In this document: one piece after another, positions 1 to 64,000 of the stretch
Numbering within the stretch: the stretch's first letter is position 1
Layout of the letters: every line of letters starts with the position of its first letter
Assembly: GCA_041648335.1 (NCBI GenBank)
Contig: JBAZPG010000003.1
Span: 10,605-74,604, forward strand
Direction: 5' to 3'
Source: Candidatus Micrarchaeia archaeon
GTDB taxonomy: Archaea; Micrarchaeota; Micrarchaeia; Norongarragalinales; Norongarragalinaceae
Length of the DNA stretch: 64,000 nt
Position numbers and translations under genes: made by a program
Notes under the pieces: model-generated
The model's input: the letters and a program-made list of their open reading frames with translations, nothing else
The model's database searches: none
Told to the model about the DNA's origin: nothing

Positions 1-234
1 GAGTCGCTCGGCTCGTGCCAGCAGCAAGTAGGGTACAACGTCACGATAACGAACCACAAGACTGCGGCAGTCACGGTAAACTTCGTGGATGACTCGTTGT
101 GGAGCGACTGGGAAATCGTCTCGGAGTCGTGGAGCCACGTGAAAGAGGATGCGAACACTGCCTCGTGGGAGTTCAGCGTGCCTGCGGACGCTGCGCGCTC
201 GCTCGTGTACTCGGTGCGCACGCGCTACTGCTGA
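1..234 (+). CDS. Partial CDS (C-terminal 77 aa only), hypothetical; tail resembles DUF4139-type proteins
   Basis: Frame +1 is open from the window edge to TGA at 232-234 (...YNVTITNHKTAAVTVNFVDDSLWSDWEIVSESWSHVKEDANTASWEFSVPADAARSLVYSVRTRYC). It is not in the ORF track because the start lies outside the window. The family call is from memory of similar C-termini. Confidence 0.4.
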   Translation, partial: ESLGSCQQQVGYNVTITNHKTAAVTVNFVDDSLWSDWEIVSESWSHVKEDANTASWEFSVPADAARSLVYSVRTRYC

Positions 235-3200
235 ACCTTTTCTTTTTTCTTTTTCTTTTTACCAGCTAGCTTCCAGCCCGCGTATGCGAGTTCCAAAGCA
301 AGGGCACTGGCGAGCAGCCAGTTGAGCGCGCCCCAAGTCGAGAGCCATTCGGAAACCGAGGCGGCGCGGGTGCCTTGGAATGCTACGCCGGGTTCCTTGA
401 ACGCGTTCGGGTCGATCAGGCGGTCGGCGCGGTACTCGAGGTACGCCTTCGCGTTCGGGGCGAGCCAGGCAATCACCCAGGCAACGCTCGAACCGTAATC
501 CTCGTCGGGCGTGACAACGAAGAACACCTGGTCGGAAGTCAAACCCGCGGGCAAGTCTTCTTGAATGCGGGCGTTCTCCACGCCTTCGTCGCCCAGGTTG
601 GTTATCTCGAGCGTAACGATGGTAGTCCACTCTCCGTTTTCTTCAGTTACGACTATGCGCCTCGTAACCTCGAGGACCTGCTCCACGCCTTCCACGCATT
701 GCGCGTTCCCTTGGGTAACGGTTTCAGTGATTGTCTCGCACGGCTCCGCGGTCGGTGAAGGCGTGGGCGTGACGTTGTAAGCGCCGCCGTGCCCGGGGTC
801 CGGGACTACGGTGGGCGCCTCCGTGGGTTTGGGGGACGGGTCCGGGTGCGAGCTCCCCCCGCCGCCTCCGCCGCTGCAGTCGAGCGCGCAGTTCGACGCG
901 TCCTCGACGCCCGGGTAACAATAGCTGTTCCCGCACAACGCGAGAACCATCCGCTCGGGCCAAACCGCCTGGTCAATCGTGTAATTCGTGGCGTTCGACG
1001 GATAGTAGTGCTGGCCAGTCAACAGACCGGGTCCGTAAACCGTGAGCGTCTGGTCGGTGTAATTCACCGTAACCGTGGAGTTCTGGAAGTATTCGTCCGC
1101 TATGCCCGTGACGTAACCACCCGCCGCGGCTGCGGTGCTCGACATCAGGTAAGTGGAATTCGAAATGTTGAGATAGCCCATCACCGTGTTACTCAAGTCG
1201 TCTTTGAGGTAGAGTGCGGCGTACCACTTCACCGTGATGTTTCCTCCGGAAATCGTGGCGTTCGACTTGTTGAACGTGGAGTTCAAGAACACGTTGTAGC
1301 CGCCCGCAACGCTCTGCACCGCGGTGCCAGGCGCGTTGGTTATCGCGTCGTTCGTCAAGGTGTTGTTGAGCGCCGCACCCTCGAAGCGCACGCCCGCGAC
1401 AACGTTGTAAGAGAGGTTGTTGTTCGAGGAGTTCGACCCGCTCGCCGAGGAGTAGTTCGCGCCGATTGAATTGTAGGCAAGCGTGTTCCAGGCGAGGGTC
1501 TGGTTCTCCGCGCTCCCGGACAAGGCGATTCCCTGCAGGTTGTGCGAGGCGTTGTTGTAGGACGCGTTGTTTCCGTCAGCGTCCGTGAACCGTATGCCGT
1601 CCGCGGTGTTGTTCCAAATCGTGTTGTTGTAAACAAGTCCCTCGTCCGCCGCATCCCCGAGGTAGAGCACTGCCGTGGTGAAGTTCGTAATCGCGCAGTT
1701 CTTTATTGTAACGCGGCGGTAACCCGTGTTGTTGAACGCGATGCCCGAGCCAACGCCGCTCAACGCGTATCCCGCGCAGTCCAAGGTAATCTGGTTCGTG
1801 GTGATGTTGAAGCAGTTCGTGAATCCCCCGGCGAACACGTTCGCTTCGAGGGTGAAATCGGCTGCGATGCTCTTGCAACCGTGGTACGCCGCGGAAATCG
1901 GGCCGTAGTCCGCGCCCGAACCCGTGAAGTTCGCGGTGAACGTGGAATTGTAGGGGTATTGGGAACCCATGTCGCCGTAGCCGTCGTTGTCCGAGTCGTA
2001 CAGGCGCAGGGTGAGGATGTCCGCGTAATAGTTGCCTTGCGCCTTGCCGCCCGCCGTGGTGTTGAACTGGTTGGTTTCGTTCAGGCACGAAACGAACGAG
2101 GTCGCCCCGCCGAGGAAGGTGTTGTGGTATATCCTGTTTTCGCCTGCTTGCGCGCCCAAATACAATCCCGTGCTCTCGTTAAATGTGTTGTTCTGCACGG
2201 TGTTGCCCGAAGCGCTGCCTTCAAGGACTACCCCCCCGAAGATGGAGGAATAACTGCTATTGTAAATGTTGTTGTAGGAAAGGTTATTGTAATCCGCGCT
2301 GTTGGCGACGATGCCGTAACCGTTTCCGTGGACTTGGTTCGCGTACGCAGTGTTCGAGTCCGCGTTGTCACCGTAAAAGCGGATGCCGATGGCGGCGTTG
2401 TCGTTGACTATGTTAAACGTCAGGTTCGAGAGCGTCGCGGTGCCGCTCAACTTGAATCCGTCACCGGAGTAACCGTAGGACGCGTTGTTGTACGAGAAAT
2501 TGCATTCGTCCGCGTCGCTGACTGAGAAACCATGGTCTCCGTTCGCGTACGCGGTGTTGTTGTAAAACACGTTCTGGTCCGCGCCTTCGCCGTTCACGAA
2601 GAAGCCCGAATACGATGAAGAGCCGACGCTGTTCCCCGCCACGCGGTTGAAACCGAACAAGTTGAGGGTCGCCGAGCCCGCGACGCTGAAACCGTACTTC
2701 GTGTTGTAGGAGACGTTGTTGTACGAGAAGTTGTTCGAGTCGCCGTCCTCGAGGTAGACGCCCGCGCCCGTGTTCGAGTGAACCGTGTTGTTGTAGGCGA
2801 GCCCGTCGTCCGCGCCGTCGCCCGCGAAGTAAATGCCCGTTACGAAGTTGGTTATCGCGCAGTTCGTGACGTTGAGCTTGCGGAACCCGTTGTTGTAAAT
2901 CCCGTAACCGCTTCCGAGTCCGCGGATTGCATAGCCGTTGCAGTCGAGCACGAGGTTGTTCGCGGTAACGTTGAAGCAGTTCGTGAGCAACGCGGAGGCG
3001 TCCACGCTCGCGTTGAGTGTGGTGTTCGCGGAGAGGTTGCCGCAGCCCGCGCGGGGGTTCTGGGGCGCCCAGTCGCCGCCCGCACCCAGCCACTTGTTGG
3101 TGAGGGACGCGTTGTACGGCAAGTCCAAGCCATAGTCCGCCCAGCGGTCGCCGCCCAGGTAATCGTAAATCTTGTAGTTGAGTATGTTCTCGTAATAGTT

Positions 3201-4304
3201 GCCGTGCTGGGTTCCACCCACCGAAACGTTGAACGCGTTCGTGGCGTTCCCGTTGCTCACGAACGCGGTGGCGCCCCCGTAGAACAGGTTGTGGTACGCG
3301 AAGTTGTTGCGGCTCAACGCGTCCGAAAGCCAGCCGATGTCGTCGGTTATCGTGTTGTTCTGGAAGTAGTTGTTGTCCGCGGCGCTATCCAGGTTGAAGC
3401 CGCCCACGTTGTTGAACAGGGTATTGTACGAGAAGTTGTTCGCGTCCGCGCCGGACAAATAGACGCCCGAGCCAGTACCGGAAACGATTTGGTTGAACGC
3501 AAACGTGTTGTTGTAAATCGCATTCGCATCCGCCGTGAGGGCGATGCCGAAGCCGGCGTTGCCCGTGAACTCGTTGCGCGAAACGTTGGAATAAGTGAAC
3601 GGCGAAGTGCCCGAGTTGTCGTCCGCAAAAAAGCCGCCCACCGGGTTGTAGGACGCGTTGTTGTACGAGAAGTTGTGGTAATTGCCGGTCAGGTAGACGC
3701 CGCCGACCGCATTGTAGGATGCGTTGTTGTCGTACAACAGGAAGTTGGTTAGGGTGTTGCCTGCGGCGACGGACAACTGGATGCCGTAGCCGCCCGGGGA
3801 GTAGTCGAACTGGTTGTGCGTGAAGTTGTTCGCGTCCATCGCAGCGTAGAACGAGTAAACGTAAAGGTTCGCGTTCGTGTTCAATGATGCGTTGTTGTAC
3901 GAGACGTTGCACGAGTCGCCGCCGATGAACATGAAACCCCGGTTGTTACTCCAAATCGTGTTGTTGTAGTAAACGCCGTTGTCCGCGCCCGAACCCGAAA
4001 CGTTCACCGCGAGGTTGAACAGCGTGATGCGGCAGTTCCTGAGCTTGAAGTTGCGGTAGCCGTTCACGTTCACTGCGACAACGGTTTCCGAGGCGGGCCC
4101 GTTCCCGCGGATGCGGTAGCCCGCGCAGTCGAAGACCACGTTGTTATCGGTCACGGTGAAACAGGTGGTGTTGCCTGCGGCTTCCACGTTCCCCGTGAGG
4201 GTGAGCGACGAACCAACGGAAGAGTTGCAGTTGGCTGCCGTGGCGGGCGAGGCGAACAATAGCAGGAAAGCGAATGCAACAACAACCTTCGGGCTAAACC
4301 TCAA
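225..4304 (-). CDS. Giant (1359 aa) secreted surface protein: three tandem right-handed parallel beta-helix (PbH1/NosD-like) modules, Gly/Pro/Thr linker, C-terminal TM anchor and poly-Lys tail
   Basis: N-terminal signal peptide (VVVAFAFLLLFASPATAA). A thrice-repeated cassette NCFNVTxNNxxLDCxGYxIxG...NCxITNF is followed by Asn-rich ~20-aa rungs (NNASYN, NNFSYN). Then come a GGGGGGSSHPDPSPKPTEAP linker, a hydrophobic helix NWLLASALALELAYAGW and the tail GKKKKKKEK. The apparent start is TTG. Confidence 0.8.
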   Translation of the reverse strand: MRFSPKVVVAFAFLLLFASPATAANCNSSVGSSLTLTGNVEAAGNTTCFTVTDNNVVFDCAGYRIRGNGPASETVVAVNVNGYRNFKLRNCRITLFNLAVNVSGSGADNGVYYNNTIWSNNRGFMFIGGDSCNVSYNNASLNTNANLYVYSFYAAMDANNFTHNQFDYSPGGYGIQLSVAAGNTLTNFLLYDNNASYNAVGGVYLTGNYHNFSYNNASYNPVGGFFADDNSGTSPFTYSNVSRNEFTGNAGFGIALTADANAIYNNTFAFNQIVSGTGSGVYLSGADANNFSYNTLFNNVGGFNLDSAADNNYFQNNTITDDIGWLSDALSRNNFAYHNLFYGGATAFVSNGNATNAFNVSVGGTQHGNYYENILNYKIYDYLGGDRWADYGLDLPYNASLTNKWLGAGGDWAPQNPRAGCGNLSANTTLNASVDASALLTNCFNVTANNLVLDCNGYAIRGLGSGYGIYNNGFRKLNVTNCAITNFVTGIYFAGDGADDGLAYNNTVHSNTGAGVYLEDGDSNNFSYNNVSYNTKYGFSVAGSATLNLFGFNRVAGNSVGSSSYSGFFVNGEGADQNVFYNNTAYANGDHGFSVSDADECNFSYNNASYGYSGDGFKLSGTATLSNLTFNIVNDNAAIGIRFYGDNADSNTAYANQVHGNGYGIVANSADYNNLSYNNIYNSSYSSIFGGVVLEGSASGNTVQNNTFNESTGLYLGAQAGENRIYHNTFLGGATSFVSCLNETNQFNTTAGGKAQGNYYADILTLRLYDSDNDGYGDMGSQYPYNSTFTANFTGSGADYGPISAAYHGCKSIAADFTLEANVFAGGFTNCFNITTNQITLDCAGYALSGVGSGIAFNNTGYRRVTIKNCAITNFTTAVLYLGDAADEGLVYNNTIWNNTADGIRFTDADGNNASYNNASHNLQGIALSGSAENQTLAWNTLAYNSIGANYSSASGSNSSNNNLSYNVVAGVRFEGAALNNTLTNDAITNAPGTAVQSVAGGYNVFLNSTFNKSNATISGGNITVKWYAALYLKDDLSNTVMGYLNISNSTYLMSSTAAAAGGYVTGIADEYFQNSTVTVNYTDQTLTVYGPGLLTGQHYYPSNATNYTIDQAVWPERMVLALCGNSYCYPGVEDASNCALDCSGGGGGGSSHPDPSPKPTEAPTVVPDPGHGGAYNVTPTPSPTAEPCETITETVTQGNAQCVEGVEQVLEVTRRIVVTEENGEWTTIVTLEITNLGDEGVENARIQEDLPAGLTSDQVFFVVTPDEDYGSSVAWVIAWLAPNAKAYLEYRADRLIDPNAFKEPGVAFQGTRAASVSEWLSTWGALNWLLASALALELAYAGWKLAGKKKKKKEKVQQ

Positions 4305-4387
4305 AGTCGATTCCCACCTTGCGAACTGGCTGTGTTGGTTACGCTTCCAAGGTATTAAAATCCTCGCGGCGGGGGTAGGGCGGTGGC

Positions 4388-4394
4388 TTTAAAA
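4388..4394 (+). promoter_or_regulatory. TATA-like box upstream of the S6e-RpiB-Rpe unit
   Basis: TTTAAAA lies ~50 nt upstream of the GTG start at 4444. A GGAGGG Shine-Dalgarno-like motif sits at 4432-4437, 6 nt before the start. Confidence 0.35.
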
Positions 4395-4443
4395 TGTTGT
4401 CCGCGCGTTGTTTATACCGTAACGATTCAACGGAGGGAAGTAA

Positions 4444-4863
4444 GTGAAAATTGTTTTCGGAGACCCAAAGACCGGCAAGTGCTTCCAAAAAGAGTTGGAA
4501 GCAGGCAAGGAAACCCAGTTCTACGGCAAGAACATCGGCGAAAAATTCGAGGGCGGCTTGCTCGGCTTGCCGGGCTACGAACTCGAAATAACCGGCGGCT
4601 CGAACAAGCAGGGCACCCCAATGGTTCCCTACATCCAGGGGCAACGCAAGCTCAAGGCAACGCTCCCGCTGGGAGTGGGTGTGAGGAACTTCAAGAAGAA
4701 GCGCCCGGTGGGCAAGGGGCAGAAAGTCAAGAAGCGCGTGTGCGGGGACACCGTGAGTGAGGAAACCGCCCAAATCAACGCCCGCATAACCACGCAGGGC
4801 GCCCAACCGCTCGCGGAACTCGGGTTCACGCCCAAGGAAAAGAAGGCCGAAGTAAAGAAATGA
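4444..4863 (+). CDS. rps6e: 30S ribosomal protein S6e
   Basis: MKIVFGDPKTGKCFQKELE...GLPGYELEITGGSNKQGTPM matches the conserved S6e N-terminal core. GTG start preceded by GGAGGG. Confidence 0.9.
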   Translation: MKIVFGDPKTGKCFQKELEAGKETQFYGKNIGEKFEGGLLGLPGYELEITGGSNKQGTPMVPYIQGQRKLKATLPLGVGVRNFKKKRPVGKGQKVKKRVCGDTVSEETAQINARITTQGAQPLAELGFTPKEKKAEVKK

Positions 4864-5291
4864 AGCGCGCCATTGTCGCAAGCGACCACGCCGGCTTCCC
4901 CTTGAAGGAGGAGGCGAAGGCGTGGCTCTCGCAACTCGGCTACGCCGTAGAGGACGCGGGATGCTATTCCACTGAGCCGTGCGACTATCCGTTTTACGCC
5001 GCTCGTCTTGCGAAAGCCCTCAAGGCCAAGAAAGCAGCGTGCGGTTTGATGGTTTGCAGCACGGGCATCGGCTCTTCAATCGCGCTCAACCGCTTCAAGG
5101 GCGTGCGCGCCGCGTTGTGCACGAGCGAGGCGATGGCTCGGCAGGCGCGCGAACACGTGGATGCGAACGTTCTCGTGCTCGGCTCGCGCGTGACGCCCGC
5201 TGCCAAGGCAAAGCGCATAACGCGCGTTTTCTTCTCCACGAAGTTCAGCGGGGCGGCGCGGCACGCGCGGAGAGTGCGTTTGCTTGGCTGA
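4860..5291 (+). CDS. rpiB: Ribose-5-phosphate isomerase B (RpiB/LacA/LacB family)
   Basis: 143 aa; IVASDHAGFPLKE...CSTGIGSSIALNRFKGVRAA...ANVLVLG is typical RpiB. The start overlaps the S6e stop by 4 nt. Confidence 0.85.
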   Translation: MKRAIVASDHAGFPLKEEAKAWLSQLGYAVEDAGCYSTEPCDYPFYAARLAKALKAKKAACGLMVCSTGIGSSIALNRFKGVRAALCTSEAMARQAREHVDANVLVLGSRVTPAAKAKRITRVFFSTKFSGAARHARRVRLLG

Positions 5292-5922
5292 AATCTGGGC
5301 TTCCCTGTTGGGGCGCGACTTGAAGTCGATTGACTACGATTACCTGCGACGAATTGGAGTCGCTGGATTACATTTCGATGTGATGGACGGCGACTTTGTC
5401 CCCGAGAAGGCGTTCGAACGCGGCGACCTCGACTCCGTGCTCGGGAAGCTGCCCGTGGACGTGCACTTCATGGTGCGCCGCCCGGCTGAATGGAACATCA
5501 AGTCTTTTCTAGTTGACGGCGTGGAGTGGGCGAGCGTTCACGCGGAAGCCCTACGGGCAACGGCGGCGTTGGAGGAAATCGCCGCAGCGGGAAAAAAGGC
5601 AGGACTCGCCTTCAACCCCGGGACGCAAGCCGGGATAATGAAGTTGTACGATGATTTGGCGGATTACGCGCTCGTGATGGGCGTGCAGCCCGGACGCGGG
5701 GGACAGGAGTTCGACGAGAGCGTGCTCGCGAAAATAACCGAATTGTCGGAAGGATATGGAAAACCCGTGAGCGTGGACGGCGGCTTGAACGCGTCCACAG
5801 GACCAGAGTGCGTTCGCGCGGGTGCGCAGCGCTTGTGCTCGGGCAACTACTTATTCAACAAGTTGTCGTGGAACGACGAAGCAACGGACAAAGAATTAGT
5901 AGCGTCCCTGTCTGCGGACTAG
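5284..5922 (+). CDS. rpe: Ribulose-phosphate 3-epimerase-like protein
   Basis: HFDVMDGDFVP motif, later VDVHFMV and MGVQPGRGGQEF...VDGG, characteristic of the Rpe TIM barrel. TTG start overlaps the rpiB end. Confidence 0.65.
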   Translation: MAEIWASLLGRDLKSIDYDYLRRIGVAGLHFDVMDGDFVPEKAFERGDLDSVLGKLPVDVHFMVRRPAEWNIKSFLVDGVEWASVHAEALRATAALEEIAAAGKKAGLAFNPGTQAGIMKLYDDLADYALVMGVQPGRGGQEFDESVLAKITELSEGYGKPVSVDGGLNASTGPECVRAGAQRLCSGNYLFNKLSWNDEATDKELVASLSAD

Positions 5923-8900
5923 CGCGACTCCCGCGAGTATCAAGGCGAGCATCAACGCGAGCAACGGCTGTTCCTCGGGCCACGAGGGCAGGTTCAAACC
6001 CGTGCGGTTTCCCGAACCCGAGGTGCTCCACGCTTGGGTGAACGGGTTCGTTGCGGGCACTCCCCGGGTTCCCCCGTTCTCGTCCGCCATGAACCCTATG
6101 CCTTTGCTCATGTAATCCGCGCTCAACGGTATGTCCTGCCCGTTGTAAACGTTTATCGCACCCGTGCTCGGGTTGAAGGTAAGCATGCCGTCGTCTCCCC
6201 GTGCGGCGAGCAACGCGAGCACCTCGTCCAAGCCGTTCGGACCCTGGGCCGAGAGCATGGGTTGCCCGTTCTCAACGTCGAAACCGAAGTTGAATCGTCC
6301 CTGGTCGGTGTCATAGGCGAACTGCCCGTTCCCCAAGTCCTCGCGTCCGGTTATAGTATAGTCGGTTGCCTCGCCGGTTGCCTTGTCAATCACGCGGAGG
6401 GTGTTCCCGTCGAAGTAGAACTCGTGCGAATCGGTTTCTAGTGTGTCCAACCCGCCTTCACCCTGGATGGCGTCGAGTGCGGCGTTGATTTCCGCGCCGT
6501 CCTCTTCCGCGCCAGTCTTCGCGTCCACGCCCAGGTTCATTTCGCCGTCCTCCAACGCGGTTTCAACCGCGCGGAGGTTCTGGGCGCTCATGCTCGCGAG
6601 CGAGTAAATGAAAACGAGGACGCGCCCGTCGCTCGAGAACTCCATCTTGCCCTTGTCGCCGATTATCGTGCGGATGCTCCCGATTGTCGTTTCGGGCGTG
6701 CCTGCGCCGCTCAACATTACCGAGCCGTCGCCGTTCACCGTGAGCTTGGAGGCGCGGAGTTCTTGACGCGAGGCAAGCCCGCCCATCAGTTCGTAGCCGG
6801 GTGCGGTGGTTTCGACGCCGAACGCCTCGCCTTCGTCAGGGTAGAGTGTGAGGAAGCGAATTGTTCCCGAGGAGAATGAGGCGATTCCCTTGTCGGTGTC
6901 CACGCTTGAAATGGTGCCGATATAGGCACTCAAATCCAGTCCCTCGTCGCGGTTCGCCACCATTGCGAGCGCCTTGGCGAGGCACGCGCCGTCGCAGTCA
7001 CCCGAGAGCGTCGCGGAGCCGTCGCCGTCCACTGAAACGAACTCGCCCTCGCACATATAGGTGTGTTCCACGATTTTGTTCGGGAGGATGACGCGCCCGT
7101 TCTCCTGGGAACGCATGCGGGACAAGGCGCGCACGCTATTCCAGTAATCATTCAAAGCGAGGCGCACGCTGCCGTCCTCGTTGTACACCGTGACTCCGTC
7201 CGAGCCGAGGTTGAAGTTGAGCGCGCCGTTGTCATAGTTCTCGTTGAATTCGCAGCCGTTGCCCGCGAGTTTGTCGAACAACCCGCCTTGCACGCTCCAC
7301 GCGCTCTCCTCGATTTGGAAGTAGTAAATCTCTTCTGGCTCCACGGCGCCGACTTGGTTCTCGAGCACGGCGCGGAAACTCAGAACGTCTTGCATGCGGT
7401 CCAACTGTTCGGTGGTGTTCACGGGTGCGAACGAGTTTTGTGCCGCTTGCCCAATGTTGAGTTGGTCCGCCAAGTCCTGTATCTGTTGTAACGGGTTCGA
7501 GCCGGCTTCCTGCGACGCCTCTATTGAGAGCGGGGCGTAAGCGAGTATCTTGTACTGCGGGTCCTTGCACGTTGAGACGTACTGCATCGCGCGGTTGCCC
7601 CAGTACACTTGGAAGGCGGTAATCGGGTTGAGGGAGTTGACTATATCCGGGAGGGTTTTAGACAAGAACGTGGCTTTGGATAATGCTAGAGATTTCGCCG
7701 CTTGCGACGACACTTGTTGTTGAGAGGCACGGAAAATATTAACATATTTTGTAGGTTCGCCGGCGGCATTGAACGTCACAGGAACCATACGCCATTTTTC
7801 TGTTAGGGACAGGGTTATCCTGCTAGCCCCGCCGAACGCAGTAAGGTAAACGTCCGCGGCGGTGGCTGCAGCGCTCGTCACGGCGTAAACGCTCTTTAGA
7901 TTGCTTAATACGCTCGCCTCGCAAACAACATCCTTGCCATAATCTTTGTCAATGCTCATTCCCGCGGAAAAGCCCGTCATCATTACGGAGATTCCGAGGA
8001 TGTTGCCGGCAGCCGAGGGAAGGTTGCGGGAGAGAATGAAGGGCAGGGCGAGTGCAGTGATATACTTGTATGCATCACCGTTCACTTTCTGGTTTATCAC
8101 CGCCTCGGGTAACAGTTCGTTGACTATGAAACCCATGCTCGTGTATTTCTCGTCTTTCTTGAGTTTCCTCAAGTCCTCGAAATTCACGGATGACGAAGAG
8201 CCGTCCCAATTCGTCGCAATGCGCCAGCCCGCGCCATAAGGCGTAACTGCGGTGAGCGAGGTTACGGTGGCGATTTCGTTAGCCGGTTCAACCTTGTTTA
8301 TCACGAAAACCTTGCCTAATTCGAATGCCTTGGCGGGCGCGGCAACACCCGTCCAGTCCGCAAGAAGCTCTTGGACTTTGCCGGTTCCCCACGGGTTCGA
8401 GGCGCTCCTGAATTTTTCAAGAGGCTTGCGATTGACCACCACCTTAAGGTATTGGTCGGAAACGCCGCCCGCCGTGTTCAACAGGATGCCGTCGTTCGCC
8501 TCGAACATCAGGCGCGCCGGGCCGAGCCAGGAAAAACCTAGCATTACGCTTGCAGTCAATGTCGAAGAAGCCAAGCGGTTTACTTTATTATAAGTACTGA
8601 GCATGGTTTTAGCTTCCTTGTATTCAGTATTAAGATTATCAAAGGTGCCGCGCGCACCGGCAAACGCCTTGTTCATGTCAGCAAAATCCGCATCTTTCAA
8701 ACCCGGAGCGCGAATCGCTTCGGAAAGGGCATTAACGGACTGTGACTGTTGACCCATTAAATCCTTCTTAAGTTCCGCTGTTTGCTCCAGGTTTCGCGCG
8801 TGGGAAATCGTGCTCAAACTCGAAATCAACGCGGCATAAAATTGAACCCCGTTTATCTTGCTGAAGTGGGTTATCCAATTCTCGTAGAACGAGGGGATGA

Positions 8901-9789
8901 GGATGTTCGCGCCGCTCCCCAAATCAAGGTAGCCTGTCACCGAAGCGCCCGTGAAGTGCTGGTTCGCGCGGTCCTCGGGCATTAACTCGTCTTCCACGTC
9001 GTCCGTGGCTGGCGAAATGTATTCGCCGCTATAGCACTGTGAACCCTGCTCACCGCAGTACGCAACATCCTTGTTGAGTAAGCCCGCGTAAGTGACGCGC
9101 CCCTGGATGGTGTCGCCCAGCATGCACGACGCGTTGTCCAACGGGTTCAACTTGTACAAATCCGATAACGCGATTTGGCTTCCACTGCCGGGTAGGGAAA
9201 TCTTCAAGTCCGCGTAGGGAAGTGGGCTCGCCGCGGGCAAACCCGTTGCCCCGCTGTCAACAAGCCCCCACTCCGAGAGCGCCTCCATGAACTCGGATTT
9301 CTTGCCGCGATTATTGGCGTAGAGACTCGCGCGCGACACGAGCACGGTGGCGTCGTTCGGGATGATGTCGTCGCGGCCGATGTTAACGCCGAGTTGGGTG
9401 GCGAGTTCGCGCATTTCCTCCTCGCCCGTGATTCCCATTACGGCAGCGAACGAGCGGAAGTCCACTTTATCTTGTTGGGAACCGGCGGGTGCGACCGCGA
9501 GCTGCATGGGGTTCGTGAATTCTTCGTCGGTATCGTAAGCGTTCTGTTCGGGCGTCAAGTCGTTTATCTCTTCGGCTTTGAAGCCCACGGTGGCGTCCCA
9601 GAGGCGTTGTCGGTCCTCGTCCGAAAGCGAGTGTATTATAGTATTCGCGCAACCCTCCACGCTGGTTTCCGTGGGCGTTTCAGTAACCGCTTCGGTTTCC
9701 TCAGCCGCAGGGGTTTCCGCGTAGGCGAAGGGCGCGAACGAGGACACTAACAATAACAGCATGAGTGCCAGATGCGGCGCGCGTTCCAT
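5896..9789 (-). CDS. Giant (1297 aa) secreted, tail-anchored surface protein of unknown function
   Basis: ATG start and signal peptide LALMLLLLVSSFAPFAYA. Acidic N-terminal region, several internal hydrophobic stretches, and C-terminus WPEEQPLLALMLALILAGVALVRRQGRY (TM plus basic tail). No family recognised by eye. Confidence 0.75.
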   Translation of the reverse strand: MERAPHLALMLLLLVSSFAPFAYAETPAAEETEAVTETPTETSVEGCANTIIHSLSDEDRQRLWDATVGFKAEEINDLTPEQNAYDTDEEFTNPMQLAVAPAGSQQDKVDFRSFAAVMGITGEEEMRELATQLGVNIGRDDIIPNDATVLVSRASLYANNRGKKSEFMEALSEWGLVDSGATGLPAASPLPYADLKISLPGSGSQIALSDLYKLNPLDNASCMLGDTIQGRVTYAGLLNKDVAYCGEQGSQCYSGEYISPATDDVEDELMPEDRANQHFTGASVTGYLDLGSGANILIPSFYENWITHFSKINGVQFYAALISSLSTISHARNLEQTAELKKDLMGQQSQSVNALSEAIRAPGLKDADFADMNKAFAGARGTFDNLNTEYKEAKTMLSTYNKVNRLASSTLTASVMLGFSWLGPARLMFEANDGILLNTAGGVSDQYLKVVVNRKPLEKFRSASNPWGTGKVQELLADWTGVAAPAKAFELGKVFVINKVEPANEIATVTSLTAVTPYGAGWRIATNWDGSSSSVNFEDLRKLKKDEKYTSMGFIVNELLPEAVINQKVNGDAYKYITALALPFILSRNLPSAAGNILGISVMMTGFSAGMSIDKDYGKDVVCEASVLSNLKSVYAVTSAAATAADVYLTAFGGASRITLSLTEKWRMVPVTFNAAGEPTKYVNIFRASQQQVSSQAAKSLALSKATFLSKTLPDIVNSLNPITAFQVYWGNRAMQYVSTCKDPQYKILAYAPLSIEASQEAGSNPLQQIQDLADQLNIGQAAQNSFAPVNTTEQLDRMQDVLSFRAVLENQVGAVEPEEIYYFQIEESAWSVQGGLFDKLAGNGCEFNENYDNGALNFNLGSDGVTVYNEDGSVRLALNDYWNSVRALSRMRSQENGRVILPNKIVEHTYMCEGEFVSVDGDGSATLSGDCDGACLAKALAMVANRDEGLDLSAYIGTISSVDTDKGIASFSSGTIRFLTLYPDEGEAFGVETTAPGYELMGGLASRQELRASKLTVNGDGSVMLSGAGTPETTIGSIRTIIGDKGKMEFSSDGRVLVFIYSLASMSAQNLRAVETALEDGEMNLGVDAKTGAEEDGAEINAALDAIQGEGGLDTLETDSHEFYFDGNTLRVIDKATGEATDYTITGREDLGNGQFAYDTDQGRFNFGFDVENGQPMLSAQGPNGLDEVLALLAARGDDGMLTFNPSTGAINVYNGQDIPLSADYMSKGIGFMADENGGTRGVPATNPFTQAWSTSGSGNRTGLNLPSWPEEQPLLALMLALILAGVALVRRQGRY

Positions 9790-9819
9790 GATTCTAGTGA
9801 GGCGTCACGGCTTTTTAAC

Positions 9820-10326
9820 TTATTCAGGGAGGCGTATGCAGAGCGTCATGCGGTACAGGCGTTTGCCGTCGCGGCGCTGGGTGACTAGTTTGTTCGTCTT
9901 CTCGTGCTCGTACCTGAGGGACTGCACCGCCTCGATGGCGGGACGCTTGCGCAATACTTGGATGTCGAAGCCGTGCTTGTCCTCCTTGAAAGCGACCACG
10001 TGCGTCGAACGCCCGATTATGGAGGCGAGCTTGTTCGCCACCGTGCGCGCGCGGTCGTGGGGTCCCCGCACCTGTATTACCGCCTCGTGGTAGCCCCCCG
10101 ACTTGAGGCTGCACTCGGGACAGATTTTCTTCACCGTCTCGCCGTACACTTCACCGCCGAACCATTCGCGTCCCACGCGGTGGCACTTGCAGCGCACGCA
10201 AACCTCCACGGGCTTGACTTCGCGCCGCTTGGGCGGGTTGAAGTAGTCCGCGCACCCCGGACAGAACGAGCCTTGGAACGAGTCGTCTTCGTCGATTTTC
10301 CCGCAAGTCGGGCACTGTTTGTGCAT
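9820..10326 (-). CDS. NMD3-family protein (archaeal homologue of the 60S export adaptor NMD3)
   Basis: MHKQCPTCGK...FCPGCADY...CVRCKCH...CPEC cysteine pairs followed by EAVIQVRG, typical of the NMD3 N-terminal domain. The ATG at 10326 is preferred over the upstream TTG of the ORF track. Confidence 0.7.
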   Translation of the reverse strand: MHKQCPTCGKIDEDDSFQGSFCPGCADYFNPPKRREVKPVEVCVRCKCHRVGREWFGGEVYGETVKKICPECSLKSGGYHEAVIQVRGPHDRARTVANKLASIIGRSTHVVAFKEDKHGFDIQVLRKRPAIEAVQSLRYEHEKTNKLVTQRRDGKRLYRMTLCIRLPE

Positions 10327-10422
10327 AACAAACCATTTTTTATTAACGGACTTAAACAAGGTTTCGGTGGGTTTAACATAAAGAGAATCGACAAGCGCGC
10401 GGAAGCCATAAAGGCGAGCCGC

Positions 10423-12204
10423 GTGCTGGTGACGCCGCCTGGCGCGGGCAAGATAGGGCTGGCGTTGTTCGCAATCTGCTTCACTAGCGGCGCCCTCCTC
10501 CGTTTGCTTTCGGGCGAGGGCTTCGTGGACTCGTTCGTGTTCGGGGGCTCGGAAGGCGTCTGGCTGCTGTTCTTCCCCGCGTTGTTCGCAACCGCGCTAG
10601 CCGCGGGCGTGCTCGAACGCAAGGAATTCCGCAAGCGTTTCGGGGAACTCCTCCTCGTCTCGCTGGCGGGCGCGCTGCTTGCCTCGCTAGCCATGCTCGC
10701 CGGGGTTTTCCTGTCGCACGGCTTGAACGCCGAGGTGGCGAACTTCGCGCTCCTCGGGAACGCGCTCGCCGTGCTCGTGTGGTTCGTCGCGCTATTGATA
10801 GTGTTCAACGCGCGCTTCCTGAAGGCGCTCCCGCTGGCGTTCGTGCAGGCGTTCCTGAACATCGCGTTCGTCTACGTGTGGGCGCGCGCCGGGTTGTACG
10901 CGCCGTCCGCAATGGCGATGGGCGCCTCGCCCGTGCTCGCCGGGGTGAAGCTCATGGGCGCGGCCGGGGTGATGCTGTTCGCGTTCTGGGCGCTTTCCTA
11001 CGTGTTGAACGCGCCCGCCAAAAAGAATTACGGCGTCTCGATGGTCGCCGCCACCGCGCTCTTTTTCGCGCAATGGCTGCGCGGCAACAAGGGACTCGAG
11101 GAGGTTGCGGCGGATTTGGGGGAAGAGGCGCGCGTGTTCATCGGCACCGTGATTTTCCGTTCCAGGAAGTCGCACAAACTAAAGGCGTTCTTTGTCACCC
11201 CGTTGATTCACTTCGGGCCGTTCGGCAACCTGGGGGGCAGCGAGTTCCCCGCTCTCTTGACGCGCGGGCTCGAGAAGCGTTTCGGGGGCACGGCGTTCGT
11301 GTTCCACGGCACGGTGAACCACGACTTCAACCCGGCTTACTCGTCGAGCGTGCAGGTGGTAGAGCGCGCGGTTGCTAACGCGGTAAACTCGGCTACCGAA
11401 TACTCGCACGAGGCAACGCTGCTCTCGGGGCGCAAGGGGCTCTCGTCGCTCCACGGGTACTCGTTCGGGGGGAAGGCGTTCCTCCTCGCGAGCAGGGCGC
11501 CAGCGAGCACCGAGGACTTCGACGCGGCTACGGGCACCGCGTTGCGTTACAAGATACTGGCGCGCGGATTCGGCGAAGTCGTGCTCGGGGACGCGCACAA
11601 CTCGCTCACGGACGGCGCGATGTTCGACATCGCTTCCCGCGAGTATTTCGAGTACGAGGGAGCCGTGGACGCGCTCCGCGAGCGCGGCGGCGGAAAGCTG
11701 CGCGTGGGCGTTGCGTGCGACGGCTTGAAGGGATTCTCGAAGGCGCAGGGCGTGGGCGACGCGGGGTTGCGCGCCGCAGTGATAGAGGCGGGTGGGAAAC
11801 GCTCGTGCCTTGTTGTCTTCGACGGGAACAACATGGCACCCGGCTTCCGCGAGCGCCTGTTATCCGAGATGCGCGGCTACGGTTTCGATTACTGCGACGT
11901 TGCCACGACGGACACGCACTCGGTTAACACCGTGAACGGCGCCCACAACCCGTTGGGCGCGCGCGGCAACCAGGACGCGCTCGCGAAGGCGGTGTACGCG
12001 TGCGTGGAACGCGCGCTCGCGAACGTGGAGGACTGCGAGGCTGCGGTGGAGGGCACGTACGCCGAACTCACGGTTTTCGGGGCCAAGCGCCAGAGCGAGC
12101 TCCTCACCATGATAAATTCCGTGGTGTCCGTGGCGGGAATAATCGCACCTGTGGTGCTCGCGGCAGCCGCGCTCGCGGCATTCGCATTGCTGGCAATGGC
12201 TTGA
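10423..12204 (+). CDS. Polytopic membrane protein with a large C-terminal soluble domain (DUF2070-like)
   Basis: The 766-aa ORF runs antisense through NMD3, so only the part downstream of 10360 is credible. The first in-frame start after that is GTG 10423. About 8 hydrophobic helices are followed by a soluble domain (FGPFGNLGGSEFP...FHGTVNHDFNP). The start is uncertain. Confidence 0.5.
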   Translation: MLVTPPGAGKIGLALFAICFTSGALLRLLSGEGFVDSFVFGGSEGVWLLFFPALFATALAAGVLERKEFRKRFGELLLVSLAGALLASLAMLAGVFLSHGLNAEVANFALLGNALAVLVWFVALLIVFNARFLKALPLAFVQAFLNIAFVYVWARAGLYAPSAMAMGASPVLAGVKLMGAAGVMLFAFWALSYVLNAPAKKNYGVSMVAATALFFAQWLRGNKGLEEVAADLGEEARVFIGTVIFRSRKSHKLKAFFVTPLIHFGPFGNLGGSEFPALLTRGLEKRFGGTAFVFHGTVNHDFNPAYSSSVQVVERAVANAVNSATEYSHEATLLSGRKGLSSLHGYSFGGKAFLLASRAPASTEDFDAATGTALRYKILARGFGEVVLGDAHNSLTDGAMFDIASREYFEYEGAVDALRERGGGKLRVGVACDGLKGFSKAQGVGDAGLRAAVIEAGGKRSCLVVFDGNNMAPGFRERLLSEMRGYGFDYCDVATTDTHSVNTVNGAHNPLGARGNQDALAKAVYACVERALANVEDCEAAVEGTYAELTVFGAKRQSELLTMINSVVSVAGIIAPVVLAAAALAAFALLAMA

Positions 12205-12213
12205 AAAGCTCGT

Positions 12214-12834
12214 TCAAGCGGTTTCCGGCCGCTGGGCGTCCGGACCGTTCGCCTGGCTCACGAGTTGAAGAGTCAGGGCATCCGTGGGCGCCGCCTCCTC
12301 GATTTTTATGTTGAGCCGCTTGAACAGCGTCTTGCACGCCTTGTCCTGGATTTCGCGCGCCTTGTCCGTCTTCGCTTCGGGCAAGGCGACTTCAAGGAGT
12401 GCGCCGAACCCGTCCACGTCGTAAACCGCGACGCGTAGCACGCCGAGCAGGAAGCGCCATTCGGTTACCCCGCGGACGAGCGCCTGCTGGTAACCGAGTT
12501 CCTCTAGGTCGCGCGTGATGTAGCTGCTCGCGGTTATTTCGGAGCCGAGGCGGTCGCCTTCCTGGAGCATGTAGCCGTCGAACAAGATGAATTCCTTCTG
12601 CGTCTTCTTCTCGGTGCGCACGATGAAGTAGGCGAACGCGGAACCGTACGCTTTCGCGTGCACCACGTCAGCAAACTCTCCCCCCGAGACGAACACTGCC
12701 TTTTCCTTCTTGATTTTCGCCACGAGCGCCTCGGCGTCCTCGACGGGCGCGGTGTAACGCAGCTCGGGGAGCGGCCACTTCAGCGTGTGCGTTTTCCCCC
12801 GGGGTTTCGGGAGGAGCGCATCAAACAAACCCAT
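12214..12834 (-). CDS. CYTH-like (class IV adenylate cyclase/triphosphatase-like) domain protein
   Basis: The C-terminal half LEELGYQQALVRGVTEWRFLLGVLRVAVYDVDGFGALLEVALPEAKTDKAREIQDKACKTLFKRLNI resembles the CyaB/CYTH end. The N-terminal ExExK signature was not seen. Confidence 0.4.
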   Translation of the reverse strand: MGLFDALLPKPRGKTHTLKWPLPELRYTAPVEDAEALVAKIKKEKAVFVSGGEFADVVHAKAYGSAFAYFIVRTEKKTQKEFILFDGYMLQEGDRLGSEITASSYITRDLEELGYQQALVRGVTEWRFLLGVLRVAVYDVDGFGALLEVALPEAKTDKAREIQDKACKTLFKRLNIKIEEAAPTDALTLQLVSQANGPDAQRPETA

Positions 12835-12859
12835 ATCAATTCAACGAACGCGGGGCGGG

Positions 12860-12866
12860 TTTAAAA
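12860..12866 (-). promoter_or_regulatory. TATA-like box for the CYTH-like gene (leaderless spacing)
   Basis: TTTAAAA is centred ~29 nt upstream of the ATG at 12834, in the 36-bp gap after the upstream gene stop. Confidence 0.4.
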
Positions 12867-12870
12867 CCGT

Positions 12871-15800
12871 TCACAACTCGCGGGACCCGGCTGGTTTCCC
12901 GCGCATGAAAACCCAGGCGAGCGCGAGCAAGGCGATTGTCCCGAACGCCCCGAGCACGATGCGCCAGTATTCGTTCCCGCCGTCCTGCGCGGGGAGCGCG
13001 AGGAGCTGGCGGCGGAGCGCGTTCGCGGAAGCATACGCGGAGTAATAGGCGCCGCCCTCGAATTCCGCTTGCGCGGCGTAAAGCGCGCCCGCGGTGCCCG
13101 AGTCACCGAATTGTTTCTGCTGCGCCCCGGCGAGCGCAAGCTCCGCTTGGGCGTCCGAAAGCAGGGAAGCCAACGCGTCCGAAAGCCCTGCGGACGCGGA
13201 ACGGCAATCCTGGAGCAACGCTTCCACGGAGGCGGCGTTCGCCTTGGAGGAATCCGCCACGAGCTTGTCGAGCGCCTTCATTGATTTCTCGAGTGCAGCC
13301 GCCTGCTTGGATGCGGCAGAGTACTGCGCCGAACGCCTTGCGGTCGCCTGATTTTCGGGCGCGGTCTTGAACGCGGTTGCGAAAGAGGAAAGGAACGCAG
13401 ACGCGTCCGGACGCAGGGAGGAATAATCCGCGAGGAGCGCTTCGATTTCGCCGCGTTCTACCGCTTCGCTTGCTGCTTCCGCCGCGAGCAGGACTTCCTG
13501 TTTCAGGCAGGACTCCAACGCGTCGAGGGGCTTGCCCACCGCCAGGAATCCCTTGGCTTCCCCGGCGCACGTCTTGCACGCTGCATAGAGTGCGGCAACG
13601 CGCGCCGAGGCGAGCGAATCCAAAGCCGAGGAAACCGAGTCGTAGTCCCCGAGTTCCGCGGCGGCTTCCAAAGCATTCCTCAACTCATCGTCCGAAACGG
13701 TCGCGGCGAACGCTGCGATTTCGGACTTGAAGCCGTCCAATCCGTCGGCGGTCGCCTGCGATTCGGGTGCGGCGAGGAGGGCGCGTTCGAGTTCGAACGA
13801 CGCTGAGAGCGCGGAATCAAAGCGTCCGTCCTCGAGGTGCCCGCGCAAGGCGAGGAGCTCCTGTTCCACCGAGGCGTTGAGCGAAGCGGCGAGTTCCTCC
13901 AAGTATTCCACGCGCGCCTCGGCTGCCGAGGCAATGGAATCGCACTCGAAACGGATGGACGCCCACTCGGTTGCGCCTTTTTCGAACGAAGCCACCGAAA
14001 GCACGACGGTAGAGTGGCGCGCTTTCGCCGCCGCCACAACCAAGCCCTCGCTCGACGCCCGGATGACCGAACGGGGTTCGCAACCCACGTCAACATAATC
14101 GGCGTACTCAAAGTCTTCGAGGGAGCCGTAATCGTTGCGGAGCGAGTAATTCAATTCCACGAACGAACCGGACGCGGAAAGCGACGCAGCCACGTGCACG
14201 GGGTTCGCCACGGAGAACTCGAGGGCGAACCAGTGGCGTCCCGGCTCGAAGAACGCGAACGCCTTCCCATCCGTGCTCCACTCGACCGCACCCTGGTCGG
14301 ACTCCGCGGCAACCACGCGTCCGTTCGTCACCTCGTCCAGTTCGTAAAACCCAGGGTAATCCGCGTCGAAGAGCACGGTCTTCAGGACGCGCGCCTCGTC
14401 CGCCCGCGCGAACAGCGTCTCGACTGAGGAACCGGCGCGCGTCGCGGCAACCGCGGTTTTCAACGCAACGAACTCGAACACCTCGCCTTCGGCTACGCCG
14501 TCGAGCAGGAGGGCGTTGTTCGCGTAACGGAATCCCGCGGGTAAGCCCGCGCCCTCTAGGCAACGCGAGAGCTCCGCGGTTTCCACGGCAAGGAGTCCGT
14601 CGTACGAAAGCAACAAGTCGTTCTCCAGGCGCACGGTGAACGAGAGCTGCGAGGGCGTGCCTATTGCATAGGGTTCGCCGTCGCCGTACGAGATGGAAAG
14701 CGTTTCCACGAGGCGGGCTCGAATCAGGTTCGGGGCTTGCACGCGCGAATATTCCACGAGTTCCGCCAGCGTTTCACGCAGCCCGGCGAGCGAACCGAGT
14801 GCAGCCCGTTCGTCCAGCCAGCCCGACGCGAAGAATGCGGACGCCTCGAGCAAGTCCGCCTGCTTTTCAACGGGAAACAGGGATTCGAGCGGGGCGACGA
14901 GCGCGTAATCCGCTTCCAACGCGTCCGCGTATTCCAGGCGCGCCGCAGCGTACGCGCTTTCCTCTATTGCGACAAGGTCCGAGGCTAGGAAGGCGAGCGC
15001 CGCAGCGTCCCGCGGCGTGGAACCGAGCGGTTTCAATGCGGCGCTGATTGAGGACAAACGGCTTTCCTCTTGCTCCAGGTTCAAGCCGTCCGACTTCGCC
15101 GCAGCTAAGACGCCAGCCACGCGTTCGACTTCACCTTCAAGGAACGCCTTGGAGTGGAACGCGTCCCCGCTCCATTCGCCCAGCTGGGATTCTATTTCAA
15201 GCGCGCGGTTCACCAGGCGGAGGTAGAGGTTCACGCGCCCGCCGAGCGAGGGCACCTTCGCGTCCGCGTTGTCGAGCGAGGATTGGATTTGGGCGAGCGC
15301 GGCGGAGTAAGCGTAAGCGTCGGGTTGGGCTTGCGTTGCCTCCAGCGCGGCAGCGAGCTCGGCGTTCGCGCGCTCCCGCAAAGCGGCTTCGAGTTCGTAG
15401 CCGCGTGCAGCGTAGTCAACGAGCATCGCCGAACAGGAATCGAGGCGCGCCGCCGAGTCGCGTAACGCGTTTATCGCGCGGCTCGCGTAACCCGCGTCGC
15501 TCGAACGCCAAACGCGTTCCGCCTCGTCCAATCCCCACGAACCCAGCGAACACGAGGCGCTCGCCTCGGCCAAATCGCGTTCGAACGACTGCACGGCGTA
15601 CTGGGTGGCTGCCTTGCTTCCCGCGCCCACCGCGAGGAACGCGTCCTCGCTCACTGCATCCAAGCCGAGCGCTTCCCCGTCGCGGAGCGCCTGCTTGGCT
15701 TCGGCTTCCCGCGCGCGCGTCGAGTCCAGCGAGAGCGCGTACTCTTCCTCGAGCGAGGCGATTGCCGCGTTGGCTTCTTCAAACAGGATGGTTTCCCGCG

Positions 15801-16434
15801 AGAGCAACGCGAAAGAGGAGTCCGCCGCAGCGGTCAACGCGGCGGCGTTGGGTGCATAGTCAATCGACGCCTGGGCTTCCTCGAGGGAAGAACGGGCGCG
15901 CTCGAAGAATGCTCCGAACGATTCGCCTTCGCCGTCCCGCGCGACGATCAGCGCCTCGGCTTCGGCAAGGTCCTCGAGGAAACCCGCCGCGGGGCCCGTG
16001 AAAGAGGAGTCCAGCATCTTGTCCAGCTTCGCGAGCCGGGCGTCCACCGAGGAGAGCCCGCTCTTCGCGGATAGCACCGCGTGGTTCAATCCGAGGGCGC
16101 CGTGCGTGTGGCAGGCGACCGAAGCGTAACGGTAGACGCCGTCGCCCGCGGGCGTAGCCGGGTTGAACGCGAGTTGGATGAAAGCGTACCAGGCGGCGTA
16201 ACCGAACTCCTGTTCCGCGAGGCGTGCCTCCTCAACCGCGGGGGAGAACGCGGAGTCCGCCTTGAGGTTCGCGGGAAGCTTCGGCACGTAAAGGAAACCA
16301 GCGCACGATTGCGGGTTCAGGTAGAGCGCGGAATAGTCTATGCGTGTTTCACTCAACAGGTAGGCGTAGCCTTGGAAGCCCAGCGCCGAAGCGAGGCAGG
16401 GCAGGAGGAGCAGCGCAGCGAGCGTTAAACGCAC
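12871..16434 (-). CDS. Giant (1187 aa) Ala/Leu/Glu-rich secreted, tail-anchored protein of unknown function
   Basis: GTG start and signal peptide LTLAALLLLPCLASALG. Long helical Ala-rich N- and C-terminal regions flank a beta-rich centre. C-terminal TM IVLGAFGTIALLALAWVF is followed by MRGKPAGSREL. Confidence 0.7.
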   Translation of the reverse strand: MRLTLAALLLLPCLASALGFQGYAYLLSETRIDYSALYLNPQSCAGFLYVPKLPANLKADSAFSPAVEEARLAEQEFGYAAWYAFIQLAFNPATPAGDGVYRYASVACHTHGALGLNHAVLSAKSGLSSVDARLAKLDKMLDSSFTGPAAGFLEDLAEAEALIVARDGEGESFGAFFERARSSLEEAQASIDYAPNAAALTAAADSSFALLSRETILFEEANAAIASLEEEYALSLDSTRAREAEAKQALRDGEALGLDAVSEDAFLAVGAGSKAATQYAVQSFERDLAEASASCSLGSWGLDEAERVWRSSDAGYASRAINALRDSAARLDSCSAMLVDYAARGYELEAALRERANAELAAALEATQAQPDAYAYSAALAQIQSSLDNADAKVPSLGGRVNLYLRLVNRALEIESQLGEWSGDAFHSKAFLEGEVERVAGVLAAAKSDGLNLEQEESRLSSISAALKPLGSTPRDAAALAFLASDLVAIEESAYAAARLEYADALEADYALVAPLESLFPVEKQADLLEASAFFASGWLDERAALGSLAGLRETLAELVEYSRVQAPNLIRARLVETLSISYGDGEPYAIGTPSQLSFTVRLENDLLLSYDGLLAVETAELSRCLEGAGLPAGFRYANNALLLDGVAEGEVFEFVALKTAVAATRAGSSVETLFARADEARVLKTVLFDADYPGFYELDEVTNGRVVAAESDQGAVEWSTDGKAFAFFEPGRHWFALEFSVANPVHVAASLSASGSFVELNYSLRNDYGSLEDFEYADYVDVGCEPRSVIRASSEGLVVAAAKARHSTVVLSVASFEKGATEWASIRFECDSIASAAEARVEYLEELAASLNASVEQELLALRGHLEDGRFDSALSASFELERALLAAPESQATADGLDGFKSEIAAFAATVSDDELRNALEAAAELGDYDSVSSALDSLASARVAALYAACKTCAGEAKGFLAVGKPLDALESCLKQEVLLAAEAASEAVERGEIEALLADYSSLRPDASAFLSSFATAFKTAPENQATARRSAQYSAASKQAAALEKSMKALDKLVADSSKANAASVEALLQDCRSASAGLSDALASLLSDAQAELALAGAQQKQFGDSGTAGALYAAQAEFEGGAYYSAYASANALRRQLLALPAQDGGNEYWRIVLGAFGTIALLALAWVFMRGKPAGSREL

Positions 16435-16455
16435 GAAAAAGGCAGGCAGCCGCGC

Positions 16456-16464
16456 TTAAAAAAA
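16456..16464. promoter_or_regulatory. Single central A/T box shared by divergent genes (starts at 16434 and 16484)
   Basis: TTAAAAAAA lies in the middle of a 49-bp divergent intergenic region, ~22 nt and ~20 nt from the two start codons. Confidence 0.4.
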
Positions 16465-16483
16465 CCGCCGAACTAAACGATTC

Positions 16484-17011
16484 ATGCTCAAAAAAGCGGA
16501 CGGCACGAAACTGTTGGGAATCGCCCGGAGCGCGGTAGAGGCGCGCTTCCGCGGGAAATCATTGACTGTCACGAATTACCAGGAGAAACGCGGGGTGTTC
16601 GTTACGATTACCAGGGCGGGCGCATTGCGCGGGTGCATCGGTTACCCGCTCCCCGAAAAGGCGTTGGGGGAGAGCGTTGCCGAGATGGCGTGTGCTGCGG
16701 CATTCGAAGACCCGCGTTTCCCTTCCCTTGCAAAGGAAGAGTTGCCGGAAATAAGTTTCGAAATAAGCGTGCTCTCGTTGCCCGAACCGGTGCGAGACGC
16801 GTTGAAGGAAATAAAATTGGGAAGGGACGGCTTGATTATCGAGGCGCACGGGCGCGCCGGACTACTGCTGCCCCAGGTGCCCGTCGAGCAGGGCTGGAAC
16901 CTCGAGGAGTTCCTCGAGGCGTTGTGCGAGAAGGCCGGGCTCGCGCGCGGCGCCTGGAGGACGGCGCGCCTCGAGCGTTTCGAGGCGCAAGTGTTCCGCG
17001 AGCGTTTCTAG
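16484..17011 (+). CDS. AMMECR1 domain protein (AmmeMemoRadiSam system protein A)
   Basis: 175 aa with the diagnostic RGCIGY motif plus AAFEDPRFP and LLLPQV segments. Confidence 0.85.
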
Positions 17012-17562
17012 AAATCCACTTTCGGCGCGCGGCGTTCGCCTTCGCCCACGGCGAAGAACTCGAGTTTCTTGAAACCGAACGAGTTACCGATTATCGAGTC
17101 GGGCACCACTTGGAGCTTGGTGTTGTACATCTGCACGACGTCGTTGTAGAATCCGCGCGAGTAAGCGATTTTCTCTTCGAGGTCCGCGAGCTCTTCCTGC
17201 AGCTTGAGGAAGTTCTGGTTCGCCTGGAGCTGGGGGTAATTCTCCGCTACGGCGAACAGCGTCTTGAGCGTGTCGGTGAGCGCGTTGGCTGCCTTCGCCT
17301 TCGCGGGCATTGTCTTCGCCTGGGCGAGCGAGGCGCGCGCCTTGGTGACGTTCTCGAATACGCTCTTCTCGTGCTTGGCGTAACCCTTCACGGTCGCGAC
17401 GAGGTTGGGGACGAGGTCGCTCCGCTTCTTGAGCTGGACGTCGATTTGCGAGAGCGCGTTCTCCCCGCGCACCTTGAGCGTGACGAACCCATTGTAGGCG
17501 AGGAGCGCCCACAATGCTATCAAGGCGATTAAACCCAGCAAGCCCCACAATAGAAAATCCAT
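17008..17562 (-). CDS. lemA: LemA family membrane protein
   Basis: N-terminal TM ([18 protein letters not shown]) followed by the LemA core ([17 protein letters not shown]...YAKHE...[12 protein letters not shown]...[12 protein letters not shown]). Confidence 0.85.
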
Positions 17563-17622
17563 TTTTCAGTTCACCGTTTTGTTGAATCCAGTTAGTTTTT
17601 TCCCGTATTAAAACGAGCGGGT

Positions 17623-19317
17623 TCATCCCGCGCCGCCGCCTCCACCGCCTCCACCGCCGCCCCCGCCTCCGCTGAAGCCGCCGCCGAACCCGGACGAACC
17701 CGAGCGCGCAGACGAGGCGAGCGTGGAGGAAAGCGCGGAGTTGAACAATGAAGCCGAGTGGAACGAGCCCACGTAATAGAACGAGGAGCGCTTGCGTTGG
17801 GCGTCCGTGAACGAGGAGTCCATCACCGAGGCGACCTTGTCCGCCACGCCGAGCACGGTCGCGTACACGAGGTAGCGTTCCCAGAGCACGAGGTCCGCGG
17901 GCTTGCGTTCCTTGAGGAGCGAGTAGTCGTCGAGGAAGTGCTTGAACGCGAGGAGCTTTTCCCGCTCGAGCGCGCCTTTGGGGGTGCGGCGGGGGAGCAC
18001 GGTCTTGAACGCGAAACCCAGTGCGATGAACGCGAAGAAAGAGAACACCAGCGGGAACAACGCGAGCGGGTCCGCAACCGCGAGGAAAAGCGAGAGGGCA
18101 AGCGTGATGCCGCCGTAGAGGAGGAACTTGTCGCGTCCCGCGTAATCAACGTAACCGTTGAGGGTGAGTTCGGGGAGCACGCGCTTCTTCCATTCCGAAC
18201 CGAAGTCGCGCCCGGACAGGTAATCCTTCCACTGCGAGAGCGAAAGCTTTCCGCCCGAGGAAGCGGCGCGCATCTCGTGGAGCAGGTATTCCTCGTGGGG
18301 CGCGAGCGCCCCGCGGCTGGGCGTGAACTCGAACTCGTAATCCTCGTCCTCCCCAAACAAGCCGAGTATTTTCTTTTTCTTGATTGAACGCATCTTGAGG
18401 CGCTTGCGCTGCACCAAGTCGAGCAGGGTCGCGCTCACGCCCGAAGGCGAGGCGTCCATCGAGAGAATCGCGCCCGCGAGCGCCGGGGAAATCGTGGGCG
18501 GCTCGCGCTCGTAAACGCCTTGGTAGCCCGTCGCCGGGTCGCGTCCGTAACGCAGGTAGACGAAAGTAAAGAGCGCGAAGAGCACGAACGGCGAGAGCAG
18601 GGCGAGAAGGAACCAAATCGGATTGTACTTGTTCTCAGTCCACGACTCCTCTTCGGCGAGTATGCCCGCGAGCCCCGCGCCCTCCTGCGGGGAAGCACCG
18701 CGCGTGGAGGATAATAGCGTGCGGGGGAACACAACGCGCGCCTCCACCCACTGTTCCACGGGCACGGCTGCCGCGAGCGTCACCGAAGAGTTGTCCTGCG
18801 AACGCGAAAGCGTGCCGTCAAGCGCGGGGTGCGCCCAGGCGCGCAGCTCTCCCGCGGGCGCGGGCAGTTCCACCGTAGCGGAGAAAGATTCGACGGGCAC
18901 GCCCCAACCCGAACCCCACACGCGCCAATAGAACTCTGCGACATCGTCGAACGCCTTCACCGCGCCCTCGAGCCGGTAGGACAGCTTGAAAACGCGCCGC
19001 TCGTCTTGCGCGGAAAAATGCCAGGTGACTCGGTCGCCGTCCCAGCAGTAGGTTCCGGGTTGCCCGTTGCAGGACTCCGCGTACGCAACGCCGTTCTCGC
19101 TCAACGCGAATTCGGAGAGCGAGCCGCCGCGCGAGTAATCGAACTCGCGGTAGGCGAACGAGTAGGCGCCGTTGAAGTCGAAAGTGATTTCCTCGGTTAC
19201 GAGAACCGAGCCGTCCGCGAGTATGGCGTTGTGCGACGCCGCCGCAGGGAGGGAATAGCTCTTCGCGTGCACCGAGAGGGAGAGCACGAGCAACAACAGG
19301 AAAGCGCAACGTTTCAC
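17623..19317 (-). CDS. DUF2207-like membrane protein with poly-Gly C-terminal tail
   Basis: Signal/TM, an extracellular beta-rich domain, several TM helices, and a tail FGGGFSGGGGGGGGGGGGGAG. It lies immediately upstream of lemA, a recurrent pairing. The GTG at 19317 is preferred as the start. Confidence 0.6.
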   Translation of the reverse strand: MKRCAFLLLLVLSLSVHAKSYSLPAAASHNAILADGSVLVTEEITFDFNGAYSFAYREFDYSRGGSLSEFALSENGVAYAESCNGQPGTYCWDGDRVTWHFSAQDERRVFKLSYRLEGAVKAFDDVAEFYWRVWGSGWGVPVESFSATVELPAPAGELRAWAHPALDGTLSRSQDNSSVTLAAAVPVEQWVEARVVFPRTLLSSTRGASPQEGAGLAGILAEEESWTENKYNPIWFLLALLSPFVLFALFTFVYLRYGRDPATGYQGVYEREPPTISPALAGAILSMDASPSGVSATLLDLVQRKRLKMRSIKKKKILGLFGEDEDYEFEFTPSRGALAPHEEYLLHEMRAASSGGKLSLSQWKDYLSGRDFGSEWKKRVLPELTLNGYVDYAGRDKFLLYGGITLALSLFLAVADPLALFPLVFSFFAFIALGFAFKTVLPRRTPKGALEREKLLAFKHFLDDYSLLKERKPADLVLWERYLVYATVLGVADKVASVMDSSFTDAQRKRSSFYYVGSFHSASLFNSALSSTLASSARSGSSGFGGGFSGGGGGGGGGGGGGAG

Positions 19318-19336
19318 GGCGAGTAAAGGCAGCGGG

Positions 19337-19350
19337 TTAATTAATTTAAA
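19337..19350. promoter_or_regulatory. Central palindromic A/T box shared by divergent genes (starts at 19317 and 19369)
   Basis: TTAATTAATTTAAA is centred ~26 nt from both start codons in a 51-bp intergenic region. Confidence 0.45.
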
Positions 19351-19368
19351 CCGAGTTGTTTTGTTTGT

Positions 19369-19932
19369 ATGCGTTTCTTCAAGCACGGGGAAGTGCTCGC
19401 AATAGCGTTACCCGAGTCCCTGCGCGCCAGGCACGGGGTGCGCGAGGGCGATGACTACGAGTTCGTGGAAGTCGCGCAAGGCGTTTTCGCGCTCGCACGC
19501 AAGACGCCCGGGGAGCCGGCGCGTCCCGCGCTTGCCGAATCCAAGCCAGCAGCAGGCGCGCCCGCGAGAATTGTGAAACCCGCGGAGAAAATAAAGGCGT
19601 CGCCCGAGGCAATGGCGTTCGCGCGCGCGGGTTACGCGGTGCTCAACAGCGAGGGCGAGGCAAAGCAGTTGAGCGACGAACTCGAGCAATTCATAAAGAA
19701 CGGGCAGGTCGTGGGGGTGCGCGGGTTCGACAAGCGCTTCTATGTCGTATCCCGCGAGTTCCTCGAACGCCATTCCTCCGCTGTTTTGGGCGCTTTGAAG
19801 GAGCCGAACACCGCGCGCGTTGCCGCTGCCCAGGCGAAAATGGCTTTCGACGCGTTCAACGCCGCGCTCGTGGTCCTAAAGGAGCAGGGCGAGATAATCG
19901 AGAAGAAGAAAGGCGTATTCCAGACTGTCTGA
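19369..19932 (+). CDS. Hypothetical protein with N-terminal AbrB/SpoVT-like domain
   Basis: MRFFKHGEVLAIALPESLRARHGVREGDDYEFVEV resembles a swapped-hairpin AbrB/MazE-type fold. The rest was not recognised. Confidence 0.45.
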   Translation: MRFFKHGEVLAIALPESLRARHGVREGDDYEFVEVAQGVFALARKTPGEPARPALAESKPAAGAPARIVKPAEKIKASPEAMAFARAGYAVLNSEGEAKQLSDELEQFIKNGQVVGVRGFDKRFYVVSREFLERHSSAVLGALKEPNTARVAAAQAKMAFDAFNAALVVLKEQGEIIEKKKGVFQTV

Positions 19933-19936
19933 TTCT

Positions 19937-20089
19937 TCAGAGCATTTGGGCTAAGAGGACCACGATGATTACCGCGAGGGTGGCGCCCACGATTACGCGC
20001 GGGTCCACCTGTATCTTGCTCGCGTTGACATCGTAGAAGCGCATCAAGCCCGTGGAGGACTGTGGCGCGGTGATTTTCTCTTGAGCCAT
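19937..20089 (-). CDS. secG: Preprotein translocase subunit Sec61-beta (archaeal SecG)
   Basis: 50 aa from the internal ATG: MAQEKITAPQSSTGLMRFYDV...DPRVIVGATLAVIIVVLLAQML. It has the typical GLxRFY motif plus a C-terminal TM. Confidence 0.75.
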   Translation of the reverse strand: MAQEKITAPQSSTGLMRFYDVNASKIQVDPRVIVGATLAVIIVVLLAQML

Positions 20090-20108
20090 GACAAATGATT
20101 GGCTCACC

Positions 20109-20120
20109 AAATATTTAAAT
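20109..20120. promoter_or_regulatory. Central A/T box shared by divergent genes (starts at 20089 and 20147)
   Basis: AAATATTTAAAT lies in a 57-bp divergent intergenic region, 20-27 nt from both ATGs. Confidence 0.45.
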
Positions 20121-20146
20121 GCCTCGCGGGGCGTGTTTAATCCAGT

Positions 20147-21040
20147 ATGGCTTACGAACGCAACCCGCTCCTGGGCGAACTGCCCCACATCCTAGCCTTC
20201 ATCCTGCTCCTGGTGGTGCTCCTCGTGGTGCTCACCCGCTTCGGCTGGGTGCACTGCTCGCAGGTGCCCGGGAACTGGTGCGAGATTTACTGCGACCAAA
20301 TCCTGCGTTCGCACTCGCGCGTGATACTCCTGTCGGGAGACGAGGGCTTGGGCGACCCCCGGGCGCTCGAGAACGAGATACGCAGGGTGCGTCCTTACAC
20401 TTACCTCGAACCGTTCGACGCGGAATACCTGACCGCAGGCATGCTCGAGAACGCGGACCTGGTGATACTCGAGCGCATGCGCACGGTCTCGTTCACCCAG
20501 GCGCTCGCGATACGCGACTACGTGCAAAAGGGCGGCGCAATGATTTGGATCGGCGACGCGGCAACCGACTACTATGTTGACGACTACGAGCTAGCCAAGG
20601 CGCGCGCCATGGACGACGAGGCGGTTTACGCGGCTGAGGCGGGCGGCTATAATATTTCGGACGCGAACTACTACGAGCACGCGCTCTTGAACGCGTCCGG
20701 ACAGCGCGGGTTCTACTTCCTCTCGGGCGTGCTCGCCTCCGACTTCACGGCGGTGAACTCTACGGACGGGGGGGCGGGCTTGAAGATAGTTAACCGCAAC
20801 CACTTGATTGCCAAAGGGCTGTCGCCCGAATTCGGCATCCTCGCCTCGGAGTACGCGGTAGTCGCGCCCACCGCGCAGTCCGCCAACATAATCGCCATGG
20901 TGACCGCGGACGGCAAGGACTATCCCGGGATAATCGAAACGCGTTACGGCGGCAAAGTAATATTCGTGGCTTTCCCGCTCGAACAGGCGAACTCGACCAC
21001 GCTCTTGATGAACATACTCGACTACCTCGTGGCCTGTTGA
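20147..21040 (+). CDS. Membrane-anchored hypothetical protein with GATase1/ThuA-like motif
   Basis: N-terminal TM (ILAFILLLVVLLVVL). The motif ADLVILERM...ALAIRDYVQKGGAMIWIGDAA is shared with the pilin-like protein at 38442-39572. Confidence 0.5.
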   Translation: MAYERNPLLGELPHILAFILLLVVLLVVLTRFGWVHCSQVPGNWCEIYCDQILRSHSRVILLSGDEGLGDPRALENEIRRVRPYTYLEPFDAEYLTAGMLENADLVILERMRTVSFTQALAIRDYVQKGGAMIWIGDAATDYYVDDYELAKARAMDDEAVYAAEAGGYNISDANYYEHALLNASGQRGFYFLSGVLASDFTAVNSTDGGAGLKIVNRNHLIAKGLSPEFGILASEYAVVAPTAQSANIIAMVTADGKDYPGIIETRYGGKVIFVAFPLEQANSTTLLMNILDYLVAC

Positions 21041-21052
21041 AAAGGGTTAGGA

Positions 21053-21829
21053 TTACTTATTGAATGGTAGCCTGGCGGTTACCTTCCGCGCTATTCCTTC
21101 AAATTCTGGCAATTCAATCATTACTTTTTCCAAGTCGCGTTTCCAACGCGGTTCCAAGATAGCCATACGTTTTTCAAATGAAGTCGCAGTCAACTCCGCG
21201 GGAATTAATGCAAGCTTTTCTTCAATTAATTTTTTGTTGGGAACTACCATTTGTTCAAGCAAAAAATTGGCATCGTATAAATCTCGCGGTTTTGGTCGGT
21301 TGTATATTGCATGAATCTTTTCTGCAAAAATTTCTTCAAGCTGCATACAGGGCAATTGCGTTTTGGGTAAGGCATACTCGTTTGGATTCTGCACCAACCT
21401 ACTCACAGGCGGCCGCAACACTTGATTTTTACATGCAATTTCTAAATTTATCGAATCTATTTGCGGATATTCGCTTATTTGACTAGTATACTGCAATTTC
21501 AACGCAATATTTTCTGTTGTCCGTTCAAGACGGTTCACTTTTACGAAGAATACTCCGTCAATGACCTTGTTTTCAAATGCTTTTTTGATTTCTTGGTCAT
21601 ACTCGCTTTCAGTGACTAGAGAAAAATCCAAGTCTGAAGAAAATCGAAATTTGGGAAAATAACTTTTTTTAATGCAAGTTCCGCCCTTAAAAACGAGCTT
21701 TTCTGCCAGTTTTGTTTCGGCTATTTTTGAAAGGGCCACCGATAACACGTAATCTTTTTCAGCGTTGCCCAAGCTCATTCTTGTTTTTCGCGCAATTCGT
21801 CTAAACAACTCAATATCGAATTTATTCAT
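21053..21829 (-). CDS. abiEii: AbiEii/AbiGii-family nucleotidyltransferase toxin (DUF1814)
   Basis: FKGGTCIKKSYFPKFRFSSDLDFS matches the NTase motif of AbiEii. 258 aa, AT-rich codon usage, and it directly abuts abiEi (TAAATG junction). Confidence 0.8.
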   Translation of the reverse strand: MNKFDIELFRRIARKTRMSLGNAEKDYVLSVALSKIAETKLAEKLVFKGGTCIKKSYFPKFRFSSDLDFSLVTESEYDQEIKKAFENKVIDGVFFVKVNRLERTTENIALKLQYTSQISEYPQIDSINLEIACKNQVLRPPVSRLVQNPNEYALPKTQLPCMQLEEIFAEKIHAIYNRPKPRDLYDANFLLEQMVVPNKKLIEEKLALIPAELTATSFEKRMAILEPRWKRDLEKVMIELPEFEGIARKVTARLPFNK

Positions 21830-22615
21830 TTACTTCATTTCCTCGTCTAGGACGACGTTTAGTCTGAGCCCATATTTCGAATCAAATCTTCCTTTTGCCG
21901 GAGCGGAGGGATCGAGAAGACGGTAACCTTTGAATTTTTTCTTTTCAAAGTGTTTTAGTGCGTTTTTCAAATGCAAAAACTTTAAACAAAATGTTAATCT
22001 TCGTTCCGTCGCGCTATTTCCCGCCCTATCTGAGAAATATCTGACCGAAGCCCATTTTATTGAACGCGACTCCCGTCTAAGTGCATTACAAATTTCACCC
22101 AGTCCCGCACAATACTTGGGATGAGAAAAGCAGTCAATTACCAGCTTTTCTTTGGTTGCAATCTTAATATTTCCAACGGTTTGGTACCCGCAAAACTTTT
22201 TTTCGGAAATTCTTACGGGCACATAGGTAATTTCTTGAAATTTTTTCTTCGTTCTACTTTTAGTGGTTACCACTTGAATCGTAACAGGTAATTGAGTGGT
22301 CCAGCCATAATATTTTAGGGCAGCCAGAAACGAAATATATCCCTCTGGAAAATATTCGGCGGCCAACGACAATTCGTTCAATGCATAATCCTCTTCCTTC
22401 AAAGGAACTAGGAGATACCGTCCGCGTTTGATTCTCTGAACCCGACCTTTTACAACAAGTTTAGAAAGTGTTTTGCGAACCAAATTTTTTGTGGAATTAG
22501 GGAAAAACGAGTATACCTCGTTTATGTTAAACAATCTATTCTTATTTCTCTCCAAGGTGGAAAGAATTTCAAACTGAAATGCACCGATTCCATTTTTTTT
22601 GTGGTTAATTACCAT
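21830..22615 (-). CDS. abiEi: AbiEi-family antitoxin / transcriptional regulator
   Basis: N-terminal winged helix (FEILSTLERNKNRLFNINEVYSFF...LSKLVVKGRVQRIKRGRYLLVP) plus a C-terminal AbiEi-type domain. It sits upstream of abiEii in the canonical order. Confidence 0.75.
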   Translation of the reverse strand: MVINHKKNGIGAFQFEILSTLERNKNRLFNINEVYSFFPNSTKNLVRKTLSKLVVKGRVQRIKRGRYLLVPLKEEDYALNELSLAAEYFPEGYISFLAALKYYGWTTQLPVTIQVVTTKSRTKKKFQEITYVPVRISEKKFCGYQTVGNIKIATKEKLVIDCFSHPKYCAGLGEICNALRRESRSIKWASVRYFSDRAGNSATERRLTFCLKFLHLKNALKHFEKKKFKGYRLLDPSAPAKGRFDSKYGLRLNVVLDEEMK

Positions 22616-22639
22616 ATTGGTAATTAACGAATCTGAAAG

Positions 22640-22647
22640 TATATAAA
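22640..22647 (-). promoter_or_regulatory. TATA box for abiEi-abiEii (leaderless spacing)
   Basis: The minus strand reads TTTATATA, centred ~28 nt upstream of the ATG at 22615. Confidence 0.5.
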
Positions 22648-22676
22648 GTTACCTCTAACGAGATTATTGCGTGTGG

Positions 22677-22705
22677 TTAAACCACTCCTGAAAGGAGTGG
22701 TTTAA
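22677..22705. repeat. Perfect 12-bp inverted repeat (TTAAACCACTCC-TGAAA-GGAGTGGTTTAA)
   Basis: Read directly from the sequence. It lies between the fen stop (22727) and the abiEi TATA box, at the GC-content boundary of the AbiE islet. Confidence 0.8.
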
Positions 22706-22726
22706 GTAGCGCTTAAATCGGCACCG

Positions 22727-23755
22727 TCAAAACCACTTCTTGAGCGTGCCCTGGTTCTGGTCGCGCGGCTGGTTGAACGCCCGGGCGAGCGCCGCGTTAA
22801 CGCGCTCTTCCGCGAAGTCGCGTTCGGAACACATGAACGAAAGCAGGGCGTCGCGGTCGGGCTCCCCCAACGCGGGTATCTCGGCAGGCGCGGCGTTCGG
22901 GTTAAGGAAAAGCGATTCGACTTCCTTGAACGAAGAGTAGTCCTGTCCGGTCTTCGCGCACAATTCCTCCAAATCGCGGCACTCGAGCGCGAGCTTGTAG
23001 CCCTTCTTGGGCCCGATGCCGTGCACGCCCTTGTTGAAATCCGTGCCGCACAACAACGCCACCCACACCAGTCGCTCGCGCGTCACGCCAAGGCGCGCGA
23101 GGTTGGGTTCGAGGAAATACTTTTCGGGGTGCACCTCGACCACCGCGTTCGAACGCGGGAGGCGGCGCCTGCCGGCGAGCGTGAGGTTGCGCACGAGTAT
23201 GGGTGCGCCGAACAGCAAGGCATCGAAGTCCTGGCTCGCTGCCGCGTCCACGGCACCGCGCGCGGCTAAGAAGGCGCATTCGGCTTCGCCTTCGCTGGGC
23301 GCCTGAACGAACGGAATCCCCATCAGGCGCAGCAACTCCTTTGACTCGTCCACCATCTCTCGCGTGAAACGGCTCGTGCGCTGGGCGAAGCGCGCCGCAT
23401 CCTCGATTCGCCCTTCCTCGAGCGCCTTGCGCATCAACTCCTCGGCCTCGGCTTTTTTCTCGGCGCGCTCGGCAATCGTGCGCGCCTTCAACTCGGAGGG
23501 CTTGCCGTCGAACACGTAAACCGGTTGCACGCCCTTCTCGAGGAGCGAACACGAACGGTAAAAGAACCCGCTCAAGTGGCTCGTAACGCGCCCCTTGGCG
23601 TCCGCCAGGGGGGCGCCGTCCGGCCCGCGTATCGTGCTCAGGAACTGGTAGGCGGTGTTGAACGCGTCCACCGCAAGACGGCCGCGGAGCTCCTCGAGGC
23701 GGACGGGCTCGCCTTCCAGCAAATCCTTGAGGTCTTTAGCGCCCAATTTTTTCAC
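22727..23755 (-). CDS. fen: Flap endonuclease 1 (FEN-1)
   Basis: LAVDAFNTAYQFLSTIRGPDGAPLADAKGRVTSHLSGFFYRSCSLLEKGVQPVYVFDGKP is the canonical FEN-1 N domain. 342 aa. Confidence 0.92.
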   Translation of the reverse strand: MKKLGAKDLKDLLEGEPVRLEELRGRLAVDAFNTAYQFLSTIRGPDGAPLADAKGRVTSHLSGFFYRSCSLLEKGVQPVYVFDGKPSELKARTIAERAEKKAEAEELMRKALEEGRIEDAARFAQRTSRFTREMVDESKELLRLMGIPFVQAPSEGEAECAFLAARGAVDAAASQDFDALLFGAPILVRNLTLAGRRRLPRSNAVVEVHPEKYFLEPNLARLGVTRERLVWVALLCGTDFNKGVHGIGPKKGYKLALECRDLEELCAKTGQDYSSFKEVESLFLNPNAAPAEIPALGEPDRDALLSFMCSERDFAEERVNAALARAFNQPRDQNQGTLKKWF

Positions 23756-24350
23756 CGTTCAAACGCGTCTCTATGCGCGTCAAATAATACAACAGTTTCC
23801 TGCGCTTGGCGGCATCCGCCACGGCGAGCGCGGCTTCCCTCATTTTCGTGGTATTCAAGCCGGACAACTCGAGGAATACCACGCGGTTGTTCACGAAACC
23901 CACGTTCTCGGGCTGGTCGTTCACACCCACGCCCACGCGGTCCGCTTTCCGAACTGCATCCGCTACTTCCTGGGAGCGGCTGCGGGCGTAATGTGCGCCG
24001 CATTCTCCGCATTCGCAACCTTTTGTTTCAAACAAGTGCTTCACATATTTTTTGTGCCCTTCATCGAGCTCGAGGAAACGCGAGTACAATTGCGGCTTGC
24101 GCGGGAGGCGGCGCGAAGGCAGGGGTAGGCGGGGCGGCAGGCGGGCGCCAAGCGTTTCCAAGCCCGTTCCCGGGTGAAAAGCGTTCAAGAACTTGTTCGC
24201 GTAATAAACCACTATTGGGTTCTGCGTGCGGTCGCGGGGGCGAAACTTGTTCTCGCGGCAGACGAACCCGGTTTCGGGTGAGCGATAGACGCGCGCTTCC
24301 GCTCCTTCGGCTATGAACACCTTGTTGCGGTTGCAGCGCGGAATCGGCAT
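23736..24350 (-). CDS. Hypothetical protein (204 aa from the internal ATG)
   Basis: The ORF is co-directional with fen and overlaps it by 20 nt. The ATG at 24350 is placed correctly relative to the TTTAAA box at 24375-24380. It contains a CECGECG motif. No family recognised. Confidence 0.45.
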   Translation of the reverse strand: MPIPRCNRNKVFIAEGAEARVYRSPETGFVCRENKFRPRDRTQNPIVVYYANKFLNAFHPGTGLETLGARLPPRLPLPSRRLPRKPQLYSRFLELDEGHKKYVKHLFETKGCECGECGAHYARSRSQEVADAVRKADRVGVGVNDQPENVGFVNNRVVFLELSGLNTTKMREAALAVADAAKRRKLLYYLTRIETRLNGEKIGR

Positions 24351-24374
24351 ATAACAAATTTTAAAGAGGCACGC

Positions 24375-24380
24375 TTTAAA
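24375..24380. promoter_or_regulatory. Palindromic TTTAAA box shared by divergent genes (starts at 24350 and 24400)
   Basis: 49-bp divergent intergenic region. The box centre is ~27 nt and ~22 nt from the two ATGs. Confidence 0.45.
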
Positions 24381-24399
24381 GAATGCGGGTGGGCGGAAC

Positions 24400-24852
24400 A
24401 TGGACGAGTGCAGTGTTTGCGGTCGAAACGAGAGCGTGGGCACCGCGTTAATCGAGGGCGCGCGCGTGACGGTTTGCGCCCGGTGCGTTGGCTACGGCAA
24501 GAACGTGGATTTGTACGCGCCCGCACAAAGCGGGCGTCCGGCGTTCGTGCGCGCGAAACCCGTTGAACTGGTTCCCGCCGAGGACTGCGGGCAACGGATA
24601 ACAAGGGCGCGCGAAGCCAAGGGTTGGACGCGCCGCGAGTTGGCCGAACGCGTGCCCGTGCACGAGAGTGAAATCAAGTCGTTCGAGGACGGGCGCGTGA
24701 AGCCCCTGCCCGAAAAGGCGAAGAAACTCGAGTACATCCTGGGGGCGAAGCTCTTGGTTCCGGCTGAAGACAACTCGCCGGCGAAGCCGATTTTACCCAA
24801 GCCGGCTTCGGGTGAAGCGACGCTTGAGGATTACCTGAAGCGCAAGCGTTAG
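24400..24852 (+). CDS. mbf1: Archaeal multiprotein bridging factor 1 (aMBF1; Zn-ribbon + XRE-type HTH)
   Basis: CSVCG...CARCV zinc ribbon followed by GQRITRAREAKGWTRRELAERVPVHESEIKSFEDG (HTH_3). Confidence 0.8.
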   Translation: MDECSVCGRNESVGTALIEGARVTVCARCVGYGKNVDLYAPAQSGRPAFVRAKPVELVPAEDCGQRITRAREAKGWTRRELAERVPVHESEIKSFEDGRVKPLPEKAKKLEYILGAKLLVPAEDNSPAKPILPKPASGEATLEDYLKRKR

Positions 24853-25349
24853 TCGACTTTAATCTCGGAGCCCTTGGGTTTCGAGGGCTTGACTTTCGGC
24901 AGGACAACTTCAAGGATGCCGTTCTTGAGGGTTGCCTTGCAGGAGTCCGCCTTGACTTTCGCAGGGAGCTTGACCGTGGTAGCGAAACGGTGGACTGGGT
25001 CGTCCACGCTTATCGCGAGCGATTCCCCCTCCACTTTTATGCGGAGGTGCCTGCGCTCGACGCCGGGTAACTCCATTATCGCCTTGACTTCGCCCTCGCA
25101 GTCGATGATTTCGGTTAGCGGGGCGCGTTCCTCACGGACACCCTCGCGGTCAAGGTTGCCGAACTCGCTCTTGTGAACTTTGCCGTCCGGACCGCGGGTG
25201 ACGCGCAATCCGTAAACCAGGGGTTTGCCGGGTTCCGCGCCCTTCAACTGCGCGAACATGTCCTTGAACGCGTCGTCGCCGAAGAAACCCTTGAACAAGT
25301 CGTCGAAATCGTTGAAGTCGTCGTTGAACGAAATTCTTCTCTTAACCAA
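24849..25349 (-). CDS. hsp20: Small heat-shock protein (Hsp20/alpha-crystallin)
   Basis: The C-terminal alpha-crystallin domain ends with ATLKNGILEVVLPK, a classic Hsp20 signature. Confidence 0.85.
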   Translation of the reverse strand: MVKRRISFNDDFNDFDDLFKGFFGDDAFKDMFAQLKGAEPGKPLVYGLRVTRGPDGKVHKSEFGNLDREGVREERAPLTEIIDCEGEVKAIMELPGVERRHLRIKVEGESLAISVDDPVHRFATTVKLPAKVKADSCKATLKNGILEVVLPKVKPSKPKGSEIKVD

Positions 25350-25424
25350 AGCGAACCACCCTTGAGCGTTAATAATAGGACAAGCGGAACTGATTTAACT
25401 GTTTTTCGCGCTTAACACTTGGTT

Positions 25425-25497
25425 AGCCCCGTCGTCCAGTGGTCAAGGATGCTGGCCTTTGAAGCCGGAGACGGCAGTTCGAATCTGCCCGGGGCTA
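25425..25497 (+). tRNA. tRNA-Gln (anticodon UUG)
   Basis: Cloverleaf folded by hand. Acceptor AGCCCCG/CGGGGCT (A1:U72), D arm GTCC/GGAT, anticodon stem CTGGC/GCCGG with loop CTTTGAA, T arm GGCAG-TTCGAAT-CTGCC. No encoded CCA. Confidence 0.9.
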
Positions 25498-25528
25498 TCT
25501 AATTCTAAATCCCTTTCTTTTGATGAAT

Positions 25529-25552
25529 CCTTTTCTTTCGGGAAAGAAAAGG
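25529..25552. terminator. Perfect 11-bp inverted repeat between convergent tRNA-Gln and the 155-aa gene
   Basis: CCTTTTCTTTC-GG-GAAAGAAAAGG, flanked by T-rich runs on both strands. A plausible bidirectional terminator. Confidence 0.4.
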
Positions 25553-25589
25553 TTCTTTCTGAAACTTGCCAGGAGCTATTTCGATGGAA

Positions 25590-26057
25590 CTAATTTTTGC
25601 GCCGTTCTAGGGCATACCCTTCGAATATTACTTTGAAAAGCTTCTGATGGCTAGCCGAAATTTCGTGGTGTTTGGGCGCCGATAACGAGAGGGTAACCGA
25701 GGAAGTCGGCTTGTTGTTCACCTGCAAACCCGGCGTGCGGAGCAACTTGATTTCAAAGTCGTTGTTAGAGAACAGGTTTAGGAAACGGGAGAAACCGCGG
25801 CGGGTGGGGCGCGTGAAAAGCAACGCGTTTTCATTTTTAGTGTTCAACTTGAAACCGTGCTCTCTTGACACGAGTGTTAAGGATAGGAACGCGCGTAGAG
25901 ACTCGAATTTTTCGGGATTAACGACAACGTGCAAGCGGTCACCCTGCAGGTTCGCCTGGTAGCGTTCCCCGTATTGCTTGTAAAAAGTGCCTACGACGTC
26001 GCGGACGCATTCACCCGCAGGGCGCTCGATTGATTTTTGCATAATCTGTTTTGGCAT
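25590..26057 (-). CDS. Hypothetical protein (155 aa), lower-GC gene
   Basis: Clean ORF in a region with no competing frame. No recognisable motif. Confidence 0.5.
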   Translation of the reverse strand: MPKQIMQKSIERPAGECVRDVVGTFYKQYGERYQANLQGDRLHVVVNPEKFESLRAFLSLTLVSREHGFKLNTKNENALLFTRPTRRGFSRFLNLFSNNDFEIKLLRTPGLQVNNKPTSSVTLSLSAPKHHEISASHQKLFKVIFEGYALERRKN

Positions 26058-26141
26058 ATACTTGAAACTCGTTTTTCGAAGGATTTAAATGCTCTCTTAA
26101 CCCAAATTCGTGCGTCAAACTTCAATTGGTTAGGTGGTTTA

Positions 26142-26348
26142 ATGGGCAGTCAAAAAGGAAAACACGTTAACACGGCGGCAAAGGCGCTCATCGAGGAGTA
26201 CCCCGACAAGTTCTCCGTGTTGTTCGACGAGAACAAGAAGCGCCTCACCGAACTCGAGGCAGTGGATTACTCCAAGGAAGAACGCAACAAACTCGCCGCC
26301 GCGATTACCAACCGCATCAAGGCGCGCAAGCCCCGCGAAACGGTTTAA
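26142..26348 (+). CDS. rps17e: 30S ribosomal protein S17e
   Basis: MGSQKGKHVNTAAKALIEEYPDKFSVLFDENKK matches the S17e N-terminus (..AKELIEKYPDKFT.DFE.NKK). The ATG at 26142 lies inside the longer ORF of the track. Confidence 0.8.
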   Translation: MGSQKGKHVNTAAKALIEEYPDKFSVLFDENKKRLTELEAVDYSKEERNKLAAAITNRIKARKPRETV

Positions 26349-27772
26349 TAGCCCTTCGCAAAGTACGCCGTATGCTCTCCCTTTTTCCCGCAATAGGCGC
26401 ACTTCCCGCCGGGCTTCGAGTCCCGCGGTAGGAGGCGCAGCGTGGCGCCCGTCTCTTCCTTTACCGCCTCTTCACAGCGCGCGTCCCCGCACCACTGCGC
26501 CTTCGCGAAACCCTTCTTGAACTCGACCGCCTCGCGTAATTCCGTCAAATCGTTCACTTCAAAAGTGTGTTCGGAGAGGAACGCGCGTGCGCGCGCGAGC
26601 AGGTTAGCTTGTATTTCAGTCATGAGTTTCGCAGCGAACGCGTTGACTTGGGCGTCGGGCACGAACTCCTTCTCGAGGGTGTCGCGGCGCGCCATCGTGA
26701 CGCCCGCCAAGGCGAGGTCCTTCACCCCGATTTCCACGCGCAACGGCACGCCTTTGAGTTCCCACTCGTTGAACTTCCAGCCGGGGGTGCGTTCGGAGTC
26801 GTCCACGAACACGCGGAACCCCGCTTCCTTGAGGGCGTGCTCGTGGCGCCTCGCGGCGAGCGTGGCGAGCGCCTTGTCTTCCTCGTTCTTGTAAATCGGG
26901 ACTATGACTAGCTGGATTGGCGCGAGCTTCGGCGGGAGCACGAGCCCGCGGTCGTCTCCATGCATCATGACTAGCGCGCCGATTAAACGGGTGGAGATGC
27001 CCCACGAGGTCTGCCAGGCGTATTCCTCGCCGCCAGTCGAGGTCTTGTACTTGATGTCGAACATTTTCGCGAAATTCTGCCCGAGCAAATGGCTCGTGCC
27101 GCACTGCAACGCCTTGCCGTCCGGCATGAGCGCCTCGATTGTGCAAGTGTAGTCCGCGCCCGGAAACTTCTCAGCGTCGCTCTTTCGTCCCTTGAGCACC
27201 GGGAGGCAGAGGAGTTCTTCGCAGAGCGAGGCGTACCAGTCCAGCGCGTCCGCGACTTGTTTTTCCGCCTCCTCGCGCGTGGCGTGCGCAGTGTGCCCCT
27301 CCTGCCAGAGGAACTCGCGCGTGCGCAGGAACGGTTTGAGGGTCTTGGTGTCCCAGCGGATGATGTTGCACCACTGGTTCACCTTCAACGGCAGGTCGCG
27401 GTGCGAGGAAATCCATTTCGCGAACAGCGTGTACATTATGGTTTCGCTAGTGGGACGCAACGCAAGCGGTTCCGCCAAGTCCTCGTTTCCGCCGCGCGTC
27501 ACCCACGCCACCTCGGGCGAAAATCCCGCGAAGTGCTCGGCTTCCTTTTCGAGGAGCGAGGCTGGAATGAACATCGGGAAGTAGGCGTTCTCCACGGCGT
27601 CCGCGCTGAAGCGCTGGTTGAGGTAATCCTGTATGCGTTCCCAGGCGTAATACGCGCGGGGGCGGATGCACATGCAACCCTGGACCGGGGTGTAATCCAT
27701 CAAGCCCGCCTTCTGGACGAGTTCAATGAACCACTCCGAGAAATCGGATTCCTTCTTGTGCTCGAGTGCCAT
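26345..27772 (-). CDS. proS: Prolyl-tRNA synthetase (archaeal/eukaryotic type)
   Basis: 475 aa; FSEWF...LRPTSETIMY...FLRTREFLWQEGHTAH...SWGISTRLIG and a C-terminal Zn-type tail CAYCGK. Confidence 0.92.
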   Translation of the reverse strand: MALEHKKESDFSEWFIELVQKAGLMDYTPVQGCMCIRPRAYYAWERIQDYLNQRFSADAVENAYFPMFIPASLLEKEAEHFAGFSPEVAWVTRGGNEDLAEPLALRPTSETIMYTLFAKWISSHRDLPLKVNQWCNIIRWDTKTLKPFLRTREFLWQEGHTAHATREEAEKQVADALDWYASLCEELLCLPVLKGRKSDAEKFPGADYTCTIEALMPDGKALQCGTSHLLGQNFAKMFDIKYKTSTGGEEYAWQTSWGISTRLIGALVMMHGDDRGLVLPPKLAPIQLVIVPIYKNEEDKALATLAARRHEHALKEAGFRVFVDDSERTPGWKFNEWELKGVPLRVEIGVKDLALAGVTMARRDTLEKEFVPDAQVNAFAAKLMTEIQANLLARARAFLSEHTFEVNDLTELREAVEFKKGFAKAQWCGDARCEEAVKEETGATLRLLPRDSKPGGKCAYCGKKGEHTAYFAKGY

Positions 27773-27867
27773 GACTAGATTGGAGGGCGAATCTTCTTTA
27801 AACCGTTTCCCCAGTGAACGCCAACCGAAGGCAGTAGGCTTTAAACCGCAGCGAAACTAATGCGTTC

Positions 27868-29160
27868 ATGAACAAAGCGCTCCTCTTGGTTTTCGCCTCG
27901 CTCGCCTTCGCGGGTTGCCTTGACGACGGAGCGGGCCCGTCGGGCGCGCCGCTCGGCGTATTCGAACTCCATTGTTACACGAACGCACCCTTGAACCCTG
28001 GCTTCGCGCGCGTCACCCAGGCGAACGGCATAGGCGTTACGCAGTGCGTTGTCAAGAACGGCGTTGATGCTGGAAACTACATTTTCTCGGTGGAGATACC
28101 TGAGTGGAGCGAGAAAGCCGAGCAGACGGTTTACCTAGCGGAGAACGAGGTGCGTTCGCTGGACTTCACGCTCACGTTCAAGAACAAGTTCTATGACAAC
28201 CGTGAGTTCCAACCCGTAACCGTGCGTTACGCCGCGGAAAAGGACGGCACGACGATATACACTGAGACGCAGGCGGCGAACGTGACTTCGGGCACCCAGA
28301 TGATTTTCGGAGGCGTAGTCGAGAACGAGACGTTCTTCTTCCCGTTCGTCGCCGTCCAGTGGGTTACCCCGAACGACCCCTGCATCGAGGGCGTGATAAG
28401 CGCGGCGAAAGAACTCATGCCGGGGCGCGCGTTCTCGGATTACCAGGGTTACGCGGGAAAGAGCGACGAGGAGAAGGCCGCACTCACCATGGAGCAGGCT
28501 AAGGCGGTTTACGACACCCTCCAGGCGCACGGCATGTCGTACGTCAACAGCGTGGGCACCTTCGGGGACCCGACGCTCTTCTCGCAGAACGTGCGCCTCC
28601 CGCACGAGTCGCTCGCCACCAAGAACGCGAACTGCATTGACGGCACCGTGCTCTACGCCGCGGTATTCGAGAAGATAGGCCTCGAACCCATAATCATAAT
28701 CGTGCCCGGGCACGCCTTCGTCGCGGTGCGCAACGACCGGAACAGCTCGAGCGTGACATTCATCGAGACCACGGCGACCGGCACGAAGAGCTTCGAGGAG
28801 GCGGCGTACTCCGCGGAACAGACTTACTTCGAGCAAATCGAGGGCATGCAGGCGGGAGACAACGCGAGCATGGCGGTTACAATAGACGTGGCGGTTGCGC
28901 GCTCGCTGGGAGTCGCGCCCTTCCCCGCCACGAACTCGCAGTGCGAAGTGAACATCACCGTGCCCTCGTACTCGCCGGGTTACACGCCGGACTATTCGCC
29001 CGCGATGCCCACGATGACGTGCAGCGACGGCACGGGGAACTACCAGTGCTCAACCACGCAGCCGCTCGCGTGCATCGGTGGAATACTGTTCCCGGACTGC
29101 TTTGACTGCGGATGCCCTGCCGGCTCGTTCTGTTATTACGACGGGAGCTGCTACAACTAG
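27868..29160 (+). CDS. Predicted lipoprotein with transglutaminase-like Cys-His core and Cys-rich C-terminal module
   Basis: Lipobox-like LAFAGC at the N-terminus. NCIDGTVLYAAVFEKIGLEPIIIIVPGHAFVAV resembles a transglutaminase/cysteine-protease core. The tail TCSDGTGNYQCS...CIGGILFPDCFDCGCPAGSFCYYDGSCYN is Cys-rich. Confidence 0.55.
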   Translation: MNKALLLVFASLAFAGCLDDGAGPSGAPLGVFELHCYTNAPLNPGFARVTQANGIGVTQCVVKNGVDAGNYIFSVEIPEWSEKAEQTVYLAENEVRSLDFTLTFKNKFYDNREFQPVTVRYAAEKDGTTIYTETQAANVTSGTQMIFGGVVENETFFFPFVAVQWVTPNDPCIEGVISAAKELMPGRAFSDYQGYAGKSDEEKAALTMEQAKAVYDTLQAHGMSYVNSVGTFGDPTLFSQNVRLPHESLATKNANCIDGTVLYAAVFEKIGLEPIIIIVPGHAFVAVRNDRNSSSVTFIETTATGTKSFEEAAYSAEQTYFEQIEGMQAGDNASMAVTIDVAVARSLGVAPFPATNSQCEVNITVPSYSPGYTPDYSPAMPTMTCSDGTGNYQCSTTQPLACIGGILFPDCFDCGCPAGSFCYYDGSCYN

Positions 29161-29211
29161 TTTTTAGAATAAGTAGGTCGTCCACCCGACAAGGCCGCGG
29201 TCGCTTGCGGG

Positions 29212-29778
29212 CTATTTTAGTTTGCAACCGAAATCCCGCGCTAAAAATTCGATGAACTTCTTGGTTGCGAGGTATTCTTCACCCAAACACAACTCCTTGG
29301 AGTCCGGCAGGTAAGTGTCTTCGCCGACCTGGTAGATGCTGATTAGTTTTTCTATGTCAAGTTTTCCTTTTCCGATTGCTATTTCGGCAAGCCTCAGCAC
29401 GCCCTTCGCTGAAATGACGCAGAGTTTGTCCGCATCGAAAAGCAGTTTCTCTTCAATCGTTTTCGCAGCACACTTTCCTTGCCACGGCTTCATGTGGTTC
29501 TCAATTAGTTCAACTGCGCGGTCCGTCTTAGCATAACCAAATTCGTTTAACAATTTTTTAGCTTGAACTGCGGAATTCTCGGCGTGTTTTGAGCGGTCGG
29601 ATTGGTCGCAGTCGTGCAACAACGCGACTATTTCTACAAACTCCCGGTCTCCGCCGTAGGTTTCCTGTAACTTGAGCGCGTACCTGCGCACTTCGTCCGC
29701 GTGCGCCCATCCGTGACTCCAATCATCGGAATAAATCCGAACCGCCACTTTTTCGATTTTTTCAACTAAAGAAGTCAT
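29212..29778 (-). CDS. HD-domain phosphohydrolase
   Basis: HGWAHADEV ... ALLHDCD gives the H..HD signature. 188 aa, with lower GC than the neighbours. Confidence 0.7.
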   Translation of the reverse strand: MTSLVEKIEKVAVRIYSDDWSHGWAHADEVRRYALKLQETYGGDREFVEIVALLHDCDQSDRSKHAENSAVQAKKLLNEFGYAKTDRAVELIENHMKPWQGKCAAKTIEEKLLFDADKLCVISAKGVLRLAEIAIGKGKLDIEKLISIYQVGEDTYLPDSKELCLGEEYLATKKFIEFLARDFGCKLK

Positions 29779-29780
29779 TA

Positions 29781-32723
29781 TTACGCCTTCGAGTACTTGG
29801 CGAGCACCGCGTCGCCCAACTCGGGGATTTCCACGCGGACTTCGTGTTCACCCTTCGGCGCCTTCACGCACTCCGCTTCAAGCGCGCCCACGGATTCCGC
29901 GAGCCCGGCTAACTCGGGGCCGGAGTACTCCACGCGGATGCGGTCCGCGACGTTAAAGCCGTTCTCCTTGCGGGACGCCTGCACCGCGCGGCTCACCTCG
30001 CGGAGCAAGGCGATTTGCTTCGAGCGCGCGTCCATCTTCGAGTCGATTGCAACCGCGCCGCCGTCGAAATCCTTGCCCGCCGCAGCCGCATCGTATTCCA
30101 CTGCGAGCGCGTTGTTCGCGTTCGCGAGCACGCCCCCGAGCACGGAAACGAGGCGTTCCGCCTTCTCGCCGGAAACCGAGAGCTTCCTGAGGGGCCAGCG
30201 GAGCTTGTGGTTCGCATCCTTGCGCAACGCGTGCGACGCCTCGGTGGCGCGCTGGGCGAGAACCATCAACTCCTCCAATTCGGAATCCACGAGCGCGGCA
30301 TCCGCCGTCGGGTAACTCGCGTAGTGCACGCTCTCCTTGCCTCCGAGTTCCAAGTGGATTTTCTCGGTGACGAACGGACAAATCGGCGCGAGGAGGCGGT
30401 TCACGCGGTCGAGCACGTAACGCATCGTGCGCGCCGCCTCGGCGTCGCCGACGCTCGCGCGGTCGCGGGCGAGTTTGACGTACCACCGCGAGTAATCATT
30501 GAGTATGAAATCCACGAGCTTGCGCCCCGCGTGATGGAACTCGAACGCCTCCAAATGCGCGGCGACTTCGCGGGCGAGCGTGTTCACGCGCGAACAAATC
30601 CACTTGTCCTCGACCGCAGCGGGCTTGAACCCCGCGTCCGGCGCAGCCAAGCCCGCGGGCGCGTACGCCTTGTAGAATTGGAAGGTGTTCCAGTAGACGT
30701 TTAGGGCGCGCCCGATTTCGCGTCCGGTTGCGAGCGAGAACTTCTGGACGTCCCACGGCGCGATTTCCCAACAGTAATACAGGCGGATGGCGTCCGCGCC
30801 CAACGCGTCGATGCCGTCCGCGGCCCAGATGACGTTGCCCTGGCTCTTGCTCATCTTCTCGCCTTTCTCGTCCACCACCCAACCCATCATGGCGACGCGC
30901 TTGAAAGCGGGCTTCTCCAAGGCGGCCTGGGCGGCGAACGCGAGGGTGTAGAACCACCCGCGCACCTGGTCCTGGGACTCGTTGATCAAGTCCACCGGGA
31001 ACATGGATTCGAAGAGCTCGCGGTTCTTGTAAGGGTAGCCGAGGGAAGCCCACGGCGCTATGCCGGAGTCGAACCACACGTCGAACACGTCCGGCACCCG
31101 CGTCATCTTGCCCTTGCAGGCGTGGCACTTCAAGGTAACCGAGTCCACGCTGTGGCGGTGGAGGTCGGTTAGTTCGCCGGGGTCCCTGCACGCGCGGGCG
31201 CGCAATTCGTCCAAGCTGCCGATGACCTCGAAGCGGTTGCAGTTCTTGCACGTCCAGATTGGCATGGGAATCGCCCAATAGCGCTGGCGCGAGATACACC
31301 AATCCGAACTGTTCTCGAGCCAGTTGCGGAACGCCTCCTTCCCAAACGCAGGCATCCAATCCGTTTTCTCGTTGTTCTCGAGGAGCGCCTCCTTGATGTA
31401 ATCCACCGAAAGATACCACTGCTTGCTCAAACGGAAGATTAGCGGCGTCTTGCAGCGCCAGCACAGCGGATAAGAGTGAACGGCGCGCTCGGCGTGGAGG
31501 AGCTTGCCCTCGCGTTCGAGCAAGTCGATTATCGGCTGGTCCGCGTCCTTCACAAACATGCCTTCGAAGCCGTTCACCACGCGCGCGAACTTACCCTGTT
31601 CGTCCACCGGGGAAGCCGCGGGCAAACCGTAGTGCACGCCGACATAGTAGTCGCTCGAGCCGTGTCCGGGCGCGCAGTGCACGATGCCCGTGCCGTCCGC
31701 CATGGTGACGAACTCCTCGAACTCCTCGTTCTCGGTGTTCGTGAGCTTGTGCTTCTTGTACTTCTTGTTCTTGAGTATCGGGACGCTCGCGTACACGCGA
31801 TGCGCCTTGTGCCCGAGCATCTTCTGCTGGTCCACCGCGAGCAGGGGCTCGTACTCGCGCCCCTCGAGCTTGGAGCCCTTGAACTCCTCGACTATCTCGT
31901 AATCCAAATTCAGTTTTTCCTTGAACACGCGTTCGACGAGCGCCTTAGCGAGGATGTAAGTTACGCCGTTCACGCGCGCCCGCACGTAAACCTGTTCGGG
32001 GTGCACGAAGAGCGCGACGTTCGCGGGAAGGGTCCATGGCGTGGTCGTCCACACCAAGAAGAACTCATCGGCGTCTTTCGCCTTGAACTTCAGGTAAACC
32101 GAGGGGTCGCTCACGTCCTTGTAGGAGTCGCTTACCTCGTAGCCGCTCAACACTGTTTCACACTTGGGGCACCAGTGCGTTGGGGACTCGCCCTCGCGGA
32201 GCAAACCCTTCTCGTGCATGTGCTTGAGGGTCCACCACGCGCTCTCGATGTAATAATTCTTGTAAGTGAAATACGGCTCGAAGTAGGCGCGCCAGGCGCC
32301 GAGGCGGCGGTAGTAATCCATCCACGCTTTCTCGTTGTCGAGTATCTTGGATAGGCAGGCGGCGTCGAACTTCGCGATGCCTATGCGCTCGATGTCCTGC
32401 TTGGTGGTTACGCCGAGTTCTTTCTGCACGACTACTTCGACGGGCAACCCGTGGCAATCGAAACCCGCCTGCAAGTGGCAGTCAAAGCCCGTCATGTACT
32501 TGAAGCGCGTCCACACGTCCTTGCACGCCGTGGTTTTCACGTGCCCCACGTGGGCGGCGGCGTTGACATAAGGCGGGCCGTCGAGGAGGAAGAACTTCTT
32601 CGCGCCCTCGCGGTGCTTGGACAAGTTCTGGGGGACTTGCGCCTCGTCCCAATAAGTCCTGACTTCCGCTTCTATTTTCTTGGAGTCGAACGGTTCCAAA
32701 ATCCACCAACTACTCGGTTTCAA
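29781..32723 (-). CDS. ileS: Isoleucyl-tRNA synthetase
   Basis: Class I motifs: a HIGH-type motif (AAAHVGHV), GFDCHGLPVE, WCISRQRYWAIPMPIW and KMSKSQGN. The start (TTG 32723 or a nearby downstream TTG) is uncertain. Confidence 0.88.
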   Translation of the reverse strand: MKPSSWWILEPFDSKKIEAEVRTYWDEAQVPQNLSKHREGAKKFFLLDGPPYVNAAAHVGHVKTTACKDVWTRFKYMTGFDCHLQAGFDCHGLPVEVVVQKELGVTTKQDIERIGIAKFDAACLSKILDNEKAWMDYYRRLGAWRAYFEPYFTYKNYYIESAWWTLKHMHEKGLLREGESPTHWCPKCETVLSGYEVSDSYKDVSDPSVYLKFKAKDADEFFLVWTTTPWTLPANVALFVHPEQVYVRARVNGVTYILAKALVERVFKEKLNLDYEIVEEFKGSKLEGREYEPLLAVDQQKMLGHKAHRVYASVPILKNKKYKKHKLTNTENEEFEEFVTMADGTGIVHCAPGHGSSDYYVGVHYGLPAASPVDEQGKFARVVNGFEGMFVKDADQPIIDLLEREGKLLHAERAVHSYPLCWRCKTPLIFRLSKQWYLSVDYIKEALLENNEKTDWMPAFGKEAFRNWLENSSDWCISRQRYWAIPMPIWTCKNCNRFEVIGSLDELRARACRDPGELTDLHRHSVDSVTLKCHACKGKMTRVPDVFDVWFDSGIAPWASLGYPYKNRELFESMFPVDLINESQDQVRGWFYTLAFAAQAALEKPAFKRVAMMGWVVDEKGEKMSKSQGNVIWAADGIDALGADAIRLYYCWEIAPWDVQKFSLATGREIGRALNVYWNTFQFYKAYAPAGLAAPDAGFKPAAVEDKWICSRVNTLAREVAAHLEAFEFHHAGRKLVDFILNDYSRWYVKLARDRASVGDAEAARTMRYVLDRVNRLLAPICPFVTEKIHLELGGKESVHYASYPTADAALVDSELEELMVLAQRATEASHALRKDANHKLRWPLRKLSVSGEKAERLVSVLGGVLANANNALAVEYDAAAAGKDFDGGAVAIDSKMDARSKQIALLREVSRAVQASRKENGFNVADRIRVEYSGPELAGLAESVGALEAECVKAPKGEHEVRVEIPELGDAVLAKYSKA

Positions 32724-32787
32724 ACAAAAGGCTGCGGCGCAACCACTGAGAAAGCGTTAACGGCCGAAAGCCCCTTTGTAAACAAGA

Positions 32788-32841
32788 GGGCGGACCTCAT
32801 TAAAAAGCATTCGTGACAACCAATAAAAAACAGGTCCGCCC
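32788..32841. repeat. 10-bp inverted repeat (GGGCGGACCT ... AGGTCCGCCC) bracketing a 34-nt A/T-rich spacer
   Basis: Read directly. It lies in the divergent ileS / HEAT-NTase intergenic region. The spacer contains TATA-like ATTAAAAAG and AATAAAAAA. Confidence 0.7.
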
Positions 32842-32852
32842 GTAACTAGTCC

Positions 32853-34391
32853 ATGCCACTGCTGCGGGTTTCGCCAATCGGGGAACGCGAACGCAGGTTG
32901 CGCGAGGAAATCACCGCGTCCGGCGTGAAACCGCGCTTGACCTTCTTGTTCCCGTTGAGCCGCGACAGGCAGTCGGCGCTCGACTTGCTCACCGCCGAAA
33001 CCCCCAATCTCGAAACCGCCCAACGCTTAATCAACGAGTCGAGCGATCCGCACGTGCTCGCCGCCGCGTTGCTTATTCACCCCAAAGAGGAGGCTTCCCT
33101 TAAAAAAATCAAACAACTACTTGAGCACCCGGACTGGCGGGTGCAACAAGCCGCCGGACAAGCAATCGCAAACCACTCCAAAACAACAAAAAAAGAACTA
33201 AACGAACTACTCGAAAATCCGATTGAGGACGTACAAGTAGCCGCCGCACAAGCAATCGCAAACCACCCCGAAACAACAAGACAAGAACTAAAAAAACTAC
33301 TCAAACACCCGTACTGGCAGGTACAACGAGCCGCCGGACAAGCAATCGCAAACAACCCCGAAACAACAAGACAAGAACTAGAAAAACTACTCGAACACCC
33401 GAACGGGTGGGTGCAACGAGCCGCCGCACAAACACTCGGAAACTACCCCGAAACAACCAAACAAGAACTAGAAAAAGTACTCAAACACCCGTACTGGTGG
33501 ATGCAACAAGTCGCCGCACAAGCAATCGCAAACCACCCCGAAACAACAAGACAAGAACTAGAAAAACTACTCGAACACCCGATCGGGGGCGTACAAGTAG
33601 CCGCCGCAGAAGCAATCGCAAACCACCCCGAAACAACAAGACAAGAACTAGAAAAACTACTCGAACACTCGCACGGGTGGGTGCGACGAGCCGCCGCACA
33701 AACACTCGGAAACTACCCCGAAACAACAAGACAAGAACTAGAAAAACTACTCGAACACTCAGACTGGTGGGTGCGACGAGCCGCCAGACTAACAATAATG
33801 AAACGATTCGGCGACTCCCGCCCGCTTTACTCCAGGAAAACATTATTCGCAACGGGTTACCCTAAAGAATTGTTAACGCGCCTCAAGAAACTCGATGGAA
33901 TCGTCCGCCAACTCAAGGTAAAATACGGGGATGACTTCACCGGGGTAACTGTATTCGGGAGCACGAGCAAGGGTTATGTCACTCCGGAAAGCGATTTGGA
34001 TTACGCGGTAATCGCCCGAAACCCGAAGGCACTGGAAAAATTCAAAAAACGGGCAGAAAATCTCAAACTGAAATTATGCCACGAATATTACGTGCACCCC
34101 GAGGAAACGGGAGAACCCGCGAATGCATTATTCCGCGGTTTGTTCATCGGCGACCACAAGCAGCTCAGGCAAGCGCAACGAAAAATAATACAGAGAATAA
34201 GCCAACCCGAATGGAACCGGATAGTGAACAGAATACGTGAAACCGAAAAAAACCTCGGAAAAGCCGACCAACGATTCGGCTTAACCAGAGAAGAATCATT
34301 GAAACTCCAACTCGCCGCGGAACTCGCCCGCGTCCCACCTGAAGACATCGAGGAAATGCGCCGCCTGATGAAAGCCAGGAAAGCGGCTTAA
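32853..34391 (+). CDS. HEAT/PBS-lyase-type repeat protein fused to a Pol-beta-superfamily nucleotidyltransferase domain
   Basis: Eight 30-aa repeats ETTRQELEKLLEHPxxWVxxAAAQAIANHP, then VFGSTSKGYVTPESDLDYAVI (GS-x-DxD NTase motif). Confidence 0.7.
   Translation: MPLLRVSPIGERERRLREEITASGVKPRLTFLFPLSRDRQSALDLLTAETPNLETAQRLINESSDPHVLAAALLIHPKEEASLKKIKQLLEHPDWRVQQAAGQAIANHSKTTKKELNELLENPIEDVQVAAAQAIANHPETTRQELKKLLKHPYWQVQRAAGQAIANNPETTRQELEKLLEHPNGWVQRAAAQTLGNYPETTKQELEKVLKHPYWWMQQVAAQAIANHPETTRQELEKLLEHPIGGVQVAAAEAIANHPETTRQELEKLLEHSHGWVRRAAAQTLGNYPETTRQELEKLLEHSDWWVRRAARLTIMKRFGDSRPLYSRKTLFATGYPKELLTRLKKLDGIVRQLKVKYGDDFTGVTVFGSTSKGYVTPESDLDYAVIARNPKALEKFKKRAENLKLKLCHEYYVHPEETGEPANALFRGLFIGDHKQLRQAQRKIIQRISQPEWNRIVNRIRETEKNLGKADQRFGLTREESLKLQLAAELARVPPEDIEEMRRLMKARKAA
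33091..33810 (+). repeat. Tandem 90-bp coding repeats (about 8 copies)
   Basis: The core AAACAACAAGACAAGAACTAGAAAAACTACTCGAACAC recurs identically at 33361, 33541, 33631 and 33721. Close variants occur at 33181, 33271 and 33451. Confidence 0.9.
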
Positions 34392-35338
34392 GCGTATTCG
34401 ACGCGGTCGATTATCCCCCCGCCAACGAGCAAGTCGCCTTCGTAAAAGCCGGCAACCTGCCCTGCAGCCGGAGCCCACAACGGCGCCAACGGCGTGACGC
34501 GCGTGCCCTCGACGCGCGCACGCACGGTTTCCTGCTTGTGGCGCACGATTAAATCCACTTCCTCCGGACAGGGGCCGTGGAGGTTCAAGTCGCGGACAGT
34601 GAGCGAGGAACAGAACAGTTCCTTCCGCTCCGCCAAAAAAACCTCGTTCCTCTCAACGTCGATTGCCTTCACGAACAAGCGCTTGGAACCGAAGCCGTGG
34701 CGTTCGCCCACGCAATAGAACCACGCGCCCTCGTGTTTTCCAACGATTTTGCCGTCGTACACGAATGCACCTTCCTTCACGGGCAGGCGTTGCCGCAGGA
34801 ACGAGAGGCGCGAGGAAGCGAAACACAAGTCCTGGCTCTCGCCGCCGCGCCAATCCAGTGCTTGCTTGACTTCGTTTTTCTTCTTGTCGCCCATCGGAAA
34901 GAGCAGGAAGGGCAGCGCCTCTTTCTTCACCAACGAAAACGCGTACGACTGGTCCTTGCGCGCGTCAAGCGCCTTGTGCACGCGCCCGTTTTCAAGGCGC
35001 GCGTAATGCCCGGTCGCGAGGCGCTCGCACCCGCGCCTGCGCGCCTCCTCGAGCAGCCAGCCGAACTTGATGTCGCGGTTGCAGGACAGGCAGGGGTTCG
35101 GGGTGCGACCCTCGGAATACTCGCGAACGAATTCTTCGGTTACGCGCGCGAAGCGCTCGCGACAGTCCACCGCAACCCATTCCAAGCCGAGCGAACGGGC
35201 GCGCTCGCCCGCCTCGGCAACGGGCACGCGTTCGTGCAGGTCGAGGGTGACGCACAACACGCGGTGTCCTTCCTTCTGCAGGGCGAGCGCGGCGGCAGTG
35301 CTGTCCACCCCCCCACTGTAGCCCACTGCTATTTTCAT
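34388..35338 (-). CDS. mnmA: tRNA-specific 2-thiouridylase MnmA-like
   Basis: SGGVDST PP-loop, RTPNPCLSCNRDIKF, ATGHYAR, KDQSYAF, ESQDLCF, and C-terminal QVAGFYEGDLLVGGGII. Confidence 0.8.
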   Translation of the reverse strand: MKIAVGYSGGVDSTAAALALQKEGHRVLCVTLDLHERVPVAEAGERARSLGLEWVAVDCRERFARVTEEFVREYSEGRTPNPCLSCNRDIKFGWLLEEARRRGCERLATGHYARLENGRVHKALDARKDQSYAFSLVKKEALPFLLFPMGDKKKNEVKQALDWRGGESQDLCFASSRLSFLRQRLPVKEGAFVYDGKIVGKHEGAWFYCVGERHGFGSKRLFVKAIDVERNEVFLAERKELFCSSLTVRDLNLHGPCPEEVDLIVRHKQETVRARVEGTRVTPLAPLWAPAAGQVAGFYEGDLLVGGGIIDRVEYA

Positions 35339-35385
35339 CAGGTTGTCTTGGACGGACGCGAATAAAATCCCGGCGGGGGAAAAGG

Positions 35386-35395
35386 TTAATTAAAT
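35386..35395 (+). promoter_or_regulatory. TATA-like box for pyrG (leaderless spacing)
   Basis: TTAATTAAAT is centred ~28 nt upstream of the ATG at 35419. A second box (AATAAAAT, 35361-35368) is placed equivalently for mnmA on the other strand. Confidence 0.45.
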
Positions 35396-35418
35396 GCGCG
35401 CGGGACAGTTGTTTCCTT

Positions 35419-37011
35419 ATGCCTAAATTCCTGTTTGTTACGGGTGGAGTTTTGTCCTCGCTAGGCAAGGGCATCTTCGCTTCGTCGCTCGCCCGCCTCC
35501 TCAAGTCGCGTGGCGTGAACGTCGCCCAGATGAAGATAGACCCTTACCTGAACTGCGACGCGGGCACCTTGAACCCGTTCGAGCACGGCGAGGTGTTCGT
35601 GACGCGGGACGGCTTCGAGTGCGACCTTGACTTGGGCAACTATGAAAGATTCCTGGACGTGTTCGCGTTGCGCGAGCAGAACCTCATGATGGGTTCGGCG
35701 TACAAGTCCGTGATAGAGAAGGAGCGCCGCGGCGAGTTCCTCGGGAAAACCATGCAGGTCATCCCCCACGTGACGAACGAGATAAAGCGCCGCGTCACCC
35801 GGGCGGCCGAGGTCACGAAGTGCGACTTGCTGATAGTGGAAATCGGGGGGACGGTGGGCGACATCGAGAGCGAAGTCGTGCTCGAGGCCATCCGCCAGAT
35901 GAAGTTCGAGCGCGAACGCGGCGAGGTGTTGTTCGTGCACGTGGCGCTCTTGCCCACGGTCACCACGGGTGAGGAGAAGACGAAGCCGCTGCAGCACTCC
36001 GTGAAGGAGCTGCTCTCGAAGGGGATTTCGCCCGACTTCATAGTCGCCCGCTCGAGGAACCCCATCGCGCGCGAGACGCGCGACAAGATTTCGCTTTTCT
36101 GCAACGTGCCCGCGGAATCCGTTTTCTGTTCGCCCGACTTGGCTAATGTTTACGGGTTACCCGTGCTCCTCGAAGGGCAGGGCGTAGCCGAAGCGGTCGC
36201 TGGACGCATGGGCTTGATGCTCGGCGCGCCAGCGCTCGGCGAATGGAAGAAACTCGTGGAACGCATGGATGCGGCTGAAAAGCCGTTGCGCGTCGCAGTG
36301 ATAGGAAAATACGCGACGATGCGGGACACTTACGCGAGCGTGTTCGAGGCGCTCAAGCACGCCGCCGCTGCGAACGGGGCGCGCCTCGAGGCGGAACTCG
36401 TGGACTCCGAGAAAATCGAGGCGGGAACGGCAACGCTCGCGGGGTTCGACGCGGTAATCGTGCCGGGCGGCTTCGGGGAACGCGGGGTCGAGGGAATAAT
36501 CAAGGCGATAAGGTTCGCGCGCGAGGAACGCGTGCCGTTCCTCGGCTTGTGTTACGGGATGCAGCTCGCAGTCATAGAGTACGCGCGCAACGTGCTGGGC
36601 TGGAGCGACGCGAACACCACCGAGATAAACCCCAAGACAACGCATCCGGTGATTTGCATCCTGCCCGAGAAAGAGGGCTTGAAGGAGCTCGGCGGCACGC
36701 TGCGCCTTGGGGCGTACGACGTAACCGTGGAAAAGGACACGAAGGCGTTCGAGGCGTACGGCTCCGAGAAAATCTCGAAGAGGTTCAGGCACCGTTACGA
36801 GGTGAACCCCGAGCACGTGGCTGCGCTCGAAAAGGCGGGCGTGCGTTTTTCGGGGCGGGACCCGAACCGCGAGATAATGAAGCTCATGGAGTTGCGGGAG
36901 CACCCGTTCTTCCTGGCGACCCAGTTCCACCCCGAATTCGATTCGCGCCTGGGAGCGCCAGAGCCGTTGTTCAACGCGCTCGCAAAAGCCGCGCTAACGA
37001 ACAAGAAATAA
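35419..37011 (+). CDS. pyrG: CTP synthase
   Basis: MPKFLFVTGGVLSSLGKGI..., DPYLN.DAGT.NP.EHGEVFV, and the C-terminal GATase domain GLCYGMQ...HRYEVN. Confidence 0.95.
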   Translation: MPKFLFVTGGVLSSLGKGIFASSLARLLKSRGVNVAQMKIDPYLNCDAGTLNPFEHGEVFVTRDGFECDLDLGNYERFLDVFALREQNLMMGSAYKSVIEKERRGEFLGKTMQVIPHVTNEIKRRVTRAAEVTKCDLLIVEIGGTVGDIESEVVLEAIRQMKFERERGEVLFVHVALLPTVTTGEEKTKPLQHSVKELLSKGISPDFIVARSRNPIARETRDKISLFCNVPAESVFCSPDLANVYGLPVLLEGQGVAEAVAGRMGLMLGAPALGEWKKLVERMDAAEKPLRVAVIGKYATMRDTYASVFEALKHAAAANGARLEAELVDSEKIEAGTATLAGFDAVIVPGGFGERGVEGIIKAIRFAREERVPFLGLCYGMQLAVIEYARNVLGWSDANTTEINPKTTHPVICILPEKEGLKELGGTLRLGAYDVTVEKDTKAFEAYGSEKISKRFRHRYEVNPEHVAALEKAGVRFSGRDPNREIMKLMELREHPFFLATQFHPEFDSRLGAPEPLFNALAKAALTNKK

Positions 37012-37028
37012 AAAACTGAAAAAAAGGT

Positions 37029-37046
37029 TCGGGCGCGCATGCGCCC
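37029..37046 (-). terminator. GC hairpin (CGGGCGC-GCAT-GCGCCCG) followed by a T-run on the minus strand
   Basis: It lies just downstream of the minus-strand gene stop at 37060. The minus strand continues AACCTTTTTTTCAGTTTTTTATTTC. Confidence 0.45.
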
Positions 37047-37059
37047 GTTCAACTGGTTC

Positions 37060-37497
37060 TCAAACGTTTTCCGCTGCGAACGCGCCGACCACGGCGAGTA
37101 TGCCGTCGACTATCGCGCCCATTATCGGAGCGACGATTATCGCGGTGACCGCTGCGCCTGCTGCGAACGCGCCGTAACCGGCGCCGTAACCCGCAGCCAT
37201 CAACTCAGCGGACATCCCGAAGCCCGAGAGAATCCAAATCGCCGAGATTATCCCGCCCACGAACCCGGTGACAACGCCCGCGATTCCGCCCGCGATGGCG
37301 GCGTGCTTGAGCGAGTACTTGTTGTTCTTCACCGCAATCCACCCGATGTATAACGGGATGAGGTAACCGATGAAACCCAACACCGCCAGCATGGGCGCGA
37401 GTATCACGAGGACGCTCAACGCGATTCCCACGAACACCGGTATCTGGACGAGTTTCCAGTATTCGCCGATTTTCTTTCCGCCCACGTCTTTCTTCAT
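37060..37497 (-). CDS. Gly/Ala-rich polytopic membrane protein, hypothetical
   Basis: From the internal ATG (MKKDVGGKKIGEYW...) there are 4-5 hydrophobic helices. GAGGTG lies upstream of this ATG and a TTTAAAA box sits at 37553-37559. Confidence 0.55.
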   Translation of the reverse strand: MKKDVGGKKIGEYWKLVQIPVFVGIALSVLVILAPMLAVLGFIGYLIPLYIGWIAVKNNKYSLKHAAIAGGIAGVVTGFVGGIISAIWILSGFGMSAELMAAGYGAGYGAFAAGAAVTAIIVAPIMGAIVDGILAVVGAFAAENV

Positions 37498-37595
37498 TAG
37501 TTCGCTTGCCAACAAACCCACCTCTTTCTTGAAGCGGGTTTGTTCGCGGCAGTTTAAAACCGTTCCGCGCGCCGCCCAAGCGTGCGGGGAAACCC

Positions 37596-37605
37596 TTTTT
37601 TTAAT
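37596..37605 (+). promoter_or_regulatory. TATA-like box for the minor-pilin operon
   Basis: TTTTTTTAAT is centred ~25 nt upstream of the ATG at 37625. Confidence 0.4.
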
Positions 37606-37624
37606 GCACGGGTTAAGCGTATTC

Positions 37625-38053
37625 ATGCGCGGACAGGCTGCCATTGAATACTTGGTGATAGTGGCGCTGAGCCTCGCGGTCCTCTTGCCGCTGTGGTTCT
37701 ACGTGGACACCAACCGCACGCAAGTAGAGGGACAGCTGCGTTTGGGTTACGCCCAGCAGGCGGTGAACCGTTTGCGCGACGCGGCCGACTTAGTGTACGC
37801 CCAGGGTCCACCCGCCCAGATTTACGTCGAGGTGAACGTGCCGCCCGGAATCGCGAGCGCGAGCGTCTCCGGAAGGGCCATATCCCTGTTCGTGAACTCG
37901 CAGTGGGGTCCGAACGAGGTTTATGCGGTTACAGTTGCGAACGTGACGGGTTCGTTGGAGTCGCTTCCGCGGTTCCCGGGGCCACGCACCATACTCGTGA
38001 AAGCCGAACGGGGTTTCGGTTCGTACTACGTGAACGTCACCGACGGGGTTTAG
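37625..38053 (+). CDS. Pilin-like protein with class III signal peptide (142 aa)
   Basis: MRG/QAAIEYLVIVALSLAVLLPLWFYV: a basic residue-Gly, then QxxxE[YF]L plus ~20 hydrophobic residues (DUF361/class III signal pattern). Confidence 0.75.
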   Translation: MRGQAAIEYLVIVALSLAVLLPLWFYVDTNRTQVEGQLRLGYAQQAVNRLRDAADLVYAQGPPAQIYVEVNVPPGIASASVSGRAISLFVNSQWGPNEVYAVTVANVTGSLESLPRFPGPRTILVKAERGFGSYYVNVTDGV

Positions 38054-38056
38054 GCG

Positions 38057-38449
38057 ATGCGGGGACAGACGTCAATGGAGTTCCTAGCTTTCTTCGGCAT
38101 ACTCCTCGGCATCCTCGTGGTGTTCTCGATTTTCTCGTTTTACAGGAACGCCGAGATGCAGGCGCGCGCCGCGGATGCCGCGGGTTGGAACGTGTGCAAG
38201 CTCGTCGCGGGCGAGTTGAACATTGCAGCCGCGGTGGGCGACGGCTACACGCACTCGTTCTACCTTCCCGCGCGCCTAGAGAACTCGCGCGAGTACCTCG
38301 TGTGGCTGAACTCCGACGAAAAAACAGTGGAGGCCGCTTGGACTGGAGGCGACTGCCTCCTGCCCGTGACCGCGGCTTTCGCGCAAGGCGAATTCCATAC
38401 CGGGCAGAATAGCGTCTCGAACCGCGGCGGGGTGGTGTACGTTGAGTAA
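38057..38449 (+). CDS. Pilin-like protein with class III signal peptide (130 aa)
   Basis: MRG/QTSMEFLAFFGILLGILVVFSIF. It starts 3 nt after the previous gene. Confidence 0.75.
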   Translation: MRGQTSMEFLAFFGILLGILVVFSIFSFYRNAEMQARAADAAGWNVCKLVAGELNIAAAVGDGYTHSFYLPARLENSREYLVWLNSDEKTVEAAWTGGDCLLPVTAAFAQGEFHTGQNSVSNRGGVVYVE

Positions 38450-39572
38450 GCGCGGGCAGACGTTCACCGTGGACTTCATCGCGAGCCTCCTGGTTTTCAT
38501 TGCGATACTCTTGACCGTGAACGCGCTGTGGGCGCACATCCTGAGCGACTCGGAGTACGCGCGCCAGCGGGGCGAGAGCGCCGCGCTCACGGCTGCGATA
38601 GCGGACGGGTTGGTGCGTTCGCCGGGCTCGCCCGAGGATTGGACCGCATCCGACGTGGAATCCGCGGGTTTCGTGGGAAGCGAGGCGCTCGTGCTCGACG
38701 CCCGCAAGCTCTCGGAGTTCCTTAACGCGGATTACGAAACACAGCGCGCCGCGTTATCAACCGGGGGTTACGGGTTCCGCCTCGAATTCTGGAACGCGGA
38801 CGGTCCCGAGTACTCGGGCGTGCTGCGCGAGCCGATAGCGTATTATTCGTACGCCGAAGAGGACTTGCTCCCGCTCCTGGATTCGTCCACGCTGGAATGG
38901 GATTATTATTGGGGCGGCGAAGGGGTGTTTGTCGAACCGGCGCACTCGAGCGAGGGCTTTTTCTACGCGGGCGGGCAGATTGCCGCGCTCAACGTCCTGC
39001 TGGCGAACCAGTCGAATTACACCACAATAATCATAGAAGCCGCGGCGCTCTCGGATGAAGGGCGCGCCGCGCTGGACTTGGAATCACTCCGCGATTTCGT
39101 GGAAACCGGCGGCACCCTGGTATATGTGGGCGACGGGGATGCCGCGGCGCCAGTGATAGAAGAGGGCTTCGCAGCGGAATTCGAGTTCAACGGGGAAGGA
39201 CGCGCGGGCGAGGCAACGCGCTCGCTCCTGCTCTCGAACGCCACCGAGGGCGAAGCCGTCTCAATGCCCGACTTCGGTTGGGCTGCGGCTGCGGAGGGAA
39301 TCGACGCCGCGGTATTCGATTCCGAAAACCCAGGGTACGCGCTCGCCGGCTCGTGGGAGTACGGTGTGGGACGCATTTACTATGTTGCTGATTACGACGC
39401 GGACTTCGCTGCCAACGGCACGTTCAACATCGTGGGCGCTCCGTTGGAGTACGGCTTCGAGCCGTCGGGTGCGGGCGATGTTTTCGTGGTTAACCGGCAG
39501 TGCGCGATAGAGGCGGACGGGGTGCGGCGCTGGGCTGCGCTCACGCTCGTCTTGTGGGAGGCGCGGAGATGA
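38442..39572 (+). CDS. Pilin-like protein (376 aa) with class III-type N-terminus and GATase1/ThuA-like motif
   Basis: TTG start; SKRG/QTFTVDFIASLLVFIAILLTV. Internal LESLRDFVETGGTLVYVGDGDAA. It overlaps the upstream gene by 8 nt. Confidence 0.65.
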   Translation: MSKRGQTFTVDFIASLLVFIAILLTVNALWAHILSDSEYARQRGESAALTAAIADGLVRSPGSPEDWTASDVESAGFVGSEALVLDARKLSEFLNADYETQRAALSTGGYGFRLEFWNADGPEYSGVLREPIAYYSYAEEDLLPLLDSSTLEWDYYWGGEGVFVEPAHSSEGFFYAGGQIAALNVLLANQSNYTTIIIEAAALSDEGRAALDLESLRDFVETGGTLVYVGDGDAAAPVIEEGFAAEFEFNGEGRAGEATRSLLLSNATEGEAVSMPDFGWAAAAEGIDAAVFDSENPGYALAGSWEYGVGRIYYVADYDADFAANGTFNIVGAPLEYGFEPSGAGDVFVVNRQCAIEADGVRRWAALTLVLWEARR

Positions 39573-42500
39573 AGGGGCTCGTCTTCACTCTCGAGGCGCT
39601 CTCGGCGTTGCTGTTGCTGCTTACATTATCGTACGCGCTCTCGCTTTCGACTTCGACGAGCGCCGAACAGGGCTACTCGCACGAGGGTTTGCATACGCTC
39701 GCCCAGGATTCCATCGGCGCGCTCTCCAAGCTGCGCCTCCGCGACGTGCGCCGCGACCCTGCGGTGGCGCGCCTGTTCGAGGACGGCTCGTTCTCAGAGG
39801 CAAACAACAACGACAGCGTCATGGCCGCGCTCGGCTCGCTTTGGGCTACGAACAATACTGGAAACGCGACGCTTGCGCGCGAACTCGCGCAGACGCTGAT
39901 GACGCGGGTGATGCCCTCGCATGTGAACTGGGCGGTCGCATTCGAGGGGGACATAATCTACAACACGAGCGCGCCCGCTCCCGAGCGCTCGCTCGCCGCT
40001 AGCCGGCGCATCGTCTCGGGCGTGAACTCGTCGCAGCCGTCCACGGGATGCGTGGCGCGCGCCTTCCTCCAGAGGATTCGCGGGAAGAACGAGCGCGCCT
40101 ACGCGTTCTTCGGCGGCTTCGTGGGACAGGGGAACATCACCGCCGTGCTCCGCGGGATTTCCGCGGATGCGGCATTCAACAGCCTCGTCGTGGAGTTGAA
40201 TGCGGGGAACGACTTCAACCTCGTGGTGAATGGCTTCGATTGCGGGGAACTCCACCGCGCGGACCCCGCGGACAATTACAGCGTGGACTCCTGGACCGTG
40301 ACCGACGAAGAATGCCTCTCGCAACTTGATGCCACGGCGTCCGAGAACAACGTCTCCCTGAATTTCACGCAAGGCGGCTTGGCCTATGCCTACGTGGGCG
40401 GCGGCTTCGTCGAGGCGGTTTACGAGACCTCGGAGATAACTCCCACGTGGTCTACGATGCAACGCACTTATCTCCCGGGAATCCAGGGGCTCGCGAATTA
40501 TTACGGCTCGTTCTACGTGCCCGGACAGCTCACGGGGATAAACGCAACGCTGCACTTCTACAACAATTACACCTCTTACTTCCGCGTGGGCAACAAGACC
40601 GTCATGCACAACCGCGGCTCGGCGAACGAACAGGTGATATTCATTCCGTACGCGAACTTCTCCGCGAACTTCACTGACGCAGAACTGAGTTCGCGCACCG
40701 TACCCGTGCGCTTCGAGGTGTTCGCGAACGCAACCGGGCAGACGGGTTACGCGGACGTGGTGCTAATCACGGACGTGTCCGGGAGCATGAACTGGAAGAT
40801 GAGCACGGACTACCAGAACGGCGTAATCCGCGCGTGCGACAACCCCGCATTATACGATTCCGACACCCAGCGCTTGAGCGTGGCGAAGTGCGTGGACAAG
40901 AGCTTCGTGCAGGCGATACTCGAGGGCGTGGGCAACCAAATTGCCCTCGTATCGTTCAGCTCGAGCGTCTCCAGTTACACCAACTTCTCCACCGACTACG
41001 ATTACCTCGAATCCGAAATAGACGGCTATACCCAGGGCGGCGGCACCTGCATCGCGTGCGCAATAAACAAGGCGCGCGAACTCCTCGCGAACAGCGCCGC
41101 GAACCGCACGCGTTACATAATCGTGATGAGCGACGGCGTGCCCAACTACCGGAGCACCGAGTTCTGCGGGGAGGACTGGCGCGCGGTTTCAGCGAACGGC
41201 TCCAGCACCGTGCTCGCCGCGGACTACAACGCGATAATCGGGCGGCGCAACGCCACGGGTTGGGCGCTCTCGGATATTTCCAGCGCGTCACTGTACGGCG
41301 TCTCGCTTGCGGCATCGGACAACGCATTCGCAGTCGGCTCGAGCGGAAAAATATACAAGTGGAACGGCGCGGCGTGGGCGCAGAGCACGGACACCGGCTT
41401 GAACACACACTATGCAGTTGATTATTACAACCCGAACGTTGCTTTCGCCGCCGGCTCCACGGGAAAAGTGTTCAGGTGGAACGGGGCGGCTTGGGCCGAA
41501 AGCACGGATACCGGAGACAACGTGCACTACGCCGTGGACGTGCTGAACTCGAGCTGGGTTTTCACCGTTGGCTCCTCGGGAAAAATATTCAGGTGGAACG
41601 GAGCGGCGTGGGCGGAATCAACCGATACGGGCTCGAACACATTCTACGGGGTGGCAGTACACAACGGAACCCTGGGGTTCGCAGTGGGCGACTCGGGAAA
41701 GATTTACAGGTGGAACGGCGCGGCGTGGGCGCAGAACATAGACACCGGAAGCAACACACACTACGCGGTGGCAGCGTACAACGGCACGCTCGCGTTCGCC
41801 GTGGGCTCCTCTGGAATCATATACAAATGGAACGGCGCGGCGTGGGCGCAGGACGTGAGCCCGACTGGCGCGGCGCTGCGCGGAATCGCGTTCCAGAACG
41901 GCTCCGCAGCCAAGGCGGTGGGCAGCAACGTAATCCTGTCGTGGAACGGCTCCGGTTGGAGCGTGGAGCGCTCGTATGCGTGCGACCAGGGCAACTCCTC
42001 CACGGGCGTTAGCTGCAGCGACAACGACGACTGCTCGCTTTCGACGTCGTGTCCCTCGCGGAACGCGAACTATTCCTCGTGCTGGGCACACCAGGAATAC
42101 GGCGCCGTGGTGTACGCGGTGGGCTTCGGCCCCGTGGCATCGTGCGCATTCGCCAACGCGACGCTGAACGCCATAGCCCAGTGCGGGAACGGCACTTACT
42201 TCGCGAGCAGCGACGCGGCCGAACTAGCGGACTTCTACCGGAGCCTGGCGCGCACCATAGTCACGGAATCGAACGCCTCCCAGGTGCTAAGCATTTCCGG
42301 CTCCATCAATTCCACGCTATTCCCCGACTCGTTCATAGAGTACTCGTTCATTCCCGATGAGCCGGACTATGATTACGGGGACTTGAGCGTGACCGTGGAG
42401 AACCCGCCGCTTCCGTCGTGCTCGGGTTCGGTTTACTTCCCGACGCAAATCAAGCTCGACTCCGTACGCGTCACCTCGTACTCGGGGGACAAGTGGACTG

Positions 42501-43102
42501 ACTTGGTGCGCGTGCGTCCCGAAGGCGGGGCGTGGGTCGAGGCGTTCAACCTCTCGAAATACGCGATGGATTACGAGGGCTTGGGCGACCCGTTCGCCGT
42601 GCAGTTCAACACCTCGCTCATCACGACCGGCGGTTACAGCGAGTTCAGCGTGCGCACCGGGAGCGCGTACGGCAACGCGAGCGCGGAGTGCCCGTCCGAC
42701 GACCGCGTGATTTACACCGGGCGCCTGCGCGCCCAAGTGAATTATTCCGGCGTCTACCCGGTGTGCGCCTCGCGCAACGCCACGGTGTACTACGACCTGG
42801 ATTACGACAACGTGGCGGACGGTTCCATCGGGTTGACCATCGGGAGTGCGGGCCTCCCGTCCGCGGGCGAAGAGTATGTTGACGTTGCAGAACTCGAGCC
42901 GGGAACGAACGCGGTCGACGACGCGCTGGTGCGCCTCTTGGACGCGCTCAACTTCCTGGGCGACGGGGACGAACCGTCGGGCTCGGCCGCGAACCCGATT
43001 GACTTGAAGATAGGCGAATCAATCAACCTCACGGTGATAGTCGGCCAGGGAGTCCCGTTCATGTGGGGTCCCTCGGAAGTGTCGGTGATGGTGTGGAACT
43101 GA
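39569..43102 (+). CDS. Giant (1177 aa) pilin-fused adhesin: prepilin-like N-terminus, vWA domain interrupted by a 7-blade repeat propeller, C-terminal beta-rich region
   Basis: MKG/LVFTLEALSALLLLLTLSY at the N-terminus. MIDAS motif DVVLITDVSGSM, then IALVSFSS, GGTCIACAI and RYIIVMSDG. Seven ~39-aa repeats (GSSGKIYKWNGAAWAQSTDTG.NTHYAV) follow, and the vWA resumes with VVYAVGFGP...FASSDAAELADFYRSL. ATGA overlap with the upstream gene. Confidence 0.75.
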   Translation: MKGLVFTLEALSALLLLLTLSYALSLSTSTSAEQGYSHEGLHTLAQDSIGALSKLRLRDVRRDPAVARLFEDGSFSEANNNDSVMAALGSLWATNNTGNATLARELAQTLMTRVMPSHVNWAVAFEGDIIYNTSAPAPERSLAASRRIVSGVNSSQPSTGCVARAFLQRIRGKNERAYAFFGGFVGQGNITAVLRGISADAAFNSLVVELNAGNDFNLVVNGFDCGELHRADPADNYSVDSWTVTDEECLSQLDATASENNVSLNFTQGGLAYAYVGGGFVEAVYETSEITPTWSTMQRTYLPGIQGLANYYGSFYVPGQLTGINATLHFYNNYTSYFRVGNKTVMHNRGSANEQVIFIPYANFSANFTDAELSSRTVPVRFEVFANATGQTGYADVVLITDVSGSMNWKMSTDYQNGVIRACDNPALYDSDTQRLSVAKCVDKSFVQAILEGVGNQIALVSFSSSVSSYTNFSTDYDYLESEIDGYTQGGGTCIACAINKARELLANSAANRTRYIIVMSDGVPNYRSTEFCGEDWRAVSANGSSTVLAADYNAIIGRRNATGWALSDISSASLYGVSLAASDNAFAVGSSGKIYKWNGAAWAQSTDTGLNTHYAVDYYNPNVAFAAGSTGKVFRWNGAAWAESTDTGDNVHYAVDVLNSSWVFTVGSSGKIFRWNGAAWAESTDTGSNTFYGVAVHNGTLGFAVGDSGKIYRWNGAAWAQNIDTGSNTHYAVAAYNGTLAFAVGSSGIIYKWNGAAWAQDVSPTGAALRGIAFQNGSAAKAVGSNVILSWNGSGWSVERSYACDQGNSSTGVSCSDNDDCSLSTSCPSRNANYSSCWAHQEYGAVVYAVGFGPVASCAFANATLNAIAQCGNGTYFASSDAAELADFYRSLARTIVTESNASQVLSISGSINSTLFPDSFIEYSFIPDEPDYDYGDLSVTVENPPLPSCSGSVYFPTQIKLDSVRVTSYSGDKWTDLVRVRPEGGAWVEAFNLSKYAMDYEGLGDPFAVQFNTSLITTGGYSEFSVRTGSAYGNASAECPSDDRVIYTGRLRAQVNYSGVYPVCASRNATVYYDLDYDNVADGSIGLTIGSAGLPSAGEEYVDVAELEPGTNAVDDALVRLLDALNFLGDGDEPSGSAANPIDLKIGESINLTVIVGQGVPFMWGPSEVSVMVWN
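41245..41970 (+). repeat. Tandem 117-bp coding repeats (7 copies; blade repeats)
   Basis: The core GTGGAACGGnGCGGCnTGGGC recurs at 41359, 41476, 41593, 41710 and 41827 (exact 117-bp period). Degenerate copies lie near 41245 and 41941. Confidence 0.85.
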
Positions 43103-44049
43103 AAGGCGTGCTGTATTCTATAATCACGCTTGCACTCATTGCGCCCGTGGTCATGCTCGCGCTTTTCTACGCGCAATACTCCGCGGTAGAGAGCCGCTTC
43201 CTGGTGGCGGGCGTGGTGGGCGAAGAGCTCGCGAACTACGCTGAATCGATTGACGCGGACTTCCCCCGCGCGCTTTACGTGAGCAGTTACGCTGCGGTAG
43301 TGGCGTGCGTGAACCACGCGGTGTCCGGCTCCGAGGTGGACGACGCGGCGGCACGTATAGGCGAGCTGGCGGTGAACGGCTCGTTTGACGGGGTTCCGTC
43401 CGAAATAATGGGGGGAAGCCAGACGAACAACACGCTCTCGGCGTGGGTCGAGCGCCTCGAAGAGAAGGGCGGGGCGTACGGGCTCGCGGTGGACGCGAAC
43501 CTGGATTACTACAACGCCACGCCGTTGAACCACCGTTACCTCCTGGTGAACGCGAACATTTCGGTGAACGCGTCCTCGCCCGGCTACGGAATCGGTTTTG
43601 TGCGCGTTTATTCCGCGCAAGCCGTGGTGGATTTGGAGGGTTTGGAGGACCCGCTCCTCCCGTTGAGGACAATGGGCGCAGCCCAGCGCGCGATGCACTT
43701 CAATACCACGAATGTTTGGGGCGTCGCGGCGTTCGACGACGCGGCACAAAACGGGTGGTACTGGCCGTCCGCGGAGGGCGCGAGCTTCCTGGACCGCCTC
43801 GAGGGGCGCGACTACACGAGCGAACGCTACGCAGCCCAATCCGACCAGGTAATCGGAATCCAATCCATAGTTGACGTGGGCTACCTCGTGGGACAAGAGC
43901 TGCCCGCGGACTTGAATAAGAGCGTCGTGGATAACCTGTACTTCAACAACACCGCGCCTTCGGCCTGGTCCGTGGCGGGTTCGGGGCTGTGGTGGGCGTG
44001 GCTCGACACTGAAACCGCACAGGCGTTGGGTGTGGAACTCGAAAACTAG
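43093..44049 (+). CDS. Pilin-like protein (about 318 aa) with prepilin-type N-terminus
   Basis: The GTG at 43093 gives (M)ELKG/VLYSIITLALIAPVVMLALFY. It overlaps the adhesin gene end by 10 nt. The exact start is uncertain. Confidence 0.6.
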   Translation: MELKGVLYSIITLALIAPVVMLALFYAQYSAVESRFLVAGVVGEELANYAESIDADFPRALYVSSYAAVVACVNHAVSGSEVDDAAARIGELAVNGSFDGVPSEIMGGSQTNNTLSAWVERLEEKGGAYGLAVDANLDYYNATPLNHRYLLVNANISVNASSPGYGIGFVRVYSAQAVVDLEGLEDPLLPLRTMGAAQRAMHFNTTNVWGVAAFDDAAQNGWYWPSAEGASFLDRLEGRDYTSERYAAQSDQVIGIQSIVDVGYLVGQELPADLNKSVVDNLYFNNTAPSAWSVAGSGLWWAWLDTETAQALGVELEN

Positions 44050-44050
44050 G

Positions 44051-44058
44051 TTTTAAAA
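44051..44058 (+). promoter_or_regulatory. TATA-like box for the assembly-machinery unit
   Basis: TTTTAAAA lies ~32 nt upstream of the ATG at 44090, in the only gap (40 nt) inside the locus before the ATPase unit. Confidence 0.4.
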
Positions 44059-44089
44059 CTCGCGTCGCTAATGGGTGTGGATAAAACAT

Positions 44090-44869
44090 ATGGTCAAAGA
44101 GGACTTGGAAACCGTAATCGACCGCCTCTTGGATTACGTGCGCACCAACAAACTGTGCACCTTGAACCAGGCCGCGAAGGCGCTCGCGCTCGGCCCCTAC
44201 CAAGTCGAGAAACTCGCCCTCTTACTCGAGGAAAGCGAGCTCATGGAAGTCCAGTACACCCTGCTCGGCGTCAAGCTCGCGCCCCGCTTCCCCGAAAAGG
44301 AGGAAGAGAAGAAGAAGGCGGAGGTAAAGGCGAAGGCGAGCCTCATACTCCAGCAGACCCAGGCGCTCGAAAAGGAAGTCTCGACCTCCGAGCACCTCCT
44401 CGAGTTCATGGAACACGACATCACCCGCCGGCTGGACGTCGCGCGCTCGCTCTTGCAGCAGCTCGACCGCAAGAAGGATTACTCGCAGGCGGAACTGGCG
44501 TTCGTCAAGAAGGAAACCGAGGGCTTGTCCAAGCAGATGACCGCGTTCAGCGCGCGCCTCGCCGAACTGAAGGTGCGCGAGGAGTCGTTCGGCAAGGACG
44601 TTGATAAATTCGAGGCGCGCCTCAGCCGCGTCAAGACGAACGAAAAACGCGTGCTCACCGCGTTGGAGTCGCTGCTGTCCAAGCTCCCGAAACTCTCGCT
44701 TCCAAAATCAGGCAAACCCGCGCAGGCAAAGCCGGCGCACAACGCGGGCACGACCAAGCATGCTGCGCACCACAAGGCGGGCAAAATGAAGTTGCCCAAG
44801 CTCGACGGCGGCAAGGCGATCAAAAAGTTCTTCGCCGGCTTCGGCAAAAAGGGAGGCAAGCGCAAGTGA
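44090..44869 (+). CDS. Winged-helix + coiled-coil + Lys-rich-tail protein, pilus-locus accessory component of unknown function
   Basis: N-terminus VIDRLLDYVRTNKLCTLNQAAKALALGPYQVEKLALLLEESELMEV (wHTH-like). Long heptad-like central region. Tail KLPKLDGGKAIKKFFAGFGKKGGKRK. The stop overlaps the ATPase start (GTGA). Confidence 0.6.
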   Translation: MVKEDLETVIDRLLDYVRTNKLCTLNQAAKALALGPYQVEKLALLLEESELMEVQYTLLGVKLAPRFPEKEEEKKKAEVKAKASLILQQTQALEKEVSTSEHLLEFMEHDITRRLDVARSLLQQLDRKKDYSQAELAFVKKETEGLSKQMTAFSARLAELKVREESFGKDVDKFEARLSRVKTNEKRVLTALESLLSKLPKLSLPKSGKPAQAKPAHNAGTTKHAAHHKAGKMKLPKLDGGKAIKKFFAGFGKKGGKRK

Positions 44870-46365
44870 AGGTCCTCGAGAAATACACTGTGTCGAACGA
44901 GGGCGTGATCGCGGACGTCACGGTCGCCGAGCGCGAGGACGAATTCGTCAATTCTTACGAGTTGAGCCACACCAAGGTCAAAGAGGCGACGCGCATCGCG
45001 CTCAACTACCTCAAGGAGAAGATAATCGAGAGCATCCAGATCAAGGTCTCCGAGATGCTCGACCCGCGCGAGGCGGACAAGATACGCAAGCGCCTCGTCG
45101 AGCGCGCCCACGAGCTCATCCACAGCGAGCTCAGCGGTTTGAGCGAGGAAGAGGAAGGCGTGCTCGTGGGGCGCCTCATACAGGAGATGCTCGGGCTCGG
45201 CGAACTCGAGCTCGTGCTCGCGGACGAGAACCTCGAGGAAATCGTGGTAAACTCGGCGGACGAGCCGGTGTGGGTGTACCACAAGAAGCACGGCTGGCTC
45301 AAGACGAACGTGCGTATCCCCTCCGAAGAGCAGATTCACAATTACGCCTCGATAATCGGCAGGCGGGTCGGCAAGCAAATCACGAACCTGGACCCCCTCA
45401 TGGATGCCCATCTCTTGTCGGGTAACCGCGTGAACGCCACGCTCTTCCCCATCTCGACGAAGGGGAACAGCATCACGATACGCAAGTTCTCGAAGGACCC
45501 GTGGACCATCGTGAACATGATAGACAACAAGACGCTCAATTCCGAGGCGGCCGCGTTGTTCTGGCTGTGCGTACAGTACGAGATGAACGTGCTCGTGGCA
45601 GGCGGCACGGCATCCGGCAAAACATCGTTCTTGAACGCACTCCTCGCCTTCACCCCCCCGAACCAGCGCGTGATATCCATTGAGGACACGCGCGAGCTCG
45701 TGCTCCCGGATTTCCTGCACTGGACGCCGATGACCACGCGCCAGCCGAACCCCGAGGGCAAGGGCGAGATAACCATGCTCGACTTGATGGTGAACTCGCT
45801 GCGTATGCGCCCCGACCGCATCGTGCTCGGCGAAATCCGCCGTCAGCGCGAGGCCGAGGTGTTATTCGAGGCGATGCACACCGGGCACTCGGTTTACGCG
45901 ACGCTGCACGCGGACAACGCGCAGCGCGTGAAGAGCCGCCTGATAAGCCCGCCAATCGAGCTCCCCGAGAGCATGCTCGGCGCATTGCACTTGATAGTCG
46001 TCCAGTACCGCCAGCGCCGCACGGGAATCCGTCGCACCTTCGAAATCGCGGAAATGATGCCCACGAACGACGGCGTCTGCCTGAATCCGATTTACCGTTG
46101 GGACGCCCGCAAGGACAAGCTCGAGCAGACCGGCAAGTTCAAGCGCATCACCGAGGAGCTCGAGCTGCACGCGGGGTTCACCCACAAGGAGTTCCTCGCC
46201 GACTTACACGAGAAGGAGGCCGCGTTGAACTACCTGCGCGCGAGCAAGGTGGGGAACGTGAACGAGCTCGGCAGCGTCATAGGCACCTACTACCGCTCGC
46301 CCGAGAAAGTCATGGACGCGGTGAAGAAGAAGACGCCGTTGGCGAAACTGCTGGGTAGGACATGA
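44866..46365 (+). CDS. Type IV pilus/secretion ATPase (PilB/FlaI/TadA/VirB11 superfamily)
   Basis: Walker A LVAGGTASGKTSFLNALL, Walker B/Asp box RVISIEDTREL, and DRIVLGEIR...HTGHSVYATLHA (His box). 499 aa. Confidence 0.88.
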   Translation: MKVLEKYTVSNEGVIADVTVAEREDEFVNSYELSHTKVKEATRIALNYLKEKIIESIQIKVSEMLDPREADKIRKRLVERAHELIHSELSGLSEEEEGVLVGRLIQEMLGLGELELVLADENLEEIVVNSADEPVWVYHKKHGWLKTNVRIPSEEQIHNYASIIGRRVGKQITNLDPLMDAHLLSGNRVNATLFPISTKGNSITIRKFSKDPWTIVNMIDNKTLNSEAAALFWLCVQYEMNVLVAGGTASGKTSFLNALLAFTPPNQRVISIEDTRELVLPDFLHWTPMTTRQPNPEGKGEITMLDLMVNSLRMRPDRIVLGEIRRQREAEVLFEAMHTGHSVYATLHADNAQRVKSRLISPPIELPESMLGALHLIVVQYRQRRTGIRRTFEIAEMMPTNDGVCLNPIYRWDARKDKLEQTGKFKRITEELELHAGFTHKEFLADLHEKEAALNYLRASKVGNVNELGSVIGTYYRSPEKVMDAVKKKTPLAKLLGRT

Positions 46366-47228
46366 TAATACCGTTCAGCTTCGCGCCCCCAAAGCTCGTG
46401 ACAACCGCGGCGCGCAACTTCAAGAACGTGGGCGCTTTCCTCGCCTCCCTCAACCCGAACCTCAAGCAGGACTTGATACAGGCGGAGTACGGCGTGCACG
46501 CGCGCGACTACTGCGCCATCGCGTTCGTCGCCTCGGTCACGAACATGCTGGTAATCAGCCTGATGATACTCGTGATAGGGCTGGCGGCGCGCATTCCCCT
46601 CGTGGCCCCCGCGGTGTTCGGCGGGCTCATCGTCGCGTTCGCCTCGTTCTTCACGATAACCTACTATCCACGCATCATCTCCACCCGTCGGGGGCGCGAA
46701 CTCGATGAACAACTCATCCCCGCCCTCCGCCAGCTCCTCATCGAACTCAAGTCGGGCGTCCCACTGTTCAACGCCATGGCGAGCGTCTCGAACGACTACG
46801 GCGAGGTGTCCGAGGAGTTCAAGAAGATAGTCAAGAGGATAAACGGCGGAACGCGCGACCTCGACGCCCTCGCCGAGGCAACGACCGCGAATCCGTCCCT
46901 CCAGTTCCGAAAGGTGCTCTGGCAGATTTCAAATGCCCTGAAGGTGGGGTCGGACGTGGGGCGCGTGCTCGAATCCCTCGTGCGCGACTTGACGCTCGAA
47001 CGCATGGAACAGATAAAGCGCTACGGACAGGAGCTCTCGCCGTGGACCATGATTTACATGATGACCGCGGTAATCCTCCCGAGCCTGGGCATCACCATGC
47101 TCATGGTGATAATGTCGTTCCTGAACGTAGCGGTGCCGTCCATCGTCCTCCCGCTCGTCATAGTGTTCCTGGTTGGTTTCCAGTTGTTCTTCATGAACTT
47201 CGTGTCGACGAGGAGGCCGAAAGTCTGA
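46362..47228 (+). CDS. T2SS-F domain membrane platform protein 1 (TadB/TadC/FlaJ-like)
   Basis: TM helices flank a cytoplasmic T2SSF-like domain (LIPALRQLLIELKSGVPLFNAMASVSNDYGEVSEEFKKIVKRINGG...). ATGA overlap with the ATPase gene. Confidence 0.8.
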   Translation: MIIPFSFAPPKLVTTAARNFKNVGAFLASLNPNLKQDLIQAEYGVHARDYCAIAFVASVTNMLVISLMILVIGLAARIPLVAPAVFGGLIVAFASFFTITYYPRIISTRRGRELDEQLIPALRQLLIELKSGVPLFNAMASVSNDYGEVSEEFKKIVKRINGGTRDLDALAEATTANPSLQFRKVLWQISNALKVGSDVGRVLESLVRDLTLERMEQIKRYGQELSPWTMIYMMTAVILPSLGITMLMVIMSFLNVAVPSIVLPLVIVFLVGFQLFFMNFVSTRRPKV

Positions 47229-47229
47229 A

Positions 47230-48264
47230 ATGTTCGAACGCGCCTACCAACAGATTTCGTCGCTATTCCCGCGGGGCTTCGTGAACCACGTGGACAAGCT
47301 AATGTCCCAAGGCGGCTTCGAGGAAGTCCAACCCCGCCTGTTCATCGGCTTCTCCGTGTTCTTCTCGGCGTGCATCGCGGTAATCGCGTTCTTCTTCACG
47401 CCCTTCCTCACCGACAACCCGATATTCCATTACGCCGCCGCACCCGCGGCTTTCGCCTTGACGCTCAGCCTACTCTACATGTACCTGCTCTCGACCGCGG
47501 ACACGCGCGCCCGCCGCATCGAGGAAGTCCTTCCAGACATGCTCCAGATAATCTCGGCGAACATGCGCGCGGGGATGACAATGGAGAACGCCATCTGGAG
47601 CGCGGCGCGCCCCGAGTTCGGGCCACTACGCGACGAGATAAAGCGCGTGAGCGCGGACACCTTCGGAGGCACGCCCATACAGGACACCCTCCTCGAGATG
47701 ACTACCCGGGTGCGCTCGATCATACTCGAGCGCGCGGTCCGCCTCATAGTCGAGGGCATAAAACTCGGCGGCGAGATGAGCCAGCTCCTCGAGGAAGTCG
47801 CCGAGGACATAAAGAGCAACTACCAGTTGCAGAACCAGATCGCCACATCCACGCTGATGTACGTGATATTCATCGTGTTCGCCTCCGCGCTCGCGGCGCC
47901 GCTGCTGTTCGCGGTGAGCGTGTTCTACTCCGAGATGAACGAACAGATACTCGCAAAGCAAACCGAAAGCGGCGGCAACGGGATGGATATGGAGAGCATG
48001 GCGATGCAGTCGGGAATGGGCGGCTTGCCGGGAATGGGTTCGGGCACCGCGAAGTCGTCCATCAGTTCGCAGGACTTCTGGTGGTTCGCCATAGCCGCGC
48101 TCACGGTGACCAACTTCCTGGGCGCACTCATTTTGTCCACCGTACGCAACGGGCACGCCTTCCGCGGATTGCGTTACGCCCCGTTGATGGCGCTCGGGGC
48201 AATAGCCGTTTTCGTGCTTGCCAACGCAGCCATACGCACGGCTTTCGGCTCCATGCTATTCTAA
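47230..48264 (+). CDS. T2SS-F domain membrane platform protein 2 (TadC/FlaJ-like)
   Basis: VLPDMLQIISANMRAGMTMENAIWSAARPEFGPLRDEIKRVSADTFGGTPIQDTL plus flanking TM helices. It starts 1 nt after the previous stop. Confidence 0.8.
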   Translation: MFERAYQQISSLFPRGFVNHVDKLMSQGGFEEVQPRLFIGFSVFFSACIAVIAFFFTPFLTDNPIFHYAAAPAAFALTLSLLYMYLLSTADTRARRIEEVLPDMLQIISANMRAGMTMENAIWSAARPEFGPLRDEIKRVSADTFGGTPIQDTLLEMTTRVRSIILERAVRLIVEGIKLGGEMSQLLEEVAEDIKSNYQLQNQIATSTLMYVIFIVFASALAAPLLFAVSVFYSEMNEQILAKQTESGGNGMDMESMAMQSGMGGLPGMGSGTAKSSISSQDFWWFAIAALTVTNFLGALILSTVRNGHAFRGLRYAPLMALGAIAVFVLANAAIRTAFGSMLF

Positions 48265-48267
48265 ACC

Positions 48268-48277
48268 TTTAAAAATA
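48268..48277 (+). promoter_or_regulatory. TATA box dedicated to the candidate major pilin gene
   Basis: TTTAAAAATA sits immediately after the platform gene stop. A GGTGAT Shine-Dalgarno-like motif at 48327-48332 lies 9 nt before the ATG at 48342. Confidence 0.5.
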
Positions 48278-48341
48278 GGTGACGGGTAATGGAGAACGGG
48301 CGTTGGTTTTCGTAATAACCCGCAAAGGTGATGGAATAAAT

Positions 48342-48746
48342 ATGAAGAAAGGTCAAAGCGCGTTAGAGTACCTGGTCACTTACGGCTGGGCGATATTGGC
48401 TATCGTAATCATAGCCGCGGTATTATGGTACTTCGGCGTGTTCAACCCGTCCAAGTGGACGGAGAGCAAGCAGTGCGGCGGGCTCGCCTCGTTCTCGTGC
48501 GTGGACTACGTGGTCAACGCGACGAACGGCGTGACGCTCTCGCTCGGCAACAAGGTCGGGCGCTCCGTGATCGTTTACTGCACTGGAAACACACCAGTAA
48601 ACACCACGCTCGGCTTGACAACACCCGTTTCGTGCACGGTGCAGGGCACCGCGTCTGGCTCGAACCAGCTGAACTTCGACGTCGTCTACTACGACGCCGC
48701 ATCCGGCCTCGAGCACACGGACACGGGTTTCGTGAGCGCGGGTTAG
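48342..48746 (+). CDS. Type IV pilin-like protein, candidate major pilin (134 aa)
   Basis: MKKG/QSALEYLVTYGWAILAIVIIAAVLWYF (class III signal, Q at +1, E at +5). The small beta-rich body carries N-x-S/T sequons (NATN, NTTL). It has its own promoter and terminator. Confidence 0.8.
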   Translation: MKKGQSALEYLVTYGWAILAIVIIAAVLWYFGVFNPSKWTESKQCGGLASFSCVDYVVNATNGVTLSLGNKVGRSVIVYCTGNTPVNTTLGLTTPVSCTVQGTASGSNQLNFDVVYYDAASGLEHTDTGFVSAG

Positions 48747-48757
48747 ATTCGCAAAGC

Positions 48758-48800
48758 GGGGGCGCAAGCCCCCAACCCTTATTTTTTCTTTCCTTCTTTT
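48758..48800 (+). terminator. GC hairpin plus T-tract downstream of the pilin gene
   Basis: GGGGGC-GCAA-GCCCCC (48758-48773) is followed by CTTATTTTTTCTTTCCTTCTTTTCT. Confidence 0.6.
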
Positions 48801-48838
48801 CTCAAAGTTTATTAAACCCGCGAGCGTAGCAACCCTTC

Positions 48839-49342
48839 ATGACTGACAAGGTCTTGATTGTCTACGCCTCGAAGCGCGGGAACACCCGCCGCATCGCCCA
48901 GGCTATAGCCGAGGGCGTGGAACGCACGGGCTTGAAGCCCGCGCTCGTCGAGGCGACCGGGGAGCTGAACGCGGATGCCTTCGACCTAGTTTTCATCGGC
49001 TCCGGCGTCTACGGCGGCAAATTCGACGAACACGTCCAGCGCTTCCTGGACGAGAACAAGTGGGCGGACAAGCGCGTCGCGGTCTTCGCGTGCTACTCCT
49101 CGAGCAAAGCCGCCTTGGATTCGGTAGTCACCGAACTTTCGCACCGGAAGGCTCGCGTGTTGAACTCCCTGAACATCCGTTGCGCGAGCCTCTGGAACCT
49201 CGTCGGACTCGGGCGGAAGCTGTCGGAAGAGGATTTGATACGGGCGCGCGGCTTCGGCGAGCGCACCGCGAACAACGCGTTCGGCTACCGCATCGGGAAG
49301 AGCAAGGACAAGGCGCACATCAAGGGCTACTTCAAGTCTTAG
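48839..49342 (+). CDS. Flavodoxin-like fold protein
   Basis: KVLIVYASKRGNTRRIAQAIAEG ... LVFIGSGVYGGKF, a flavodoxin-type nucleotide-binding N-terminus. Confidence 0.65.
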   Translation: MTDKVLIVYASKRGNTRRIAQAIAEGVERTGLKPALVEATGELNADAFDLVFIGSGVYGGKFDEHVQRFLDENKWADKRVAVFACYSSSKAALDSVVTELSHRKARVLNSLNIRCASLWNLVGLGRKLSEEDLIRARGFGERTANNAFGYRIGKSKDKAHIKGYFKS

Positions 49343-49670
49343 GCGCCTGCGGCAGCTTCACGTAATAGACATCCTTGTCGGATTTTATGACGAGCGGCTC
49401 GCGCTTCATGAGCGACGCCAGGTTCAACTCGTACGAGCCGGGCTCGAGTATGCGGAGATTCTCAACCGCGTCCACGTCGATGATGACGGGCTTCTCACGG
49501 CTTAATTCGGCGAGCTCCTTTTCGAGCCAGTCCAGCTTCTTCTCCTCGGTGCCGGGCGCGGGCGCCTGCTTTAGGTAGACGAAAACGCGGGAGCCGCACT
49601 CGCACCCCTTGAGCAACGCAGGAGAGCCGCGCTCGTAGAATTTGCTGCAACGCACGCACTTGTGGGGCAT
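49332..49670 (-). CDS. Zn-ribbon protein (first member of the conserved archaeal Zn-ribbon/DUF2073/GTPase trio)
   Basis: MPHKCVRCSKFY...CECGSRVF gives CxxC...CxC. It lies upstream of the DUF2073-like and GTPase genes on the same strand. Confidence 0.6.
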   Translation of the reverse strand: MPHKCVRCSKFYERGSPALLKGCECGSRVFVYLKQAPAPGTEEKKLDWLEKELAELSREKPVIIDVDAVENLRILEPGSYELNLASLMKREPLVIKSDKDVYYVKLPQAPKT

Positions 49671-49727
49671 AACACACGAGGGATGCGCGCGCAAGTATTT
49701 TAATCTGCGTGGCGCAAGCGGGCGCGC

Positions 49728-50081
49728 TTACTTGCTGGCGACGAACCCGATGCGTTCGGGGTCGCGCTTGATTTCGCGCACGAGCTTCTCGGGTCCGATT
49801 ATGGTTAACCCGTGGGATTTGCCGCCGAGGAAACGGATTATTCCCGCGCGGAACGCGTCCACGTCGCCGCCGAGGCTGGCTATCTCGATGCCCGTGAACC
49901 CGCCCTTCCCGATTTCCTTCATCACGCGCGTGAACAACTCGCGTTCCTCCTCGCGTGTCAAGCCCTCCTCGAGGACGATTATCTTGTTCTTGCGCACGCT
50001 CTTGAGTATCAAGGCGAGTTTCTCCTCGGGCTGGAGGCGTTGGACGGCTTTCGACGACAAAAACTCCAATTCAACCTTCAT
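49728..50081 (-). CDS. DUF2073-like small protein
   Basis: 117 aa; MKVELEFLSSKAVQRLQPEEKLALILKSVRKNKIIVLEEGLTREEE. Its position between the GTPase and the Zn-ribbon gene matches the known archaeal trio. Confidence 0.55.
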   Translation of the reverse strand: MKVELEFLSSKAVQRLQPEEKLALILKSVRKNKIIVLEEGLTREEERELFTRVMKEIGKGGFTGIEIASLGGDVDAFRAGIIRFLGGKSHGLTIIGPEKLVREIKRDPERIGFVASK

Positions 50082-50086
50082 TCAAG

Positions 50087-50713
50087 TCACCGGGAGGCGT
50101 GCGCGGCTATCGCCTCGTAGAGCGCGTTCATGTTGTCTCCCTTCAACGCGGAAATCGAGATTACCTCGTGCTGGGGGAACGCCTCCTTGATGCGTTCGGG
50201 GCGCGCCTCCTTGCGGTCTATCTTGTTAGCGACGAGCACCACGGGAATCTTGCGGGCCTCGAGGTTCCCGAGAATCGTGATGTTCACCTGCGTGTAAGGG
50301 TCGTCACAGGCATCCATCACCACGAGCGCGGCATCCACGTGCTCGAGCCACTTGATGGCCTCGATGATTCCCTTCGTCGCCTCCTTGGCGCGTTGTTGTG
50401 CCTTCTTGGCGCCGATACCGTACTTCATGAACTCGCGGTAGTCCACCCTCGTCGTGATGCCCGGCATGTCGAGTAAATTGATTGTAACTTTCCGTCCGCC
50501 CACGTGGATGACCACGCGTTCCTTCTTCTTGACTTCGCGCGTCTCGTGCGGCACCTCGCTCACCTCGCTGAGGGGCTCGCCCGTCCAGTCCACGCAGATG
50601 CGATTCGCGAGCGTGCTCTTCCCGGTGTTCACGTTCCCGTAAATCCCGAGGCTCATCGTCTTCCGGTTGCCGAAGAAGCCCTTCAGCCAACTAAAGAACC
50701 GTGTAAAAGGCAT
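50087..50713 (-). CDS. Small GTP-binding protein (Era/Arf-like P-loop GTPase)
   Basis: G1 GNVNTGKST, G3 DMPG, G4 NKID, G5 SAL. Confidence 0.8.
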   Translation of the reverse strand: MPFTRFFSWLKGFFGNRKTMSLGIYGNVNTGKSTLANRICVDWTGEPLSEVSEVPHETREVKKKERVVIHVGGRKVTINLLDMPGITTRVDYREFMKYGIGAKKAQQRAKEATKGIIEAIKWLEHVDAALVVMDACDDPYTQVNITILGNLEARKIPVVLVANKIDRKEARPERIKEAFPQHEVISISALKGDNMNALYEAIAAHASR

Positions 50714-50746
50714 GGAGTGGTTTCGCACGATGCATTAATTAACTTT

Positions 50747-51754
50747 TCACCAAACACCCGGCACGCGTGCGCCGCAATCCGGGCACGCCCCGTCCTCGAG
50801 GCGGTTTTCTTTTACGGAGAAGCCGGAGCGCGCCACGAGCAACGCGCCGCATCGCGGACACATCGTATCGCTTCCCCCCGGGGCGTTCCCGAAGTAAACG
50901 AAACGCAAGCCCGCCTCGCGCGCGATTTCCCTCGCCTCCTCAAGCTTCTCGAGTGGCGTTGCTGCTCCGCGCGCCTCGTGCATCGGGTAGAAACGCGAGA
51001 AATGCAGTGGAATGTCCGGGTCGAGCGCAGCCACCCACCCGCACAGCGCGCGGAGCTCTTCACGCGAGTCGTTCCCGCCCGGCACGAGGAGCGTAATCAG
51101 TTCGAGGTGCGTCTTGCTTGCGTGCACGCGCTTGATTGACTCGAGCACGGGTTCGAGGCGCGCCCCGCAATACGCCCCGTAGAATGCATCCGAGAACGAC
51201 TTCAAGTCGATGCGTATCGCGTCCAAAAGTTTCTCTCGTTGAATCAGGTGCCACGCCTCTTCCGAAAAATATCCATTCGAAACGAAAACATGGTATTTTT
51301 CGGGGTGAATTTTCTTGGTTTCGAGTATGGTGTCTCGGCAGTACTCGAAGAACACTGTAGGCTCGGTGTAAGTGTAGGCGATGCCGTCCGCCCGCTCGGA
51401 GGCGCGCGCGATTTCTCCAGGCGACACCAAGGGAAAATCGAACGCCTCGCGCGACTCGCGGGGCGACTGGCTGATTTCCCAGTTCAAGCATCCCTTGCAA
51501 CGGAAATTGCAGCCGGGTGCCCCGAATGAGAGCGCGGTTGAACCGGGTTTGAAGTGGTAGAACGGCTTTTTTTCTATCGGGTCCAACGCGAGCCCCGTGC
51601 ACTTCCCGTAGTTCAGCGAGTAAAGCGTCCCTCCGTCGTTCAAGCGGCAGCAGCAGAAGCCCGTCTTGGATTTTGGAATAACACAACGGTGGCTGCACAG
51701 TTTGCAGGCGACCGCCCCGCCCTCGAGCTTTTCGTACAGCAATGCCTCGCGCAT
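50747..51754 (-). CDS. AmmeMemoRadiSam system radical SAM enzyme
   Basis: CNFRCKGCLNW (CxxxCxxC) in a ~335-aa protein, with an N-terminal CKLCSHRC cluster and a C-terminal CPRCG...CPDCG. This architecture is typical of the PflA-like partner of AMMECR1/Memo. The internal ATG (MREALLYE) is preferred. Confidence 0.75.
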   Translation of the reverse strand: MREALLYEKLEGGAVACKLCSHRCVIPKSKTGFCCCRLNDGGTLYSLNYGKCTGLALDPIEKKPFYHFKPGSTALSFGAPGCNFRCKGCLNWEISQSPRESREAFDFPLVSPGEIARASERADGIAYTYTEPTVFFEYCRDTILETKKIHPEKYHVFVSNGYFSEEAWHLIQREKLLDAIRIDLKSFSDAFYGAYCGARLEPVLESIKRVHASKTHLELITLLVPGGNDSREELRALCGWVAALDPDIPLHFSRFYPMHEARGAATPLEKLEEAREIAREAGLRFVYFGNAPGGSDTMCPRCGALLVARSGFSVKENRLEDGACPDCGARVPGVW

Positions 51755-51803
51755 AAACCGTTTTGGGCATAAGCGTTTTAAAGAGCGCGCGCGTGAAGCG
51801 TTC

Positions 51804-52133
51804 ATGGACATCGCGTGCCCGCAATGCGGAAACCCGAACCTACAGGTGGACGAGGCGAACAGCGTGGTCTACTGCCAGAAGTGCGGCTTCGCGGTCAAAG
51901 TGGACCCGCAGTCCGGGCAGGTCACGCCCCTCTCGCAGGGCGCACCGGCCGGCGGAAAAATGTCGCCGCCCCCGGCTTACCGCGCGAAAACCGTTTTGGG
52001 TATGGACGGGCTCACGTTCTTCATGCTGGGCACCGCGCTCACGCTCCTGTTCACGTTCACCGCCGGGCTCGAGATGACTTACCTCGCGCTCATCGAAACC
52101 GCGCTCTTCCTCGTGTACTGGCTCAACCGTTGA
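51804..52133 (+). CDS. Zn-ribbon membrane protein, hypothetical
   Basis: MDIACPQCG...YCQKCG, then two hydrophobic helices (LTFFMLGTALTLLFTF, ALIETALFLVYWL). Confidence 0.5.
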   Translation: MDIACPQCGNPNLQVDEANSVVYCQKCGFAVKVDPQSGQVTPLSQGAPAGGKMSPPPAYRAKTVLGMDGLTFFMLGTALTLLFTFTAGLEMTYLALIETALFLVYWLNR

Positions 52134-52842
52134 CTCCGCGTGAAATCCTATTCCAGTTCTTCCGCAGCCACGCCTCGGCTTCCCCCGCGCCCGCGAAAAG
52201 CGCATCCTCTTGCTTGAAGGCGCGCGTGTGCACGCTCCGGCGCAGGCTCTTCCCGCGCGAGTAGAGCACCGCGTGCTTGGCGTGGAGGAGCTCGTGGTAC
52301 AGCACGTATTCAGCCACGAGGCGCGGCGCGCCGTCGAGCGCGCGGTTCAACACGATTTTCGCGAACGCCGAGTCGAACCACCCGAGGCGCCGCCTGCCGG
52401 GCGAACGCGACCATTCCACGCGCGGGCGCGCCACCCCGGAAAAAAGCGTTGGATATGAAGAATACAATCCGTCGAGCAGCGCGTCCAAGTCGTGGTTCTC
52501 GCCGCGCGCCACGCCTCTACGCGCGCGCCCCCGCGCCCCGCGCAACGCGTCGGAGAGCTCGGCGGCGCCCTTGCTCTTAACGAACTCTTCGTAGGGGCGC
52601 ACTAGGCGCGCCTCGACGCGCACGCGGAAGATTTTCGAGAGCAGCGAGAGCGCCAAACCGAGCGCCACCTCGCGGGGCACGCGTTCGAACTCGCGACTCG
52701 CCCTCGCGACGACCGTGCCGCGCACGAGGCGCGCGCTCGCCTTGAGTCCCGCGTAGGCGCGGTAACGCGCGTCTACGAAGTAGTTTTTCCCGAGTAGCGC
52801 GCACGCGGAATAGAAAACCTCGTTCAAATCGTTGCCCATCAT
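52123..52842 (-). CDS. HExxH zinc metallopeptidase-like protein (DUF45/SprT-like)
   Basis: AKIVLNRALDGAPRLVAEYVLYHELLHAKH, with the HELLH motif in the usual DUF45 context. Confidence 0.5.
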   Translation of the reverse strand: MMGNDLNEVFYSACALLGKNYFVDARYRAYAGLKASARLVRGTVVARASREFERVPREVALGLALSLLSKIFRVRVEARLVRPYEEFVKSKGAAELSDALRGARGRARRGVARGENHDLDALLDGLYSSYPTLFSGVARPRVEWSRSPGRRRLGWFDSAFAKIVLNRALDGAPRLVAEYVLYHELLHAKHAVLYSRGKSLRRSVHTRAFKQEDALFAGAGEAEAWLRKNWNRISRGVNG

Positions 52843-53070
52843 AAAACGAAACCCTTTTTAATTAAAAACGATTCATGCATGTGGAAATTTTTCGAACAGA
52901 AAAATTTTGGGTGTGAAAAACTATGGCAAAGAAGAAGACGAAGGCTAAGAAGACCAGCAAGAAGAAGAAGTAATAAAGCTTCTTCGTTTCTTTTTGGGGT
53001 TTTCCTTGATTGAATTCCCTTTTCCTTATTCTTTTTTTAAAACGCCGCGTGCGAACGCCATGAGTGTGCA

Positions 53071-53844
53071 TCAAACGAACGCGAGCGAAGCGTAGTCAAC
53101 CACCGACGAGTAGTCGCCCGTCGCTTCCCCTGAATTAGAGAACGCGAGCAGCTCGCCGCGTTTGGCGCCGTTCAACTCCGCCCAGCGCGCCGCACAGGCA
53201 ACTGGTGCGTAGCCGCACGCGCTCGAACGCAACGCCGCCCGGTGGAATCCCTCGGCATCCAAATCCGCTAGGAACGAGAAAAGTTTTTCGTCCACGCTAC
53301 GCGCTTTGGCTGCTTCCTCGTAGTGCGTGAAGTCGCTCGACGCCACGATCGAGACGGGCGCGTCCGCGAGCGCCTCGGCGACCGCGAAAGCGGCGCGCAG
53401 CGACTGGTCCAAGAACACCACGGGAGCGAAGCGCGCCGTGCCGTGGAGGAACTGGATGAACGGCAACTGCACCTCGACTGAGTGCTCGCGTGAGTGCGCG
53501 GCCTCGTCCACGCGCACAGCGGGCGCGAGTGCCTGCACGAGTGCGGAATCGATTTTGCATTCGCCGAGCGGGGTGAGCCAGTCGCGTGCGCTCGTCGAAA
53601 CCGGGGAGCCGAGTCCGGTGTGGTTCGGGGCGAGCACCACGACTGTTTTTGCGGGGGCGAGCGCGAGGAACGAGCGCATCGCCATTGCACCAGAGTAAAC
53701 CCAGCCCGCGTGCGGCGCCACGACGGCGCGCGAACGCGTTTTTTGCTTGCCCGCGTCCCGCCTGAATTTTTCAAGGGCGGCTTCGCACTCGCGGCGCGAG
53801 GCGGGATAGAACGAGCCGTTGAACGCGGGTTTCCGGGATTCCAT
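53071..53844 (-). CDS. Memo-like protein (AmmeMemoRadiSam system protein B)
   Basis: GSFYPAS...VVAPHAGWVYSG...LAPNHTG...SSDFTHYE...ACGYAPV, all Memo/extradiol-dioxygenase-B-like hallmarks. Confidence 0.85.
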   Translation of the reverse strand: MESRKPAFNGSFYPASRRECEAALEKFRRDAGKQKTRSRAVVAPHAGWVYSGAMAMRSFLALAPAKTVVVLAPNHTGLGSPVSTSARDWLTPLGECKIDSALVQALAPAVRVDEAAHSREHSVEVQLPFIQFLHGTARFAPVVFLDQSLRAAFAVAEALADAPVSIVASSDFTHYEEAAKARSVDEKLFSFLADLDAEGFHRAALRSSACGYAPVACAARWAELNGAKRGELLAFSNSGEATGDYSSVVDYASLAFV

Positions 53845-53878
53845 TAATCACACGGTAACGCGCCGAAATAAAAACGCC

Positions 53879-54460
53879 TCAGCCCTCGAATTCTTCGGTC
53901 TTGTGGGTGAACTCCTCGTTCGACGAGATTTTCCCGGATGCCTTGAGCGTCTCGCGGGCGAGCAGCCAGAACAGGAGTCCGAGCGCCTTGCGCCCCTTGT
54001 TATTGCCGGGCACCGCGAGGTCCACGAAGCGCGTGGAATTGTTCGTGTCGCACAACGCGATGACGGGTATGTTCAACTGGAACGCCTCGATTACCGCCTG
54101 GCGGTCCACGCCCGGGTCCACCACGAGGAGGAGCTTGGGTTCGCGGAAGCGCTCGTGGAGCGGGTTCGTGAAAGTGCCGGGTGTGAAGCGTCCGGCGAGC
54201 GACTGGCAGCCCGTGAGTTCGCAGAACTTGTTTATGGGCTGTTCGGCATTCGACTTGCTGCCCACCGCGTAAACTTCCGCGGCGGGAAAACGCGCGAGCA
54301 ACTTTGCCGCGGCGAGGACGCGTTCGTCGAGCTTCTTCAAGTCGAGCACGTGGAGCCCGTCGTCGCGCGTGCGGTAGATGTACTTCCGCATGCTGCCGCT
54401 CTTCATGCGCGTCCCAATGTGGACGCCCGAACGCAAGTATTCGTCCTGTTCAATCAACAT
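53879..54460 (-). CDS. rps2: 30S ribosomal protein S2 (uS2)
   Basis: EYLRSGVHIGTRMKSGSMRKYIYRTRDDGLHVLDLKKLDERV...GRFTPGTFTN. Confidence 0.92.
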   Translation of the reverse strand: MLIEQDEYLRSGVHIGTRMKSGSMRKYIYRTRDDGLHVLDLKKLDERVLAAAKLLARFPAAEVYAVGSKSNAEQPINKFCELTGCQSLAGRFTPGTFTNPLHERFREPKLLLVVDPGVDRQAVIEAFQLNIPVIALCDTNNSTRFVDLAVPGNNKGRKALGLLFWLLARETLKASGKISSNEEFTHKTEEFEG

Positions 54461-54594
54461 TTTCTAAAATCGCCCCTCGCTGGTAGGCTTCGGTTAGTGC
54501 ACGCAGCCTGGAGTGCGGCGCGCCCGTAACTCCTACACCCTGGCAGGTATTTAAGCGTAACGAATAAATGCGCCCGCGGACTCATTCAACGCGT

Positions 54595-55146
54595 ATGCCA
54601 ATCGACATGAGCCTCGAGGAAGGCTCGGAAGCAGAGGAGGCGTCCGCGGAATCCGTTGGAGCAGGCGTCGAGCTCGAACGCAAGGTTGACTTGCCGCTCG
54701 CCAAAATCGCGGAAGCCGCGCTCTTCCTGGCGAACCGCGAGCTGGACGTGCGCGAGCTCGCGAAGACCACGGGCAGGAGCGCCGCCGAGCTGCGGCTCGC
54801 GTTGGAGAAGGTGCGCATAGAGTACGAGGCGCGCGACTCCCCGGTCGAGCTGTTGGAAAAGGACGGCGTCTACTCCCTGCGCGTCAAGCCCAGCTACCTC
54901 GCCGCCGTGGGCGGTTTCAGCAAGAAGAGCGACTTGTCGCGCAAGGCAACGCGCATCCTCGCGCTCGTCGTGAAGAAGAACGGATTGCTCCAGAGCGAGT
55001 TACGCAGTTATTTCCGCGGCGAGATTTACGCTTACGTCACCGAACTCCGCGAAGCGGGTTACCTGGAGTCCAGCCGGCACGGGAACACCCGGCTCCTCAA
55101 GCCCACGCGCAAGTTCTACGAGGAATTCCAGCTAGCGCAAAATTAA
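54595..55146 (+). CDS. scpB: ScpB-like segregation and condensation protein
   Basis: Acidic N-terminus, then two winged helices: AEAALFLANRELDVRELAKTTG...LEKDGVYSLRVKP and ATRILALVVKKNGLLQSEL. The start (54595 or 54607) is uncertain. Confidence 0.65.
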   Translation: MPIDMSLEEGSEAEEASAESVGAGVELERKVDLPLAKIAEAALFLANRELDVRELAKTTGRSAAELRLALEKVRIEYEARDSPVELLEKDGVYSLRVKPSYLAAVGGFSKKSDLSRKATRILALVVKKNGLLQSELRSYFRGEIYAYVTELREAGYLESSRHGNTRLLKPTRKFYEEFQLAQN

Positions 55147-55805
55147 GGCGCGTACGGGGAGGAGAGCACGCGGCGTATTTCCTCCGCGCGCTTCCCGCCC
55201 ACGCCGTCCACTTCCATCAGCTCTTCCGCGCTTGCGGACATCAACCGTTCAATGCTTCCGAAGTGCTCGAGGAGCGCGCGGGCGACCTTCGGACCTATAA
55301 GGGGGAGCGATTCCACGATGAAGCGTTGGCGTTCCGCCTGCGAATCGCCCTTGCGCCCGAAACGCACGCGCGCCTCGCGCGGCTCGAGGAGCTGCTCGCG
55401 TTCCCCAAGCGCGTAAATGAACTCGGCGAGCTCGGCGTCCGAATCGAAAAAGAGCAACGGGATTTTGTAGTCCACCGCAAGCGAGATGAACGCGCCGCGC
55501 AACGCCGCGGGCTGGAGGCGCTCGAATTTCTTTCCGGTTACGGCAATAATGGGCGACGCGAACGCTTCGCGCAGCTCTTGCGCCTGGGCGAACAGGCGGC
55601 CGTCGAGCACGCTGGATTCGAAGTCCTGTGCTGTCTTGCGTTCCACGCAGGCGCGCGCGCTGAGCACGTAATCGCCGACCGAGAGGCGCACGGGCTTGAG
55701 GAGTGCACCCTTCTCGAACAGTGTTTTCGCCGCCGCGCTCTTGAGCTCGCGGTCGTCAATGAAAACCTGCACTTCGGAACGCTCTTCGAAAACGAGTTCG
55801 TTCAA
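55143..55805 (-). CDS. XPF/Hef-type ERCC4 nuclease domain + (HhH)2 protein
   Basis: VFIDDRELKS...SVGDYVLS...VERKTAQDFESSVLDGRLFAQ is the ERCC4 core. C-terminal helix-hairpin-helix (IGPKVARALLEHFGS...VDGVGGKRAEEI). The TTG start overlaps the helicase stop (TTGA). Confidence 0.85.
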   Translation of the reverse strand: MNELVFEERSEVQVFIDDRELKSAAAKTLFEKGALLKPVRLSVGDYVLSARACVERKTAQDFESSVLDGRLFAQAQELREAFASPIIAVTGKKFERLQPAALRGAFISLAVDYKIPLLFFDSDAELAEFIYALGEREQLLEPREARVRFGRKGDSQAERQRFIVESLPLIGPKVARALLEHFGSIERLMSASAEELMEVDGVGGKRAEEIRRVLSSPYAP

Positions 55806-57277
55806 AATTCAGTCACTTCCCTCTGCCTCGAGCCGCCCGTGCGCAACTCGCGCTCGGCTTCGCGGAGTGCTCCCGGCATGCGTTTCTCCTTGCCGCGCGA
55901 AATCCAGAGGAACCCCTCGTCCTTGGTGTCCCGCGTAACGAGCAGGAGCACGCGTCCGGCTTTCACGCGCCCCGCCCTGCCGCGGCGCTGGATGAGGCGG
56001 ATTTCCGAGGGCACCGCCTCGTAGAAAACAACAAGGTCGACCGCGGGCACGTCCAAACCTTCTTCACCCACGCTCGTGGCAACAAGGACGTTGAACTCGC
56101 GGTTGCGGAACGCGTCGAGTGCGGCAGCCTGCTGTTTCTGTGTCATGCCGTCGTTCCCGCGCCCGACCAACTGGCGCGCGTCCACGCCGGGGAGCGCATT
56201 CAACGCGGCTTCGATGGAGTCCACGCTCGCACGGTAGTGGGCGAACACGATTACTGATTCTCCACGCTTCGTCGCGGCGGCAACGAGCTCGGAGAGGCGC
56301 GGCATCTTGGGGTGCAGCAAACCGGTGTCCACGAGCTCGCGCGTCTCGCGGCGCACGATTGCGAATAGCGGGTCCGCGAGCAGACGCTGGACCGCCTTGC
56401 TCTTCTTGTCGCGGGAATCCATTCCAGAAAAGAACTCGTTGAGCGCGGCCGCGCCCTGGGATTCCAGCAAGTCTATTGCGTGCGACAGGTTGAGTGCGCG
56501 CGCCTGGGCGGACATCGCCTTGTAAGCCGCGGGTTCGGGGGTGCGCGCGAGTATCGCGCTGCGCAAGGCGAGGAGCACGCGCTTGTTCGCCTTTGACACT
56601 GCAGCGTTTTCCAGAAATCCGTAACTCTTGAGCTCGTCGAGGGCTTCGCCGAGGAGATGGCGGAGGCGTTCGCGTAGGCGCGAGAGCTCGGGCGGCAAGT
56701 TGACGAATTCCCAATCCAGCGTGAGTTCGGGCACGTAGCCGCGTGCGTCCTCGGCGTTCTTGACTTCCACGTGCTCCACGCCCAGGTTCCGGCACACCTG
56801 GATTATCTTCTGCTTTTGGGAGGAAGGCGACGCGGTCAAGCCGAGCACGAAGCAGCTGGCCTTTTTCGCCTGCTTCCCGATGAACACGTAAGCATAGTCG
56901 CCGATTGCGCGGTGCGCCTCGTCGAAAACCACGAGGCGGAAGTCCTTGAGTTCGATGCGGCGCGCGAGCAAGTCGTTCTCAATGCACTGGGGCGTTGCCA
57001 CGACGAGTTCGGCTCCCGCGTACGCTGCGGCACGCTCGGCAGGAGGCACTTCCCCGGTGACGAGGAGCGCCTTTTTCCCGACGAGTTCCTCGAGGCGGCG
57101 CGCCTGCTGGACTGCGAGCGGCTTTGTCGGGGCAAGGAAAAGCTGTTTTCCGTGGAGTTCGCGCATCACGAGTGCGGCGACGAACGTCTTGCCCATTGCG
57201 GTGGGCATCACGAGGAGCGAGTTGCCTGCGGCTAGAATCGCCTTGGCGGCTGCCTCCTGGTATTCCCGGGTTTCCAC
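55802..57277 (-). CDS. hef: Hef/FANCM-type SF2 helicase (helicase part only)
   Basis: Motif I MPTAMGKTF, motif II VFDEAH, motif III TASP, motif VI QRRGRAGR. The 599-aa ORF N-terminus is implausible (hydrophobic and Ser-rich). The GTG at 57277 (..VETREYQ) is proposed as the start and is uncertain. Confidence 0.8.
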   Translation of the reverse strand: METREYQEAAAKAILAAGNSLLVMPTAMGKTFVAALVMRELHGKQLFLAPTKPLAVQQARRLEELVGKKALLVTGEVPPAERAAAYAGAELVVATPQCIENDLLARRIELKDFRLVVFDEAHRAIGDYAYVFIGKQAKKASCFVLGLTASPSSQKQKIIQVCRNLGVEHVEVKNAEDARGYVPELTLDWEFVNLPPELSRLRERLRHLLGEALDELKSYGFLENAAVSKANKRVLLALRSAILARTPEPAAYKAMSAQARALNLSHAIDLLESQGAAALNEFFSGMDSRDKKSKAVQRLLADPLFAIVRRETRELVDTGLLHPKMPRLSELVAAATKRGESVIVFAHYRASVDSIEAALNALPGVDARQLVGRGNDGMTQKQQAAALDAFRNREFNVLVATSVGEEGLDVPAVDLVVFYEAVPSEIRLIQRRGRAGRVKAGRVLLLVTRDTKDEGFLWISRGKEKRMPGALREAERELRTGGSRQREVTEF

Positions 57278-57371
57278 GAGTTGGTAAACGCCTGCCTTTC
57301 TTTTTAATCCAGCGAGGCGTGGCTTCCAGTGTAAAGAAAACCAATTAAAACCTGAAAGAAGGGATAATTTA

Positions 57372-57824
57372 ATGGAAGAAATTGCCGCGAGAAAAAAGGA
57401 ACTGGCTGAGAAACTCAAAAATAAAACTACTTTAAGAAAAGGCGAAGCCGCAGCGGAATTAATGCAACTGCCACACACCATCGAAGAACTGACTGCGTAT
57501 TTGAAAAACCCCGAACAAGAGGTTAGAATCGCGGCTGCAGCCGCATTAGTGAAACATCCCGATGCAACACAAAAAAACGCAGTCTCCTTAACTCGATACA
57601 AAGATTACGCAATCAAATTGGTGGCCTCGCGCTTCCTCAAGGACAATGCCCCTCCGAAAGAACGGACGAAATGGAACGAAAGATACCAGCGGTTGTTGTA
57701 TGCTGGACGCTCGGAAGAAAGCATACGGCTGGCAATCAACCCCGAACTCATGAGCCCGGAAATGAAGGCGCGATACGCGCGGGCTTTTGAAGCCGAGAAA
57801 AAAAAGAAAACAAACAAGCACTAG
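57372..57824 (+). CDS. Hypothetical protein with one HEAT/PBS-like repeat
   Basis: LKNPEQEVRIAAAAALVKHPDAT resembles the repeat unit of the 32853-34391 protein. Lys-rich ends, lower-GC region. Confidence 0.45.
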   Translation: MEEIAARKKELAEKLKNKTTLRKGEAAAELMQLPHTIEELTAYLKNPEQEVRIAAAAALVKHPDATQKNAVSLTRYKDYAIKLVASRFLKDNAPPKERTKWNERYQRLLYAGRSEESIRLAINPELMSPEMKARYARAFEAEKKKKTNKH

Positions 57825-57854
57825 CAAGCGCGCTTGATTCAAACAACCGGTTTT

Positions 57855-58205
57855 TTAACGCAGTTGTTTCGGCAGCTTGAAGTAAGCAACCACCTTGCTC
57901 ATTTCAGTGGGTATCAATCCGGGAACATGAGAGGAGTGTTCAACGCTAAACTTTTGGGCTATGGCTGCGAGCGTTTTCGTCAACTCGGAAAGCGGGGGGT
58001 TGTAACGCGGCTCCCGAAAAATCCTCCGTTTGAACTCGAATTTTTCACCCACCCGCGAAACATTGAAGTGGTAGCCTATGGCCCGGTCATCGCTCAACGG
58101 CACGCCGAGTATGGCTTTGTGAATGTAGTCCAACGCCTTTTCGCGGGTTAAATCGGTCCGCTGGCGCGTATGGCGCTTCTTCGTGGCAATCCTCGAGGCA
58201 ATCAA
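57855..58205 (-). CDS. Hypothetical protein (116 aa)
   Basis: Clean ORF in a lower-GC stretch, convergent with the previous gene. No recognisable motif. Confidence 0.4.
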   Translation of the reverse strand: MIASRIATKKRHTRQRTDLTREKALDYIHKAILGVPLSDDRAIGYHFNVSRVGEKFEFKRRIFREPRYNPPLSELTKTLAAIAQKFSVEHSSHVPGLIPTEMSKVVAYFKLPKQLR

Positions 58206-58398
58206 ATCACCGATGCACTCATTTAACCGGTTTCACTTAATATAGCCGCACGGGCTTACGGGGGCAATACCGGAAGTGCCGCCCGCACCCGCGGTTCCCT
58301 AAAAAATTATTTAAAAGCCCGCCGTGTAGCGTTTAACGCTTCAAAGCGCGCAGGTGGGTTAGTGGCGCGCGCGGCGGGGCGAGTGGTGGGTATTGGAT

Positions 58399-58602
58399 AT
58401 GGCGGTTTTACCTTTGGCGCCCGTAGAGCGTCTCATCCGGAAGGCGGGAGCCGAGCGCGTGTCCCAGGATGCCGCAGAGGCGCTGGCGGACGTGCTCGAG
58501 GACATAGGACTCGAAATCTCGGGGAAGGCGGTTCAGCTCGCGAAGCACGCGGGACGCAAGACCGTGGTCTCCGAGGACGTGAAACTCGCGAGCAGGGCAT
58601 AA
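58399..58602 (+). CDS. Archaeal histone (HMf/HTa family)
   Basis: [64 protein letters not shown] is a full histone fold of 67 aa. Confidence 0.9.
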
Positions 58603-58700
58603 GTGTTTTAAACGCGTCCGCCCATTTTCTTGTTTGTAAACTCAAGATGTAGGGTTCCGTCCCGCAGGGGGGCGACCTGAATTGGGGTGTAATCTGACTA

Positions 58701-59096
58701 ATGGGTGCAAGCAAATACATTCGCAAATCGTTCGCAGAAACCTTTAACGGCGAACTCGGCAAGCAACGCGTGCGCAACTGGAAGCGCGGCGGAACCGTGC
58801 AGCGCGCGGAGAAGCCGTTGAACCCCGGGCGCGCCCGCGAACTCGGCTTCAAGGCGAAGCTCGGCTATTTCGCTGTAATCGTCAAAACCAAACGCGGCAG
58901 GCGCTCGCGCGACCGCCCCCGCATCGGACGCAAGCCCGGAAAGAACCGCAAACGCGAGAACCCCGGCAAGCCGTGGGCGTGGTTCGCGGAACAGAAGGCG
59001 CGCCGCAGGTACACGAACGCAACCGTGCTCGGCTCCCACCTCGTTGGACGCGACGGTTCGGTCCAGTTCTTCGAAGTGCTGATGAAGACGAAATGA
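58701..59096 (+). CDS. rpl15e: 50S ribosomal protein L15e (C-terminally short form, 131 aa)
   Basis: MGASKYIRKSF...RAEKPLNPGRARELGFKAKLGYFAVIVKTKRG...VLGSHLVGRDGSVQFFEVL matches L15e up to the ..W.EVIL.. region and then stops. Confidence 0.85.
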   Translation: MGASKYIRKSFAETFNGELGKQRVRNWKRGGTVQRAEKPLNPGRARELGFKAKLGYFAVIVKTKRGRRSRDRPRIGRKPGKNRKRENPGKPWAWFAEQKARRRYTNATVLGSHLVGRDGSVQFFEVLMKTK

Positions 59097-59566
59097 AGGG
59101 CACGGACAACCGTTTGGGTAAAGGGCTTTCCGCGAAAGCCAAGCGGTTGGGCTTCCAAAACGCAGTCGAGCGCGAGCCATCCGAACGGAATTCGAAGTAC
59201 GTGAAGGGAACGGACAAACGGACGCTCTGCTCTGCGCTCGAAAAAAACAAGGACGCCTTCGCGAATGTTTTCCAGTTGAGGGAGTACTGGCGGGACGACG
59301 AACTCCACGCCGCGTTGAAGGGCAACTGCGTGGAATTGTGTTTCGCGGACTACGCGAACGCGAGGGACCCGGCTAAGGCGTTGAACAAGGGACGCTCGTT
59401 CGCACGCAAACTCGTGAAAAAACGCATTGACTACCGCCTCACTTCGGGCGCAACTGACGAGTACGCGTTGCGTTCGCCCCGCGACCTCGTGGCGTTCGGC
59501 ATCCTCTTGGGGTTGACGCGCGAGCAGTCCATCAGGGCGTTGCGCCCGCTTGGTGACGCGGAATGA
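59093..59566 (+). CDS. rnp3: RNase P protein component 3 (Rpp30/Rnp3), short form (157 aa)
   Basis: C-terminus IDYRLTSGATDEYALRSPRDLVAFGILLGLTREQSIRAL closely parallels the conserved Rpp30 C-terminus (..FLTSSA....VR.PRDLISLG...G). ATGA overlap with rpl15e, in the conserved operon position. Confidence 0.65.
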   Translation: MKGTDNRLGKGLSAKAKRLGFQNAVEREPSERNSKYVKGTDKRTLCSALEKNKDAFANVFQLREYWRDDELHAALKGNCVELCFADYANARDPAKALNKGRSFARKLVKKRIDYRLTSGATDEYALRSPRDLVAFGILLGLTREQSIRALRPLGDAE

Positions 59567-59853
59567 TGCGCGACAAGAGCCGCTGGCTCCTCATCGACGC
59601 CCTCGACTTGGAAGCCGCCGCTTTTCCGGAGTGCGTTGACGAAGCAGTGCGCAGGTTCCTCGGCGTCTCAGGCGCCTCGAAGGCGAGGGCGCGCGGCGAG
59701 GCGACGCGCGGCGTGCTCGTGGTGAAGTGCGCTTCCGGCCAGGAAGACGAAGTCATCGCGGCGTTGGCGTTCAAATCCGAGTTCAAAGGCAAGCGTGTCG
59801 CGTTGCGCACCCTCCGGGTCTCGGGAACGCTGGACGCGTTACTCGAGAAATAA
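59563..59853 (+). CDS. rnp2: RNase P protein component 2 (Pop5/Rnp2), 96 aa
   Basis: RWLLIDAL...GVLVVKCASGQEDEVIAALAF...RTLRVSGTL is the Pop5 pattern. It sits in the conserved position after Rnp3. Confidence 0.65.
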   Translation: MMRDKSRWLLIDALDLEAAAFPECVDEAVRRFLGVSGASKARARGEATRGVLVVKCASGQEDEVIAALAFKSEFKGKRVALRTLRVSGTLDALLEK

Positions 59854-59893
59854 CGTTAAGCATAAAAGCAGCCTTACAAACTATTCACTGCGT

Positions 59894-60550
59894 ATGTTAC
59901 CCGCGGGCGTCAAGGGAATTGTTTACGATTTGGACGGAACCATCATTTCCACCACGAAGCTTCACGAAGAAGCCTGGCTTCACGCGGGAAAGCGGTTCGG
60001 CGTGAAAATTACCGGGTGTTTTTTGCTAAAACAGCGTGGAATGCCTAACGACGAGGCAGCTGAAAAACTGCTGCGTTTGAAGGACGGAAAGTTGAAGAAG
60101 TTCGTGAGAGCAAAGGAAAATCATGCCGCAAACAACCTTAAAGGCGCGCGATTGTGCGCCGGTTTTGCTTCAACTCTCGAAAAACTCGTCTTCGGTGGCA
60201 CGCGCGTGTGGGTTTGCTCTTCAGCGCCCGGCAGTTTGGTTGGGAAAATATTGGGACGTTTTCCGGCGCTGAGGAAACTGCGCGGGAAAACGGTTTCCCG
60301 CGAAATGTACTATAAAGGCAAGCCGAACGCCGAACCGCTGTTGTTAACGTTCGCCAAAATGGGCTTGAAACCGCGCGAATGCGTTTACGTCGGAGACGCG
60401 TTAAGCGATTACCGCGCGGCTAAAAACGCGGGCTGCAAATTCGTTTACTTTTGTGAAAAACAAAAGAACCGCGACAAGAAAATCCCGAAAACAATCCCGC
60501 ACATTGCAAGACACGCCGAAATACTGAAGTTACTCGCGCGAAGCGTTTGA
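59894..60550 (+). CDS. HAD-superfamily hydrolase (beta-phosphoglucomutase/phosphatase-like)
   Basis: Motif I VYDLDGTII, later SSAP, K...KPNAEP, and motif IV YVGDALSDYRAAKNAG. Lower-GC gene. Confidence 0.75.
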   Translation: MLPAGVKGIVYDLDGTIISTTKLHEEAWLHAGKRFGVKITGCFLLKQRGMPNDEAAEKLLRLKDGKLKKFVRAKENHAANNLKGARLCAGFASTLEKLVFGGTRVWVCSSAPGSLVGKILGRFPALRKLRGKTVSREMYYKGKPNAEPLLLTFAKMGLKPRECVYVGDALSDYRAAKNAGCKFVYFCEKQKNRDKKIPKTIPHIARHAEILKLLARSV

Positions 60551-60727
60551 AGGCAATGCCGCACCCTGCTTCAAAAAAGGATTTAAGGGCAACGCCCCGC
60601 CTCGAATGAAAAGAATAAAAAGGCGGTTTCGCCCAACTCATTCCTGTAACTGACAACCGAACTGTGATATTGAACGCCCCCTTTTCGGGGCCTGATTCGT
60701 GTTTGTAAATTAGAGGTGGTTTTGAAG

Positions 60728-61441
60728 GTGTATCCTCCTTCGCAGGCAGCATACGACCGCGCGATAACAGTGTTCTCGCCGGACGGCAGGCTATTCCAAG
60801 TCGAGTACGCAAGGGAAGCGGTGCGCACGGGCGCAACCAGCATCGGGATGGTGTGCAAGGACGGCATCATACTCGCCGCCCACAAGCGCATTTCGACTCC
60901 GCTCGCGGTGAGCTCGAGCCACGAGAAGATATTCCAAATCGACTCGCACATGGCAGCCGCCTCGAGCGGGCTCGTCGCGGACGCGCGCCGCCTCGTGGAC
61001 TTGGCGCGCCTCGAGTCCCAGAAGCACCGCCTCGCCTACGACGAGGAAATTCCGGTGGACTTGCTGGCGAAGAACCTCGGCGACCACATCCAATACTACA
61101 CCCAGTTCGCGGGCGTGCGCCCGTACGGCGTCTCCCTCCTGTTGGCGGGCGCGGACGGCGGGCTCCACTTGTTCGAAACCGACCCGAGCGGCGCGCTCTT
61201 CGAGTACAAGGCGTGCGCAATCGGCTCGGGCAAGAAAGCCGTCGAGGAGCTGCTCAAGAAGGAGTACCGCGACGACATCACGCTGGACGAGGGACTCAAG
61301 CTCGTTGTTAAGGCGTTGCGGAAAGTCGTTGAGGAGAAGCTCACTTCGGACACCGCGGACATCGCAATCATCCGCCTCAAGGACAAGAAGGTGCACGTGT
61401 TAACCCAGGACGAGATGTCCAAGGCGCTGGTAGAAAAATGA
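60728..61441 (+). CDS. psmA: Proteasome subunit alpha
   Basis: AYDRAITVFSPDGRLFQVEYAREAV.. The GAGGTG at 60713-60718 favours the GTG at 60728 over the 60716 start of the ORF track. Confidence 0.92.
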   Translation: MYPPSQAAYDRAITVFSPDGRLFQVEYAREAVRTGATSIGMVCKDGIILAAHKRISTPLAVSSSHEKIFQIDSHMAAASSGLVADARRLVDLARLESQKHRLAYDEEIPVDLLAKNLGDHIQYYTQFAGVRPYGVSLLLAGADGGLHLFETDPSGALFEYKACAIGSGKKAVEELLKKEYRDDITLDEGLKLVVKALRKVVEEKLTSDTADIAIIRLKDKKVHVLTQDEMSKALVEK

Positions 61442-62127
61442 GCGGAATATCGAACACCATAACCGTGCGCTACGAGCACGCCGGCGAGCAGTTCGAGGTC
61501 CTCGTGGACCCCAAACTCGCCTACGACTACAAGACGGGCGTCCGCAAATCGTGGGAGAACGTCCTCGTCGCGGAAGAGGTGTTCAAGGACGCGAACCGGG
61601 GCGAACGCCAGACCGCAGCCGCGCTCAAGAAGGCGTTCGGTCCCGTGAGCCAAGCCGAAGCGTGCAAACTCATTTTCGAAAAAGGCGAACTCCAGCTAAC
61701 CACCGACCAGCGGCGCAAGGCGCTCGCCGAGAAGAAGATACGCGTGGTCGCCTTGATTGCGCGCGTGGCGGTCGACCCGAGGACAAAGGCGCCGCACCCG
61801 GTCCAGCGCATCGAGAACGCCATCGAGGAGGCGGGCGTCCACATAGACGCATTCAAGCCCGCGGAAGAGCAGGTAGCACGCATAATCGAGGAGTTACGCG
61901 AGATAATCCCGATCAGCACTGAGGAATCGAAAGTCGAGGTGATAGTGCCCGCGGAGTGCGCGGGACGCTGTTACGGCATGCTCAAGGAGTACGGGATTTC
62001 GGGCGAGGAGTGGCGTGGCGACGGTTCGCTGCGCTGCGTCTGCGCCTTCCCCGCGGGGCTCCAGGGGGAATTCTACAACAAGCTCAACAAGATGACCTCG
62101 GGGAACGCCCAGACGAAATTATTGTGA
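61438..62127 (+). CDS. SBDS-family ribosome maturation protein
   Basis: ITVRYEHAGEQFEVLVDPKLAYDYKTG... In the conserved superoperon position, with ATGA overlap with psmA. Confidence 0.8.
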   Translation: MSGISNTITVRYEHAGEQFEVLVDPKLAYDYKTGVRKSWENVLVAEEVFKDANRGERQTAAALKKAFGPVSQAEACKLIFEKGELQLTTDQRRKALAEKKIRVVALIARVAVDPRTKAPHPVQRIENAIEEAGVHIDAFKPAEEQVARIIEELREIIPISTEESKVEVIVPAECAGRCYGMLKEYGISGEEWRGDGSLRCVCAFPAGLQGEFYNKLNKMTSGNAQTKLL

Positions 62128-62148
62128 AAATTGTGAAGTGATTTGAAT

Positions 62149-62763
62149 ATGAAGAAAATAGTAGTTCCCGGGGAACAGGTGTCCGACCGCCCCGTGCAAT
62201 GCGACGGCTGCTTCGTGGATGCCGGAAAAACTTTCGCAACCACCATGAGCCTCGCGACCGACGAGCGCGTGATACCCCTGAAGGGGCGCTACGTGCCCGT
62301 GCTCGGCGACTTCGTGGTGGGCATCGTCAAGGAATCCATAGTAATCGGCTACCTACTCGACTTGAACTCGCCGTATTTGGCTAAACTCGGGGACCGCGAC
62401 TGCCGCGAGGAATACCGCCACGGCGATGTTGTCTCGGTGAAGCTCGCCTCGGTGAACGAGGTGCACGACGCCATGGCTATGGAACCCCGCAAGCTCGAAG
62501 GGGGCACGCTCGTCGCGATAGAGCCAGTGAAGGTGCCGCGCGTGATTGGACGCAACGGCAGCATGCTCGCGCTCGTGCAGGACCACACCGGCGCCCAGGT
62601 GTCCGTGGGGAAGAACGGGCGCGTGTACGTGAAGGGCGGGAACGTTGCTCTCGCAGTGCAGGCGATAAACAAGATTTGCGCTGAAGCCCACACGAGCGGC
62701 TTGACCGAACGCATGACCGACTTCCTGAAGAGGGAAGCCGCGCGGAGTGAACAGGTGAATTGA
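62149..62763 (+). CDS. rrp4: Exosome complex RNA-binding protein Rrp4 (S1 + KH), short form
   Basis: VVPGEQV..., an S1-like segment (GDFVVGIVKE...GDVVSVKL) and a KH GxxG (VIGRNGSMLALVQDHTGAQVSVGKNGRVYV). Confidence 0.75.
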   Translation: MKKIVVPGEQVSDRPVQCDGCFVDAGKTFATTMSLATDERVIPLKGRYVPVLGDFVVGIVKESIVIGYLLDLNSPYLAKLGDRDCREEYRHGDVVSVKLASVNEVHDAMAMEPRKLEGGTLVAIEPVKVPRVIGRNGSMLALVQDHTGAQVSVGKNGRVYVKGGNVALAVQAINKICAEAHTSGLTERMTDFLKREAARSEQVN

Positions 62764-62767
62764 ACTT

Positions 62768-63520
62768 ATGGCAAAGAAAAGCGACATACAATTAGTCAAA
62801 TCGGACGGCACCCGCCTCGACGGCAGGAGCCCCACCGACCTGCGCCCCCTCAAGATAACCGCGGGCGTGCTCAAGCAGGCGAACGGCTCCGCGCTCGTGG
62901 AATGGGGGCGGAACAAGGTGCTCGCCGCGGTGTACGGCCCCCGCGAGTGCTTCCCCAAGATGCTCACGAACCCCTACCGCGCCGCGATAAACGCGCGCTA
63001 CCTCATGGCGCCGTTCTCGGGCAACGAGGAACACAGCCGGAGCGGCCCCAACCGCAGGAGCCAGGAAATCAGCAAGGTAATCCAGCACGTGTTCGAGAAC
63101 CTCGTGCTCACTGAACAGTTCCCAAAGACCATGATTGACATCTGCATCGAGGTGCTCCAAAGCGACGGAGGCACCCGCATCGCGGCGGTCACCGCCGCAT
63201 CGGTGGCGCTCGCGGACGCGGGCATACCCATGCGCGACCTGGCGTGCGGCGTGGGCGTCGGCAAGGCGAGCGGGCAACTTCTGGCGGATTTGGACAAGGG
63301 CGAGGACAACTTCGGGGAAAGCGACATCCCCACGGTAATCTCCCCGCGCACGGGCGAACTCCTCCTCTACCAGATGGACGGCATGCTCACCCGTGAAGAG
63401 ATAAGCCGCGGCTTCGACCTCGCGACCGAAGCGTGCATGAAGGTGCACGCCAAGCAGGTGGAAGCCCTCAAGAAGAAATATGATACCGTGCTCGAGGAAG
63501 CCGGCTCCAACGGTGAATGA
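62768..63520 (+). CDS. rrp41: Exosome complex exonuclease Rrp41 (RNase PH)
   Basis: RLDGRSPTDLRPLKITAGVLKQANGSALVEWGRNKVLAAVYGPRE ... DGGTRIAAVTAASVALADAGIPMRD. Confidence 0.9.
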   Translation: MAKKSDIQLVKSDGTRLDGRSPTDLRPLKITAGVLKQANGSALVEWGRNKVLAAVYGPRECFPKMLTNPYRAAINARYLMAPFSGNEEHSRSGPNRRSQEISKVIQHVFENLVLTEQFPKTMIDICIEVLQSDGGTRIAAVTAASVALADAGIPMRDLACGVGVGKASGQLLADLDKGEDNFGESDIPTVISPRTGELLLYQMDGMLTREEISRGFDLATEACMKVHAKQVEALKKKYDTVLEEAGSNGE

Positions 63521-63524
63521 AAAA

Positions 63525-64000
63525 ATGATAACCGACGAAATCAAGGAAACAATGATACGCGACCTCGCCAAGCAAGGCAAACGCGAGGACGGACGCGGGC
63601 TGACCGACTACCGTGAGATACGCGTGCACAAGAATTACCTCCCGAACGCCGAGGGCAGCGCCATGGTCGAGATAGGCAACACCAAGGTCGCCGCGGGAGT
63701 GAAGTTCGACGTGGTGAAACCGTACTCGGACCGCCCGGACGAAGGCACGCTCACGGTGAACGCCGAGCTGTGCTGCCTGGCGCACCAGGAATTCAAGCCG
63801 GGTCCGCCCAGCGTGGACTCGATCGAACTCGCACGCGTAGTCGACAGGGGCATACGCAGCGCGGAGTGCGTGAACGTCAAGGAATTCCTCCTGGAACCCG
63901 AGAAAGCCCTCGGGCTCTACATTGACTTGTACGTGCTCGACCACTGCGGCAACCTCATCGACGCCGCCGCGCTCGCCGCGCTCGCCGCACTCAAGGGGGC
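63525..64000 (+). CDS. rrp42: Exosome complex component Rrp42 (partial, runs off the window)
   Basis: MITDEIKETMIRDLAKQGKREDGRGLTDYREIRV...AEGSAMVEIGNTKVAAGVK is an RNase PH-like N-terminus. The ORF is open to the window end, so it is absent from the ORF track. Confidence 0.8.
   Translation, partial: MITDEIKETMIRDLAKQGKREDGRGLTDYREIRVHKNYLPNAEGSAMVEIGNTKVAAGVKFDVVKPYSDRPDEGTLTVNAELCCLAHQEFKPGPPSVDSIELARVVDRGIRSAECVNVKEFLLEPEKALGLYIDLYVLDHCGNLIDAAALAALAALKG

Follow-up and report, generated by a model that had tools for sequence, protein, structure and literature searches.

Gene calling in the window, the whole 64,000-nt stretch of DNA that was analysed, delimited a pilus locus of a Micrarchaeota archaeon at positions 37625-48746, where ten co-directional genes (g1 to g10) were all found on the + strand, as the preliminary description had proposed; every feature given below lies on this strand. 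The ten products comprise six proteins whose N-termini are of the class III (prepilin) type, a T2SSE ATPase, two single-domain T2SSF proteins and a winged-helix (wHTH)/coiled-coil protein, and the Pfam and NCBIfam matches together with the class III signals agreed with the earlier view of a type IV pilus-like locus. The junctions were re-measured and the values claimed for g1-g5 and for the platform genes were recovered: a 3-nt gap between g1 and g2, overlaps of 8 nt (g2/g3), 4 nt (g3/g4) and 10 nt (g4/g5), overlaps of 4 nt each at g6/g7 and g7/g8, and a 1-nt gap at g8/g9. Longer gaps separate g5 from g6 (40 nt, measured to the g6 ATG at 44090) and g9 from g10 (77 nt).

All six prepilin N-termini named beforehand were present and passed a FlaFind-like rule, which required K/R with G/A/S after it among the first 13 residues and, behind these, a hydrophobic stretch free of charged residues. 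When this rule was applied to the 151 window ORFs of at least 80 aa and a GC3 of at least 0.65, seven passed, six of them being g1-g5 and g10; class III signals were thus found in 6 of the 10 locus genes and in 1 of the 141 other ORFs. The seventh ORF, 85 aa long, runs antisense to a CTP synthase gene. The residue at +1 is Q in four of the six prepilins, the full G/XXXXEY-type motif occurs in g1, g2 and g10, and the class III signals are kept in the orthologues. The two minor pilins, g1 (37625..38053, 142 aa, signal MRG/QAAIEYL with Q+1 and E+5) and g2 (38057..38449, 130 aa, signal MRG/QTSMEFL), gave only sub-threshold matches to Pfam Class_IIIsignal (E 0.0065 for g1). Among orthologues with a detected signal, Q+1 and E+5 were found in 27 of 30 for g1, while those of g2 carried Q+1 in 13 of 16 and E+5 in 15 of 16. 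The prepilin-type protein g3 (38442..39572, 376 aa, TTG start, signal MSKRG/QTFTVDF with Q+1 and D+6) bears a C-terminal extension with a weak DUF4350 match, and its orthologues ranged from ~155 to 400 aa. Similarly, g5 (43093..44049, 318 aa, GTG start) has the prepilin-type signal MELKG/VLYSIITL, with no acidic residue near the N-terminus and no known domain in Pfam; K/R followed by G/A/S was present in 25 of 26 orthologues with a detected signal, and one had D at -2. The last gene, g10 (48342..48746), encodes a probable major pilin with a 134-aa precursor, the signal MKKG/QSALEYLVTYGWAIL and no Pfam match. Its orthologues with a detected signal showed Q+1 in 40 of 41 and E+5 in 40 of 41, most of them began Q-x-A-x-E-[YF]-L-M-T-Y-G-W-A, and the gene was tandemly duplicated in seven relatives. 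By analogy, g10 is likely the major pilin and g1-g5 would form a tip complex.

The largest product, g4 (39569..43102, 1177 aa), starts with the signal MKG/LVFTLEAL (E+6), which is kept in its orthologues. In the AlphaFold model (mean pLDDT 85), a helical domain is followed by beta-sandwiches, a VWA domain split by a propeller and C-terminal beta domains. The VWA domain (Pfam VWA_2, E 4.6e-13) spans about residues 395-530 and 828-900 and is interrupted by a seven-bladed, Ycf48-like beta-propeller at 536-802. Foldseek returned generic seven-bladed propellers (Ycf48, WD40), Ycf48 being the best match (E 3.5e-12), and g4 homologues carry PF14870 PSII_BNR. The giant adhesin with a pilin-type N-terminus that had been announced was borne out by the signal, the Pfam VWA match and the predicted propeller; we regard g4 as a pilin-anchored adhesin, with an architecture predicted by the model and a role assigned by analogy.

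The motor genes follow. The ATPase g7 (44866..46365, 499 aa) belongs to the T2SSE/archaeal secretion ATPase family of pilus assembly ATPases (Pfam T2SSE, E 9e-33; Walker A GGTASGKTS), and its orthologues across DPANN were 49-82% identical. Its best NCBIfam match was the FlaI model with 286 bits, under the 550-bit cut-off, and its best PDB match was afGspE (2OAP, 251 bits). In a bootstrapped NJ tree of 328 columns with FlaI, afGspE, haloarchaeal ATPases and CpaF as references, three references being typed in from PDB alignments, the DPANN ATPases formed their own clade on the side of bacterial CpaF (Tad), from which FlaI, afGspE and the haloarchaeal ATPases were split in 100 of 100 bootstraps. 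On shared columns, g7 was 31% identical to afGspE and 36% to CpaF. The platform is encoded by two genes, as had been stated, each with one T2SSF domain. The first, g8 (46362..47228; Pfam T2SSF, E 8.7e-19), covers positions 32-247 of the UpsF model and matched best, by BLASTP, residues 103-245 of Haloferax mediterranei PilC (E 6e-9). The second, g9 (47230..48264; Pfam T2SSF, E 1.2e-14), covers UpsF positions 249-433 and is similar to TadB (Arthrobacter, E 1.8e-9; Azospirillum, E 1e-5), its match to the C-terminal half of haloarchaeal PilC being weaker (E 0.005). The two proteins also matched each other (BLASTP, E 4.5e-10). Judging from these alignments, g8 is the equivalent of the N-terminal half, and g9 of the C-terminal half, of two-domain archaeal platform proteins. 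Of the checks proposed for the motor, HMM classification with Pfam and NCBIfam gave T2SSE for g7 and one T2SSF domain each for g8 and g9, and the phylogeny placed the g7 clade apart from FlaI. The label Epd/Tad-like is compatible with the CpaF side of the 100% split, the g9-TadB match and the Q+1 prepilins; it is plausible but not proven, because the tree, which also lacked clade 4 references, held no Epd, Aap or Ups references.

The g6 product (44090..44869, 259 aa from the ATG at 44090) is a putative cytoplasmic accessory protein whose winged-helix/coiled-coil nature, claimed before, agreed with its AlphaFold model. It consists of an N-terminal winged helix (pLDDT 85-90), a coiled-coil hairpin of two long helices and a K/R-rich disordered tail that holds the short amphipathic motif AIKKFFAGFGKK. 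Pfam gave only sub-threshold HTH matches and Foldseek only generic winged-helix ones, with ESCRT-II at the top. The true start is probably the ATG at 44090, 15 nt downstream of the previously implied GTG (44075), since MVKEDLETV opens every orthologue as well as the database entry P0121. The g6 stop overlaps the g7 start (GTGA) and g6 is translationally coupled to the ATPase; an orthologue stands directly upstream of the ATPase in 27 of the 84 loci, and in several DPANN phyla. Its fold, position and tail composition suggest a cytoplasmic scaffold or motor regulator.

The three transcription units proposed for the locus, g1-g5, g6-g9 and g10, are consistent with the intergenic elements. TATA-like A+T runs of at least 8 nt were found where they had been reported, at 37596, 44051 and 48268, which are precisely the three gaps able to hold a promoter, and they are the only three intergenic W8 runs preceding a gene start in the locus. 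The run TTTTTTTAAT (37596..37605), 20-29 nt upstream of the g1 ATG, is the putative promoter of g1-g5, whose mRNA would be leaderless or near-leaderless. The run TTTTAAAA (44051..44058), 32-39 nt upstream of the g6 ATG, is a putative promoter of g6-g9, and TTTAAAAATA (48268..48277) may be g10's own. In line with the earlier description, g10 also has a Shine-Dalgarno-like GGTGATGG (48327..48334), which ends 7 nt upstream of its ATG, and a putative downstream terminator (48758..48805) made of a GNRA-loop hairpin, GGGGGC-GCAA-GCCCCC (48758-48773), and a T-rich tract. Relatives are rearranged exactly at these unit boundaries: either g1-g5 as a block or g10 has changed its orientation or place (L014, L044, L056, L060 and L076; L022, L028, L048 and L051), and several relatives have their g10 orthologue on the other strand or at another site. 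In L014, L044, L056, L060 and L076, g1-g5 face the other way from g6, consistent with a separate promoter before g6.

Further conservation analyses showed that the order g1-g5, g6, ATPase, two platform genes and g10 is shared by Micrarchaeota and by genomes that carry the label Aenigmatarchaeota or Woesearchaeota. L001, L003, L006, L008, L015, L018 and L079 preserve it in full and others (e.g. L013 and L067) for the most part, while the ATPase and two-platform core recurs across DPANN phyla. Published surveys describe pilus loci of DPANN in which the platform is encoded by two genes and the pilins are not recognised (PMC5498576, PMC6393860, bioRxiv 10.64898/2026.04.22.720090); among them are loci with FlaI, TadC, TadB and unrecognised pilins (PMC6393860) and DPANN loci of System 1 and of subsystem 4A, again with a pair of platform genes (bioRxiv 10.64898/2026.04.22.720090). 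The suggestion that the locus has no counterpart among archaeal pilus operons therefore fails, since its gene order recurs and its kind has already been surveyed. On the other hand, the statement that the window lacks a prepilin peptidase held. No A24 peptidase candidate was found in the 64,000 nt, Pfam scans of its large and membrane proteins gave no peptidase, a phmmer search with bacterial CpaA had no match there, and none of the unassigned proteins combined several TM segments with a fitting size. The missing gene is no anomaly: type IV pilus loci of Micrarchaeota whose peptidase is encoded elsewhere have been described, Mia14 having its only FlaK-like peptidase gene at a distance from its two pilus loci (PMC5498576).

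We read the locus as the full structural and motor set, signal peptidase apart, of an adhesive archaeal type IV pilus of a split-platform kind recurrent in DPANN (probability about 0.72). In such a pilus, the six precursors would enter the membrane, where an A24 prepilin peptidase encoded elsewhere would cut after the K/R-G/A/S motifs. Hexameric g7 would dock on a heteromeric platform, with g8 as the N-half-type and g9 as the C-half, TadB-type subunit, and, as its family suggests, drive pilin extraction and polymerisation. By analogy with bacterial minor pilins with PilY1, with TadG or with modular pilins, g1, g2, g3 and g5 could form a priming or tip complex bearing g4, beneath which g10, presumably transcribed separately, would polymerise as the major pilin. 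The basic tail of g6 resembles a membrane-targeting amphipathic helix, and this protein may act as a cytoplasmic motor scaffold or regulator in the position of TadZ, FlaH or ArlX of related machines. The role of the pilus is most likely the attachment of a tiny, reduced Micrarchaeota archaeon, probably symbiotic and dependent on a host, to surfaces or host cells.

Two other readings are unlikely. The same machinery could serve a competence pilus or pseudopilus that takes up environmental or host DNA for nucleotides or recombination, with g6 handling DNA in the cytoplasm. Its winged-helix fold and K/R-rich tail would suit that task, and the split platform and Q+1/E+5 pilins resemble Epd, whose genes are reported to be needed for natural transformation in Methanococcus maripaludis (PMC10133366, abstract). 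However, winged helices are also common protein-protein modules, and the top Foldseek match of g6 was ESCRT-II; no DNA translocase or ComEC/ComEA-like protein was found in the locus or in the L001 flanks, and the largest component, g4, is built of protein-interaction modules (VWA, propeller) that fit adhesion. It is just as improbable that no long filament is made and that a short pseudopilus or bindosome-like assembly anchors and displays the large proteins g3, g4 and g5 on the cell surface. In favour of this reading, half of the prepilin-type proteins, three of six, are large (318-1177 aa) with non-pilin domains, and it has been proposed that archaeal type IV filament machineries to which binding proteins with class III signals lend a function are widespread (bioRxiv 10.64898/2026.04.22.720090, abstract). 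Yet none of the six has a substrate-binding-protein domain in Pfam, and the small g10, with its promoter-like box, extremely conserved N-terminus and frequent tandem duplication, looks like a filament-forming major subunit.

An archaellum or another rotary motility filament is hardly credible, although FlaI is the best NCBIfam model for g7 and many g7 orthologues are annotated FlaI by JGI. The archaellum identity, dismissed already in the preliminary description, is refuted by the FlaI score of 286 bits against the 550-bit cut-off, by the separation of FlaI from the DPANN clade in 100 of 100 bootstraps, by the Pfam results, which gave neither archaellin, FlaH, FlaF or FlaG nor a single platform gene of the FlaJ type in the locus, and by the syntenic flanks of L001 and L003, which hold housekeeping genes only.

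Among ATPases, g7 aligned with afGspE of Archaeoglobus fulgidus (PDB 2OAP), the top solved structure, over nearly its full length including the C-terminal helical region, and several g7 orthologues showed faint PilB3_C matches, as in haloarchaeal PilB-type ATPases (System 2). Nevertheless, the 100%-supported split sets the DPANN clade apart from afGspE, the haloarchaeal ATPases and FlaI, and the haloarchaeal loci compared have one two-domain platform gene (674-701 aa) and ATPases of 833-989 aa, whereas here there are two platform genes and a 499-aa ATPase. Subsystem 4A of archaeal type IV filaments (bioRxiv 10.64898/2026.04.22.720090) has its accessory genes downstream of the platform gene, whereas five of the six prepilin genes lie here upstream of the ATPase; in addition, the Foldseek matches of g4 were generic propellers, not PilY1. 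The Tad/Flp (type IVc) pilus, e.g. the Azospirillum brasilense p2 locus (L091), shares an ATPase followed by two single-domain platform genes, the TadB match of g9 (E 1.8e-9), the Flp-like G/XXXXEY cleavage site of g10 and g1, several pseudopilins with a VWA-containing pilin-like protein (TadG versus g4) and the CpaF side of the best-supported split. By contrast, the present locus has no secretin, CpaB, CpaD or TadD, as expected for an archaeon, no peptidase and no TadZ/CpaE ParA-type ATPase, the wHTH/coiled-coil protein adjoining the ATPase instead; its g10 pilin is about twice as long as Flp, its platform order (N-half and then C-half, TadB type) is the reverse of tadB-tadC, and g7 is only about 30-36% identical to CpaF.

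System 1, the Epd pilus of Methanococcus maripaludis (clade 1 of Makarova et al. 2016, PMC4858521), for which the 2026 Albers-lab survey lists DPANN among the carriers (bioRxiv 10.64898/2026.04.22.720090), is similar in its pair of adjoining platform genes, each with a single T2SSF domain, its many (at least five) minor prepilins with a large adhesin-like prepilin, its DUF361/EppA-type motif (here Q+1 in four and E+5 in three of six prepilins) and a major pilin in its own, here putative, transcription unit. It differs in that the ATPase and platform genes of M. maripaludis are separate from the pilin cluster, in that the major pilin (arCOG06620) has about 70 aa and no globular domain while mature g10 has 130 aa, and in the DUF2341 adhesins, FleN/MinD ATPase and 9-TM EppA peptidase of Epd loci, none of which is in the present locus. 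Within the same phylum as the source organism, Mia14 (Ca. Mancarchaeum acidiphilum) has an ATPase and two TadC genes (MIA14_0170, 0172 and 0173; PMC5498576), and its pilus islands and those of other DPANN (Makarova et al. 2019, PMC6393860) contain runs of class III-signal proteins annotated as hypothetical. The published tables (PMC5498576, PMC6393860) do not give the ten-gene order, the wHTH/coiled-coil protein or an adhesin whose VWA domain is interrupted by a propeller, and the key components of both Mia14 systems are, according to their authors, common to many Micrarchaea (PMC5498576). The ten-gene cluster, itself uncharacterised, is a well-preserved example of a probable attachment machinery of a kind that has already been surveyed.

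The pilus interpretation of the locus was supported, as a type IV pilus-like gene set comprising a T2SSE ATPase, a pair of T2SSF platform proteins and six proteins with class III signals was recovered as initially described. ORF listing and start-codon mapping of the window bore out ten co-directional genes, which occupy positions 37625 to 48746 of the + strand. The first five, g1 (37625-38053), g2 (38057-38449), g3 (38442-39572, TTG start), g4 (39569-43102, with a VWA domain in Pfam) and g5 (43093-44049, GTG start), were linked as the preliminary description gave them, by a 3-nt gap and then overlaps of 8, 4 and 10 nt. They were followed by g6 (44090-44869), the secretion ATPase g7 (44866-46365, T2SSE, Pfam E 9e-33), the platform genes g8 (46362-47228) and g9 (47230-48264), each with one T2SSF domain (Pfam E 8.7e-19 and 1.2e-14), and the probable major pilin gene g10 (48342-48746), whose 134-aa precursor would yield a mature protein of 130 aa. 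The 4-nt overlaps around the ATPase gene were also as described, and the platform genes lay directly downstream of it, after a 4-nt overlap and then a 1-nt gap. The winged-helix/coiled-coil character attributed to g6 was retained in its AlphaFold model; the start implied for it, GTG 44075, was not, and g6 most likely starts at ATG 44090, because all orthologues and the database entry begin with MVKEDLETV.

A/T runs of at least 8 nt were located at 37596, 44051 and 48268, in the only three gaps of the locus able to hold a promoter. The g10 gene was preceded by a Shine-Dalgarno-like motif (GGTGATGG), and its stop codon was followed by a hairpin (GGGGGC-GCAA-GCCCCC) and a T-rich tract. Among the related loci, the g1-g5 block was inverted relative to g6 in five (L014, L044, L056, L060 and L076) and g10 was displaced or placed on the other strand in six (L022, L028, L048, L051, L073 and L076), rearrangements that lend independent support to the three predicted transcription units. 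On the opposite side of g1, a divergent gene (37060-37644, - strand) encoded a small four-TM membrane protein. Because the ORF as predicted runs into the g1 start, translation of this gene probably begins further downstream; its counterpart in L001, at the same place beside the operon, matched MamF_MmsF.

To identify class III signals, a FlaFind-like rule (K or R and then G, A or S within the first 13 residues, followed by an uncharged hydrophobic stretch) was applied from every possible start codon to 151 window ORFs with at least 80 aa and a GC3 of at least 0.65. Seven ORFs satisfied it: g1-g5, g10 and a short ORF that runs antisense to the CTP synthase gene. The rule thus picked all six N-termini that had been proposed as prepilins. 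In Pfam, Class_IIIsignal matches were sub-threshold for g1 and g2, and the large surface proteins elsewhere in the window carried ordinary Sec or lipoprotein signals. Conservation was judged in orthologues from 84 related loci. Among the 41 g10 orthologues with a detected signal, Q at +1 and E at +5 were each found in 40, and most conformed to [KR][GAS]|Q-x-A-x-E-[YF]-L-M-T-Y-G-W-A; g10 orthologues ranged from 109 to 187 aa. The same Q+1 and E+5 were present in g1 and g2 and conserved in their orthologues. The g3 family showed Q+1 and an acidic residue at +6; the g4 family, K-[GA], a hydrophobic +1 and D/E at +6; and the g5 family, no acidic residue in the motif, g5 itself being hydrophobic at +1. 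With respect to the EppA-type motif (Q+1, QxSxExxxL), g1, g2 and g10 carried both Q+1 and E+5, g3 only Q+1, and g4 and g5 neither. These six genes would supply the class III subunits that characterise the type IV filament superfamily, whose signal peptide has a short basic leader, G/A/S at -1 and some 20 hydrophobic residues after it, and cleavage of their products is predicted.

The platform, another component of that superfamily, is encoded beside the ATPase. In the two-domain UpsF model, g8 matched positions 32-247 and g9 positions 249-433. [quoted passage not shown] On sequence similarity, g8 represents the N-terminal and g9 the C-terminal, TadB-type half of a two-domain platform. The motor g7 belongs to the T2SSE/VirB11 secretion ATPases and has their Walker A, Walker B and His boxes; GGTASGKTS, E323, H338, H341 and H348 were invariant in 17 orthologues.

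Which kind of filament this ATPase serves was less evident from raw scores. Against solved structures g7 reached 251 bits with afGspE of Archaeoglobus, 205 with FlaI and 183 with CpaF, and the NCBIfam FlaI model scored above the TadA model, a ranking that would make g7 a clade 2 or clade 3 ATPase. However, bits per aligned residue were equal for afGspE, FlaI and CpaF, the high phmmer score of afGspE reflecting alignment length, and g7 was 30-36% identical to each reference ATPase. Because of this equality, we built an alignment and a tree. The alignment combined g7, 27 relatives from the retrieved loci (nearly all with a DPANN label), afGspE, FlaI and CpaF as transcribed from PDB alignments and, from plasmids, three haloarchaeal ATPases and three bacterial CpaF. 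In 100 neighbour-joining replicates over 328 ungapped columns and 19 sequences (10 DPANN and 9 references), the DPANN clade and the CpaF clade each received 100% bootstrap and the afGspE + haloarchaeal group 91%, and afGspE, the haloarchaeal ATPases and FlaI were split from DPANN and CpaF in 100/100 replicates. Therefore, g7 is not FlaI and lies outside the archaellum/halo-pilus pair of clades (clades 2 and 3), which rules out the assignment suggested by the raw ranking. An archaellum, already rejected in the preliminary description, was discarded on the same split and on two further grounds: the FlaI model gave g7 286 bits against a cut-off of 550, and no locus protein matched the archaellin, FlaH, FlaF or FlaG families in Pfam or NCBIfam. 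In this tree, whose references were afGspE, FlaI, haloarchaeal ATPases and CpaF, g7 fell on the side containing Tad, which makes the Epd/Tad affinity originally suggested for the locus plausible; g7 may belong to clade 1 (with EpdL, sister to bacterial TadA/CpaF), to clade 4 or to a DPANN clade of its own.

As first reported, the window encoded no A24 prepilin peptidase in a TM-count and GxGD screen or in Pfam scans, its only multi-TM proteins without an assigned role being DUF2070, DUF2207 and a small MamF-like protein. The TM-count and GxGD screen revealed no evident A24-like candidate in the flanks of the 84 related loci either, and phmmer with Azospirillum CpaA, a search insensitive across domains, matched nothing in the window or the 84 loci. 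The single GxGD match among the relatives, at 20574-21398 of L025, was rejected as an A24 peptidase, since its YD, GTGD and PAL motifs are those of a presenilin/signal-peptide-peptidase-like membrane protease; it lies about 9 kb downstream of a paralogous ATPase locus. Most archaea encoding a secretion ATPase have at least one A24 peptidase (PMC4858521), and the complete genome of Ca. Mancarchaeum acidiphilum Mia14 carries a single FlaK-like one, MIA14_0570, far from both of its pilus loci (PMC5498576). In this light, the absence of a peptidase gene from the window is normal.

Two accessory proteins, g4 and g6, were examined through structure models. The 1177-residue g4 was modelled with a mean pLDDT of 85 as an N-terminal hydrophobic helix, a helical domain, beta-sandwich domains, a VWA domain and further beta domains, the VWA chain being interrupted by a seven-bladed propeller (residues 536-802). 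Foldseek returned generic seven-bladed propellers, with Ycf48 as best match (E 3.5e-12), and not PilY1. Homologues of g4 carried PF14870, and one in Ca. Norongarragalina meridionalis was 53% identical. Bacterial PilY1 is built of VWA and propeller modules and TadG has a VWA module; in g4 the VWA and propeller modules are fused to a pilin N-terminus. In the g6 model, a well-predicted winged helix (residues 11-70, pLDDT 85-90) is followed by a pair of long helices and by a K/R-rich tail that is disordered. Foldseek found only generic winged-helix domains for g6 (E ~2e-3) and no specific family, and ten orthologues searched against Pfam gave only sub-threshold HTH matches. A g6 orthologue was directly upstream of the ATPase gene in 27/84 loci from several DPANN phyla. 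Its tail (44780-44869) contained a short amphipathic motif, AIKKFFAGFGKK, represented by KGLFGGLFGRLRGKK in L010 and NPLKRLFGKHGKK in L015; the motif was present in many tails of the family (L010, L015, L018, L019, L011 and L012), while the remaining tail was not conserved. We take this motif to resemble membrane-targeting helices of the MinD/FtsA type and infer that g6 may act on the motor as a scaffold or regulator associated with the membrane.

More than 7,600 relatives of the g7 ATPase were found, the closest being 57-82% identical and labelled Micrarchaeota, Micrarchaeia, Norongarragalinales or Burarchaeum. Together with the g4 homologue of Ca. Norongarragalina meridionalis, these matches place the window in a Micrarchaeota (DPANN) archaeon. 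A contig with an 82%-identical ATPase agreed with the window in all ten genes and in the genes flanking them, and a 1.3-Mb contig with a 68%-identical ATPase carried the ten genes within different flanks. A locus scan using one genome per GTDB species yielded 80 loci with an ATPase identity of at least 49%, all of them DPANN, labelled Micrarchaeota, Aenigmatarchaeota, Woesearchaeota, Iainarchaeum, Nanohaloarchaeota, Parvarchaeota and Nanoarchaeota. In tblastn with the ten window proteins, the full order g1-g2-g3-g4-g5-g6-ATPase-platform-platform-g10 was found in L001, L003, L006, L008, L015, L018 (labelled Aenigmatarchaeota) and L079 (labelled Woesearchaeota). Many other loci had the greater part of this order, and most of them kept the ATPase with two platform genes behind it. 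The recurrence of the ten-gene order in Micrarchaeota and in Aenigmatarchaeota- and Woesearchaeota-labelled genomes contradicts the earlier statement that the gene set matches no archaeal pilus operon, and it indicates that the locus is a conserved DPANN operon and not peculiar to this genome. Some Micrarchaeota had a second, paralogous locus with an ATPase (49-54% identical) and two platform genes, for example L009 and L052 from the same MAG (SRP062349_co5_86), L020, L022, L025, L029 and L032; L020, L025 and L029 were among several with 1-2 kb extra between the ATPase and the first platform gene. Golyshina et al. (2017) described two type IV pilus systems in Mia14, of which these paralogous loci may be the counterparts; one of the two includes an ATPase and two TadC, and key components of both are, according to the authors, common to many Micrarchaea (PMC5498576). 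Some close ATPase homologues of 677-687 aa (P0024, P0046, P0055, P0062 and P0104-P0109) contained inteins (PF14890), and one intein-bearing homologue was labelled Marsarchaeota.

Elsewhere in the window, a cluster of very large Sec-signal surface proteins (225-19386) is a second candidate cell-surface or host-interaction region. It included a beta-helix/NosD protein (225-4304), two proteins of 1297 and 1187 aa with no Pfam match (5896-9789 and 12871-16434) and two membrane proteins, DUF2070 (9904-12204) and DUF2207 (17623-19386). An AbiEii toxin/AbiEi antitoxin pair (21053-22615, - strand; Pfam E 1.2e-35 and 1.8e-5) had a GC3 of 0.38-0.39 compared with ~0.8 for the genes of the genome and sat within the window's sole low-GC stretch (GC 0.495). 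The pair was probably acquired horizontally, as a defence or toxin-antitoxin island. Finally, ARAGORN called a 95-nt tRNA-Gln(CTG) at 23545-23639 (- strand) inside a FEN-1/XPG gene (22727-23755), with no Rfam confirmation; the call is either spurious or marks an unusual tRNA, possibly with an intron.

DPANN pilus loci are already known, and g1-g10 do not make up a new type of system. Four ATPase clades were defined by Makarova, Koonin and Albers (2016), who reported that clade 1 loci and many of those in clade 2 have two tadC genes (PMC4858521; the supplement has no Micrarchaeum entries), and Makarova et al. (2019) described DPANN islands with FlaI, TadC, TadB and unrecognisable pilins (PMC6393860). 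Sivabalasarma and Albers (2026) record System 1 (Epd, two platform genes) from DPANN and, for subsystem 4A, describe variants in DPANN that combine a pilin and a PilY-like adhesin with two platform proteins (bioRxiv 10.64898/2026.04.22.720090). As far as these surveys and the Mia14 paper were accessible, none of them describes the ten-gene layout, the g6 family or the propeller-in-VWA adhesin, and the literature we could consult contained no experimental characterisation of a DPANN pilus of this type. A more far-reaching reading would be that the operon (five minor prepilins including the propeller-in-VWA adhesin, the protein with winged helix, coiled coil and amphipathic tail, the ATPase, the N-half and then the C-half of the platform, and a separately transcribed major pilin) represents a distinct DPANN-wide type IV pilus subtype, with an ATPase outside the four Makarova clades and adjoining the Tad/Epd lineage, with g6 as an undescribed motor-associated scaffold replacing TadZ/FlaH, and acting as the principal host-attachment organelle of DPANN symbionts. 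We consider this reading unlikely as a whole, with a probability of roughly 0.2.

DPANN archaea are ultrasmall, mostly host-dependent and account for a large share of archaeal diversity; to our knowledge, little has been learned about how they locate and attach to a host. Experiments in the Saccharibacteria, which are analogous ultrasmall bacteria, have shown that episymbiosis is driven by type IV pili (PMC9894109, PMC11623550), and by analogy the operon is the obvious candidate for the same role. Since its order recurs in Micrarchaeota and in Aenigmatarchaeota- and Woesearchaeota-labelled genomes, findings in one cultivated DPANN archaeon would apply to many lineages. The operon offers g10 as a filament marker, g4 as a candidate host-binding adhesin and g6 as an unstudied motor partner, and its main interest is as a well-defined, widely conserved target for the study of DPANN-host attachment. 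The split platform and the Flp-like pilin motif are also relevant to the proposal that the Tad pili of bacteria originated in archaea (PMC6668835).

Compared with known systems, the locus differs from System 2 (haloarchaeal PilB3/PilB4, afGspE-type), which has a single two-domain platform gene where the platform is split here, and whose ATPases belong to clade 2, while g7 fell outside the afGspE + haloarchaeal group (group 91%, split 100%). What bacterial Tad/Flp systems have in common with it is limited to the split platform, a G/XXXXEY motif and the analogy of a VWA pseudopilin; they have TadZ, a secretin (RcpA/CpaC) and a Flp pilin of ~50-60 aa, whereas Pfam found neither TadZ nor a secretin in the locus and mature g10 has 130 aa, and bacterial CpaF, 30-36% identical to g7, forms a separate clade. 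Two Epd/System 1 features, a dedicated 9-TM EppA peptidase and a FleN/MinD ATPase, were present neither in the window nor in the syntenic loci L001 and L003, although other parts of the genome may encode them, and the Epd major pilin of ~70 aa without a globular domain (arCOG06620 type) is shorter than mature g10. Epd/System 1 has two single-T2SSF platform genes, as does this locus with g8 and g9. The fission agrees with the pattern described by Denise et al. for Epd-like and Tad systems (PMC6668835), yet the order in this locus is N-half and then C-half.

Follow-up and report, generated by a model that had tools for sequence, protein, structure and literature searches.

A prepilin-like protein with a seven-bladed propeller inside a split vWA domain, encoded in a pilus operon, is a candidate type IV pilus adhesin of a DPANN archaeon

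The closest described design to the protein reported here is that of bacterial TadG/CpaL of Tad (type IVc) pili. The predicted structure of CpaL/TadG from Caulobacter crescentus contains a pilin-like module and a vWA domain split by a beta-rich insert (PMC12607857). In PilB of Streptococcus sanguinis (7b7p; PMC8179133), a pilin N-terminus carries a MIDAS vWA adhesion module, which represents a functional module grafted on a pilin for tip display. PilY1/PilC of type IVa pili are large pilus-associated proteins in which a seven-bladed propeller is combined with a vWA domain (the latter in P. aeruginosa); they are encoded together with minor pilins and proposed to reside at the tip. In the Tad 'Tips' of Myxococcus xanthus (KilL/M/N), the largest pilin of a minor-pilin module exposes a variable domain which is thought to recognise target cells, and several versions occur per genome (PMC12075869). 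Host finding and attachment remain largely unknown in DPANN archaea, for which cryo-tomography papers report pili-like filaments and name no adhesin (e.g. PMC11329633); the present analysis provides a concrete and widely conserved adhesin candidate.

The adhesin candidate gene was located on the forward strand of the window, that is, the whole stretch of 64,000 nucleotides analysed. It is the fourth gene of a five-gene prepilin-like module within a pilus operon extending over 37625-48746. The features of the operon were as follows.

37625..38053, forward strand: minor-pilin-like gene 1 (mp1), 142 aa, MRGQAAIEYL..., start refined; syntenic in 59/82 loci
38057..38449, forward strand: minor-pilin-like gene 2 (mp2), 130 aa, MRGQTSMEFL...; syntenic in 48/82 loci
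38442..39572, forward strand: minor-pilin-like gene 3 (mp3), 376 aa, MSKRGQTFTVDF...; syntenic in 53/82 loci
39569..43102, forward strand: adhesin candidate gene, 1177 aa, vWA/propeller, prepilin-like, based on ORF translation, the ATGA overlap and orthologues at E=0
43093..44049, forward strand: prepilin-like gene 5 (mp5), 318 aa, M-ELKG|VLYSIITLAL...; syntenic in 65/82 loci
44075..44869, forward strand: coiled-coil protein, 264 aa, with weak SMC and CENP-F coiled-coil matches; syntenic in 26/82 loci
44866..46365, forward strand: pilus assembly ATPase, FlaI/TadA-like, T2SSE (PF00437 at 9e-33)
46362-47228 and 47230-48264, forward strand: platform protein split in two genes, each a T2SSF/TadC/FlaJ half (PF00482)
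48342..48746, forward strand: candidate major pilin, 134 aa, MKKGQSALEYL...; in 37/82 loci

The type IV pilus operon setting proposed by the initial annotation was evident from the ATPase, the split platform and the other pilins adjoining the gene. All five module proteins share a [KR]G-hydrophobic-[DE] N-terminus; mp1 additionally gave a sub-threshold Class_IIIsignal match (E=0.0015), while mp3 gave a weak DUF4350 match below the cut-off. The ATPase matched the NCBIfam FlaI (4e-85) and TadA-family (1e-59) models, both under their equivalog cut-offs, and the two platform genes matched UpsF halves 32-247 and 249-433. The module with its class-III-like N-termini was kept in three further loci (L001, L003 and L004). 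In L001, mp5 overlaps the end of the adhesin candidate gene by 10 nt exactly as in the window, and the candidate major pilin has an orthologue of 131 aa. Linkage to pilus genes recurred in 82 DPANN and Altiarchaeota loci, and homologues were found beside pilus ATPases in other archaea, with the ATPase within about 8 kb in 50 of these 82 loci (many contigs are truncated). No prepilin peptidase (peptidase A24) was found among approximately 40 ORFs scanned in the window.

Based on this setting and on the domain anatomy described below, the 1177-aa protein is a large surface protein that is probably mounted on a type IV pilus of an ultrasmall, symbiotic-type DPANN archaeon. Our main reading, to which we give a probability of roughly 60%, is that a DPANN type IV pilus (of the Micrarchaeota/Norongarragalinales type) contains it as the large, minor-pilin-like subunit and displays it at the tip as the adhesin. 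A priming or tip complex would form as the protein bundles with its four prepilin-like partners from the module, and extension of this complex with the major pilin (48342-48746) would be carried out by the FlaI/TadA-like ATPase together with the split, TadC/FlaJ-like platform.

The reading frame starts with the ATG at 39569, which overlaps the stop codon of the upstream gene as ATGA, and ends with the stop codon at 43100-43102. The protein could be divided into seven regions, all encoded on the forward strand.

39569..39730, forward strand: aa 1-54, class-III-signal-like N-terminus (MKG|LVFTLEA and a hydrophobic stretch), one long alpha-1-like helix (family consensus, N-terminal model)
39731..40738, forward strand: aa 55-390, helical subdomain (55-118) and sequon-rich beta region (119-390) (AF2 models)
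40739..41158, forward strand: aa 391-530, vWA N-part, beta1 to beta4, with MIDAS and CxxC (Pfam, solved vWA alignment, conservation)
41159..41977, forward strand: aa 531-803, seven-bladed Ycf48-like beta-propeller, blades of ~39 aa (AF2 strands, Foldseek, TRF)
41978..42049, forward strand: aa 804-827, Cys-rich return loop (C805, C816, C822), present in short forms too (conservation)
42050..42274, forward strand: aa 828-902, vWA C-part: helix, beta5 VVYAVGFG, helix, beta6, helix (model; alignment to 4rck and Mfa5)
42275..43099, forward strand: aa 903-1177, two beta-rich C-terminal domains (model, C-terminal conservation)

An architecture of this kind could arise as an artefact, either by an assembly or frameshift fusion of two genes or as a chance ORF in G+C-rich DNA. 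This reading is a general possibility, the G+C content being ~61%, and we give it virtually no credence. Independently assembled genomes of several phyla provided more than 40 full-length orthologues that were collinear with the protein over aa 2-1176; since these orthologues share the architecture, it is not a frameshift fusion, and a gene-fusion artefact was dismissed. Dozens of orthologues aligned end to end with the 1177-aa protein at 30-62% identity. Further, the vWA resumes in frame beyond the propeller, and the AF2 model (pLDDT 89.2 and pTM 0.58 for the whole protein) remained at high confidence through both vWA/propeller junctions, with pLDDT values of 85-96.

Inspection of the leader, MKG|LVFTLEALSALLLLLTLSYALSL, revealed a short basic segment ending in Gly followed by ~20 hydrophobic residues. 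The family consensus was [KR]G-x-x-F-[TS]-x-[DE]-A, then about 20 hydrophobic residues, and the acidic residue of the 1177-aa protein lies at +6 after the Gly compared to +5 in bacteria. A model of the N-terminal fragment formed a single helix of 53 residues (2-54). This N-terminus would insert into the membrane and may be cleaved by a prepilin peptidase. The initial annotation had described a prepilin-like N-terminus fused to the rest of the protein as a pilin anchor; the consensus and the pilin-like helix agree with this, whereas the pilin globular fold was not found by Foldseek with the N-terminal model. No pilin, Tad or class-III model of Pfam or NCBIfam matched the protein above threshold, the N-terminus giving a weak Pfam match to DUF7288 (E=0.09, below threshold).

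The missing pilin fold and the sub-threshold pilin models also suit a different reading, in which the protein, either a surface adhesin anchored in the membrane or a component of the pilus base, keeps its signal anchor uncleaved, never enters the filament, and either serves the pilus machine as anchor or regulator or makes direct contact with ligands on the cell surface. The very bulky ectodomain of about 1120 aa points in the same direction, as does L004, where the five-gene module occurs without an adjacent ATPase; older literature, as quoted in PMC4858521, also suggested TadG as an anchor of the pilus in the membrane. We consider this reading unlikely. The [KR]G-hydrophobic-[DE] N-terminus is present in all five module proteins, the gene order of the minor-pilin-like module is conserved, and so is the extreme C-terminus of the protein; moreover, later work reports TadG from preparations of pili and places CpaL at the tip in a model (PMC12607857).

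The 1177-aa protein contained 36 N-X-S/T sequons compared to 13.8 +/- 3.3 in shuffled sequences, along with 18 Cys residues, which suggests an extracellular location of the ectodomain. An intracellular regulatory vWA protein resembling ArnB (PMC4858521) was ruled out by the N-terminal membrane helix, the 36 sequons, the 18 Cys and the prepilin-like neighbours. The sequon-rich N-region noted initially was recovered as 15 sequons within aa 55-390. This region is the signature N-domain of the family and carries an invariant FFGGFxGQGN motif. Its Foldseek matches were weak (jelly-roll, galactose-binding, malectin or BcsB-like folds; TM <=0.23). Residues 133-172 were ordered in the full-length model and disordered in the model of the N-terminal fragment without the rest of the protein. 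A search using the A2 profile (aa 1-392) collected 512 clusters (50% identity) at E<=1e-30, and the family was counted in 371 species genomes. In the literature searched, which was not exhaustive, no description of this pilin-anchored split-vWA family was found.

All vWA motifs quoted in the initial annotation were found in the translation: DVVLITDVSGSM (396-407), IALVSFSS (457-464), GGTCIACAI (491-499), RYIIVMSDG (515-523), VVYAVGFGP (847-855) and FASSDAAELADFYRSL (878-893). Pfam analysis placed VWA_2 (PF13519; 50.2 bits, cut-off 27) and VWA (PF00092; 39.4 bits, cut-off 23.8) at aa 396-527, with partial coverage (profile positions 1-117 of 174). The MIDAS was complete, with D402, S404 and S406 (DxSxS), T493 and D522, so that the vWA domain with a perfect MIDAS motif proposed earlier stands. 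Among 73 sequences, S404 and D522 were invariant and D402, S406 and T493 were at least 90% conserved, as were C816 and C822 of the return loop; a near-invariant CxxC (C494, C497) directly follows T493. The proposal that the vWA is interrupted and then resumes also held. Positions 398-529 of the family profile aligned with residues 19-135 of the 4rck chain, and positions 826-881 with residues 146-215, so that a single solved vWA domain accounts for both halves; Mfa5 (6tnj) matches too. In the AF2 model the order was beta1-alpha-beta2-beta3-alpha-alpha-beta4, the 28-strand propeller, then alpha-beta5-alpha-beta6-alpha, which places the propeller between beta4 and beta5, before the next helix. 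The complete vWA MIDAS and a module grafted into the surrounding loops would together bind the ligand.

PDB matches of the family profile were pilus or fimbrial tip adhesins, namely Mfa5, RrgA, GBS104 and the S. sanguinis pilin PilB. RrgA (2ww8), GBS104 (3tvy) and Mfa5 (6tnj/6to1) were the best matches; these MIDAS-vWA tip adhesins differ in being assembled by sortase or type V strand exchange rather than as type IV pili, and their inserts are short arms. The PilB vWA was matched at E=3e-4. PilB is bacterial; its vWA is uninterrupted and comes after a small pilin fold of the canonical type, without nested or extra scaffold domains.

The resemblance to TadG raised by the initial annotation proved to be a good one, as CpaL/TadG likewise joins a pilin-like module to a split vWA. 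The likeness extends to the prepilin-like N-terminus, the full-MIDAS vWA chain split by an inserted beta-rich domain, and the other minor pilins, TadA-type ATPase and two TadB/C-type platform genes nearby. However, the 1177-aa protein is about twice the size of TadG/CpaL and has a distinct N-domain of ~390 aa and C-terminal domains of ~275 aa. Its insert is a seven-bladed propeller after beta4, whereas that of CpaL is formed by two small barrels that follow the DxSxS loop. The 1177-aa protein is also archaeal and sequon-rich, with heavy N-glycosylation predicted, and its cassette varies across the family. Tad, TadE or TadG models of Pfam and NCBIfam had no match in it. A tblastn search of plasmids with a short-form homologue gave just two matches, of the generic vWA or S-layer-homology (SLH) type, and none to TadG. 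The architecture had further been viewed as an independent archaeal solution; this view was overstated, since Tad pili also contain minor pilins with a split vWA. Tad pili and archaeal pili probably have a common ancestor.

The insert at aa 531-803 enters 13 residues past the MIDAS Asp. The seven repeats of ~39 aa reported initially correspond to a seven-bladed propeller: six clear 39-aa units carry WNG[AS][AG]W at 598, 637, 676, 715, 754 and 792, preceded by a degenerate first unit, and AF2 predicted 28 strands between 536 and 802 (7 blades x 4 strands; pLDDT 88-97). At the DNA level, TRF detected a tandem array inside the propeller at 41345-41851 (period 117 nt, 4.3 copies, score 322). Foldseek of the whole model returned propellers only, the best matches being seven-bladed Ycf48 structures with TM 0.64-0.70 and rmsd 3.7-5.1 A over ~285 columns (top matches at TM 0.69 and rmsd of about 3.8 A). 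By sequence, no significant lectin, tectonin or PSII_BNR match was obtained for the query's own propeller, and PF14870 (PSII_BNR) gave none even at E<=10. PF14870 scored 40.4 bits (cut-off 27) in the orthologue P0019, and precomputed matches exist in about 10 homologues. In the profile search, E-values were 0.18 for Tectonin 2 and 2.5e-8 for TLAP2, a protein of Toxoplasma. A conserved ring of sequons is located in the hairpins that connect first and second strands, where it may mask one propeller face. The near-identical blades suggest a multivalent site; binding of glycans is speculative. The propeller inside the vWA is a good candidate for the target-recognising part of the protein, and in the query organism this Ycf48-like propeller would be the grafted module.

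The analogy to PilY1 drawn in the initial annotation was found to be weak. PilY1 is not a pilin, and its propeller is a conserved C-terminal carrier docking on minor pilins while the N-terminal part is variable; in the present family, in contrast, the conserved part is the vWA scaffold, and the propeller is an insert that varies and can be dispensed with, being absent from short homologues. The PilC/PilY1 profile (PF05567, IPR008707) had no Pfam match in the 1177-aa protein and no PilY1 structure was among the top 50 Foldseek matches. Membership in PilY1 was rejected on the lack of a profile match, the internal, dispensable propeller and the fold match to Ycf48. The integrin head likewise nests these two folds, seven-bladed propeller and MIDAS vWA, in one chain; the topology is opposite, with the vWA I-domain inserted into the alpha-subunit propeller, and a common origin has no support.

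Comparison across the family revealed that the propeller is one of several alternative cassettes on an otherwise conserved scaffold, which is the new element of this architecture. The propeller region was absent in short homologues of ~860-950 aa, where the beta4-beta5 segment measured 33-95 aa compared to 322 aa in the query. Homologues carried no insert, CUB, FG-GAP, CARDB or modules of no assigned type (150-650 aa); taken together, these other inserts were 150-1045 aa long and located at three MIDAS-face loops. RrgA and GBS104 also have arms inserted beside the MIDAS. Across the whole family, the insertion site in the vWA is a hot spot at which modules are swapped, a central feature that the initial annotation overlooked. 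Identity among close orthologues was 45% in the propeller compared to 62-70% in the vWA. One locus (L005) contained two tandem paralogues with different cassettes, differing mainly in the cassette, which can be compared with the several Kil tip versions per Myxococcus genome. The Kil tips differ in being bacterial, in domain content and in being tied to a T3SS-like killing apparatus, and a vWA-scaffold logic is not described for them.

A conserved scaffold with a swapped module is the pattern expected of a determinant of host or substrate-surface specificity. We tentatively propose, with rather more doubt than belief, that the pilin-anchored split-vWA family is a general host- or surface-recognition device of type IV pili in DPANN archaea and Altiarchaeota, with swappable MIDAS-face domains, the cassette setting the host or substrate and the propeller and MIDAS forming one composite site. 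If so, this site would be an integrin-head-like pairing reached by opposite nesting. The clear and testable logic of a conserved scaffold, an intact metal site and a swappable module extends the 'modular pilin' principle of PilB, TadG/CpaL and the Kil tips to archaea. The family also provides a natural series of domain insertions in one vWA domain, useful for protein engineering and evolutionary study.

The beta-rich C-terminus anticipated from the sequence appeared in the AF2 model as two beta-rich domains. In the main reading, the heavily N-glycosylated ectodomain would act as a conserved scaffold composed of the helical and beta N-domain, the vWA, these two domains and a terminal strand. 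C-terminal strand addition has been described for GspK and CpaL (PMC13533445), and the conserved extreme C-terminus of the 1177-aa protein recalls it; function of this end is shown for CpaL. A conserved C-terminal strand and scaffold would also fit a tip-located subunit for which adhesion is not the main role, one that licenses assembly or senses tension via its vWA, as proposed for CpaL and PilY1, the inserted modules being secondary decorations. Other type IV filaments do depend on strand addition to license their assembly (PMC13533445), and deletion of CpaL alters surface sensing without lowering attachment (PMC12607857). Such a priming or mechanosensing role is nevertheless less probable than even the membrane-anchored reading; the fully conserved MIDAS and the clustering of variable modules in three surrounding loops are difficult to reconcile with a protein that binds no ligand, and the tandem paralogues diverge chiefly in the cassette. 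The terminal strand itself follows the family pattern ..VPxxWGPxxxxVxVW(x)-COOH, and the hydrophobic pattern ending in W/F/Y was present in 86 of 120 sequences.

The ORF of the prepilin-like vWA/propeller protein (39500/39569–43102, forward strand) translates into 1177 amino acids (aa) with the N-terminus MKGLVFTLEALSALLLLLTLSYALSL, and its ATG at 39569 forms an ATGA overlap with the stop codon of the preceding gene. All motifs quoted in the initial annotation could be found in this translation at the claimed positions; the observation was confirmed, and its interpretation was partly supported, as described below. The gene is the fourth of an operon on the forward strand:

Genes of the operon
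37625–38053, forward: prepilin-like gene 1
38057–38449, forward: prepilin-like gene 2
38442–39572, forward: prepilin-like gene 3
39569–43102, forward: vWA/propeller protein
43093–44049, forward: prepilin-like gene 5
44075–44869, forward: coiled-coil protein
44866–46365, forward: FlaI/TadA-like ATPase
46362–47228 and 47230–48264, forward: TadC/FlaJ-like platform in two genes (UpsF halves 32–247 and 249–433)
48342–48746, forward: small pilin

An identical gene order was revealed in locus L001 (54% identity), and the module formed by the first five genes was also present in L003, which carries a propeller-less 863-aa form, and L004, which carries a 1269-aa form. When 82 loci were scanned with the proteins of the window, relatives of genes 1, 2, 3 and 5 adjoined the large gene in 59, 48, 53 and 65 loci, respectively. 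An ATPase gene lay no more than about 8 kb from the large gene in 50 of the 82 loci, many contigs ending early. The two-gene split of the platform was further seen in L001, L003 and L005. The product of prepilin-like gene 3 is 376–384 aa long in the window and L001 compared to 154–180 aa in other lineages, with a weak, sub-threshold match to DUF4350; this protein could represent a second variable component of the five-gene module.

The structure was predicted by AlphaFold2 from an alignment of 73 sequences (mean pLDDT 89.2, pTM 0.58 for the whole protein). The propeller suggested in the initial annotation and the classical vWA order were both present in the model:

Regions of the AlphaFold2 model
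aa 2–28 / 32–54: N-terminal helix
to aa 114: helical subdomain
aa 120–385: large beta region
aa 395–521: first part of the vWA, in the classical order beta1-alpha-beta2-beta3-alpha-alpha-beta4
aa 536–802: seven four-stranded blades (28 strands)
aa 804–827: Cys-rich loop
aa 828–901: rest of the vWA, alpha-beta5-alpha-beta6-alpha
aa 915–1176: two beta-rich C-terminal domains

Both vWA/propeller junctions had pLDDT values of 85–96. Pfam models VWA_2 and VWA exceeded their cut-offs and covered aa 396–527 only, corresponding to positions 1–117 of the 174-position VWA profile, the pattern expected from a split domain. Comparison of a family profile, built from 73 members, with the PDB revealed that both halves align to single solved vWA domains: chain residues 19–135 and 146–215 of 4rck matched profile positions 398–529 and 826–881, and Mfa5 (6tnj) behaved in the same manner. 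The gap between the two parts is about 10 residues in 4rck and about 300 in the present protein, in agreement with a vWA that is interrupted by the propeller and then resumes. In the model the insert begins 13 residues after D522, in the loop from beta4 to the following helix, which places it between beta4 and beta5 as had been suggested. The five MIDAS residues (D402, S404, S406, T493 and D522) were invariant or at least 90% conserved in the 73-sequence alignment. A near-invariant CxxC (C494 and C497; aa 493–497, nt 41045–41059) directly follows the MIDAS Thr, and C423, C816, C822 and C859 were likewise invariant or conserved to 90% or more.

All 120 homologues listed share aa 1 to approximately 506–528 and aa approximately 820 to 1177, and the stretch between these regions is hypervariable in length.

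Length of the beta4–beta5 stretch and its content
33–95 aa: forms of about 860–950 aa in total
172 aa: CUB (Pfam label)
about 220–233 aa: uncharacterised module
304 aa: repeat propeller of a different kind
322 aa: the protein in the window
354–454, 531 and about 640–650 aa: uncharacterised modules
1045 aa: CARDB repeats (Pfam label)

Anchoring of the sequences on the MIDAS motifs revealed three insertion sites, each in a MIDAS-bearing loop:

Insertion sites
After DxSxS: FG-GAP repeats in homologue P0079
Between the Thr loop and beta4: CUB and most large uncharacterised modules
After the beta4 Asp: propeller forms

Since variable modules occupy three MIDAS loops, the putative specificity module can be regarded as a cassette grafted onto a conserved scaffold of N-domain, vWA and C-terminal beta domains. 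Homologue P0027 of a Norongarragalinales MAG (locus L046) has 46–49% identity in the shared scaffold; it is without a propeller and carries an uncharacterised module of about 500 aa at another site, before beta4, indicating that both cassette and site changed between fairly close lineages. In L005 (4260–13702; also L017 and L020), from a Micrarchaeota MAG, two giant paralogues occur in tandem within one pilus operon, the CARDB form (1914 aa) directly upstream of the propeller form (1233 aa), an arrangement that recalls the multiple alternative tips of Myxococcus Tad pili.

The N-domain profile (aa 1–392) matched 512, 818 and 1193 clusters at E ≤ 1e-30, 1e-10 and 1e-3, respectively, always at the N-terminus of proteins of up to 2640 aa. 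In one-genome-per-species data, 371 stretches encoded a relative. Apart from two exceptions, the best 78 of the 371 loci all belonged to DPANN (Micrarchaeota, Aenigmatarchaeota, Nanoarchaeota, Woesearchaeota and Pacearchaeota) or Altiarchaeota. The exceptions, L048 in a Candidatus Kaiserbacteria MAG (a CPR bacterium) and L082 in a Methanosarcinales MAG (a methanogen), are short contigs, each with a typical DPANN five-gene module, and probably represent binning errors and not real transfers. The nearest named relative came from Ca. Norongarragalina meridionalis (53% identity).

The claimed seven repeats of about 39 aa were resolved as six clear 39-aa units and a degenerate first unit. WNG[AS][AG]W recurs in six units at exact 39-residue spacing, the last interval being 38, and a tandem array of 117-nt period was evident in the DNA at 41345–41851. 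Foldseek comparison of the model against the PDB ranked the seven-bladed propeller Ycf48 first (TM 0.64–0.70, rmsd about 3.8 Å), followed by generic WD40 propellers. A sequence search with the propeller of the present protein gave no significant match; the PSII_BNR cut-off was exceeded by orthologue P0019, and about ten homologues carry the PSII_BNR Pfam label. Among close orthologues the propeller had 45% identity, the lowest of the large ectodomain segments, compared to 62–70% for the vWA. Blades 2–6 (41345–41851, aa ~593–761) are 49–69% identical and resemble one another as much as the same-position blades of the closest orthologue, which suggests homogenisation, whether through concerted evolution or through a very strong constraint to the consensus; inter-blade identity in other lineages was much lower (0.27–0.65). 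Multivalent lectin propellers typically have near-identical blades, and glycan binding is therefore a plausible, if conjectural, role here.

The protein contains 36 sequons, far above the 13.8 ± 3.3 of shuffled sequences, and they recur at the same spot of successive blades, the hairpin of the first and second strands (aa 660, 699, 738 and 777; nt ~41546–41902), a position kept in 31–40 of 44 propeller-bearing proteins. By canonical topology, these would form a glycan ring on one propeller face, and the opposite face would bear the recurring SSGK and DTGxNxHY loops.

The family N-terminus has the consensus [KR]-G-x-x-F-[TS]-x-[DE]-A followed by a hydrophobic stretch. A separate model of aa 1–392 (pLDDT 78) contained a single unbroken helix at 2–54, the length of pilin alpha-1. 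Foldseek of this model found no pilin head; jelly-roll, galactose-binding, malectin and BcsB-type domains matched weakly (TM ≤ 0.23). Pilin and class-III profiles gave no match above threshold to the protein, and Class_IIIsignal fell just under its cut-off in two neighbouring small proteins. The term pilin-like is therefore used on account of motif, helix and gene context and not of a recognised pilin fold. In most family members the C-terminus reads ..VPxxWGPxxxxVxVW, followed by zero to two residues, and residues 133–172 were disordered in the N-only model and formed strands in the whole-chain model; both features fit a pilin-like assembly role. In the apical minor pilins GspK and CpaL, C-terminal strand addition licenses type IV filament assembly (PMC13533445), and a similar strand addition may be envisaged here.

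The best-supported reading, with a probability of roughly 60%, is a minor-pilin-like adhesin, probably located at the pilus tip. Such an adhesin would use the vWA MIDAS jointly with the lineage-specific grafted module. CpaL/TadG of bacterial Tad pili, which combines a pilin-like module with a vWA divided by a beta-rich insert and was modelled at the pilus tip with two minor pilins (PMC12607857), is the closest described design. The suggested TadG analogy thus holds for the pilin-like N-terminal part and the split vWA with its beta-rich insert, but not at the level of sequence models, as no Tad/TadG model of Pfam or NCBIfam matched the protein. Membership in the PilY1 family, the other analogue suggested, was rejected: in PilY1 the conserved C-terminal carrier is formed by the propeller, which is a variable passenger in the present protein. 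Related precedents include PilB, a modular pilin bearing a vWA (PMC8179133), and the interchangeable Tad tips of Myxococcus (PMC12075869), and the best PDB sequence matches of the family were the vWA tip adhesins Mfa5, RrgA and GBS104. A literature search, which was not exhaustive, found no description of this archaeal family. Its wider interest lies in the swapping of modules at the MIDAS face across the family more than in a single nested propeller, and this pattern makes the family a candidate, open to testing, for the recognition of hosts or surfaces by DPANN archaea.

Elsewhere in the window, three further giant predicted surface proteins (225–4304, 5896–9789 and 12871–16434, all on the reverse strand) each combine a signal peptide with a basic-tailed C-terminal membrane anchor. 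The one of 1359 aa is right-handed beta-helix/NosD-like with 60 sequons, and the remaining two (1297 and 1187 aa) had no Pfam match. An AbiEii toxin/AbiEi antitoxin pair (21056–22615, reverse strand) lies in the stretch of lowest G+C content (0.495 at 20001–22000 compared to about 0.60 in the rest of the window) and was probably acquired horizontally.
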